A stretch of DNA of 59,567 bases from Macrostomum lignano (Eukaryota), in contig NIVC01004119.1 in the NCBI GenBank assembly GCA_002269645.1, forward strand, positions 1-59,567, given 5' to 3'. How positions within the stretch are numbered: the first letter of the stretch is position 1; the number at the start of each line of letters is the position of its first letter. This document shows, in pieces, positions 1 through 59,567 of this stretch. Position numbers and translations under genes: made by a program. The notes beneath the pieces were generated by a model, which saw only the letters and a program-made list of their open reading frames with translations, had not been told where the DNA came from and did not search any database.

Positions 1-3000
1 CCTTGTTGTAGGTGACAGATGCACGTACATACTTCTCAGCTTCCATCCATGCCCACTGAGTTGTTGCCTCAAGAGACTGAAGCTTCCTAAATGGAGTATC
101 CAAGCTAAACTTGTGCTCGCGACCGTCAGAGTTGATTTTGCTCGCTACAGACATGGCGAATAGTTTTTGGAGATTATGGCTGAACTCCAGAGTTGTCTTA
201 CTTCCGTCTTCGGTGCTTGAATGAACAACCAGGCGCTCGTGCTTCAGTACGTCAAATGGGGTCTGCAGAATCACCTCGTGCATCCTATTGTTCACCGTAG
301 GAAGTACCTTAGTTGTCAACTTGATCGCCTCCTCGTTCCAGAAAATCTCACTGCTGGAAGATTCTTCATTATCACTATCACGTCGTGAGGAGTGCACTAC
401 TCCAAACCTAGACAATATTGTTGGTGAGGTGTGTCGACCTTGAAGTGAAACCTTGGTCCAGTCATCGTTGCCACGGTATCCACCTGGTAGTCGCCGGTGT
501 AAGGAACCTTCGCCTGAACATTCGACTCAAATCTTGAACTTCCATACTTGGTTGTCCCCTTCAGGGTAACAGGTTCCATGAAAGGAGCCATGATGGAAAA
601 GCTGCATCCCATTTGTCGGTCTCGATGAGCCGTCAGCTCGTCATACGCCGATAGAGCAACTTCTACAGTTTTTCCTGGTAGATAGGTAACCTTGCAGTTA
701 GAGCCAATCATCTGGTTGTTGTTCTTGTGATCCCAAGTGATGGAGAATGTCTCGTAGCCAGAGAATGGTGTTGTAAGACTGATGGTTCCTCGGGACTCCA
801 GCTTGTTGTAGGGCTGTGGAATAAAATTAAAATTCGAATTCATTGACCGTCCTGTCGTCATTCCACGTTAGTTCAGCATTGCTGGTGAACTGCTTGCCGT
901 CGTCTTTGTGGTTGAACTCGAACAGTAGCTTTGGCATCCACTCGAACGTACTAGTGCTCTCAATCTTAAGACCAAGATCGCTGCTCTGGCTGTAGAAGCC
1001 CTTATTGTGTCCTTGTACTTCGAAAGTCATTTTTTGGTCTTGAACTCCATGTCCAATTTGGTCTTGATTTCGCTGGAAGTTAGCAAATGGGTGAGCTCAA
1101 ACTTGATAAAGCTGGCCTGTGCCCACGGTGTAACAATGCTCAGTCTTGAATGGAAGTTGTTGATGTTGCCCAGATTGATTAGAAGCTCGGCCTTGAATCG
1201 TCTGCTGTTAATGATGCTTTCGATTTTGAGCTGCCTAATGCGCAGAGAGCCATAACCATTCTAGCTTCAGTGTTATGTCTTCGTATCTACGGAATGGCGT
1301 CACCAGTTTCAGCATCGACACGATTCCCTTTTCGGTCCATCCGTCGTTGATGTCATACATGAAATTGGCCGATACTTTCTTGCCGTTTCCGTAAACCATT
1401 TCGATAAATTTGTTGCTCTTCAGATGCTCGTTATTTTCCTTGAGATTAAACTCCACGGAACCGGTCGGATAGTTGATCACTAGTTTCCCGTCTCTTTTTA
1501 GAGAGTGGGCCATCCGATTGACCTTCATGTGTCCTTCAATTTGGAAGCCATCAGACCGAGGACGCCTTGGGTTCCAATACAGCTCAGCAGTCAGCCTGTT
1601 GCTGTCATCTTCCTTGTTCACAAACAATCGACTCCTTACATCAACTCCTGGCGCAGCCAACTGTCCTTGGATTGTGATGTCATCGTAGCTGAACTTGGCT
1701 GACGCGTTTGCAGAGTAGATCCCGCTAGGAGAAGCAACAGCTGCAGAGATTGATGGCTCGGAGCTGCTGGTATCCAGATGCAGCTCAGTCTCGATTCTGG
1801 TATAATCAGCCAGATTTAGGCGACCCTTAGCCGAATACTTCTCGGTCTGATGTTGAAGCTCAACAGCCATGCTGTGCTCCACATCAGGCAGTGCAACAGC
1901 GGTTTCAAATCTGAAGTTCTCGATAGACGCTGCAGCTTGGAGACGGCCTTGTAGATTTGATCAACCACTTGGGTCCTCGCGGAAGCCGTGTACAAAATGG
2001 TACCGGGTTGGCGGCTGAACTCCAAACTTGTTTCAAAGTTTCTGCCAGCCACCTTTTCATCACTGGCCATCAGCTTTGAGCGCACTTGTGTCCAGGAATT
2101 ATCGTGCTCAAACTCTTTTTGCATGTTGTACTTTGCTGTTTTCGTCTCCAAAGTTGCTGTCAACTTGTACTCATTGTTGCCTTCGCGCTGGGCCACTTCG
2201 TACTTCTTCTGCAAACGTGCGAAGTCTCCACTGTTACCAAACTCCGCGACGATATCCAGTTCGTGGTTGTAGTAGTTGCTTCGCTTGGAAAAAGCGGCTA
2301 CATAGGTGTTGTACTGCGGAAACTCGGAAAGCAAGCACTTAAAGCTGCCTTTGAGATGGTGCTCACCAGTCGAAGCCGAAAACTTGAGCGTCGGCTCAAT
2401 CCGGATGGTCTGCTCGCTCTTCTCCCCGATCTTGTATGACACAGTTGTCATGCCAGAGATACTGCCACTTGTCAACGCGTAATCAGATCGAAGCTTGCCG
2501 CTAAGGAAGGGTGAGTTTAGGCTTGCTGTGGCTGCTGCTGTGGGGCCAGTCTGCATGAAGGTGCTGCTCACAGTGATCGGGCTAGTTAGAATATTTTCTG
2601 CGCTAAATTCTACCTTCCAGTTTTCTTCGTTAGACAGCTTGCCTCTACTGATCAGACCTTTCAGGATGACCGGTTCGGAGGTGAGGAATCGGAGCTCCAT
2701 CCTCTCCAGCTCGTGCTTCACTTCCTCTGCTGTTTCACTCTTGCGATAGTTGGCTGTAGCTCTAGTGTACACAGTGCCATCGACTTCGGTTGAAAACACC
2801 AGCCGCTTGGAGGAGCCTTCCGAGTCAACATTCATCAAAACTTTTCCCTTTTTCCAAGGGGTGAGCAATGAGGCCTCGATTCGCTGATTGGTAGAATCGA
2901 TGACAAACTCAGCATGAAGCTTCCGGTCTACCCTTGAGCCGGGGGTGTCGATCAGAGCCTTCCAGTGACGGTTCATTCCTTCCTTCTTGTTGACTAGGTG

Positions 3001-5088
3001 CAGCTGGTAGCTTGTGTGCGTATCGCGCTTAAACATGGTAACATCCATCTCCATTCCGGCAGCCAGTGGAGCCAAAGGCGCGCTTTCCTGCGGTACCAGG
3101 GTAGGATAGCTAATCTCGGCGCAAAATTCTACTCCCAGAATCTTCTCCATCAGCTTGCCCTGGGAGCAAGCCTTGTGCTTGATCAGAAGATCCCGACGCA
3201 TAGTTTGTTCGCGTTCCACAGACCGATGAATCACAAAGTAGCTGGTCTTCGTGTTCAGAATGTTCTGTCGGTCTCTGGGCTGCTGGAACTCGACCTGCAG
3301 TTCTTCGCCATTCGACGTCTTGATCGTAGCTTGCATCTCCGTGCTGCTGTGAATACTGGCGGTCATCTTCACGCCATAGTCCCCATAGATCGTTCCAATG
3401 CCAAGCATTCCGCTAAGATGCACAGTTCCAGATGGAGAAAGCTTGCCTTCAACCTCCAACTTTGGCGGCCACTGCATCAGTTTCTTAACGTCTAGTTTGC
3501 CGCTGCTCTTAATGACAAAAGAAGCTGTACCATTGGTGCCCAGGATCAGAGGAAAGCCAGAGATTGTTGGGATAGAGACCTGCGTATCCAGGAAAGAGAA
3601 AGACTTCTGCCAGTTGACCTCTCGAAGCTGCTTCAAAGAGTTGAGCCACTCAAGCAAATTGGTACCGCTGCGCTCCAGGTTCTCCCTCCACAAGTCCACA
3701 AAGGCAATCTGGTGTCCGAAGACCTTGATATCCAAACTGCCGCCGATTTCGTCTTCGATAACCTTAAAGGTGTTGTCGAGTTCAGCCAGTTGACTGTTTG
3801 TGTCCGTCTGCTGTTTGCGCTCCATTCCTTTGGGCCCGAGGTACTTCTCCAGTAGGGTCTCTAGGCCTTGAACACGACCGCCGACTTCAAAGAAATTAAA
3901 CGACTTGCCGAAAAGGTCGAGCGTCATGTTTAGAGTGGCAGACCGAGGCAGAAAGCTTCGTTGAGACCAGATCAGGTTGGACTCCACCTTGGCACCAGCA
4001 TTCAGGTAGTTTGAAAAGAAGGACTTCTCGACATTCCGGCTGAACTTTAGCTTATCGAGATCGTACTGCTTCTTGAGCTTCACATCTTCGACAATGAGGC
4101 GGATGTCCTGCTTGTGTGGATCAGAAGTTTCCAGAAGGTTGGTTAGATGCGTCCACATGAAGGAGGCGAACTGGTTGCTGCTCTCAGCCGTCAGGAGCTC
4201 CTTGACAGTGTCGAACAATTCCATTGTCGGACAGGACATCAGGCCTAGGTAGGCTGTGATTCGCAGCTCAGAGTCCACGTCCTTGTTTCGAATCAGCTTC
4301 ATCAGTGGTGTTCTGTCTTCCGAGCAGGGTGTTCGTCTGAGGGCTTCGATGGCCGCAACCCGAACTTCCACCAGGTTGGCCTCTCGATTGACGCACTGCA
4401 CCAGGGTGGGCATGAGGTCAATGAGATATCCAGCGTTTCCGATAGCCTTGAGTGTCGTTAGCAGAGCTTTCCGATCTCCGGTGGAACAGTCCCTGCCAAG
4501 AAGCCTCTGTAGGGCAGCTCCGATGCTTTTCACAATCGGATCCTTGCTGCACTCGGACCTGCTCTTGCAGTACTGATGCACCAGGGCACCGATACCCAGC
4601 TGGGCTTGTTGACTTGGGTTCTCGGCTTCTAGCAGAGGAAGAAGGCTTTCCAGCATTGCCCTTTCTGGTTGCTGCACAAAAGCAAGAGACGTGAGCCACA
4701 TTTCTGAAATAGTCGACGAAATCTTTCCGCTTAGAACGAGCTCCTTCATCATTGCGGTTGCTGCTGCAGTCGAGACCATGGGCAAGGCGTCAAAGAAGAA
4801 CTGCTGAGCCATCTGACCATTGCGCCGGCAAACAGAAGAGCCTTCTACTTCGCTTCGGATTGCTGCGAGTTGCTGGCTGGATAGACCTCGAAGTCGATGG
4901 ATCAGCTCGTTGAACAGTTTCGGCGTCTGCGGCGTCACGGAGGTACCAAGCTCGCAGAGGTCGTTCAGAACTGACCGGACATCCTGCTCGGGTACTCGGG
5001 AGGGCTGCTTGAAGTCGTGGTGCTGATATTCTAGCGGACTTCGCTTGAAAGTATGATCTGAAATAAGATTGTTGATGGGCTTCGGTTG

Positions 5089-5125
<37 letters not shown>

Positions 5126-7556
5126 CGTATTTAGTTTTTGTTGTGTACCCTCGGTCGACTTTAGATTCTCGACCCCGAAACAAATCTGCAAAACATGAAC
5201 TCTGACCAACTTGGTCAGAGCAATTTTGATAGCTGAGATTCAATGGCGACCCGAATTTTGATTTCACCCTGACCTCGGACTTTTACTTTCGTACGAGCTA
5301 TCAAAGTTTGGTGGACTCTCGGCAACTTATCAAAGGGGACCAGTGTTGATCAAAGTGGCCTAACCAAACTGGTCACGTCTTATCAGTTCCTCCAGGGCAG
5401 CAGCTGGGTATGGAAGAAATAGGTCAGCGATAAGACCCTCTGGTCAGAGTCACGAGTTAAAATCACGAGGTTAAAATCTACCACCCTACGAGTGAGATTT
5501 ATCTTGTGAAAAAAAAGCATTTCAATATTTTTTCTGCTATCGGACGCCATTAGAGTACAATACAGCAGATCGATTAACTCATGCAACAGAATACATGTAA
5601 CCCAAATTATAACCAAGCAAAAGTAAAATAATGTTACCGTGACTGAGCCTGGGCATTCCGCCAGAGCCAATAAACTCCATCCTCTGCTCGACCTGCGTGA
5701 CAGCGCCGGCGTTGTCGGTGCTGAACGGCCTGAAGATGTGCTCCTCGGTGCACAGGGAGCTCTTGAGATTGCCGCTAGAATAGTAGACAACCTTGCAGGT
5801 CCTGTTGGCCTTTGTTAGCGGCATCGACTGGATCTGAGCCGGGACTCTGTAGGAGCTGCTCTGGAAGCTGCCTCGAACCCGCTGCTGGTCCAGGCAGCTC
5901 ATCAGGTCGGTGACTTTGACCACCTCGAATTCTCGGCCGCTCTCCTTGGCTGGCGAGTAGGTGACCTTGCACTTGCCGCTGATGTCCGTCTGGAAAAAAC
6001 GGAGAGTGAATGCAGGAATTTTTACATGTCTATTTCTCAGAAATACAAGTTTTTCAAACCGGGAACAGAGGATTGTCTTTAAAGTGCACCAAATACTTTG
6101 ACTAAAAGCTTTGATGGCATTATTCTAGAGCTCGATGTGACCGTTTCTCTCCCTTGAGCTCGCGTAAGCTGAAGCTTAGCAACGCGGGCAGTGAGTTGTT
6201 CTGCATGTTTGTTTCTCCCCTGCTATGAGTCCCAAGCTTCAACTAAGGGTGAGCACAAATGATTGTGCAAGATTTTTAAGCACTTCTCTTAATCTTAAGC
6301 CATCGACAGGGTAAACTATTCAGATCATTATGAGTCGAATCTAATGACTCACCTCGATGCCATTGTAGGACTCGACTTTGTTTGGGTTCGTGTTTTGCAG
6401 CATGCTGATCGCGGCCTTCTTGATGTTCAACACCCACTCGGGTTCCAGCAGCTCGGCGCAAACCTCCGGGATTTGGCCGTTCCGCAGGACGAAGTGGACA
6501 TCGGAGGCGGTGAGTTCACTTTCGAACTGCGCCTGATGCGGGCTCTCGGTCCAGCGAGTCGGGTCCGAGGGGTCCTGCTCGCTGACTCGGACCTCCTCCA
6601 TCCGCATGGCCAACTCGCAGGTCGAGAATGCATCCAGCACGACTTTGGCAGTCAGGCGAAGTCCAGTAGATTCCTCGGAGGCGCCTTTGATCTCGGATCG
6701 CACCCCGGTCATGTAGTTGAAAGTGTAGGACTTGCCGGGAGTGTAAGGGGACGGGGCGTCGCCGTCTTTTGGGCGTGGGCAAGATTTGGCGCAACCGCCA
6801 TCCTGCCGACGTGTCAGCGGACCTGTTATTTGGTGATTGGCGGTGTTATAAAGTTGATTAGGTCAGTCATTTTCGAAGCTAAACACCCATTTGGCTGTTG
6901 CCCATAGACAAAGACATAGACGGAAAAAGGCAAACAAGTTGATAACTCTGATCTTTACCGCGTGGAAGTCGATGTTTAAGTATGATTTCTATGAGTTGAA
7001 AAATTCAATAACAGTTTTGAAAACTGAGAGAGTCTATGAAAGACGCTGATGCTGGCATCCTTGTTTGTGCTGATGTCTATGTCCGAATTGTCAACTTCTA
7101 TGGTCTATGGGCAAGACCAAAATCTACTGCTGCCAAAAGGCAATCCTCAACTTTATTGGCTTGATTATGAACTTCGCTGACAAATGCAAAATATTAGTTT
7201 TGAGCTTCTAGTCATTCAGTTCTCTCTTTAATCCACGGATTAATTCTTGGAATATAGACACGCATCAGTTGTTGGGCTTTCCCCCAAAATTTCAGCCGAT
7301 GGATTCCTGTATTTGAATATCTAAATCAGTGATTGGTACAGATTACATGAATTCTATCAATCTTTCAATAAATTTATCTGACTAGTATCAACACAAGACA
7401 CATACGAAGCTAAATGTCTTACACTTACACAACGAGATACAGCTATACACGCCTACATTGTTGAACAAAAGAGCAAAATTTCTGACTAAATTCCAGCTTA
7501 CCAGCATTAGCCAGAGCCGCCAGCACTAGCAGAAGAAGCACCGTCTTGTGCTCCAT
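1..7556 (-). CDS. Large lipid transfer protein (apolipophorin/apoB-like, vitellogenin superfamily); 3' end lies outside the window
   Basis: Exons with GT-AG boundaries and matching phases: 7556-7502 (signal peptide MEHKTVLLLLVLAALANA), 6822-6353 (GCAKSC...YTPGKSYTFNY, LPD_N start), 5989-5638 (TDISGKCKVTY, the conserved ETDxxGxC motif), 5057 to <1. The giant last exon contains the alpha-helical domain (LKAIGNAG...VRVAAIEALRR, DSELRITAYLGLMSCP), DUF1943-like FSRNVEKSFF/ESNLIWSQRSFLPRSATLN and amphipathic beta-strands. Five frame breaks lie between about 430 and 1960. Confidence 0.92.
5091..5121. repeat. (GT)n microsatellite in LLTP intron 3
   Basis: Direct reading of a gtgtgt run. Confidence 0.95.
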
Positions 7557-7690
7557 CGTTGGAGTCTTCAATTTAGTTTGCAAAGTTTCTCAGATTGCAA
7601 CAATTTGCAAGTATAGAGTTAAAGAATTCTTTTGACCTGAGAGCCAAAGGAAAAATTGGTTGAACTGGACTCCAGAGCCCCAAAGCCGCC

Positions 7691-7698
7691 TTTTTATA
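7691..7698 (-). promoter_or_regulatory. TATA box of the LLTP gene
   Basis: TATAAAAA on the minus strand about 135 nt upstream of the ATG at 7556; a GATAAG motif is also present near 7768. Confidence 0.55.
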
Positions 7699-8386
7699 CC
7701 CTTCAACTAGCTGTTAGGGTCCATCTTGGGGTCCAGATTTCATAACTGATTGCAACTTCGGTTAGGAGATAAGCCTGCTTTCTCTTAAACTGCAAAATAG
7801 TTTAGATTTCGTTGCTGGGGAGGGTAGAGGGAGGGTGGGGGGCAAAGTTCAACAACTCTCTGAAATTAGGAAACTGCACCCTCTCTATGTGTTTCTGTGC
7901 CGTTAGAGTTATCAGAACTGGTTTCCTGAGCGCGCTCTTCTGTTTCTTCCAGCCCGCTGCTAATTTTTCGTCACTTTACCTGCATGGCGCTGACGTTCCC
8001 TTATCGCTCTCTGCGTGTAGTTTTATTTCTCGAATATTCTGTTAGAAAAAACTAATTTTTGCATTTTCGAGCCTGACCAAATTATCTATAAACAGTTTAC
8101 AGGTTAGTTAAGCTAAAAAAGGCGAGCAATTAGTCAGAACAATAATTATTCCTATTGTGTGTTTAAAAAACTCGTCTGCTTGCAATACAATAATGCACTG
8201 TACTATAAAGCATGAATTGCATTGAACCCAGCCTACATGGATAAAGACTCGCAGTGATATTCTATGGCAAAAACAAGCATCCATTGCTGCGAAATAGCCA
8301 GTAAATGATGTGAACGCACGACTTTTTAGTGCCACAGAGACACTCGTGAGCTTCGCGATGTACCGGTATAGTGTTTTTACGTAAGC

Positions 8387-9606
8387 GTTGTAGTGTCTCC
8401 GTTGATGCAGTGTTCCTACATAGTGTTGTAGTGTCTCCGTTGATGCAGTGTTCCTACATAGTGTTGTAGTGTCTCCATTGATGCAGTGTTCCTACAGTGT
8501 TGTAGTGTCTCCGTTGATGCAGTGTTCCTACATAGTGTTGTAGTGTCTCCGTTGATGCAGTGTTCCTACATAGTGTTGTAGTGTCTCCATTGATGCAGTG
8601 TTCCTACATAGTGTTGTAGTGTCTCCATTGATGCAGTGTTCCTACAGTGTTGTAGTGTCTCCGTTGATGCAGTGTTCCTACATAGTGTTGTAGTGTCTCC
8701 ATTGATGTAGTGTTCCTACATAGTGTTGTAGTGTCTCCGTTGATGCAGTGTTCCTACATAGTGTTGTAGTGTCTCCATTGATGCAGTGTTCCTACATAGT
8801 GTTGTAGTGTCTCCATTGATGCAGTGTTCCTACAGTGTTGTAGTGTCTCCGTTGATGCAGTGTTCCTACATAGTGTTGTAGTGTCTCCATTGATGTAGTG
8901 TTCCTACATAGTGTTGTAGTGTCTCCATTGATGCAGTGTTCCTACATAGTGTTGTAGTGTCTCCATTGATGCAGTGTTCCTACAGTGTTGTAGTGTCTCC
9001 GTTGATGCAGTGTTCCTACATAGTGTTGTAGTGTCTCCATTGATGTAGTGTTTCTACGTAAGCGTTGTAGTGTCTCCGTTGATGCAGTGTTCCTACATAG
9101 TGTTGTAGTGTCTCCATTGATGCAGTGTTCCTACATAGTGTTGTAGTGTCTCCATTGATGCAGTGTTCCTACATAGTGTTGTAGTGTCTCCGTTGATGCA
9201 GTGTTCCTACATAGTGTTGTAGTGTCTCCGTTGATGCAGTGTTCCTACATAGTGTTGTAGTGTCTCCGTTGATGCAGTGTTCCTACATAGTGTTGTAGTG
9301 TCTCCGTTGATGCAGTGTTCCTACATAGTGTTGTAGTGTCTCCGTTGATGCAGTGTTCCTACATAGTGTTGTAGTGTCTCCGTTGATGCAGTGTTCCTAC
9401 AGTGTTGTAGTGTCTCCGTTGATGCAGTGTTCCTACATAGTGTTGTAGTGTCTCCGTTGATGCAGTGTTCCTACATAGTGTTGTAGTGTCTCCGTTGATG
9501 CAGTGTTCCTACATAGTGTTGTAGTGTCTCCATTGATGCAGTGTTCCTACATAGTGTTGTAGTGTCTCCGTTGATGCAGTGTTCCTACATAGTGTTGTAG
9601 TGTCTC
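8387..9606. repeat. 38-bp minisatellite (agtgttgtagtgtctccRttgatgcagtgttcctacat), about 32 copies
   Basis: Period measured at 8401/8439; some 36-bp variants. Confidence 0.97.
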
Positions 9607-11248
9607 TGTTTTTGGCGAAAATTCGCTTGGTCCCTCCCCTCTTTGATTTTTTTTCGGTCCCCCGCCCCCCCCCCTGGTTGCGCCACTGGCTGCGACCGCT
9701 GATTCTTTGTTTTGTTTTTCTGTTTTCAGATCCTACAGACAATGCATTGTTTGTAGTAATGGATTGTTCTGCATTAAAAATGTGAATAATGATCGTCAAA
9801 TTGCTAAACAATGCTTTTAAACGAGCCTCATACTTTTTTCGCCATGAATCGGCTCGTTTCCGGTCCTGAGTTATCAAGTTGTCCTTGGTTTTAGTGTCTC
9901 CATTATGGTAAACACTATATTGTCTTCATTATTGTAAAATCGTCTATGGTAAAGACACACAAAAGGCCTGACTAGCATGGCATTGCAAGGTCATCAGGCT
10001 ATGAACAATTAAAGCTTAAACTGCGAACTGCACAGGAGTGTATTCTACTGGCCAATCCTCCACTCCGCCTCTTCTGTACATTTTTTTCCAGAACGAAGCG
10101 CACTTTAACTATTTTTTTGAACAGACCAAAGTCCGGAGAAACGGGTCAAACTTAATCTTTTTTCTCGATTTTTTTTATAATTTTAAAATAATCAGTAAAA
10201 ATTTTGCTCTTGCACGTGCTTCTTATCTCAGTTCTTGAGCATTGGTGCAGCAATACCGGTTGCTACCAGTTGATGCCAGGGGAGGCAAAGCCGCCGCAGG
10301 TAATTTTTTAAAAAGTGGTTTGTGATTTTTTTATTAGCGGTTTTGCCTTTATCAGAGCGCGGGGTTACCCAATAAAGAAACGGTGGCTATAGAGGTGTTC
10401 AAAGGCAACTATTGAACACGAGAATAGCATTGCTCAATTCGATCGTCATTGGAAAGGCGGCGAATTGCATTGTCACTTGTAATTTATGGCAATAGCTGCT
10501 ATTCGTTTGATGGCTCAAGAGATTTAGCTTAAAAACACATTAACTATATTTTTCTAATCACTAAAATAGGCCCTTTCTCATGGCTCGTGCCAGAGACAGG
10601 ATTTTGTTCTGGGGAGGGGGGTCAGCCAACCCACTTGACCCCCATCCTGGATCCGCGAGTGAGTTCAAGCTTCGAGCTACGAAAGGGCAAACGAAACATT
10701 TTTCTGTTTTCCAGAATGGTCATACATGTACACCCCCCCCCCCGAATTCTCTCGGGAATGGGGGGTTCAGACGACCCCTTGAACCCCTGGATCCGTTATT
10801 GCATGCAAAGTTGGCACATATCCACATTCCTAGTGGAGTCGGATAGGGGTTGGGGGGAAAATTTATTCAAGTGTTGCAATTCTTTTAATTGGCACTAATT
10901 AGATGACGAGGCGTTTTCGTATTGTAAGACTGTTAAGTTACTCCTACTGTTTACCTACAACAATACATTAGTGGGATAATGAACACAGTGGAATATTGGA
11001 AATGCATCGGCAATTCAAAATAAATAACTATACACTTCATGTTGATAATGACTTTTATTTATTTACTTTTCATTGAGCGAGTGAGCGAGTTACTTTACCA
11101 GACCTATATTTAGTTGCCAAGCATTCTTGTTTTAACCAGTTGGCCAAGGAGGTCAAAGGTTGACATCGACATTGCTCTGAGTTGTGCTATTTTCAGCGAT
11201 TTTATAATACTGTCATTCTAAAATGGTTTTCTCTCTGTCACATGAAAT

Positions 11249-11250
11249 TC

Positions 11251-11313
<63 letters not shown>
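11249..11313. repeat. (CT)n microsatellite
   Basis: Direct reading. Confidence 0.95.
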
Positions 11314-11315
<2 letters not shown>

Positions 11316-11689
11316 GTTCAAAGTTAACTGAATGTTGACTTTAAAACGAACTCCTCGATGCGGGGTATCCGTATTCGATAATAGACTGGGTAGCTAATGC
11401 TCTCGTCAATTTACTTGTAATAATACCCCTGCACATACGGTACTGCAGCACTTCATTGCACTGCCAAGGGCTTGTCAACTTTGATGCGATAAATATTTTG
11501 GGTTGGGTGCGGGGCTTCTGAACCATTGTAGTGCATTCGAATTGAAATTTGAAAACTGAATTACAGGCTTAAACTACATCTTGAAAGGTCCTTCACAGGT
11601 CCTTCCTGTGAAAATATGCATGTATGTAATGTTAGGTATCTTATTTGGGACTGCAAATGATCACATAATAATAATAGGGACATGGGAAA

Positions 11690-12040
11690 CGAAACAATGA
11701 TGGGATATTGGACACACAATGATTGGGAAATTTGAAACATTGATGGGATATTGGACACACAATGATGGGGAAATTTGAAACAATGATGGGGAAATTGGAC
11801 ACACAATGTGGGGAAATTGGACACACAATGATGGGGAAATTGGACATACAATGATGGGGAAATTGGACACACAATGATGGGACATTGGACACAATGTTGG
11901 GATATTAGACGCACAATGATGGGATATTGTACACGCAATGATGGGGACATTGGAAACAATGATGGGATATTGGACACACAATTTGATGGGGATATTGGAC
12001 ACACAATGATGGGGATATTGGACACACAATGATGAGATAC
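11690..12040. repeat. Degenerate ~22-24-bp minisatellite (caatgatgggatattggacaca)
   Basis: The repeated motif is visible and generates the repetitive ORFs at 11561-12058. Confidence 0.9.
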
Positions 12041-12723
12041 TGAACATAAAATGATCATTGAACCCGAAGGAACCTGATGATTGTGAAACTTCTGTAGGTT
12101 TTATACATTGAAGATATTGTGTATACTACTACGCTCAATGAGGTCAGTAGTATTGCCAGAACATTTTGATTCCTATTAGGAACTTCTGTTTTATTGGCTT
12201 TAGTGCGCTTCAAATTTACGGTTTTAATTTTCCTAATTTCGCTGATGCCTTTTCTGCTTTTGTTAAAATAAACGTTGCGCAGCCACAGTTGATGATGGCA
12301 CTTGTGTTTCTTTCGTTGTAAATTGTAACAAACTGTAAAAATAGTAATTATTGATCACATTGATCCCATCCAACTCCCACTTACTTCCTTATCCACATTC
12401 TAAATGTTTGTAGAGAAGAATATGTGCCAGCTGCAAAAACTTTTGCTGTGCTGCAAGATACGCTCGTATTCAACCTCCTGATTTCTGAGTAAAGTTGTGA
12501 AGCCTGCGATCTTAGCTATATTTTCATGCCAATTTATTTTTCTATCTAGTTATATTCTTTTCGATACATATCGCTACACGTTTTAAATAGTAATTTCTGC
12601 CTAAAAAGACAAAAATGCAAGCAAAATGCAAATGCAAAATGTCATTATATTAAAAAATTCTTGTTCTGTACAAACGTATTTAATAAAACAATCAAGCGAT
12701 AAGTATTACAGGTAAAAATTCTA

Positions 12724-12796
12724 TGGAGTACCAGGGCATCGATCCCTGTACCTCTCGCATGCTAAGCGAGCGCTCTACCATTTGAGCTAGTACCCC
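12724..12796 (-). tRNA. tRNA-Ala(AGC)
   Basis: Reverse complement reads GGGGTACTAGCTCAAATGGTAGAGCGCTCGCTTAGCATGCGAGAGGTACAGGGATCGATGCCCTGGTACTCCA: 73 nt, paired acceptor stem, anticodon arm CTCGC-TTAGCAT-GCGAG, A and B boxes, and a T5 Pol III terminator a few bases downstream. Confidence 0.96.
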
Positions 12797-14424
12797 GTTA
12801 GTGATGGGAACCAGATTTGACATCTTTGTATCTCGCAAAGGAATTTATCCTTCCGTTGCTGAAAAAAGAGGAATTTAAGGCCGTTTTTTTTCAATAAAAA
12901 TTGTGAAACAATCAATATAAAATGTGAAGGTTTCTGCGTTTAGCATGCATTAAATTTTTCTATGTATGACATTATGTATGACATTATGCATGACAGTAAA
13001 TAAACAATTTACTGCTCTATGTGTACATACTGGCAAAAGCACTCAATTCCCATTGCATTGGGAATTGCATTTGCATTGACACCACAATTAAGCGACAATT
13101 TAGAAATTTTGAGGGGGCAACCTATACTAAGCCTCTTCCAAATCAGCATCATGCATGCGTCTGCGTCTAAGTCCAAACTGTTCAAGAATCGGCGACAATC
13201 GCAAAAGAAGACAAAAAGATATAGCAAACATTTTGACACGGCTGAGGGGAGCCATTGACCTGGCACCCTCGCCTTCCCTCATGCACTGACTACAATGACT
13301 AAATAATAAGATTTCCTAGTAAAATATCAATCTCTTTCTACAGTTTTATAAATTTAGATATTTTTGTTATAGCACTTGAAGTAGTATTGCAATAAGAAGA
13401 AATGATCTAAGAAGTTGAAAATGTTGGTAGAGCAAGTGAACGAAGCTGGAATTTAGGGTAAATTTACATAAATTATGAAGAAAATGCACCGTTACAAGTC
13501 TAATCTGTTTAGTACCTAATTTCTAGTTCAAAAAGTATTTGTTTAAATATTATTTGCTTTATGGAATTTTGGACTACGAATGCGTTAGGCCGGCCGCCGG
13601 GCCGCGAAGCGAAGAAATACCAACAACACCCTGCCTATTTGTTTTTGGGATATATTTCCATTTCACCCCCTAGTATCTAGTCTATAGGTGAAATCTCACT
13701 ATATAGGAATCTAATAAAAATTTAAATAGCCTTATCTTGCTTTTTCTTATTTTATCTAATTCTTAAAATTCTTAAAAATTCTTAGCATTAGATAAAACTT
13801 GCTCTGGCTTTACTATCTACTAGGCCTACTAAGTAAATCAAAATGTATCGATGTGACGATGTATGCAGTATGCTACAGCAAGAACAAGTTTGATAAGTTT
13901 TATTAGCAAGTTTTTTTACAACATGGCTAGCTAGCCAGCAACACCAAGCTTTATTATGAATAGCACTTCTGTCTGATGTCCTTTTTGAGGCACATCTAGA
14001 GGAATTCCTCTAGCATTGCAAAAAACCTAAGCCTGATTAAGCACTAATTATATGCTTCTAAACTTGTTTAGACTATTTCTATTTAGGCCCTATTTGTTAT
14101 TTGTTAACTTGTTAGGGCCTAAAGACCATAGATGTTTGGACTAAAGTCTAGACCATAGACTTTTTTCAAGTTGCAAAATGTTTTAATGTTTTGGCCATGG
14201 CATAGACTATTTGTGGCTTTCTGATGTTAGTCCCATTATAACAACAAGTTTAAAAGCATAGAATTAGAATTAGGTCTTTTAAAAGTAGTTTTTTGTACTT
14301 AAAATAGTTTGTAGATTACTTTTCTGGAGTTGAAATAATCTAAATATACTAATGTCTCTATCTAACTAGGCCTAACTGCTTGACTGACTAGGCCCTAATT
14401 GACTATTTGTATTTAATTGTTATA

Positions 14425-15035
14425 TAACAACAACAGAGTACGCTGTCAGTTTGCGAAAGCAGCGTCAGATGGTGCGCTTCGAAGCTTGGGCACGAACAAA
14501 GGCTGCACCATTGGCAGAGTCTAGGGACTAGGGCGCCAGCGTCAGCCAGCAGACAGTCGACGTAGCGCCGAGTCCTTGCCTGTCCCCGCCGGTAGGGTGC
14601 CTGCAACATAAGTAGCAGCATCTCCTACACCGGCTCCAGACAGTAGGCCTCAGCGTAGATGACATGGCTTGCCAGCTGGAGTCGCCGATGGCGCAACAGA
14701 TTGCTAGGATGGGCCAGGCCAGCGCAATGATAGAGCGTCGTGTTGGTGACTCGCTCGTTGCTGATCTTGAAGGTGGCACGCAGCAGGCCAGTGTGCGCCG
14801 CATCAACTTGAGCCTCAAGCGAGTCTGTTAGCGTCTAGGTCTCAGTGTTGTATAACAAGATGGTCTCGATCACCGCCTGGAACAGCGCCACCTTCTGGCA
14901 GTCCAGTAGGGCCTCAGACTGCAGGACTGACCTTATAGAACAAAAGGCAGCCCAGGCAAGTCCTTGGCAACGCTGCAGATCCTCACGGACATCGGGAACC
15001 AGACTGCCGAGGTAGACGAACTGCTGACATCTTGG
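14425..15035 (-). mobile_element. Degraded RTE-like non-LTR retrotransposon 3' fragment
   Basis: Translates as LFQAVIETILLYNTET*TLTDSLEAQVDAAH...LRHRRLQLASHV, the LYxxETW region C-terminal to LINE RT. It has internal TAG stops and a short (TTG)n 3' tail at about 14428. Confidence 0.75.
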
Positions 15036-16724
15036 AATGTCAGTTAATTGATGTCAGTTAATTGTTATATATATCCTATTAAAAATAATATTTTAAAACA
15101 AACTAGAAGATTGCCACTTGATATATACTCAGCAATAGCTAACCACTAAGTGTAAGTCTAGGCAAAACTGAGTCAAGACATATTTGCAAGTAAAGGAGAA
15201 AATAGGCTTACACAAAAAGAACTATACCAAATTTACTAAGTATTGACTTTATAACACAAAACTTGTATATCAATAGACATGTCTATTAGTTGGCAGGAGG
15301 TTAAAACTATGTATAAGTTGGAAAGTATAAATATTTCAATAGATATGGTCAGGAATAAAGCGATAGCATATAAGAATGATTAGTCACAGGAAAGAGAGAG
15401 AGAAAATGATGAAACAACATAAAAAAACAAAGTACAACCCTAACACTAGGCTTTTCTCATATACTAATAGAACCTTGATTGTCATAGGGTTAGATATAAT
15501 AAAATTTTTTAGCTATCTAATACCTTTTTTAGCATTGTATAAAAATCACATATATGTTAAAGTATTGTCACAACTATCAAACTATTAGTGATTATAACTT
15601 AAATCATGACTTTTATCTATTCTAAGATTTTGTCTTATTAACTTATATTAAATATTTGCTAGTTTGTGACCTTGAATCATTTTTCATTAAGTAATGTTTT
15701 TTGTCATTGATTAGATCTATGATATCAAGACCTTAATAATTATAGTGATTTTTATCAATATATCTATATACTTTGAAGTTACATTAGCTATGCAACATAT
15801 TTTTTATTGAAAATATGACTTAGTTTTGTGACTAGCAGATTTATATATAAAAATGAACAATATTTTTTTTCTAATCTTCTTTTTTATGTGGTAGCCTCTA
15901 ATTAGGCTAGTTTATTCTTTATGCTTGTTTGTGTATATAGAACATTTCTACAAATAGTTGCATAAGTGATCATTTATGATTTAGGCCTTTTTATATATGT
16001 AGCAAAGAGGCCTAGTTTTATTTTTTAAACATAGCTTTAGACTTAGTAGTGAACAACAGAAGTAATAGGGTATTTCCATTTATCCTATCCTATTTTTATT
16101 ATCATATCCTATTTCTCCTTTTATCCTATCTCTATGGGTTAGACAAAATCACATTTTTTGAAATTTTTGCAACTCAAGATCTATACTTTTGAGATAATTG
16201 AGATTTGATCATGATTTGATATTAAGCCTAATTAGTATCTATTTACACTATTCTAAATCCTTTTATCCTTCTATTTTTTAAATATTATTGCCTGAAGATG
16301 GTATAAGCTATAGTAAAACATTTTCAGTAATCAATATAAAAATCAATAATGCATATATTTAATAGTGCAGGCATTTTGCAATTATTTTCCTATTCTTTAC
16401 ATTTCTAAAGCAAAGAATTTCAAAAACATCCCTAAACCATACTCTTGAGCTCAACTTAGATTAGACAAATTGTATTGGAATATTACAATTAAAAAGCATA
16501 AAACTCTGGGCTTTTTTAAGCATCAAAGTTAAACTGAAAACTGGGTTGCTAGTTAGAATAGGTCAAAAAAGTTTTTTAAAATACATGGAACTTAAATTGA
16601 AAGGAATCCAGCTTGGAAAAAACTGGGTGCCAATTTAGCATCAAGGTGTCGATAATAAAGTTAAAACCTAGCCTGTGACCCACCAACTGCAGCCAGTCTA
16701 ACCACTCAGCTTTAACTCAGCCAG

Positions 16725-19700
16725 ATGCTGAAGAAGTCACTTGGCGGCGTCTCTTATCGTCGCCTGTTTGACCGGGTCAGCGAGCTGCCCGTCCCCCTGC
16801 TGCCCGGCGGCAGTTGGCGACGCCTGCGCAATGTCGGCGCCGCTCTGGCCAAGCTGGAGGTCGGTCCGCAAGAGCCGGGGCCCGGCGGCTTCAGGGAGCG
16901 GCACCTGCCGCTGGCCAAGGCGTCGCTAGTCCGTCTGCTGTGCAAAGAGGCCGCCGTGAGCTCGGCCGGTCAGCAGGCCGGTTTTCAAAACTTGGCCGCT
17001 TCGCTTGACCACGCTCTGGTGGGGCAGTTCTACGGCACTCTGAGGGAGCTGCGGTGAGCAACTGTGGATCTGTGGCCCAGCAACTGAGGATCTGGGAGGC
17101 TGGCCCAGCAACTGAGGATCTGGGAGGCTGGCCCAGCAACTGAGGATCTGGGAGGCTGGCCCAGCAACTGAGGATCTGGGAGGCTGGCCCAGCAATTGAG
17201 GATCTGGGAGGCTGGCCCAGCAACTGAGGATCTGGGAGGCTGGCCCAGCAATTGAGGATCTGGGAGGCTGGCCCAGCAACTGAGGATCTGGGAGGCTGGC
17301 CCAGCAATTGAGGATCTGGGAGGCTGGCCCAGCAATTGAGGATCTGGGAGGCTGGCCCAGCAACTGAGGATCTGGGAGGCTGGCCCAGCAATTGAGGATC
17401 TGGGAGGCTGGCCCAGCAATTGAGGATCTGGGAGGCTGGCCCAGCAACTGAGGATCTGGGAGGCTAGCTTAGCAACTGAGGATCTGAGAGGCTGGCCCAT
17501 CAACTGAGGATCTGGGAGGCTGGCCCAGCAATTGAGGATCTGTGGCCCAGCAATTGAGGATCTGGGAGGCTGGCCCAGCAATTGAGGATCTGTGGCCCAG
17601 CAATTGAGGATCTGGGAGGCTGGCCCAGCAATTGAGGATCTGGGAGGCTGGCCCAGCAACTGAGGATCTGGGAGGCTAGCTTAGCAATTGAGGATCTGGG
17701 AGGCTGGCCCAGCAACTGAGGATCTGGGAGGCTGGCCCAGCCACTGAGGATCTGGGAGGCTGGATCAGCCACTGAGGATCTGGGAGGCTGGATCAGCCAC
17801 TGAGGATCTGGGAGGCTGGCCCAGCCACTGAGGATCTGGGAGGCTGGCCCAGCCACTGAGGATCTGGGAGACTGGATCAGCCACTGAGGATCTGGGAGGC
17901 TGGCCCAGTCACTGAGGATCTGGGAGGCTGGCCCAGTCACTGAGGATCTGGGAGGCTGGCCCAGTCACTGAGGATCTGGGAGGCTGGCCCAGTCACTGAG
18001 GATCTGGGAGGCTGGCCCAGTCACTGAGGATCTGGGAGTGCCCGTCACCCATTCCTTAATCGATATGTCTCGCCCTCCCGCAGCGACCTGTTCGCCCCGC
18101 TGAACCCAGACGACGACACGCCGACCAATCAGATGCCGCGCAGAGCCCGACTGGACGCAGAATTTGACTTCCTGCGCCGCCTGGCCGCCGTGCTGGAGGC
18201 CGGCAATTTTCGCGAATTGGGCAGCGCTCAGGTGGCCAGGGCGCTCAGCCTGCACAAGTCCAGGGCCGGCGTGCAGGTGACTTGAAATTATGCTGGAGTT
18301 TAAATAGTTACAGTGCTGTCCTGCTGCCATCCCCGTTCTGCACCTGTTATTTTCTCTTCCCTGTGCTCCCACTCTCTTCCCCTGTGCTCCCACTCTCTTT
18401 CCATCATTTCCTTGTGCTCCCAGTCTCTTCCCATCATTCCCCTGCGCTCCCAGTCTCTTCCCATCATTACCCTGTGCTCCCAGTCTCTTCCCATCATTAC
18501 CCTGTGCTCCCAGTCTCTTCCCATCATTCCCCTGTGCTCCCAGTCTCTTCCCATCATTCCCATGTGCTCCCAGTCTCTCCATCTCACCTAGTCTTCCTTA
18601 CTGTACGTCTTTTCCTGAATTCTTTACAATGCAAATCTTTTATTATATGTACAGTGTCTTCCCAGCCAATCCAAAGGACCATAACTGTCATTTTGCGCTG
18701 CTCCAACCTCTGCATCCAAGGTGGGCGTGGACCTGTCCAAATACGACGTACTCCGCGTGTGGGTCATCGGCCAGACTGAGGCGCCTAAAGCCGCTGCCAC
18801 CGGCCTACTGGGGCGGGCTCGGTCTGTGCTGATGAGCGGAGGCCGCCGCGGTGGCGCTGGAGAGCCGCAGCTGTACCAGCGTCTGGTGCTGGCCGTCAGA
18901 CTCAAGCAGAGCGATCGGCTGAGCGTTAAAATGTTTAAAAACGTGGACGCCAGCGAGATTGACATGCTGCTGCCTGAGGGTGAGGCGCTTTCACTTGCTG
19001 TGATGCACCAGGAATTCGGGATGCGAGATCTGTGGATTACGGAACTGAATCTTTGTGTTTAGGGTTCAAATCTGGGGATTATAGATCAGGATCTTCGGAT
19101 GCAAGATCAAGATCTTGTGATTAAAGGTTAAGATCTTGGGATTAAAAATCAAGATCTTGGGATTAAATATCAAGATCTTGTGATTAAATATCAAGATCTC
19201 GGGATTAAAGATCAAGATCTTGTGATTAAAGATTAAGATCTTGGGATTAAAGATCAAGATCTCAGGATTAAAGATTAAGATCTTGTGATTAAAGATTAAG
19301 ATCTTGGGATTAAAGATCAAGATCTCAGGATTAAAGATTAAGATCTTGTGATTAAAGATTAAGATCTTGGGATTAAAGATCAAGATCTCAGGATTAAAGA
19401 TTAAGATCTTGTGATTAAAGATTAAGATCTTGGGATTAAAGATCAAGATCTCAGGATTAAAGATTAAGATCTTGTGATTAAAGATTAAGATCTTGGGATT
19501 AAAGATCAAGATCTCAGGATTAAAGATTAAGATCTTGGGATTAAAGATTAAGATCTTGGGATAAAGATTAATATCTTGGGATTAAGAATTTCAAGAATTC
19601 GGTATTAGGGATCACAAAATCTCTTGTCATTTCACATATCTGGGGGTTAGTTTTTTCCAATTCTACTACTATCTACAAGTAGTACAATTGGATTCTTAAA

Positions 19701-21751
19701 GGGCCCAAATCCTCCCTAATGTGATAAGCTTGCCCAAGCCATGCTCTGAGATGCCGCTACTAACAGTCTTATGAGACTCTGACTGCTGTCAATCCGTCTA
19801 GGACCTCCCAGCTGCCAAGCCAGTCTACCTCGGCATCAATAATTCTTCATCTTTCCTCTTCCTCCTCCCTCCTCCCCACTTCCCAAGTCTTTACTGCCTC
19901 TTTTAGTTGTCGCGTTTTGCAACACCCAACTGCGGCTGTTGCGTGTCCCGCCTTGAGGGTGAGAGCGGGGTGGGGGTGGCCCCCGACTTTGCTGTTGGCA
20001 TTGTTAATGCCGCTTACCCTTAGACAAGAGAGAGAATCCAGACTGGAACAGCTAACGACAGTCAGTCAGTTCTCTCCTCTCCTTTCTGTAGTTATAAACT
20101 ATATTTGGTAGCCGGGCAGACAGGCAAGGGAAGGAATGGATGCTGCTGCCACTGTCTCCGGACTTTTTTAGCCCTGCAGTCTTGGGTAGATTGAGCAGCT
20201 TTTCCTATTTATGATTTGGCTACTGCACATATCTCTGATCTATTATGGCTACTGCACATATCTCTGATCTATTATGGCTACTGTACATATCTCTGATCTA
20301 TTATGGCTACTGCACATATCTCTGATCTATTATGGCTACTGCACAATCCCGCAGGCACCCTGGTGATGTCCCCCCTGGACAGGGGCATCATATTCAGCAC
20401 CCTGTCGGTGGGCACGGGCGGAGCGCTGTTCGCCAGCTACGCTTGGAAGCACCACCTGACCTACATAGACTATTGGGGCCTGGTCACCGGCGTCAGCCTC
20501 CTAGCCGCATTCCGGGGGACCGTCACCTACAAAGAGAGAAAGGCGCGTCATTTGGCCGAACTGGCCGCTCTGGTTTATCACAACTGCCTGGCTGGTAACC
20601 GGCCTCTGCTAGCACTGCTCACTGATCGAGCCGAAGATGAGGCGTTTAAATCCGCTCTGCTGGCTTATTGCATGCTGTTAGCTAAGCCCGACGGCCTTAC
20701 TCCGCTACAGTTGGAGCAGGCTGCTCAAGACTGGGCTATGGCCGCCTGCGGCTCCGCTATTGAATTTGACTCGGATAGGCCTGTTGAATTGCTGACGGCG
20801 CTCGGCTTGGTTAGGGTGCTGCCGCCTGCTGAACAGGTTCGTTATTGATGATTGTACGAGATTCACTTATCTGCTCACTCTACTGGGCTCTTGTAACTCT
20901 GAGGATTCTGGTCACTCTATTAGGATTTCAGTTAGTTTATAATGACTCTGGTCACTCTATAATCATTCTGGTCACTCTATAATCATTCTGGTCACTCTAT
21001 ATAAGGATTCTCGTCTTTCAACACGGATTTTGGTCACTCTTTATAAAGATTCTGGTCACTCTAAAAGAATTCTGGTCACTCTATAAGAACTCTCGTCTTT
21101 CTACAAGAATTCTGGTCACTCTATGTTAAAGATCCTATTCACTAAAGAAATCTGGTCACTCTATAAGGATTCCGGTCACTTCGTAAGGATTCTGGTCCCT
21201 CTGAAAGAATTCTGGTCACTCTAAAAGAATTCTGGTCCCTCTAAAAGAATTCTGGTCCCTCTGAAAGAATTCTGGTCACTCTAAAAGAATTCTGGTCACT
21301 CTAAGGATTCTCGTCTCTATATAGGGATTGCGGTCACTTTTTAAGAATTCTGGTCACTCTATAATCAGGGTTACTCTATAACCATTCTGGTCACTCATAA
21401 TCATTCTGGTCACTCTATAATCATTCTGGTCACTCTATAAGAATTCTGGTCACTCTATAAGAATTCTGGTCACTCTATAATGGATTCTACTAGACCCATC
21501 CTCACTCCAGCCAATCCCACAATCCAATGCAGGAATCCGTAGCCAAGGACTCCCACAGCGAAGCCGATGCTCCCAGTCCAACAGCCGAGTCCCGTCTGGT
21601 AGCCGTGGACATTGGCCAGGCTCTCGGCCAGCTGCCTTCTCGGCCGGCCCGTTCGCACCTGTTGCTTAGCGACCAGTACGGCGACGCATTCGAGCAGGAC
21701 CGGTACGCCCTGCTGATTGACGTTGAGCGCAGACAGGTGGGCTGGAAGTGA
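16725..21751 (+). CDS. TMEM143: TMEM143-like (DUF3754) membrane protein; 5' end possibly incomplete
   Basis: Exons 16725-17053, 18084-18276, 18721-18979, 20355-20836 and 21533-21751 have GT-AG boundaries and consistent phases (2,0,1,0). Motifs FAPLNPDDDT, YQRLVLAVR...KMFKNV...IDMLLPE, two TM helices and GNRPLLALLTDRAEDEAFKSALLAY match TMEM143. Confidence 0.85.
17057..18037. repeat. 28-bp minisatellite (caactgaggatctgggaggctggcccag) filling TMEM143 intron 1
   Basis: Period measured at 17081/17109; about 35 copies. Confidence 0.97.
18350..18580. repeat. 30-bp minisatellite in TMEM143 intron 2
   Basis: Unit cagtctcttcccatcattMccctgYgctcc at 18421/18451/18481. Confidence 0.93.
19070..19585. repeat. 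21-bp minisatellite with a 63-bp higher-order unit in TMEM143 intron 3
   Basis: Variants of ttaaagatYaagatct end in tggga, cagga or tgtga and cycle in a fixed order. Confidence 0.93.
20217..20343. repeat. 29-bp tandem repeat (about 4 copies) at the end of TMEM143 intron 3
   Basis: Unit ggctactgcacatatctctgatctattat; period measured at 20221/20250. Confidence 0.92.
20900..21482. repeat. ~20-bp degenerate minisatellite (attctggtcactctataaga) in TMEM143 intron 4
   Basis: Repeated ttctggtcactct core. Confidence 0.9.
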
Positions 21752-21990
21752 CCCTTGATATTGATGAGGAGGTCACCAATTGGCTTTTTTTCATATTTCT
21801 TTCGTGACTTTCAAGTTAATAGAGAGTGACACGTGTCTACTGCGGGTTACGTTAGTTTCCAGATTCTCGCGCTTGGGATCTAAAAAGTATGAAAAGATAA
21901 AGTCTTCCCAAAACCTGTCTTTGCTACTTGGCTCCAAAGTTAGATTTTGTTATTGAAATATAAACTTATGTAAATATGATGGTTCGTAGG

Positions 21991-22340
21991 GTGAACTGTG
22001 TCACTCTGTAGTGGACTGTGTCACTCTGTAGTGAACTGTGTCACTCTGTAGTGAACTGTGTCACTGTAGTGAACTGTGCCACTCTGTAGTGGACCGTGTC
22101 ACTCTAGTGAACTGTGCCACTCTGTAGTGGACTGTGTCACTCTGTAGTGAACTGTGTCACTCTGTAGTGGACCGTGTCACTCTGTAGTGAACTGTGTCAC
22201 TCTGTAGTGAACTGTGTCACTCTGTAGTGGACCGTGTCACTCTGTAGTGAACTGTGTCACTGTAGTGAACTGTGCCACTCTGTAGTGGACTGTGTCACTC
22301 TGTAGTGGACCGTGCCACTCTGTAGTGGACTGTGCCACTC
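21991..22340. repeat. 20-bp minisatellite (gtgRactgtgtcactctgta)
   Basis: Period measured at 21991/22011. Confidence 0.95.
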
Positions 22341-22794
22341 ATTAGACTATAATTAATAAATGTTAGTTCCAGTGGCCTTCATTCTTTTTGAGAAATCAGA
22401 AGAAATATGAATATATTAATCTATACATTGGTTAGTCCGTTATTGAATTTTTATCGTGCTCAAATGTACTTGCACTTTGTAGGAAATGCCCTTTCGCCTT
22501 GCGCTTAGAACAGAACCACTCTGTCATGCAATTTAATTTATCAGATAGTTCCCATAATAAATTATTAGATCTAATAGGCTTTAGTTTCATATATCCTTAG
22601 TCCTTATATATATAATATGCCAGCTTGATTACAAAGTTGCAACCGGTTCAAAAAGCCAGAGAAATACACGCGCCCATGGTGAACTTATTGATTATTCAAC
22701 TAACGTTGATCTTCTACTGTAAGTAGTTAATTTTTTATCTAAATGACATTTCGTTTGTTCAAATGTTTATTTTAAAACTTTGAACTATTAAAGA

Positions 22795-23680
22795 ATCGCC
22801 CCTTATGACCCTGTAGAATGGCCCCTTATGACCCTGTAGAATGGCCCCTTATGACCCTGTAGAATGACCCCTTATGACCCTGTAGAATGGCCCTTATAAC
22901 CCTGTAAAATCGCCCCTTATGACCCTGTAGAATGGCCCTTATGACCCTGTAGAATGGCCCTTATGACCCTGTAAAATCGCCCCTTATGACCCTGTAGAAT
23001 GGCCCTTATGACCCTGTAGAATGGCCCTTATGACCCTGTAAAATCGCCCCTTATGACCCTGTAGAATGGCCCTTATGACCCTGTAGAATGGCCCTTATGA
23101 CCCTGTAAAATCGCCCCTTATGACCCTGTAGAATGGCCCCTTATGACCCTGTAGAATGGCCCCTTATGACCCTGTAGAATGGCCCCTTATGACCCTGTAG
23201 AATGGCCCCTTATGACCCTTTAGAATGGCCCCTTATGACCCTGTAGAATGGCCCCTTATGAACCTGTAGAATGGCCCCTTATGACCCTGTAGAATGGCCC
23301 CTTATGAACCTGTAGAATGGCCCCTTATGAACCTGTAGAATGGCCCCTTATGAACCTGTAGAATGGCCCTTTATGACCCTGCAGAACCTGTAGAATGACC
23401 CTTATAACCCTGTAAAATCGCCCCTTATGACCCTGTAGAATGGCCCTTATAACCCTGTAAAATCGCCCCTTATGACCCTGTAGAATGGCCCTTATAACCC
23501 TGTAAAATCGCCCCTTATGACCCTGTAGAATGGCTTTTATGACCCTGTAAAATCGCCCCTTATGACCCTGTAGAATGGCTTTTATGACCCTGTAAAATCG
23601 CCCCTTATGAACCTGCAGAATCGCCTAGTTTGAACCTGTAGAATCGCGCCCTATGACCCTGTAGAATCATATTTTATGAC
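22795..23680. repeat. 22-23-bp minisatellite (ccttatgaccctgtagaatggcc)
   Basis: Direct reading; interspersed aaaatcgcc variants. Confidence 0.95.
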
Positions 23681-24180
23681 AGCCTGCATTTCCTATTTAA
23701 GTAATCGCCCCATATCGCTAATGAAATCTGCAGTTTTCTCCACTATATAGTTCTCAAAGATTTTCTTTGAAGTTACAGTTATAGTTATAGTTCAGCAGAA
23801 ATGAATGCAGCTTTTTGCGCATCGTATGAACAGGAAGGACACTGTAAACTTTTTGTTAATAAAACCAACCACCCGAATGCTTAGTCTCGGGGATTACGGA
23901 TGGACTAAATAGGAAGTAGATGAAACAGGGAAGCACGAAGGGATCAAGGAGCAGTTTTTATGGAGTTCCTGGCTTGGTCGGTAGATTGGAGATTAAGCTA
24001 TAGCGAGTGGGGGGGGGGTTAACCGAACACGACAAAAGCGTTGTCGTCTGTCGGGCCTGGACATGCCAAAGCCGCATTATTAATCCACGTACAGGGACAG
24101 CTACAGCAAGTTTTGCCGGTTTTCTGTTTTCGTGCTGTTTTTCCTGAACTGCTACTGAAGACAAGGAAAGGAAATGCTAT

Positions 24181-24830
24181 GGCTCATGGGGGAATTGCTG
24201 AGATGTCAAGGCTCACTGGGGAATTGCTGAGATGTCAAGGCTCATGGTGGACATTGCTGAGATGTCAAGGCTCATGGTGGACATTGCTGAGATGTTAAGG
24301 CTTACTGGGGAATTGCTGAGATGTCAAGGCTCATGGCGTAAGTGCTGAGATGTCAAGGCTCATGGGGGAATTGCTGAGATGTCAAAGCTCATGGGGTAAG
24401 TGCTGAGATGTCAAGGCTCATGGGGGAATTGCTGAGATGTCAAAGCTCATGGCGTAAGTGCTGAGATGTCAAGGCTCATGGGGGAATTGCTGAGATGTCA
24501 AAGCTCATGGGGTAAGTGCTGAGATGTCAAGGCTCATGGGGGAATTGCTGAGATGTCAAGGCTCATGGGGGAATTGCTGAGATGTCAAGGCTCATGGGGG
24601 AATTTCTGAGATGTCAAGGCTCATGGCGTAAGTGCTGAGATGTCAAGGCTCATGGGGGAATTTCTGAGATGTCAAGGCTCATGGGGTAAGTGCTGAGATG
24701 TCAGGGCTCATGGGGGAATTGCTGAGATGTCAAAGCTCATGGGGTAAGTGCTGAGATGTCAAGGCTCATGGGGGAATTGCTGTGATGTCAAGGCTCATGG
24801 GGTAAGTGCTGAAATGCTGTGGCTCATGGG
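24181..24830. repeat. 29-bp minisatellite (ggctcatgggggaattgctgagatgtcaa)
   Basis: Period measured at 24181/24210; alternating gaattg/taagtg variants. Confidence 0.95.
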
Positions 24831-25814
24831 GGTTACTCAGATGCTTTGAGCTCACAGAGAATGCTGAAATCTTAGGCCAGATAGCAGGCTTTCAGGGCGG
24901 GTGCTTCTTTTACTTAAAACATCATTTTCCAATAGTGACTGTACGAGATCAAAATCTACATGTAGTTTATTTAAAAGTTTTTATTTCTTTCTTTGTTGCC
25001 TGCCCAACGGGGGCGCAGGTTGCTATAGTTTATGTATGTACTCGTAGTTTAGTCGACAACTTTTTAATGTAGTTTATTGAAGTTTTTTATGACTATATGG
25101 AGTTAAAATTTAGTATTTAATAATAATGCAGGGATCCAATGTAAACACAGCCTACTGCACATGTATTGTACTCGCATATGGAGCCTGAGTCCGTTAAGGG
25201 ACGGAGAGATGAAGGAAAAGATCAATGCACAATCGGAGCAAACTGGGTGACAGAGGCGGTCTCGCCTCACACTGTATGTGTGTCGTTTCTGTTCTCGTTT
25301 AATCTATCTAGCTCTCGCTTTTAGGATTGCAGCTCAGCAGCTTATATCCCCTTGAGGCTTCTGGGAGATTGGATGTAGCTGCAGAGCTCTTTGAGAGGCG
25401 AACAGTTCAGAATCTTGTGCGGCTATAGATGGATAAATATAGAGGCTGTCTTGGATTTGGTTTGCAATTATTCTAATATCTGTCGTTGGCTGTTTCCGTG
25501 GTCGATTAGCAACAAAGACTTTGATAAGGATTCTTTGGCGGGCTACACTCGCCAATCGTGCTAATTTTGCTGGAGACCCAGTTTTTGTAGAAAATAAAAT
25601 ACCCCGTAGCGCTGAAAAATCACAGAATATCTCAACTTCTGGACATCCGAATCTGCATATGAAGCCAGAATTTTTTGCTTTTTTGCGTTGCGTTAAAATA
25701 GACGAACCATTTTAAGATGAACCATAGACGAACTGGGTCGAGATAATAGTACATTTGGGAGATATTAACTAGTGAGGTTTGGTCGCTGTGCGAGATCCTT
25801 TTTATTGTTTAGCC

Positions 25815-25925
25815 CAGGGGTCGGCAAACTTCCGCCTGCGGGTCACGTGCGGTCTGTGAAGCCTTTCTATCCGGCCCTCTGGTCCTTTGAAACTTCACAA
25901 TAGCAATCCGGCCCGCTCAAGGCTT
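25815..25925 (+). mobile_element. Left end of an hAT (Charlie-type) MITE
   Basis: Begins CAGGGGTCGGCAAACTT and carries GGCCCGC subterminal motifs; the upstream flank gtttagcc resembles the NTCTAGAN hAT target. Confidence 0.55.
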
Positions 25926-25964
25926 GCGTCTTCTCAGCTCTCTTTTCTCTAATCTCCCCTATCA

Positions 25965-26150
25965 CAGTTTCTCCTCTCCTCTCCTCTCCGTTCTCTTCTC
26001 TTCTCTCCTTACCTCTCCTCTCCTCACCTCTCCTCTCCTCACCTCTCCTCTCCTCTCCTCTCCTCACCTCACCTCTCCTCACCTCTCCTCTCCTCTCCTC
26101 TCCTCACCTCTCCCCTCCTCTCCTCTCATCTTTATTCCCTCTCCCTTCCT
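25965..26150. repeat. (CTCCT)n pyrimidine-rich low-complexity repeat
   Basis: Direct reading. Confidence 0.9.
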
Positions 26151-26671
26151 CTCTTCAGGCGTGCCGCCGTGTGCTAGATTCCCTATTTCCCTGTCTAGAA
26201 ATTAAAAATTGTTAACTTTATAGAAACTTTAGTTTTCCATGGCCAGCAACTACCGTGCCTAAGGATCAATATTTTCCTAAATAGTTAACACAGTTCCAAG
26301 TATATACTGCTGGCCAATCAGTTAGATGGCGTTAGAGGTACGAAGTAGCTCTGTTATATGGGCAATAAATTCGTGCTTTGCTGCATAGGCCCGCATTTTT
26401 AATCAATACACTTCCACCGCCTTAGGGTTGGCTTGACTTGGCTTCATGCCGCATTACGGATGCAGGCCATTGATCACTCAGACAGAAGGACAGGCATAGG
26501 TAAGAGCTCATATATAGGGTGCTTTTCAATTGTTAAACAGCCCCTGAGCTGAGAACCAAATAAGAATAGGAATAGGAATAAGAAAGGACAAAGGAGACAA
26601 GTGAAATGAGAACCAAGAAAGACGCGAAGGGGCCGCCCACCCCCCAGATTAACTACCAAATGCATATGCCG

Positions 26672-26740
26672 CCCTGGTGCTAAAGCCCCTGGTGCTAAAG
26701 CCCCTGGTGCTAAAGCCCCTGGTGCTAAAGCCTCTGGTGC
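26672..26740. repeat. 15-bp tandem repeat (gcccctggtgctaaa), about 4.5 copies
   Basis: Direct reading. Confidence 0.9.
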
Positions 26741-27679
26741 TGGCGCCCCTCCAATTGATACGGCGCCCCGCCCAAAAGCACGCAGTTAATAAAGATCCTG
26801 GCTACATCCTTCTGGCAGTAATGGTTATTGAATATCTGAGGCACCAATTTCTGGACACATTCCCTGAATTAATAACTATAGGAGCATCTCACTTCTCTGC
26901 TTCTTATTGAACTAGGTTGTTCCTATCGACCAATCCGCAGTGGAAATATTCATTCAGTCGGTCATGCATGTCCATGACTGGCCAGTGGCAATGGTGTGCT
27001 GTGGTCAAAAAATTCATTTCCCTATGGGGCAGGGGTTAGGGGAGATATATCCCATCATCAGCTGGTGCGGCGAGACTATAAGCAGCCTCGTGCGTTTTCT
27101 TCTCGATCCGCGGGAATCCCCACCCGTGCTGCCGTGTCTTCCGCATATTCATCCGGTGTTGTCTCTTGCCGGGGGTTGGTGGGACTCGGACAGCGCGTGA
27201 CACAGGGCTATTGAGCATGGCTGAGAGGCTGCACCCTGCGCCTATGCGGCTGGCTGTGTCAGGCGCCAAACTCATTTCCTCTCCTAGTAGGGGTGGCTGA
27301 CGGTTGGAGGCACTTCTTTGGCCTGCTCTGCTGCCGCCTGTGCAGAGCTCTGCGTGTGTCTGATTTGCTGAATGACCGCTCCGCAAATGGCGAATGGGAA
27401 AATAGGGGAGATAGGGAGCGAGAGGCGACGAGCGTCTGGGGGGGGGACAGATGAGGGAGGCAGCGAGAGATGTGTCAAAGCCCTTCACAGCCTCCTGCGC
27501 GCAATCCCGGCAGCACGCCCAGTGCAATTTCATTTTCTTTCTCGACCTTCTCTCTCTCTTTCTCTCACTGTCTCTCGCTTAGAACGGTATAAAGTTACAG
27601 CAGGCCTATAGTTGGGAACAACTCCTTTACAAGCTAAAATCTGGTCTAACCAAAGCAACAAGCAATATAGGCATCGGCG

Positions 27680-27687
27680 TGACGTCA
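27680..27687. promoter_or_regulatory. Palindromic CRE (TGACGTCA) upstream of NOS1AP
   Basis: Perfect CRE about 380 bp upstream of the NOS1AP ATG; function untested. Confidence 0.3.
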
Positions 27688-28066
27688 TCAATCAAAAATT
27701 TCTGTAAGCAACGTCAGTTTATGTGTTGCCCATTCAATATTGCTGAAAAAAAGTTCTCCAAAGCATGCATTGTTAGCAGTTCTTATAAGGGCAACTTAAT
27801 GTTAGTCTGAAAGCCCTACTTCAAAAGTCTTTGTTGCTTTGTTTGACTTAAACGGCACAAAAAATCAATTCAAGAGGGGCAACCCCTCCTGCAACCTCCT
27901 CGCTTGGCTCCTTCCTCGCTATCGTCTCGAGCTGCGGCACTGACCAAAGAGTCCAGCTAAGAGTTGCCGGAACTCACGCACTCCCAACCCTCGTGACCGC
28001 ATCATCATTTCACGGGTAAAATCTGCAGAGCACGCTGTTTAAAGTGTTTAAGAAACGCACTCAGCC

Positions 28067-29816
28067 ATGTCAGACGACTACACACCTGAGGAGGCCAACC
28101 CGATGCATCCCGAGGAGGCCTTCCACCGGGGCATCCAGTACGAGGCCCGCTACATCGGCAGCATGGACGTGGCCAGGCCGCAGAGCCGCACAGAAATTGT
28201 TGCCGCGATGCGTCGCGTCCGATTCGAATTCAAAGCCAAGGCGGCCAAAAAGCGCAAGGTGGTCGTCGCGATCTCGTTGGACGGCGTCAGTCTGATTTTT
28301 AAACGACCGCCCAAACCCTGGCACGAGGGTTCCAGCCTGGGCGGCGGCGTCGGGCCGGGCTGCGGCCAGCTGCTCATGCACCACCCCATCTACCGGATCT
28401 TCTACGTGTCGCACGACTCGCAGGACCTGAAGATTTTCAGCTACATCGCCCGAGACAGCCATCGGAACGCGTTCAAGTGCAACGTGTTCAAAGCCGCCAA
28501 GAAGGTGCAAGCGGTGCGCATCGTGCGCACCATTGGCCAGGCCTTCGAGATCTGCCACCAGCTGTCGCTGGCATCCAAGGAGCAGCAGCAGCTGTTGCAG
28601 CAGCAGCGGTCCCAGCAGGCGGATGCTGGTAAAGCTTCATCCAAATCCGAGACAGCGGCAGCATCGGGGAAGTCGCCTCGGGAGCAGTCAAAGTCGCAGC
28701 AGTCGATGGTTTCGGTGGCCACCGAGACTTCGCCGAGCTGGGAGGAGCTCCAGCATCAGCTGATCGCTGCGGCAGCCGACGGCAGCGGTGACACCAGCGA
28801 GAGCTTTGACTGCCAGACGGCGCTCTGGCGGCGGCACAGCAGGCAACTGATGCAGCAGCAGCTGGAGCACCGGGCGCAGCAGACCCAGACCGCGCTTGCC
28901 GAAGTGCAGCTGCTTCGCGACCAGCTGGCCGCGGAGTCGGCTGCCCGGACCGAGGCTCAGTCGAGAGCGCAACGGCTGCTGGACCAGAACCGCGACCTGC
29001 TGGACCACCTCAACCAGTTGGTGCATCGGACTCGGGCCCTGGAGCTGCGCCTGCATCAGCAGCAGTTGGAGCTGCAACAGCCCAGGTAATTGAGGCACTT
29101 GACCATGTGCACCAACCCACAAGGCACAGAGTGTTGTACACGCCTGATAATGACAAAGTTGTGTTGCTGTACACCCTCTTTGTTGAGTGTGTGTCTGCGT
29201 ACGAACCCTTGTAAGTGCTCAGGTGCCAGCGGAATGGGCCTGACCATGACCCTCAGAGGTAATCTATACACTCCCTCGACATCCCCGGCCTCCCAGATGC
29301 TCCGCAGGCCAGCAGCCGCCTCACGCTTCGCTGCGAGTCCGTCCGCATCAGCAGCAGCATCCGGAGGACTCCTCTTTAGACATTGACGACAATGGCGACG
29401 TGTCGCCGGACTCCGGTCACAAGGAGATGAGTTCCGACAGTCTGTCGCAGGTGCTCAGCCTGACGCTGGAATCGGCGACCTGCCAGCAGCCGCAGCAGCA
29501 GCGAGCGGCCGCGTTGACCTCGGTGCAGCAGCGCCGGACTGTGCAGACGCCGGCGAGCCTCGACTGTCGGCGGCCGCATAGCTGGAGGTCGACGAGTGGG
29601 ACAGTCGTCTCTGCGTCCGCCTCTACCTCGGCCTCGGCCGCAACTGCTGCTGCTGCTGCTGCGGCATCGTCGGCGGCGGCAATTTCCGGTCCGGCGGCGG
29701 CCTGCTGGTCGGAGCAGTTCGCCGGTGGCGACGAGCCCGTCGGAGGAGCGTCGTCGGTCGCTGCGGCGCACTTGAACCACTCGTTCGAGTGGAACGGCGA
29801 GATTGCCGCTGACTGA
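28067..29816 (+). CDS. NOS1AP: NOS1AP/CAPON (DYC-1)-like PTB-domain adaptor
   Basis: Exons 28067-29085 and 29297-29816 (phase 2, GT-AG). The PTB domain matches CAPON closely (EIVAAMRRVRFEFKAK; PIYRIFYVSHDSQDLKIFSYIARD; AVRIVRTIGQAFEICH), followed by the CAPON coiled coil VQLLRDQLAAESAARTEAQ. Confidence 0.93.
29112..29239 (+). mobile_element. SINE-like dispersed repeat, copy 1 (in the NOS1AP intron)
   Basis: Shares ccaaccc.caaggcacag...tgtacaYgcct...gctgtacac...tgcgtac...ctcagg...gcggaatgggc with the copies at 35.8, 38.2 and 54.0 kb. Confidence 0.65.
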
Positions 29817-30004
29817 GTGAGCTGCCTACTGTAGAAGCCGTGCGGGAATATCGCAGCCAGAATCTTCACATTCGTCATCAGAGAAACCCCCCTAAGTGTC
29901 GCAAAAGTTCATAAAAATTCATTTCGATTTCGTCCAATTGTAAACGGAAAAAAGTGACATTTTACTTCATTTTAAGTCGGTTCCAGTCTTAAGTGTAATG
30001 CTGC

Positions 30005-30075
30005 TTAGTTGCTGAGCAGTTGCTGAGCAGTTGCTGAGCAGTTGCTGAGCAGTTTCTGAGCAGTTTCTGAGCAGT
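30005..30075. repeat. 11-bp tandem repeat (gctgagcagtt)
   Basis: Direct reading. Confidence 0.9.
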
Positions 30076-30799
30076 TTAATGCAACTCTATCAAGCTAATG
30101 AACTAACTCAAAAGCCAAGTGTTCAAAAGGCCAATTCACATTGAAAAAGGTCTGAACCAACTGTGCATTGATTTGAGCAATCTTGTAACCGCAGAGCTGG
30201 AGGGGGTATGTAAACCGGCCTTTAGCCTAGAAACCCGTTCGTGGAGTTCTGAAAGTAGCATCTGAAATGGAAATTCCTTCATTTAACTCGAAAAATGAGA
30301 AAAATTGTGAATCCCTAGAAATTGTGGAAGTTCTTATTGCACACATGGAGATAATTTTAGTCGCACAAAGAGTTACCACTTGTATTCTTTGCATAATCGG
30401 CTTGGTTTTTTAACACCGATTAAATATGAGCTGAGTACTTGAGTAGAGATTTTCTCTGATTTTTTTGTTATAAATTATATTTATTAATCATTTGCTTTTG
30501 TGCTGATCTGTTTCGCTGTGTGTGTACTATACTGCAGACTGTATCAACTACTCACTGTGCACAGACTCCGCATCCATTCACGGTTATTTCTCTGAATTGT
30601 GAACTGCAGTCACTTCACCGTTTGCATGTTGTCTTAGCCTGGTAGCTGTATGTGTTGTGCCGGCAAAATAAATTGGACTTTTACTTTTTTGAGCGAGTTT
30701 TGAGTCGCTTTTGGATCATGCACGCTACTAAATGTTAGTTCTAAACAATATTTACTTTTTTTAGAGTTGAAAACACTTGGAAACTATAGTGTACACCGA

Positions 30800-31062
30800 A
30801 AACCAAGCAGCACCCACCCCAAACCAGGAAGCACCCACCCTAAACCAAGCAGCACCCACCCCAAACCAAGCAGCACCCACCCCAAACCAAGCAGCACCCA
30901 CCCCAAACCAAGCACCCACCCCAAACCAAACACCCACCCCAAACCAAGCAGCACCCAGCCCAAACCAAGCACCCACCCCAAACCAAGCACCCACCCCAAA
31001 CCAAGCAGCACCCACCCCAAACCAAGCAGCACCCACCCCAAACCAAGCAGCACCCAGCCTAA
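30800..31062. repeat. 18/21-bp minisatellite (aaaccaagcagcacccacccc)
   Basis: Direct reading; source of the six-frame repetitive ORFs here. Confidence 0.95.
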
Positions 31063-31789
31063 ATCAGGTGGCACTTACTCCGAGCCGTTATAAATCCATT
31101 TATAACATCCTATACACGGAATTGACACCGCAAACCTGGATAGATTTCTAATTAGGTACATGTGCAATCAAGATCGCGGTAGATTAGATATTCATTCACC
31201 TCGTGCACCAGCGGGGTCAATTAAGAAGTGCAAAAAAGATCCGGGCCTCAGCTGAGTCCTGTCAGCCACCTCCCCCCCCCAAGCCTAATTATCGCCTTGT
31301 CCCAATTCGCACTCTGCTCAGTTAAATTAGCAGTTGCACACGGCAGGGTGAAGAGCTGCGAGCGCTCGGGAATTCAAGTGGCCCCGAAAGAGCGGACGAG
31401 GCAAGCTGAAGGACGCAGGAGAGAAAGAGGAGAGGGAACAGGCCGCGTGGAAAATTAGGGAATTCTCGTCACTCCCTTGTGCCTTCCCCCAATCTTCCCT
31501 GTTTTATCTGTCCCCAGAGTCCCTTTGGGATTTTTGCGGAAGTCGATTTCTTTGTAGCAAACCTCCGCCCTAAAGAGCCCTGCCACGCGTGGCTCACAAC
31601 AGCCCGGCCAAGCCTGTCAAAGCGATTGATGAAATAAGTGGAGTGTCGCTGATTAGATGAAGCAGAGTCTGTGCGCACCTGCTCCCGGTGCGAGCGACCG
31701 CCCTTCCTGAAACTCCGCAACCACTTTCCTCTGACTAGGCCTATAAAACTTTCCTCTCAGTCCTCTCTTCCCGTTCCCTCTCCCTCTCC

Positions 31790-32420
31790 CTTACCCTCTT
31801 CATTCCCTACTTCTCTCCATTACCCTCTTCATTCCCTACTCCTCTCCATTACCCTCTTCATTCCCTACTTCTCTCCATTACCCTCTTCATTCCCTACTTC
31901 TCTCCATTACCCTCTTCATTCCCTACTTCTCTTCATTACCCTCTTCATTCCCTACTCCTCTCCATTACCCTCTTCATTCCCTACTCCTCTCCATTACCCT
32001 CTTCATTCCCTACTTCTCTCCATTACCCTCTTCATTCCCTACTTCTCTTCATTACCCTCTTCATTCCCTACTTCTCTCCATTACCCTCTTCATTCCCTAC
32101 TCCTCTCCATTACCCTCTTCATTCCCTACTCCTCTCCATTACCCTCTTCATTCCCTACTTCTCTTCATTACCCTCTTCATTCGTGCACCAGCCCTCTTCA
32201 TTCCCTACTCCTCTCCATTACCCTCTTCATTCCCTACTTCTCTCCATTACCCTCTTCATTCGTGCACCAGCCCTCTTCATTCCCTACTTCTCTTCATTAC
32301 CCTCTTCATTCCCTACTTCTCTTCATTATCCTCTTCATTCCCTACTCCTCTCCATTACCCTCTTCATTTCCTACTCCTCTCCATTACCCTCTTCATTCCC
32401 TACTCCTCTCCATTACCCCC
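31790..32420. repeat. 29-bp pyrimidine-rich minisatellite (ccctcttcattccctacttctctccatta)
   Basis: The 29-aa periodicity of the spurious ORF confirms a 29-bp unit. Confidence 0.95.
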
Positions 32421-32986
32421 TTCCATCCCCTCTCCCTTCTGCATGTACTCAACTCAGCTTTCATTCCGTTCGTGCGTTGCTCCTAAAAAGCAGAACAGAG
32501 ATGAAGAGTAAACAGCCCAATTTCATCCGTCACTCGTCCATGTCAAGCGGCAAGGGTTAGGGAGCGATTAATGCTGGCCAAGCTCATGTCAACCAGGCCA
32601 ACCCCAAAGCTCCATTAGGCAGCCAACTAAGGGACAATGGCTACCCAACAGACTGTGTTCCTGCGGTATGGCCCTGTGGAGAATTGAACAAGCAATGAAA
32701 AGGAGAATTTTGACTGGCAGTGACTACTGCGTGGTCAGTTGCTTGGCTGCAGATTGTGCTCACGTATCAGTCGCATTGGTAGAATTCTTCACCTTCAATA
32801 CTGAAAAATGGACATTGGACAGCTAAAGTTAAATTGTATTAGTGAGATAGGGAGTTATCAGTTGTCTTAGCTCTCAACCAAGGCCACAGAAAGAACAGTT
32901 TTGAATATATTCGTTCAATTTGGGAATTTGGAAGCTCGGAAAGTAAAGATATTGTCAAATAAAGTTCTCCTGTGTAGGGATAAGTG

Positions 32987-33690
32987 CGCGGCAATGACTG
33001 GAGTACTCACAGGTGTGCGGCAATGACTGGAGCACTCACAGGTGTGCGGCAATGACTGGAGTACTCACAGGTGTGCGGCAATGACTGGAGCACTCACAGG
33101 TGTGCGGCAATGACTGGAGCACTCACAGGTGTGCGGCAATGACTGGAGCACTCACAGGTGTGCGGCAATGACTGGAGTACTCACAGGTGTGCGGCAATGA
33201 CTGGAGCACTCACAGGTGTGCGGCAATGACTGGAGCACTCACAGGTGTGCGGCAATGACTGGAGCACTCACAGGTGTGCGGCAATGACTGGAGTACTCAC
33301 AGGTGTGCGGCAATGACTGGAGCACTCACAGGTGTGCGGCAATGACTGGAGCACTCACAGGTGTGCGGCAATGACTGGAGCACTCACAGGTGTGCGGCAA
33401 TGACTGGAGCACTCACAGGTGTGCGGCAATGACTGGAGCACTCACAGGTGTGCGGCAATGACTGGAGCACTCACAGGTGTGCGGCAATGACTGGAGTACT
33501 CACAGGTGTGCGGCAATGACTGGAGCACTCACAGGTGTGCGGCAATGACTGGAGCACTCACAGGTGTGCGGCAATGACTGGAGCACTCACAGGTGTGCGG
33601 CAATGACTGGAGCACTCACAGGTGTGCGGCAATGACTGGAGCACTCACAGGTGTGCGGCAATGACTGCATGGAGCACTCACGGGTGTGCG
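32987..33690. repeat. Near-perfect 29-bp minisatellite (gcggcaatgactggagYactcacaggtgt), about 24 copies
   Basis: Period measured at 33001/33030. Confidence 0.97.
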
Positions 33691-34464
33691 GGAATGGTCT
33701 AGTCAATCGACAATATCTAGCATTGTTAAAACGCGTTAACAAACTCAGGTCATATTGATTGTGAAATCAGCTGTTTGTATGTCGAGAGCGGTGAGATTAG
33801 AAAGACAGTGGCGCAGGGTGGAGCCATGCGGGCAGTCAGTCGGGCGCATTAAACAAATTGCCTATTGCTGTCCTTCGTCAGGTCTTCTGTTATTTTTGCA
33901 TCTAAGAATGGCTTCTGGGAGTGGCATCAGGAGATCTGCTGTGAGCGCTTTTAGTCGACAGAAATGTTCCTCAAAAATTGGATTGAGCCAGGGCACAGTG
34001 AGTGTAAACCTTGTATGACTGAGAAATTAAGGGCATCCGTGGAGGTGACTTGCCTTTTTTGCAATCAGATGGTCATCAAGCATGAAATGCTTTAATGCTT
34101 TCTCCTAATTTCATCCAAGAAAAATCCTGCTTCCTGATCAGATCCAGCCCTCCTCCTCCGACAAGCCCGCCCCGCATTCAGTTCCTCAGCCCATTGTGCG
34201 GCTACCACACTAAAGAATGAAAATATCAAAACTGTAGTCAACATGAATGAAGTGACATTTTTGGAGCAAGCTTTCCCAACTGTCCGGGAGACCAAGTATT
34301 GTAGGTGGATGGCAGATAACACGGGCCACTGCCTGAGATCTGCTCCTCGAGGGCAGCGGTGACGGGAAACTAGGGGGGTAAGTGGGCTTCCAGGATGCGA
34401 AGTTACTTAAGCAGACAGTTGCAGCGAGAAGGGATAGGGGAAAGGGATGAGTCACTCGCTTTTC

Positions 34465-34858
<394 letters not shown>

Positions 34859-35804
34859 ACTCTTGTCACTTTGTGCCTGCGTCACCTTCAATTTCCCTGA
34901 GTTCATTGGCCTTTCACTGAGAACTTTTTCTCATTGAAGATGAAGCGATAGAATCGATCGAGGCTGTGCGGCAAAGTCAATTATTATCAGATAGCAAAGC
35001 TGTTCCTTGAGTCGAGAGATGAAACCAGCAGATGAGGCGCGGGGGGGAGGGGTGATTGAGAGACACGGAACCTGCCGCGGCCATCGAACGGAAGACCTTC
35101 AGACTCTGTTTGAACAGTGAGAGGCAGCGGCAGCTTCCCCGTTGTCAGCGAGGGGATCAGCGAGCGAAGGAGGCTGGAAGGGAGATCGATGGTCCCCGCC
35201 GTCCCCCTTGGCCTAAGATTAATGACGCAGCAAGCAAGTCGGGAGTGGTGGGTTGGTGCTCAGCATCTTGCAAGCTGCATGCATTATTTACAGTGCTCAG
35301 GATGCGGTCTCTATATCTATAGGAGCTCCTATGCATAAGCGGCACCGCATACATGTCCCCCTCCCTAAGCCGGTGTCTATTATTGAGTTTTTCTCGGCGT
35401 GACTTTGAATTCATGAGAGCTCGCTTGTGTGGAGTGGCAGAAGGCGGACCTGCAGGCAAGAGGCTTTGCGATGTTTTACATGCATTTGGTTAGTTGCAAT
35501 ATGGGGATCTGGCAACCCGTGGCCTGTCACCTTCGATGACATCTTGTGAACTCTTACTGTGCTACTAAGTCAGGACCCTGACTTAGGGGGGGGGGGGGGC
35601 TGTAGCTTAGTGGTCTTGTGCTCTGGGCTGAGATGCTGCTAAGATGAAGATACGAGAAGAGAGTTGCGGCGTGAGATATCAAGACTTATGGCGTGATTGC
35701 TGAAACGCTGTGCCTGCTGGGGAGACTTGCTGAGATGCCAAAGATCAATTGGAATTTGTTGGTAGGCCAAGCCAAAGGTAGAGATAAAAAAAGAGTTAAG
35801 CGGG

Positions 35805-35950
35805 CCAACCCCCAAGGCACAGTGAAGTGTACATGCCTAACGATAAATAAAGTTATGGCCGCTGTACACTTCTGTGTGAGTGCCTGTGCGTATGACTGCG
35901 TACGTATCCGCGCGCTTGTGTGCCTGCTCAGGGGAGTCGGCGGAATGGGC
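35805..35950 (+). mobile_element. SINE-like dispersed repeat, copy 2
   Basis: ccaacccccaaggcacagtgaagtgtacatgcct...gccgctgtacac...gcggaatgggc; an A-box-like tagcttagtgg lies upstream near 35603. Confidence 0.6.
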
Positions 35951-36874
35951 AGTAATGCCTCTCGCCGGTTGTGTGACAATGGTAGATTGGTTGGTATGTT
36001 GCAGAGTTGAATAACTGCTGAAATACCGAGTGCTTAAAAAAATTATTTGGCCTAACACAGTTATCATTATTTCCCTCTTAGTTGACGCTAATATATGTAC
36101 TTTTCTAGTGTACTTCTGGATGTTTGTTACGCAATAATTTGGTAGTCAATCTGCTAGCAATTAACTGTCCTATACTCTATTCTGTGGACTTTCTTGAACT
36201 ATAACTTACAAAGGTAGTATATACAATACTTGATCGTTAATCCATAGAGGCGGCGACTGCTTACTGGGGATCCGGTAAGAGAGAGAGGATTAACGTTGCA
36301 AGCTTTTGTTGAAAGATTAGCGCTGTCGGATGTTAAAAGGCTCGGTCGGTAATCCCCTGTTTATGTCCTCACTTAGTTGAGTCAGACATTTTTCTAGTTC
36401 AGAATTCGCTTTTGGGATGAAGTTTTGGTGGAATAGTCTGGGAGCAGCAGCGGAGAAAATACGCAGGATGCTTTTATTACAAAATCCCCCTGAACAATCC
36501 TTCGGGTGAAACTTTGTCAGTGGATTAGAGAGATTAGCAAATAATCTACATTTTTAATACACTGTGTCTGTACGTACTAGTACTAGTTAAGCAGTGAAAG
36601 CGTACTGGAGTCGCTGGGAGCTCTAATTTTCAAAGGCAAGCTAAGTTGCCAATGTATTTTATTTTAGTGATAGATGGTTTATAACAAATAACAAGAGTAA
36701 GCATCGGTTGAAAAGGCAAACCAATGAAAAAGTTACCAATCACCCATGCAACTAGTAAACATCATTTGTTTTGGTCATGGATGAATTCCTTCATCCATGG
36801 TTTTGGTTAGAAAAAAAGTAGTGAGGTTGAGTTGCGATTGGAAGAGAGCCGACGGAGTTTATGGTAGAAGTGGC

Positions 36875-37355
36875 GGGTTGGGGTAGGAAAGGAGGTGGAG
36901 GTTTGGGGGTAGGAAAAGAGGTGGGGGAGTTTGGGGTAGAAAGGAGGTGGGAGTTTGGAGTAGGAAAGGAGGTGGAGGTTTGGGGGTAGGAAAAGAGGTG
37001 GGGGTTTGGGGTAGGAAAGGAGGTGGGGTTTGGGGGTAGGAAAAGGAGGTGGGGGTTTAGGGGTAGGAAGGGAGGTGGGGTTTGGGGTAGGAAAGGAGGT
37101 GGGGGTTTGGTGGTAGGAAAAGGAGTTGGGGGTTTGGGGGTAAGAAAGGAGGTGGGGGGTTTGGGGGTAGGAAAAGAGGTGGGTTGGGGGTAGAAAGGAG
37201 GTGGGGTTTGGGGGCAGGAAAGGAGGGGGGTTTGGTGGTAGGAAAAGGAGTTGGGGTTTGGGGGTAGGAAAGGAGGTGGGGTTGGGGGTAGGAAAGGAGG
37301 TGGGGGTTTTGGGATAGGAAAGGAGGTGGGGTTGGGGGTAGGAAAAGAGGTGGGG
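36875..37355 (+). repeat. G-rich degenerate ~25-bp repeat (ggggtaggaaaggaggtgggggttt)
   Basis: Dense G4-G6 runs on the plus strand. Confidence 0.9.
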
Positions 37356-37508
37356 CTTCGAGGTGTAGAAAAAGGGATTGCGAATCCTGCGCCAGCATTC
37401 TCATTAGGATGCAGGGGAGAATTTGAAAAACAATGCACTAAAACAGAGTAGAGAGAATTCCAGTCGAGTCCAGCTCTTATCGAATTTCGGAGTTCAGAAG
37501 TTCGGAGT

Positions 37509-40815
<3,307 letters not shown>

Positions 40816-41519
40816 CGCTTGAACTCTTGGCGGCCAGCTGTTGTGCTGGTAGCTCTGTGTTCTTACAGTAAGGCTGCTTGTCTCTTTGCGTCTCTCACTG
40901 CCTCTCTCTTTCCGTGTGACTCGCCAAGCCCTTGAATCGATCACAATTCCCCAATAGCAGCACGCCTAAACCCGCGCCGCCTTAATCAATCAATCAGTCT
41001 GCTCTTTAGCTACAAAACTGCCAACGTACTCAGCAGTATTGTAGCTTTTTAGCAGGCGCTTTAAGTCTTTCTTGTACGTTGAATAAAAAACCTACTATTG
41101 TAGTTCTTACACCAGCATTGGATGAGGTCTGCACAGGATGCGCCAATATAGCTATCTATGTGCGAGAGCGTATAATGAATGCAAATTTTGCCCAGCAGAC
41201 ATTTGATCTGAGTGCACAATTTATTGCATTTGGTTCGCGAATCTTCTGATTAGTAACAATTTGCATTGCACAGGCTATCTACATGTATAGGGAGGCTTCT
41301 AGGGCAGAAAAGGGCGTTGGCTGCAAGACAGAATTCGAAGTTGTAGGAGTGAGAATTTATTTGATTAGCACTGAGAATGATCCAACCACGCGACCTAAGC
41401 TACAAGCGTAGATCTGGCACCCAATTTTGCTTAAATGGTTCAATGCCTTCTAATGATGTACGAACAAAATCTGCCTGTAATTACGAATTTTAATCACAAA
41501 TTAGCTTTCATAATTCCTC

Positions 41520-42015
41520 TCCGGTCCACAGCCACCCCCTCCTCTCACCGCCAGCAACCCCTCCTCTCACTCCCCGGTCACTCCCCGGCCACCCCTCCAC
41601 TCACTCCCCGGCCACCCCTCCACTCACTCCCCGGCCACCCTCCACTCACTCCCCGGCCACCCCTCCACTCACTCCCCGGCCACCCCTCCACTCACTTCCC
41701 GGCCACCCCTCCACTCACTTCCCGGCCACCCCTCCACTCACTTCCCGGCCACCCCTCCACTCACTCCCCGGCCACCCCTCCTCTCACTCCCCGGCCACCC
41801 CTCCACTCACTTCCCGGCCACCACTCCACTCACTTCCCGGCCACCCCTCCACTCACTTCCCGGCCACCCTTCCACTCACTCCCCGGCCACCCCTCCACTC
41901 ACTCCCCGGCCACCCCTCCACTCACTTCCCGGCCACCCCTCCTCTCACTTCCCGGCCACCCCTCCTCTCACTCCCGGCCACCCCTCCTCTCACTCCCGGC
42001 CACCCCTCCTCTCAC
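41520..42015. repeat. 23-bp C-rich minisatellite (ccggccacccctccactcactYc)
   Basis: Period measured at 41585/41608. Confidence 0.95.
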
Positions 42016-42382
42016 TCTTCTCAAACTCCTAGTCACATCCAACCCGCCTCATTTAAAGATGAAGGTAAAGATGAGTAGTTTTATTCGCAGTTCTATAGAT
42101 CAATCGATTTAACGGTATTATAGAAATCAATAAGTGAAATTTAATTTATATTTGAGTCATACTTTATACTTTGTTCTTTACCTTCCTTCATGGAATAATA
42201 ATCAGTAAATTTTATGCCGATATGAATGAAGCAAACGAACCACTTCAGATCGTACTTTAGAGCGTAGCAGGATTACAGGTTTGCTTAGCTCACTACTTTG
42301 CTGCTGCAAGTGAAATAATTAGTCAGTAACGAAAATAAGCAGTTTTTTTAAGTAAAGTGCAGAAAAATATTCGTTGCCATTG

Positions 42383-45257
42383 TCAGCGATTCTGCTTGCG
42401 AAACTTTGCACGTCGGTTTTTGAACCAAACCTGAAAGGAAGTAAATAGTGCTGATTCTATTGGTCTCTTTCAGTTGTGGTGTTGGTGTCTATCTGGTAAA
42501 TTGGGATTCTAATGGATATGGTGGCACCACAAACCATCAGGTTAGGCTTGGCGACACAAACCATCAGGGTTGGCGCCACAAACCATCAGGGTTGGCGCCA
42601 CAAACCATCAGGGTTGGCGACACAAACCATCAGGGTTGGCGACACAAACCATCAGGGTTGGCGACACAAACCATCAGGGTTGGCGACACAAACCATCAGG
42701 GTTGGCGACACAAACCATCAGTGTTGGCGCCACAAACCATCAGGGTTGGCGCCACAAACCATCAGGGTTGGCACCACAAACCAGGGTTGGCGCCACAAAC
42801 CATCAAGTTAGAGTTGGCGCCACAAACCATCGGGTTAGAGTTGGCGCCAAAAGCCATCAGGTTAGGGTTGGCGCCAAAAGCCATCAAGTCAGAGTTGGCG
42901 CCACAAACAATCAGGTTAGGATTGGCGCCACAAACCATCAGGTTAGGGTTGGCGCCACAAGCCATCAGGTTAGGGTTGGCGCCAAAAGCCATCAAGTCAG
43001 AGTTGGCGCCACAAACAATCAGGTTAGGATTGGCGCCACAAACCATCAGGTTAGGGTTGGCGCCACAAGCCATCAGATTGGTGCTAGGCAGTGATCAGGT
43101 TGGTGCTAGGCAGTGATCAGGTTGGTGCTAGGCAGTGATCAGGTTGGTGCTAGGCAGTGATCAGGTTGGTGCTAGGCAGTGATCAGGTTGGTGCTAGGCA
43201 GTGATCAGGTTGGTGCTAGGCAGTGATCAGGTTGGTGCTAGGCAGTGATCAGGTTGGTGCTAGGCAGTGATCAGGTTGGTGCTAGGCAGTGATCAGGTTG
43301 GTGCTAGGCAGTGATCAGGTTGGTGCTAGGCAGTGATCAGGTTGGTGCTAGGCAGTGATCAGGTTGGTGCTAGGCAGTGATCAGGTTGGTGCTAGGCAGT
43401 GATCAGGTTGGTGCTAGGCAGTGATCAGGTTGGTGCTAGGCAGTGATCAGGTTGGTGCTAGGCAGTGATCAGGTTGGTGCTTGGCAGAGGCGCCACAAGC
43501 CATCAGGTAGGTGCTTGGCAGAGGCGCCACAAGCCATCAGGTTGGTGCTTGGCAGAGGCGCCACAAGCCATCAGGTTGGTGCTTGGCAGTGATCAGGTTG
43601 GTGCTAGGCAGTGGCGCCACAAACCATCAGGTTGGTGCTTGGCAGAGGCGCCACAAGCCATCAGGTTGGTGCTAGGCAGTGGCGCCACAAGCCATCAGGT
43701 TGGTGCTAGGCAGTGGCGCCACAAGCCATCAGGTTGGTGCTAGGCAGTGGCGCCACAAGCCATCAGGTTGGTGCTAGGCAGTGGCGCCACAAGCCATCAG
43801 GTTGGTGCTAGGCAGTGGCGCCACAAGCCATCAGGTTGGTGCTAGGCAGTGGCGCCACAAGCCATCAGGTTGGTGCTAGGCAGTGGCGCCACAAGCCATC
43901 AGGTTGGTGCTAGGCAGTGGCGCCACAAGCCATCAGGTTGGTGCTAGGCAGAGGCGCCACAAGCCATCAGGTTGGTGCTTGGCAGTGATCAGGTTGGTGC
44001 TAGGCAGTGGCGCCACAAACCATCAGGTTGGTGCTTGGCAGAGGCGCCACAAGCCATCAGGTTGGTGCTTGGCAGAGGCGCCACAAGCCATCAGGTTGGT
44101 GCTAGGCAGTGGCGCCACAAACCATCAGGTTGGTGCTTGGCAGAGGCGCCACAAGCCATCAGGTTGGTGCTAGGCAGTGGCGCCACAAGCCATCAGGTTG
44201 GTGCTAGGCAGTGGCGCCACAAGCCATCAGGTTGGTGCTAGGCAGTGGCGCCACAAGTTATCAGGTTGGTGCTAGGCAGTGGCGCCACAAGCCATCAGGT
44301 TGGTGCTAGGCAGTGGCGCCACAAGCCATCAGGTTGGTGCTAGGCAGTGGCGCCACAAGCCATCAGGTTGGTGCTAGGCAGTGGCGCCACAAGCCATCAG
44401 GTTGGTGCTTGGCAGTGGCGCCACAAGCCATCAGGTTGGTGCTAGGCAGTGGCGCCACAAGCCATCAGGTTGGTGCTAGGCAGTGGCGCCACAAGCCATC
44501 AGGTTGGTGCTAGGCAGTAGCGCCACAAGCCAGAAGCAGGTCGCAATTACTGTAAACATGCACTCGCCTCAACCCGTTCCTCTCGCAGCTGAATCCTGGC
44601 CGCCAGCTGCTCCCTGATGGTCACATCCGGGTAGTGGGTCAGCGCGAACAGTCGCTCCAGCTCCTCCAATTGGCGCTCACTAAATATGGTTCGATTACGT
44701 CGTCTTCGCCCGAAGCTCCGACGGTTCTGCTCTTCCATGACCTGCCGCGGCTCCGCTACTGAAAAAGATGGAGGCTGCTGCGGAGGCTGCGTCGGCAAGA
44801 TGAAAGAGCAGCGACAATCGTGATAAGCGGCAAATGCGGGCGCAATAAGTTGTTGCTGCTGCAGAAGCTGAACAAAAGTATTGCCTGTTGAACAACGTAT
44901 GGTAAATTAGCAGGTGATGTAGCTAAATCCCAACAGGTGCCGGCTTTGACCCTACAAGATCTTAGTTTAACAGGACGCATACACACACTGGCGGTAAGTA
45001 AAAGTTTCCTGATCAACAGGTGGTATGACTAAATTTAACAAGAATTGTATACGTAGTTTGTAGGTTGTATACGTAGGCTCCAACAGATTATGAGCCGCAC
45101 ACAACTCACACAGGTGCGCGCTTGTTTGATTCCGTAGTAGAGCCCGATAATTGCTGACATCTGCAGCTCCGGCAGCTCCAAGTTTGCTCGACACCGGAGT
45201 GTGCAGTATGCTGTCAATGGTGAAACTCACTGTTGAGTTGCTTCCAGCTTGGCTCAT
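42383..45257 (-). CDS. gsc: Goosecoid, K50 paired-class homeobox protein (170 aa)
   Basis: Exons 45257-45110, 44884-44568 and 42430-42383 total 513 nt in frame. The protein has an N-terminal eh1 motif (FTIDSIL), a CxC motif, and the homeodomain [47 protein letters not shown]|[12 protein letters not shown] with Lys50 and the paired-class intron position. Confidence 0.9.
42525..44530. repeat. Compound minisatellite (22-, 27-, 22- and 34-bp units) filling gsc intron 2
   Basis: Periods measured at 42601/42623, 42841/42868, 43081/43103 and 43801/43835. Confidence 0.95.
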
Positions 45258-45892
45258 TCTAGATCGAGTGTGTCAGCCCCACGGTTGAAATCAGAGAGCG
45301 TCCCCGCACACGGGGTTTAAATAGACACAAGATCCTCTCTGGAGCGGCCTGCAATCCGATGAGCTTAGAAACCGATGGAGTGATGATGCGATGATGAAAG
45401 TTTACTTTTCGCCCCGGCATGTTCCACGCCCAGCCTCCTGGCGAAAGGAACCGCGCCAGATGGAGGCTCTTCGAGTGTGTGCGGAAAAATCTCAGAAGCA
45501 CAAATCCGATCCCTGAGACTCGAACGTTTTCAAGGTCTGCCGAAGACAAATACCATAAGACTCTTCTCAGCTTTGATTTTCATTAATTCCCCACCTCCAA
45601 AGCTGATTGCCACGGGAAGTCTCCCCGTACTGTCGGAATTCCCCGAATGGTGGCGAAAGAAGAGCCCCACACGAAATTAGCTGCTGAAATTCAACACTGC
45701 GGTGGCAGGAGACTCTGACCCAAGCTGCCCGCCGCAGGACGGGAGCCGCCAAGCAACAAGATTTTTAGAAATGTTTTTCGGGAATGGGGAATCAAGCCAG
45801 TTTGCTTTTTGCTCAGTAAAAGATATGCATAGACAGATAAAATTTGAAAATATAGGCACTTTCTCGAATCAGGGTTTCATACTCGTAGCTCA

Positions 45893-45945
45893 GAGCCTCA
45901 TAGCTCAGAGTCTCATAGCTCAGAATCCCATAGCTCAGAGTCTCA
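45893..45945. repeat. 15-bp tandem repeat (catagctcagagYct)
   Basis: Direct reading. Confidence 0.85.
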
Positions 45946-46071
45946 TGGTACGTAGGACCTCTTGAATCCACATACCTGGAGAACCGACAAAAACTACTGA
46001 AATATTTTTTCCAAGGACCACACTAGATCCAAGGATATAATACTAGTGATCCTTGTATTTATCTAAAAAAA

Positions 46072-47318
<1,247 letters not shown>

Positions 47319-49563
47319 TTTCTGTCTATTTTTCTGTTTTTTTCTTTTTTTATCTATTTTCTGGTATAATGATCTATCATTACCTTTCCAGCGGATTCGA
47401 TACACGAGGCTTCCAGGAGCAGTCGCGGCAAAGTCCGCATTCCTGGCAGCAGAGAAAAGGCAGAGCCGCGAGCCCGATGCGAAAGCAGTGGCAGAGCAGG
47501 CGCTGCGTCCGGCTGCAGCGCACTGAATGGCGCAGTGTGTATCGCTGCGGCCTGGTGCCGATGTCAGCACAGCCGTGGCGTCCAACGGCTCAGCGGGCTC
47601 GGTAGAAAACTCTACGACAATCGGTATTAAAGTCTATACAAGTTGACGAGTCGTTGTTACAAGTACCGTACTGCATCATAACATACCAGTCGTAACAATA
47701 ATGGTGTTTAGCTCTCACCTTGACTCTCTAAGGCTGATACAGTGGTAGCGCACGCTAGAAGCGACCAGAAGGCAACGATTTGGAGTTTTTTCATCCTGCG
47801 ATTGCAGTGCACGAGAAACAGTGTTGCTTCAATTGGAGTTTCCAAGTCAATTTGATAAGCAATGGGAAGCTGGGACCGGAGCAGCAAGTAGTTAAATAGT
47901 AATCTGACAGTCTTTTATTGCCTGATAAATACTGCGGTTGCTCAGGCAACCGGATTTTCTCCCCTCCAACCCACTGTTTCCCTCTCTCACTCACTCACTA
48001 TTTCTGCATTGGGATGGCTCTACCCTCAGTTTTCTACTTTAAGTAGCAAGTTGAGGTCGTGCCATTAACTAGTTTCTTGATCTGCATAACTTTCTTTCTG
48101 TTTTTATCAAGGATGTATCTGCAAAATATTGTTAGTTATCGGATAGGCTTTGCGCCCCAGTTTTTCAAAACGCAATATTTTTAGTTAGCACTGTTTCGAC
48201 TGCAAGATATGTAAAAGATTATGCAAAAGATGTAAATTACCGGAAAGCACAAGCCATCATAAATTTTCCACAGAAACCCAGCCTTGACTTTTCGATGTCG
48301 GTTATAAACTAGGGCTTTAAGTTAGCCAAATCGATAGTTTGCTGACAGACCTGCAAGCAGTACAGTCCGGCAAGTGTGTTTATAAATACGAACTGCAAGG
48401 GCGCAATGATAAAAGGACGGCAGGCATCCATCTCGCTGCTCAGCCAAACTACGCGCCTTACTCCGCAGCCCGCGAATTCATTCGCCCCCTCCCAGGGGAG
48501 CAGAGCCTCGGGCACTCACGCTGGTTCTTTCCCGCGCCATTTTTTTTTACGTTCGTCCATCTTTCCTTCCTGCGTTCTTTCGTTTCTATTTCCCATTTTC
48601 AGCGCTATCTCCCTCTCCACTAGGATCGCGTATTCCTAATTCCCTTTTTTCTTCTCCCGCACTCACTTTGCGTCCCGTGGAGGGCGGGGCAATATTGGCC
48701 GCATGTTCGGCACCACCTTGGCCAAAGGCTTCCGCCCGCTGCTCACACCCGGCGTGCCTGCTCGGGCCTCTCCGGCTGATTTATCTCACTATGGACCCAG
48801 TATATAGCCCCATAATTCCTCTCACCACATTCTCCCTTCCCGGTTGCCTCCCGCTCTTTCTAGGCACTTAGTCCCGGTACAATTAAGCCTTCTCTCCCGC
48901 TATCGGCTTATCTTCAACTCAACCTCCTCCTCTTAACTACCCTCGTTTTTTTTCTTCCGCAAAGCAGCGCGGCAAAGCAGCTGCACGGGCCTCTCCTTGG
49001 GCCCCGCATATTTCAGTTACCCGACGCACGTCAATAAGGCCGGGCACTTGCACGCAAAGAGCTCGCACAAGTGCATGGTAATCAGTTAGTAATCGGCACT
49101 TTGCTGCGCTCGTTTGTCTGTCTCCGAGTGTCTCTAATTAGGGCTGATTTCGAATCGCTTGTCGCAGGTTTATAGGTCTATTGCATTTATTCAGATTCAT
49201 TTGTTTTCCACTCACGCGTCGTGCAATTTTGCAGACTAAAAAGAAGCTTATACATTTGTCAACAAGGAAACTCAAGTCACGAAAACTAATAATCCACCTA
49301 TACTATATTGCGCTAAAGTGCTGGAAGTTACAATTTTTTGTCAAGGCATTACTTCCGAGCAATAGATGCAGTGCTGAGTTTAATATCTATTGGCGATTGA
49401 GCAGATGACTGGGGAGGGACAATCAATGTGTCACAGAATTCGCTTTTCTGTAATCCGCCATAGAATACGGTTCGTAACTTCTGAGGACTGATAGCGGGCT
49501 GAGCTACGAGCTATAATAAATAATCTCAACAGACGGCTTTGGTTTCCTATATAGTACGAGTAC

Positions 49564-50244
49564 TGTAATGACTTAGAAGTAAGTCTTGACGTTTAGTCCA
49601 AAGCTCTGCCTGGGAGGGGGGGGTTTCACAAACTCGAAATTTCACAACGTCGAAAGCACCCTCCTTCATAAGGTCGAAATTTCATAAGGTAGAAATTTCA
49701 CAACATCGAAAACTTTAGCAAGAGACTTCATAAGGTCGAAATTTCACAAGGTCGAAAACTCAAATAGCAGCCACTTTCACAAGTTTGAGTTTCAATGTTA
49801 TGAAATTTCAACCTTGGGAAATTTCGACCTTATGAGGTATTCTGCTAGAGTTTTCGATGTTGTGAAATTTCGACCTCGTAAAATTTCGACCTTATGAAGT
49901 CTCTTGCTAAAGTTTTCGATGTTGTGAAATTTCGACCTTGTGAAGTTTCGACCTTGTGAAAGCACCCCCCTGGGAGCGGATCCCGTGAGCAGGCAGGCAG
50001 TCAGTAAAAACGTGGAGAGACCGAGGGGGTCGTGTTTGCCGTTATATTTCTGGGCTCTGGGGCCCGAACCGTATAGGCGTGCTGTGGTACGAACACGTAC
50101 AGGGGATGCGTAGCATGAAGCAATGGAGAGCGTGCAGTAGGGGTGACACGGGTGAGTCAGTGAGGGGAACAATCGGTGCTGCTTAGTCAGTGGGAGAACG
50201 CATACTGGCCCTGCTGCGGAGGGTCCGCAGCCCAGGCCAGGACA
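49564..50244 (-). repeat. 3' LTR of the gypsy element (about 321 bp plus nested insertion)
   Basis: Starts TGTCCTGG right after the polypurine tract TGAGGGGGGAGA (50256-50245) and ends GTCATTACA next to the TSD. Confidence 0.8.
49617..49968. mobile_element. 352-bp foldback MITE nested in the 3' LTR
   Basis: Long imperfect inverted arms are built from ~15-bp subrepeats (ttcacaaggtcgaaa / tttcgaccttgtgaa). Termini are G-run / C-run, with an exact 8-bp flanking duplication CCTGGGAG (49609-49616, 49969-49976). Confidence 0.8.
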
Positions 50245-50256
50245 TCTCCCCCCTCA

Positions 50257-53200
50257 GGCTGGTGCTCAGCCGAGTCGAAGTCGGTCAGGAGGTACCCTGG
50301 CTCGCTCGGGTACCGCCGGGCCGGCGAGCCCGCCGCAGGCTTCACAATGCCATCGCCAGGCCCGGGGCCGGGCGCCAGGTTTCCGTCGGAAGGGCCGTCC
50401 TGGTGGGCCGCTGGCAGGTCGCCGGTCTCGGCAAACGTCCTGGTCGGTCTTGGCGACTGCTGGAGCGCTGCCTCCTGCTGCCGGTGACGGTTGCTGACGA
50501 GCGATGGCGTCAGCAGGTCCAGCCGAGATCGGAGTCGTAGAGCAGTAGAGCAGCTGGCTGGGAGCTGCGCCTGTGGCCGAATGCAGCGTGTTGCGATAGG
50601 CGAGTAGGAGCTGCTGCAGAGCTCTCTGACAGTCCCGATTTCTTTAGGTGCTGCTTCAGCACCTTGACGAACCGTTCGGCTTGCCCGTTGGTCGCAGGAT
50701 GAAACGGAGCTGAAGTCACATGCTCGATGCCGTTGAGACGCAGGAACTCGCTGAATTCGGATGACGTGAACTGAGCTCCGTCGTCAGACACCGGAGTCCG
50801 AGGTAGACCCTGGCGCGCGAAGATCTCGCGAAGGCAGTTGATGGTCGCGCCTGACGTCGTGCTGGTCAGCTGCTTTACCTCCGGCCACTTACTGTGCGCG
50901 TCGATAAGCACCAGGAAGGTGCGGCCGTCGACAGGGCCAGCGAAGTCGATGTGTAGCCGGGACCACGGCTCCGATGGGAAGGGCCACGGGTGCACAGGCG
51001 CCTTGGGCGGATCGGCCTGGTTGAGCCGGCAGGTTTCGCACGCCTTGACGGAGTCCTCCACGTCCTTGTCCAGGCCGGGCCACCACACGTAGCTGCGAGC
51101 GAGCGCCCGCATGCGGCTGGCTTCAGGGTGGGCCTGGTGCAGTTCGCTGAGGACCTTCGAGCGGAGGGCGGACGGAACGATGACTCTGGACCCCCAAAGC
51201 AGGCAGCCCTGCTCGATGTTCAGCTCGTGCTGTCGGCCAGAGAACGCTTTGAGGCCCCCTGCAGCTGGGATCCGGGCGCCCGACTGCAGACACAGCAGCA
51301 CTCTGCCGAGCTGCGCGTCCGTCCGCGTCCTCTGCGAAATCACCTTTGCCGTCAGGGCCGAACCGACATCTTCGTCGATGAGGAGGCAGTTCACAGCTGG
51401 CTCCTCGATGAACTGGGTGCCGAGCGGAAGGCGAGAGAGCGAGTCGCAGTTGCCGTGCCGCGCCGTTCGTCTGAACTCCAGGCTGTAGTCGTAGCTGGAG
51501 AGCCGGATGGCCCAGCGCTGCATGCGAGCTGCGGCGTGTGCCGGGATGGCCTTGCGCTCACCAAGCAGTCCAAGTAGGTGCTGGTGGTCCGTCACGATGA
51601 CAAAGTGCCTCCCGTACAGGAACTGGTGGAACCGGTGCAGGCCGAACATGATGGCGAGCGCCTCTTCGTCCAGCTGCGCATAGTTGCGCTGAGCGGGAGT
51701 CAGGCTGCGACTCGCGAAGGCAATCGCCTGCCTCTGGCCGCCGATCTTGTGCGACAGGACCACCCCCAGACCGAATCGCGAGGCGTCGCACTCCAGGTAC
51801 AGTGACAAGTCTGGGTTGTAGTGCACGAGAGCGCCCGAGGACAGCAGCAGTTGCTTGGACTGCTCGAATGCTCGCTGCTGCGCGTCACCCCAGAACCACT
51901 TGGTGTTCTTGGTCAGCAGCTGGTTCAGCAGCTGGCGCCACTACCGCAGACAGGTGCGGCATGAACTTCGAGTAGTGGGTCAGCATGCCGAGGAAGGCGC
52001 GCAGCTGGCTAACGTCTTTTGGTGCCGGCGCGTTCTGCACCGCTGCGACCTTGTCTGGCAGAGGCTTCAGGCCATGCGCGTCGATTTGATGACCGAGGTA
52101 ATCGACGGAGTGTTGACTGAGGTACTCGACGGAGTCTTGAAAGAACAGGCACTTGGACCTGTTCAGTCGAAGGCCGGCTTCCTGGAGACGCTGCAGCACG
52201 CTGGTCAGGTTCTGTCTGTGCTGCACCTGAGTCTTGCCCGTGATGAGAATGTCGTCCACGAACAGGTGGACGCCGTCGTGGTCACCCAACAGCGTCTCCA
52301 GTGTGCGCTGAAAGATGGCGCTGGCTGATTTGATGCGGAAGGGCAGTCTGTTGAGCTGAAACAGACCTCGCGGCGTGTTGATGACCAATACCAATTAGGC
52401 CCGGCTCTCCTCGGACAGCGGCAGCTGTAGAAATGCGTTGGACAAGTCGAGCTTTGTCCACTTGCAGCCTCCGCCGAGCTTGGCGAAGATGTCCTCGATC
52501 TCGCCGTTCGCCTTCACTACCGGGACAATGGGAGCCGCCCAGTCTGAGTGCTTGATGGGCGTGATGATGCCTTGGGTCTTAAGTCGTCTCAGCTCCTCGT
52601 TCACCCGCTCCCTCAGAGCGTACGGGACCGGCCTGGCCTTGAAAAACCGCGGTGTGGCTGCTGCGTTAGGTCAGTGGTGTCAGAGCTGGTGCTGACTGAG
52701 TTGACCTGAGCCATGATTGCGTGACAGTCCAGTTTTAGTCGAGCCATCCAGTCTCGTCCTAGGAGAGGGACACTGCCCTGGGAGACCACGAGCAGCGGGA
52801 GGATTGCCTTCTGGCCATTGTGACTGACAGCGACTCTGGCTTCACCTAGCGGCTTGAACTGCTCGTTGGTGTATGTGCGTAACACCATCGCCGTTGGCTG
52901 TAGACGCAGTCCTGGGAGCCGCTCATCCGCCATTTTCTTTGGGATCAGCGTGACGGCTGATCCAGTGTCCAGCTCGAACGGGCAGTCGCGACCGTCCACC
53001 TCCAAAGTGACCGTCAAGGATCGGGACGATCGAGATCCGACGTAGAGGATCGAGCCCTGGCTGTCACTGTCCTGGTCCGACGCAGCTGCAGCGGAGTCCA
53101 GTTGCTTGACCCTGGCTGACCTGCAAACATTCTGGATGTGGCCTGTCTTCTCGCAGGCGTGGCACTTGGCATCGCGGAATTTGCAGCTTTGTCGATCGTG

Positions 53201-53874
53201 ACGGCCACCGCAGCTGGCGCACGGCTGCTGCTGGTGTGGGTGCGGCGACGCTAAGCAGCGAGTCAGGAGCTGCGGCCTCTCGTGCTTACGCGTCTGTCCG
53301 CTGCCAACATCCTTGCTGATCGCTGCGGCGGTCTCCAGTGTTCTGGGCGCGATCTCGCTCGCGTAGCGCTGCGCTGCCTCCATCGATGACACCGTCGCGA
53401 CCATCAGGGCGTAAGTCAGCTTTGAGATTTCCAGCAGCTTTGAGCGGATGGCATCGTTCCTGAGACCGAAGACGGCCTGGTCTCGCAGTCTCTCCTCCAG
53501 CGCCGTGCCGAAGTTGCAGTGCAGAGTGGCTGCCTTCAGCCCTGCCAGGAAGGTGGCGAAGTCCTCTCCCGGCAATTGCATTCTCTGCTGGAACTTGAAG
53601 CATGCGGCGATCTCGGATGGCGCGGGAGCGTAATGGTCTTGCAGAATTTTCTTTAGGCCGTCGTATGACCTTTCTGAAACCTTGTCCGGCTGACATAGGT
53701 TGCGAAGCACCGTGTAGGCGGTTTCTCCTATGGCAGTGCAAAGTGTGGCCACTTTGGTGGGCTCCTCAGTGACTTTAGCGCATACGAAGTATTGTTCGAG
53801 TCTCTCAATGTAAACTTCGAAGTCGGAGTCCCTTGATAACTCCGGAATGCGGCTAAAGGCTGAGCTCGTCGCCA
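50257..53874 (-). pseudogene. Disrupted gag-pol of the gypsy element
   Basis: Internal deletions (between protease and PRFFKARPVP; inside RT between KANGEI and EDIFAKL), a TAA at 52395-52397, a 21-nt duplication (SVEYLSQH/SVDYLGH), and frameshifts after RT and in the integrase. Confidence 0.88.
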
Positions 53875-53987
53875 GGACAAGTACGTTCTGTTAAAGTGCT
53901 TCAAAATGAACTTTGTCACATAGCATCCTTGTCTACATTGTCTAGCAGCCTTGACTTTGTCACATTGGGGCTTGTGCACGAAAAGTT

Positions 53988-54092
53988 AGCCAACGGTTGT
54001 GAGATTCACAATCATGAGGGCATGCCTGACGATTGGAAAGTCAGTGCCGCTGTACACCCTGTGTGAGCGAGTGTATGAGTGCGTGCCTGCGG
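53988..54092 (+). mobile_element. SINE-like repeat copy 4 (partial, abuts a LINE tail)
   Basis: catgcctgacgat...gccgctgtacaccctgtgtgag matches copies 1 and 2. Confidence 0.5.
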
Positions 54093-54605
54093 TACAACAA
54101 CAACAACAACAAAGTACTTTACCTGCCAGCCATGCAGTGGCCAGAAAGGGGGAGAAGTCAGCGAGTGCGTCTCTGGGCCATAGCCCTCAGAAAGTCACAC
54201 CCCCAGCTTGGTCCGGGGCGCCAGCATCCGTCGAAAGCCTGTCAGGACATCTCGCCGTTCGCCCTTGGCCTCGCCTACGCGGTCCCTGCAGCTTGAGCAG
54301 CAGCACCTCGTGCAGCGGCTCAAGGCGGCGAGCCTCCGACCTGATTACGTGGCTAGCCAGTCGAAGTCGCCGCCGAGCAGCAGGTCAGAAGGCCGCTTCA
54401 GGCGTGCCCTCGTGTAGAGCGCGGCGTTGGTCTCGCTGCCTGGACCGTTGCGCACTCCTAACGCCGCACGCAGCATGGCCGCATACGCAGCGTCCAGCTG
54501 CCTCTCCAAAGCGTCCGTCAAGGTCCAGGTCTCGGCGTTGTACAACGAGACAGTCTCAACGACTGCTTGAAACAGCCCGACTGCGGTACAGTATTGGCGC
54601 ATTTT
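54093..54605 (-). mobile_element. RTE-like LINE 3' fragment
   Basis: Translates as LFQAVVETVSLYNAETWTLTDALERQLDAAYAAMLRAALGV, the same family type as the 14.4-kb fragment; (TTG)n tail at 54093-54110. Confidence 0.78.
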
Positions 54606-55310
54606 CATGTGCTTAGGAGTCAGCGGAATGGGCAGAGTTGCCGTCAGCGCTAGTTGTGGAACGATGTCATGCAATATCAATTTCAACCCCATAGTGGGGT
54701 CTCGTCTCCCGGAATCGGTATACGGTATTATTCTTGACATTCGACTGACCGCATGTGTGCAAAATATCTAGCCTAATTACTACTTCAAATGTCGTTACCA
54801 CATGCAGTGCAGTTTGCAAATGTGATTTATGTTAATAGTATGTTTTAAAACCGTCGCACGAAAGCAGCCATGAGCAAGTTGGTTTAACCATGCGTGACTA
54901 CGTGACTCGTATTGCATGGCTGGCTATTTCTGTTCTGCTGAGCTAGACAAAATTACATTGTCTAAGCATGGAATAACTCAAGATATATTTAATATAAAAA
55001 ATAAAAACTTCTTAGCCAGCAGAGATAGGCAGGATTATAATTTTCTACAAATCCTCAGGTTTAATCACTTTCAATGATAGCTGAGATGGTATTTGATAGC
55101 AGTAATGCTGGTGCCTATTGTCTAAATATACCACTTATTTACATCGTGCACAAGGAAAGGCACTCCGAGTGGAAGTAAAGAACGATGGATAAAATCACAA
55201 GTCGGCGTGACAGAGCCCAGATTTTAGCGAATAGAATTAAGAATGCGATTATATCCTGTTGCCGATTCAGTATGCGAGGGACCGCGGGATCAGCTCGTGC
55301 TTCAACTGGG

Positions 55311-55749
55311 CTATGCAACCGTTGGTCCGTCGTCAAAGACGCTGCCGAACTCGCCGCCGACGCCACCGGCAGCGCCGCCGCGCCAACTGGACGTCTGGCC
55401 GGGTCGGCAGCAGCAGCAGCAGCATCTGCACCAGCTGAGACACCAGTGACAGCACCTGGCAACTATTGAAAACTCTGCGCGTCGTTTTGCTAGAGCACAG
55501 AATGCGGCCCCCACTAGCATTATGGCGCAGCTGCCGGTGAGACTAGCAAAGCCGCTAGCCATCAGGCTGCTCGCGCTAGTACCGTCTGGTCCGAGGCCGG
55601 TGCGCACAGACAGAAGAAGCGAGGCCAGAATGAAGACGCTTAGGCCAAGCACGAATAACAGGACCGAGCCCAGCTGCCAGAGTCGCTGCTGGCATGGCAC
55701 CACGACCTGATTGGTGCCCTGGCTCTGACTCTGGCGCTGCTGCTGAGTC

Positions 55750-55780
<31 letters not shown>

Positions 55781-55841
55781 CACGTTGATCTTCGGCTTTG
55801 GTGGGGGCGTCATTGATGGAAACTGAGCACTTGCTAATCAT
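55311..55841 (-). CDS. Uncharacterised two-TM protein with poly-Gln N-terminus and Cys-rich juxtamembrane tail (176 aa from ATG 55841)
   Basis: GC-rich ORF with two hydrophobic helices (LGSVLLFVLGLSVFILASLLL; LTGSCAIMLVGAAFCALA) followed by a KRR stop-transfer and CCHWCLSWCRCCCCCC; no family recognised. Confidence 0.5.
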
Positions 55842-56324
55842 TTGAGGCCGAATTGGATTAACTCGATTTTTATAGTTAGTAAATTTCTGACTGAACTTCT
55901 TCAAAGACAGCTATAATTACTTGTAGTTCACGCGTTTTGGATCACCACGTTTCTTTTGCAGCCTCTACTCACGGCACTGGCAGCTTCCAGAAGCCCATTG
56001 CTCTGGCCAGCTCTGTATTAGGATGCAGCTAAGCTGAGACAAGCCTTCGCTGTTTTTGTCTGATATTGCCTTCTTCCAGCCTTCTTACGGGTCTATCCCC
56101 CGATTCTGATTGGCTGATCAGCCGATGTCTGCGTATGGCTGCATTTTTCTACAATAAGAGCCTAAAGACAAAAAATTCAAAGGCTCTTATAGAAAATTTC
56201 AGCTGAAAAACTGAGCTGACCAAACAGAGTAAGAAATCAACCAACAAAACATGAAATCTTTTCACCGATTTGAATGCATCTCGTCAGAAAAAGATGAGGA
56301 TTTCATTTTGTTTCCGTTTCTTTT

Positions 56325-56430
56325 TTCTCCTCTCCTCTCTCATCTCCCATCTCTCCTCTCTCCCCTCCTCTCTCCTCTCTCTCTTCCTCTCTTCCTCTCT
56401 TCCTCTCACCTCTCCTCTCTTCTCTCTTCT
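56325..56430. repeat. CT-rich low-complexity tract
   Basis: Direct reading. Confidence 0.85.
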
Positions 56431-56439
56431 TATCTCACC

Positions 56440-56496
56440 TGGCCCGCAGTCATGCGCTATCTGACTATTAAGTCAAAAAAAGTTTGCCAACCCCTG
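56440..56496 (+). mobile_element. Right end of an hAT (Charlie-type) MITE
   Basis: TGGCCCGC...AAAAAAAGTTTGCCAACCCCTG, followed by the hAT-like target ttttagag. Confidence 0.55.
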
Positions 56497-57069
56497 TTTT
56501 AGAGCGAGGTAACTGCATAATTAAATTAAAGTCCAACTGAATTTAAAACCAACTTTATAATGTTGGAATGCACGCGATTTAAAGGTTGGAATTTAAGCTT
56601 CGTTAGTCCCATTGGTTATGTTTACTCTTTATTTCTAAGAGGGTTCGTACAGGCGCCGTAAATCTGTCGGGGTGTGGAACGGCAAAATTGAAATGGCATG
56701 CTTTCCACAGTGAACTGGTTCGCAACGGAAATTCAAGGTGCTGCTGCACGTTTGCACATTTACAATCGTGCGCATTTCCAAGAAAATTTCTAGGAATCTG
56801 CGACGCCTGAACTTCGATAGCCATAGGCTAAGATCTTTATCGGCAGATTTCACTATCTGCCTGGCTAACTAGTTGGCAACATACCTGATAAGTTCAAGCA
56901 TAGTTTCATGCAGTTTATAAGCTTGATCGCACCGAGGCTTCGGGCCGAGAGCAATCTCAAGAACTTATAAAGAAAGAAAGATTCGCCCAAATACCAAATT
57001 TCAGCTTAAAAGAAAGCTATTAAATTTTATCATTTATTTAACTGACAACGGAAGCAGTGAAAGAAAAGC

Positions 57070-58414
57070 ATGGCATCCTATCTGTGCTCATCTGCTTCCG
57101 TGCTGCTACCTTTGCTGCTGATTATATTCATAGGCAGCACTGCGGCTGCTTCAACTGGACGGAAGATTTCCTGGCGCCAAGCCAAAGGCCGGGTCAATTG
57201 CACAACTGATCGTGAGTCTTAATGTATAGCTAGGTGCTCTATCGAAATGCTATATACTAAAATAGAAAATTATTTAATTGGGTCCTTTAAAGAACCTGGA
57301 CAAAGCAGAAGCACAGAATTTCATGAAACCAAAAGCTTCCACTATAAAAATATCGCCTGTTAACTTCGGTGAAATTATGACATAAACGTTTCCATCTATT
57401 CTATTAGAGATGAGTGAATATGAATTTATTCAGTATTCATACATATTCACTCAACATTCCACAACGTAAAAGTCAAGACACCTAAAACACAAGCTATATT
57501 TAAAATCACTACATGCAGCTAACTATAAAAGGGACGCCAACTAAAGCGCCGGAACCGAAGTAAACTCTGGACTGAACCAAGCCGACCCAAATCTATTACT
57601 TCTCTGACCAGTCAACTAAAAACACTGAGAAACTACACCCCATCCGGGTGCTCTCTTTGTGCTTCCAAGTATTTACTCAGGAAGCTACTTAAGTTCTAAG
57701 TATAGACTCGTTCACACCGCCATCAAAATAAAGTCAATTTTAGCGAGATCACACGGATAATTCCACTTTTCGACGCTTTGTAGCTCGGGACATCACTGGA
57801 TTTAGTGATTTGTTCGATGTTGTGAATTAGTTTCACCAAACAATAACCTTGTCCAACCAAGCATATTGACTCATGGAACTCTACTCATTGACAGAATGAA
57901 CTCAGTAAAACAAAAATCATTATCTTATCGCCTCAAAAATTCAGCCAAGTATCTGTGCGGCCGAGTCAAATCGGTGCACGACGGCGACTCGTTGCGCATC
58001 ATCCCGGAGACGAACGACGACGGCGACAGGGCGTCAGTTCGTGTCCGCCTGATGCAGATCGACGCGCCGGAGTTGAGCCAAGCTCACGGACGAGATTCTC
58101 GCAAAGCACTGGCCAGCAGGCTGCCGCGCGGTACCCGAGTCTGCGTGATCTCACCTGGTCGGGATTACTATCATCGAATACTTGGATTTGTCTGTCTAGC
58201 TAAAGACGACATCGCCTACCGGATGCTGGCCGAAGGACACGCCTGGTGCTACCACAACACCTGCAACTTGCGGTACAAAGCAGCCACCAGCGCTGCCAGG
58301 GTCGCAGGGCTCGGTCTGTGGACGCCCGGACAGACGCCAATGGCTCCGTGGGCTTATCGTCGGTTTCAGCGGAGACGCGCCAGAAAGCACCGACAGCAAG
58401 GAAAGAAAGAATGA
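57070..58414 (+). CDS. Single-domain staphylococcal nuclease (thermonuclease) homologue with a predicted signal peptide (203 aa spliced)
   Basis: Exon 57070-57211 (MASYLCSSASVLLPLLLIIFIGSTAAA..., gtgagt donor, phase 1) joins in frame to acceptor ttcag|57945. The SNase motifs VHDGDS, RVRLMQIDAPE, RDYYHRIL, MLAEGHAW, AR...GLW and PWAYRR are all present. AATAAA lies at 58485-58490. The domain call is firm; the exon join is inferred. Confidence 0.88.
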
Positions 58415-58974
58415 GGGGCAAGAGCTGGAATGCAACTGTAGCTTTTGGGATGATGCCTTTGATTTACAGCTTCAATAATACAACAATAAAAACAATAAGG
58501 GTGATAGGAGCAATCGTGTGTCCTAATGAATTTCCATTTACCAACACGTAATATGATATATGATTATTACACACCAAATCATGTTACGCTGAAGCAGTGT
58601 CTGACACTATTTTTTCGTGCATCGTAGTGAGTCCAGTGTCCAGCAGTAAACAAACCAGCTCAATACGCTAAAAATAAAGAACTTCTAAAATTTAAAGCGC
58701 CCTATAATGTGTCTGTCTACTAAATAATGAGTTACTAAGTAGTATGTTACGCTAATGTAGACAGATAAATTACGATCGAATTTCCGTTTTTCAACGCAAT
58801 AGCATTCAAATAGCCTGACTTATTAATGATAGTATCAAACGATACTTTCTCCTTTTTTCGTTATTTTGAAAGAACGATAGGGTACTCGACGGTACGCTCG
58901 TATGAGTAAATTAAAAGGGCAGTGGCAGTACTACTAGCGTAGGGAATATGGATCGTTTCTTCTATCATTACCTC

Positions 58975-59250
58975 TCTCTCTCTCAAGGTGCCATACATGT
59001 ATCGACGGAGGACGTTGGCGATGGCGACCACAGTCTTCCACAAAGCACGGTCCATTGAGGCGTGGAGTATTTCCAGTCTTGTTCATGTCATCCATTGAGA
59101 CAGGTTCTTCAGAAATATTTTTCGTTGCCCTGCCTCCATGGTCTCTTTTTCCTTCAATCTGCCCAGTCACTGACAGGCGTGACAGCTGCTCGATTCCTGT
59201 ACCTTCTTCATTAATAAGGCCAAAGGACTCCAACCTGCCGTCTCCTAATT
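58975..59250 (-). mobile_element. RTE-like LINE extreme 3' fragment
   Basis: GQIEGKR... and DRALWKTVVAIANVLRR..GT resemble the RTE C-terminus; followed by a (GA)n tail. Confidence 0.6.
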
Positions 59251-59567
59251 TTCGCCATCAACTTCCTTCTGCAATCAACAGGGGGAAAACCTCCAGAGGG
59301 AAAACTCGCTGCGGGGAGAATATCGCTGCGGGAAAAGCACGCGAGGCGGCAACCTCGGCGGGAAAACTTCCTGCGGGAAATTCTCATTAGACCCACTGTA
59401 TGCATCAGCCCCAGCCTCTAGCTCTTGCCCCAATTAGCTGATAGATGACGGCTGGGGTGCATTATACGAGTATAATAATTGGAATAATTAAAGACAGAGC
59501 GTAGCATTTATATTTTTCTGGTTTAAGATAGCGCCTGTATGCACCCACTTCTTGCTATGGCCTGTTT

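Follow-up and report, generated by a model that had tools for sequence, protein, structure and literature searches.

The window analysed here spans positions 1 to 59,567 of contig NIVC01004119.1 in the Macrostomum lignano assembly GCA_002269645.1, and near its end it holds a two-exon gene that belongs to transcript cluster Mlig022653 (Table 1). Exon 1 supplies a coding segment of 142 nt with one base over at 57211, directly before the GTGAGT donor, whose first base is 57212. At the other end of the intron, the acceptor AG occupies 57943-57944, in a TTCAG that is polypyrimidine-poor yet canonical. Joining at 57945 completes a split codon for Pro, C/CC, with the C taken from exon 1 and the CC from exon 2. 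The long ORF at 57866-58414 in the mechanical ORF list is in phase with exon 1 once the two are joined at this point, and the spliced reading frame encodes a protein of 203 aa in which a hydrophobic leader at the N-terminus precedes a single SNase domain. The first-pass annotation had placed exon 1, the donor, the acceptor at 57945, the stop codon, the AATAAA and an in-frame ATG from the letters, and all of these positions were found in the sequence as claimed. A scan for sigma-70 promoters and terminators was uninformative for this eukaryotic gene.

Table 1. Features of the SNase gene in the window, and its intron junctions in the three paralogue groups (slashes mark exon-intron boundaries or the predicted cleavage site)
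Feature	Position	Strand	Description or basis
Exon 1 (CDS part)	57070..57211	+	ATG at 57070, hydrophobic leader, short linker with conserved Cys (NCT); phase-1 end
Predicted signal peptide, residues 1-27 (MASYLCSSASVLLPLLLIIFIGSTAAA/S)	57070..57150	+	Cleavage site predicted only
Spliceosomal intron	57212..57944	+	733 nt, GTGAGT...TTCAG, phase 1, 37% GC
In-frame ATG	57896-57898	+	Inside intron; absent at the equivalent place in paralogues
Exon 2 (CDS part)	57945..58414	+	SNase domain, basic C-terminal tail, stop 58412-58414
SNase (thermonuclease) OB-fold domain, residues 49-185	57947..58357	+	Pfam, PDB profile alignment, AF2, Foldseek
Active-site codon D60	57980-82	+	Profile alignment to S. aureus nuclease
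Active-site codon D62	57986-88	+	Profile alignment to S. aureus nuclease
Active-site codon R82	58046-48	+	Profile alignment to S. aureus nuclease
Active-site codon D87	58061-63	+	Profile alignment to S. aureus nuclease
Active-site codon E90	58070-72	+	Profile alignment to S. aureus nuclease
Active-site codon R125	58175-77	+	Profile alignment to S. aureus nuclease
Lys/Arg-rich C-terminal tail (RFQRRRARKHRQQGKKE)	58358..58411	+	Spliced ORF; continuation of last helix in AF2 model
AATAAA poly(A) signal	58485-58490	+	71 nt past stop codon; read directly from sequence
A intron junction			TGC ACA ACT GAT C/GTGAGT...CAG/CC
B intron junction			TGC GCC ACG GCA G/GTGAGT...CAG/AG
C intron junction			TGC GAC AAC ATT A/GTGAGT...CAG/GA

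The GenBank protein BOX15_Mlig022653g4 has the identical splice junction (...RVNCTTD-P-KYLCGRV...), and a homologous phase-1 GTGAGT intron interrupts two divergent paralogues; the splice from 57211 to 57945 is therefore not a chance reading. Because the GenBank annotation of M. lignano was produced by genome-guided transcriptome assembly (StringTie/TACO with poly(A) and trans-splicing data; PMC5730564), this model is RNA-derived and not an ab initio guess. The same junction in the public model bears out the proposal that a spliceosomal intron joins a hydrophobic-leader exon to an SNase exon. It also means that exon 1 is not new to the public record: the first-pass annotation described it as missed by the ORF track, but the gene model is already present in GenBank and UniProt, the latter naming the product as an uncharacterised 'TNase-like domain-containing protein'. 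A UniProt model from an older assembly, which uses another frame for exon 1, a weak GTCAAT donor and no Met start, was judged an inferior prediction. In addition, the protein of copy g1 carries a frameshift that does not occur in the window.

To assign the protein to a family, the 203-aa sequence was scanned with Pfam, which returned a single SNase domain (PF00565; E=4.2e-12, 46.9 bits against a cut-off of 21, model positions 1-106 of 107) and no domain besides. In a PDB search, a profile of 63 family sequences matched S. aureus thermonuclease with E=5.6e-22. The family profile was required here, as single-sequence phmmer produced spurious PDB matches to designed beta-trefoils; one non-homologous member of a 90% cluster was removed from the homologue set. 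The profile alignment equates D60/D62 of the worm protein with D19/D21 of the S. aureus enzyme, R82 with R35, D87-A88-P89-E90 with D40-T41-P42-E43 and Y123/R125 with Y85/R87. These active-site residues are invariant across the 63 homologues and all three worm paralogue groups described below. The stand-alone SNase domain and the intactness of its active site, both recognised at first reading, are thus supported by the Pfam score and the alignment. The structure predicted by AlphaFold2 (AF2; pLDDT 94.5, pTM 0.88) found its best PDB matches in Foldseek among the SN domains of SND1 and staphylococcal nuclease (TM 0.65-0.79, probability 1.00), and the predicted model has the OB-fold beta-barrel and three helices of staphylococcal nuclease. 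Basic C-terminal tails similar to that of the window protein are found in paralogue B and in bacterial homologues.

By analogy with the S. aureus archetype, the product should be a small Ca2+-dependent nuclease acting on DNA and RNA, an endo-exonuclease of the staphylococcal-nuclease (thermonuclease) family. In such an enzyme Ca2+ would be held by Asp62, Asp87 and the backbone of Ala88, the attacking water would be activated by Glu90, and the phosphate would be bound and stabilised by Arg82 and Arg125.

Exhaustive phmmer searching combined with cluster look-up recovered three old paralogue lineages in M. lignano, here called A, B and C, with 46-50% identity among them. Group A is the window gene, Mlig022653; group B comprises Mlig008456, Mlig031327 and Mlig013652 (48% identity), and group C comprises Mlig018861 and Mlig002410 (46% identity). 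Groups B and C reside on other large contigs. Nucleotide similarity between the A, B and C loci is lacking in the flanks and even in the CDS, for which reason an origin as transposable-element cargo was rejected. All three groups are two-exon genes in which exon 1 encodes a hydrophobic N-terminus and the intron lies at the homologous codon, in phase 1, with a GTGAGT donor, four codons past a conserved Cys. Since the phase-1 intron and the leader exon are common to A, B and C, this architecture predates the divergence of the lineages, and from the comparison of the three we conclude that the order of leader, intron and SNase domain is ancestral to the old triplication. The fused gene of the first-pass annotation is real in this respect, but it is neither alone nor newly fused, being one of three old paralogue lineages that share the intron.

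In pairwise comparisons of A, B and C, dS is 1.3-1.55, dN is 0.50-0.55 and dN/dS is ~0.33-0.42, and all catalytic residues as well as five Cys are invariant among the three groups. The sequences indicate that purifying selection has acted on each of them since the triplication, and that each lineage has been multiplied further by recent genome duplication. The paralogues also bear on the in-frame ATG at 57896, from which a non-secreted isoform had been envisaged. This ATG is intronic, and the in-frame stretch 5' of exon 2 in groups B and C contains stops and no ATG, which argues against such an isoform; the ATG in the window is probably fortuitous.

The final ~12 kb of the window recurs in collinear order, at 98-99% identity, on a 500-kb and a 65-kb contig of M. 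lignano. Each of these carries a copy of the gene that is ~99% identical, so the locus is present on at least three contigs. A Ty3/gypsy LTR retroelement at ~50.5-53.8 kb falls within the shared flank, and the animal genes in the window encode a vitellogenin-type lipid-transfer protein (LLTP), a PTB/PID protein and a PDZ-PDZ-ZU5 protein. Large duplicated blocks and a recent genome duplication have been reported for the sequenced DV1 line (PMC5730564), and the duplicated ~12-kb flanks fit such blocks. Four substitutions separate the exons of the copies, along with a single 9-nt indel that keeps the frame and falls in the hydrophobic leader; the indels in their introns are irrelevant to the frame. 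Exon 2 has a GC content of 0.60 and a GC3 of 0.66, compared with a GC3 of 0.62-0.83 in neighbouring host ORFs, and the GC content of the intron is 0.37. The gene is physically integrated in the animal genome, among host genes and repeats and on several contigs, and it has gained the eukaryotic features of a spliceosomal intron, a poly(A) signal and host codon composition.

These observations effectively refute the reading that the SNase segment is foreign to the worm genome, as a contaminant or through misassembly, a concern that had been raised together with the original proposal. Such a reading would account for the bacterial identity of the closest outside relatives and for the fact that exon 2 alone is an uninterrupted ORF. 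However, it is contradicted by the collinear flanks, retroelement included, on at least three contigs, and by gene copies that stand beside animal genes on the 500-kb and 65-kb contigs. It is equally contradicted by a GT-AG intron whose position is conserved in three paralogues, by the host-like GC3 and AT-rich intron, by the poly(A) signal and RNA-derived annotation, and by an identity of at most ~47% to any bacterial protein.

To examine the affinity of the family, the window protein was compared exhaustively with phmmer, which gave 10,491 matches. Among the best 150, M. lignano is the only eukaryote identified, and the other entries that could be named or placed by gene context are bacterial or metagenomic. 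The same outcome was obtained for the best 120 matches of a profile search, and the databases include NCBI nr and UniRef. Most entries in these lists are unnamed, and the ~20 clusters and three loci that were checked include none that is eukaryotic. The absence from other animals is a statement about ranked lists from general databases. Where relatives have names, these are thermonuclease family, YncB or micrococcal nuclease. Identity outside M. lignano peaks at ~47%, with no single lineage emerging as the donor. Among named genomes, the nearest are those of Alcaligenaceae and other Burkholderiales (40-44% identity), and homologues at 39-41% identity occur on at least 5000 plasmid records, most of them conjugative. 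Homologues are rare in phages, and a phage origin, for which only three weak phage matches could be adduced, was rejected. Three proteins that score between the worm paralogues and the bacteria were suspected of being eukaryotic relatives; they proved to be bacterial, on gene-dense contigs adjoining QueC, and owe their high score to two thermonuclease domains that add up.

The bacterial affinity can be set against vertical inheritance, in which an ancient eukaryotic single-domain SNase would have been kept in macrostomids and lost or left unsampled in other animals. Eukaryotic single-domain SNases do exist, as the recovery of the fungal LCL3 family demonstrates. The age of the paralogues (dS>1.3) and their shared intron show that the family has long been in the lineage, and M. 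lignano was the flatworm that the search addressed specifically. However, the bit scores of the worm proteins are 95-150 against bacterial proteins but no more than 22-37 against 120 fungal LCL3 proteins, a set whose seed sequence was confirmed by its 100% match in the database. An NJ tree was built from 111 domains over 135 columns. In 172 of its 200 bootstraps the worm clade lies among bacterial sequences and apart from LCL3, which is a moderate level of support. A pairing of worm and LCL3 sequences appears in 7 of 200, and LCL3 is itself recovered as one clade in 190; the trees are distance trees (NJ) and not ML, and leave out the SNases of protists and the CAN nucleases of plants. The three worm lineages group together with moderate support (133/200 bootstraps without LCL3 and 109/200 with LCL3). 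Given these scores, the tree and the fact that M. lignano is the sole eukaryote identified in the two match lists (best 150 and best 120), we consider vertical inheritance unlikely, and the bacterial affinity asserted in the first-pass annotation holds.

Comparison with known systems places the worm protein closest to bacterial thermonucleases of the YncB/micrococcal-nuclease type, as found on the chromosomes of Pusillimonas and other Alcaligenaceae and on conjugative plasmids. These likewise consist of a ~140-residue SNase domain after an N-terminal export leader. They have in common with the worm protein the motifs HDGDS, R-L-x-x-IDAPE-x-x-Q, D-x-Y-x-R and GLW...PW; in both, a Cys immediately precedes the first strand and the chain ends in a basic tail, and identity does not exceed ~47%. 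What sets the worm gene apart from them is its spliceosomal intron, its poly(A) signal and a eukaryotic leader, together with another Cys pattern (RVC, FVC, WCY and C154) and its place in an animal chromosome as part of a multi-paralogue family. S. aureus nuclease A has the same fold, and the worm protein has equivalents of its D21, R35, D40, E43, R87 and Y85, but identity in the structural alignment is ~16%, single-sequence phmmer gives no match, and the S. aureus enzyme is without Cys.

Among eukaryotic proteins, the SN domains of Tudor-SN/SND1 (p100) share the OB-fold and are top Foldseek matches. At ~900 aa, the cytosolic and nuclear SND1 combines four SN domains with Tudor-SN5, and the catalytic set is missing from most of its SN domains. 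The worm protein, with 203 aa, a leader and a single catalytic SNase domain, does not have this arrangement of four SN domains plus Tudor. Fungal LCL3 (YGL085W) resembles the worm protein in that its only SNase domain follows a hydrophobic segment at the N-terminus, but its low scores and its separate clade speak against a close sequence relationship.

We then considered where the product might act. The Kyte-Doolittle maximum over 11 residues is 3.45, at VLLPLLLIIFI, followed by STAAA/S with small residues at -3 and -1; the n-region of the leader has no basic residue or positive charge. Paralogues B and C likewise have hydrophobic N-termini. The six Cys and the NCT sequon that the first-pass annotation had counted in the mature protein are present after the predicted leader of the spliced product. 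The short hydrophobic core followed by AAA/S, the six paralogue-conserved Cys and the likely descent from exported bacterial enzymes led us to a secretory-pathway reading, and hydrophobicity and sequence pattern suggest that the protein is probably secreted via the signal peptide of exon 1. The leader is present as had been proposed, but its outright acquisition is less clear, as the bacterial homologues start with export leaders of their own and the worm leader may therefore have been replaced or remodelled rather than purely gained.

It is also conceivable, though improbable in our estimation, that the gene is real and its product is not secreted, serving instead as a membrane-anchored protein or within the cell, for example by breaking down DNA in lysosomes or during apoptosis, or in the nucleus by way of the basic tail. 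The leader without a basic n-region and with a cleavage site that is only predicted would agree with this, as would the resemblance of the Arg/Lys-rich C-terminal tail to a nuclear localisation signal and the LCL3 proteins, in which an N-terminal hydrophobic stretch also precedes an SNase domain. However, a hydrophobic core as short as ~12 residues before AAA/S is typical of cleaved signal peptides. Six paralogue-conserved Cys, one of them in the linker, fit an oxidising compartment, exported bacterial homologues carry basic tails too, and the alternative ATG, from which a protein lacking the leader would start, has no counterpart in the paralogues.

In the secreted form that we favour, the protein would enter the secretory pathway through the exon-1 signal peptide, probably form disulfides from its six conserved Cys, and be released into an extracellular or lumenal space, possibly the gut lumen or the body surface. 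It may there degrade the DNA and RNA of prey, biofilm or debris. The six transcript-cluster IDs were absent from the supplementary tables of M. lignano studies that were consulted for the site of expression, and a literature search returned nothing relevant on this gene or on horizontal transfer (HGT) of thermonucleases in flatworms or other animals.

Taken together, we estimate a probability of about 0.68 that this is a functional nuclear gene for a secreted Ca2+-dependent SNase, of a family that was acquired by horizontal transfer from bacteria and then domesticated and duplicated. An ancient transfer from a bacterium to a flatworm is the best-supported origin, and it is unproven because the search reached other flatworms only through general databases. 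Most probably, a thermonuclease gene of proteobacterial type moved horizontally into an ancestor of M. lignano. There it would have acquired the phase-1 spliceosomal intron, along with a leader of eukaryotic type and a codon composition like that of the host, and the family would have split into three lineages long ago and been copied again by the recent genome duplication. A single transfer is favoured by the bacterial affinity, the nesting in the tree and the intron common to the three lineages. More than one acquisition is formally conceivable given the moderate support for monophyly, but the shared intron argues against it. From the age of the paralogues, the family is expected to occur in relatives of M. 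lignano. The chances appear even for a more specific version of this history, in which these are secreted nucleases restricted to the macrostomid lineage, derived from a proteobacterial and possibly plasmid-borne exported thermonuclease, that may digest the extracellular nucleic acids of diatom or biofilm food or break up the DNA-based matrices of biofilms.

Transfers from bacteria to animals that yielded working secreted enzymes are known, but their list is still short, and to our knowledge few such cases are well documented in free-living flatworms. The protein family, the mechanism and the domestication of horizontally acquired genes are all established and no new category is introduced; what is new here is the set of three old paralogue lineages with a common phase-1 intron and leader exon. 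As the intron is common to all three, domestication would date from before the old triplication. The case is a clean one, with a fully conserved active site, and M. lignano is a transgenic model in which localisation, knock-down and enzymology are feasible. If the interpretation is true, it shows how a bacterial exported nuclease was converted into an animal secretory gene, it provides flatworm biology with a candidate enzyme for digestion or for attack on biofilms, and it would represent a bacterial 'weapon' repurposed by an animal.

The nuclease gene shares its contig with a typical animal gene, one for a large lipid-transfer protein in which a single exon ORF (1816-4938) spans 1040 aa. Two further genes, encoding a PTB/PID protein and a PDZ-PDZ-ZU5 protein, have very GC-rich exons (GC3 ~0.8) surrounded by AT-rich spacers full of repeats. 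A Ty3/gypsy-type element is common to all three copies of the nuclease locus; the window copy is probably defective, since its pol region is broken into separate ORFs. A 197-aa ORF without a Pfam match, a possible gene, sits between this retroelement and the nuclease gene.

Features of the window
Feature	Position	Strand	Content
Large lipid-transfer protein gene	397-~7000	-	Vitellogenin_N, open beta-sheet, DUF1081
PTB/PID-domain gene	28067-29089	+	C-terminal part Gln-rich, coiled
PDZ-PDZ-ZU5 gene	37509-40216	-	
Long tandem arrays	8387-9610, 17073-18038, 22792-23667, 32984-33696, 43072-44532, 46073-47329 and others		
Ty3/gypsy-type LTR retrotransposon	50510-53752	-	gag/protease, RT, RNase H-integrase
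gag/protease of the element	52613-53752	-	
RT of the element	51885-52394	-	
RNase H-integrase of the element	50510-51826	-	
197-aa ORF	55311-55904	-	poly-Gln, Cys-rich stretch, hydrophobic segment

Comparison of the window with the two other contig copies of the nuclease locus (L001 and L002) revealed an in-frame 9-nt indel (LPL) at 57104-57112, within the predicted signal-peptide core, and a Y122S difference adjoining the Y123-H124-R125 active-site segment. In P0003, the GenBank protein of gene copy g1, one inserted nucleotide throws the sequence out of frame beyond ...AGLG; this copy is either decaying or affected by an indel error of the long reads. Among the best bacterial relatives, many carry two to four SNase domains in tandem within one exported protein (metagenomic P0025-P0028, P0030 and P0211-P0213), and one, P0048, is fused with ankyrin repeats in a 1044-aa protein.

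Long tandem arrays are unusually dense in the window, with 20-35 copies at periods of 20-38 nt, and further arrays consist of (TATC)315, (TCTG)99 and (TAAC)58. Because of these arrays, the ORF list of the window contains many spurious long repetitive ORFs. The density of the arrays is consistent with the repeat-rich genome described for M. lignano (PMC5730564).
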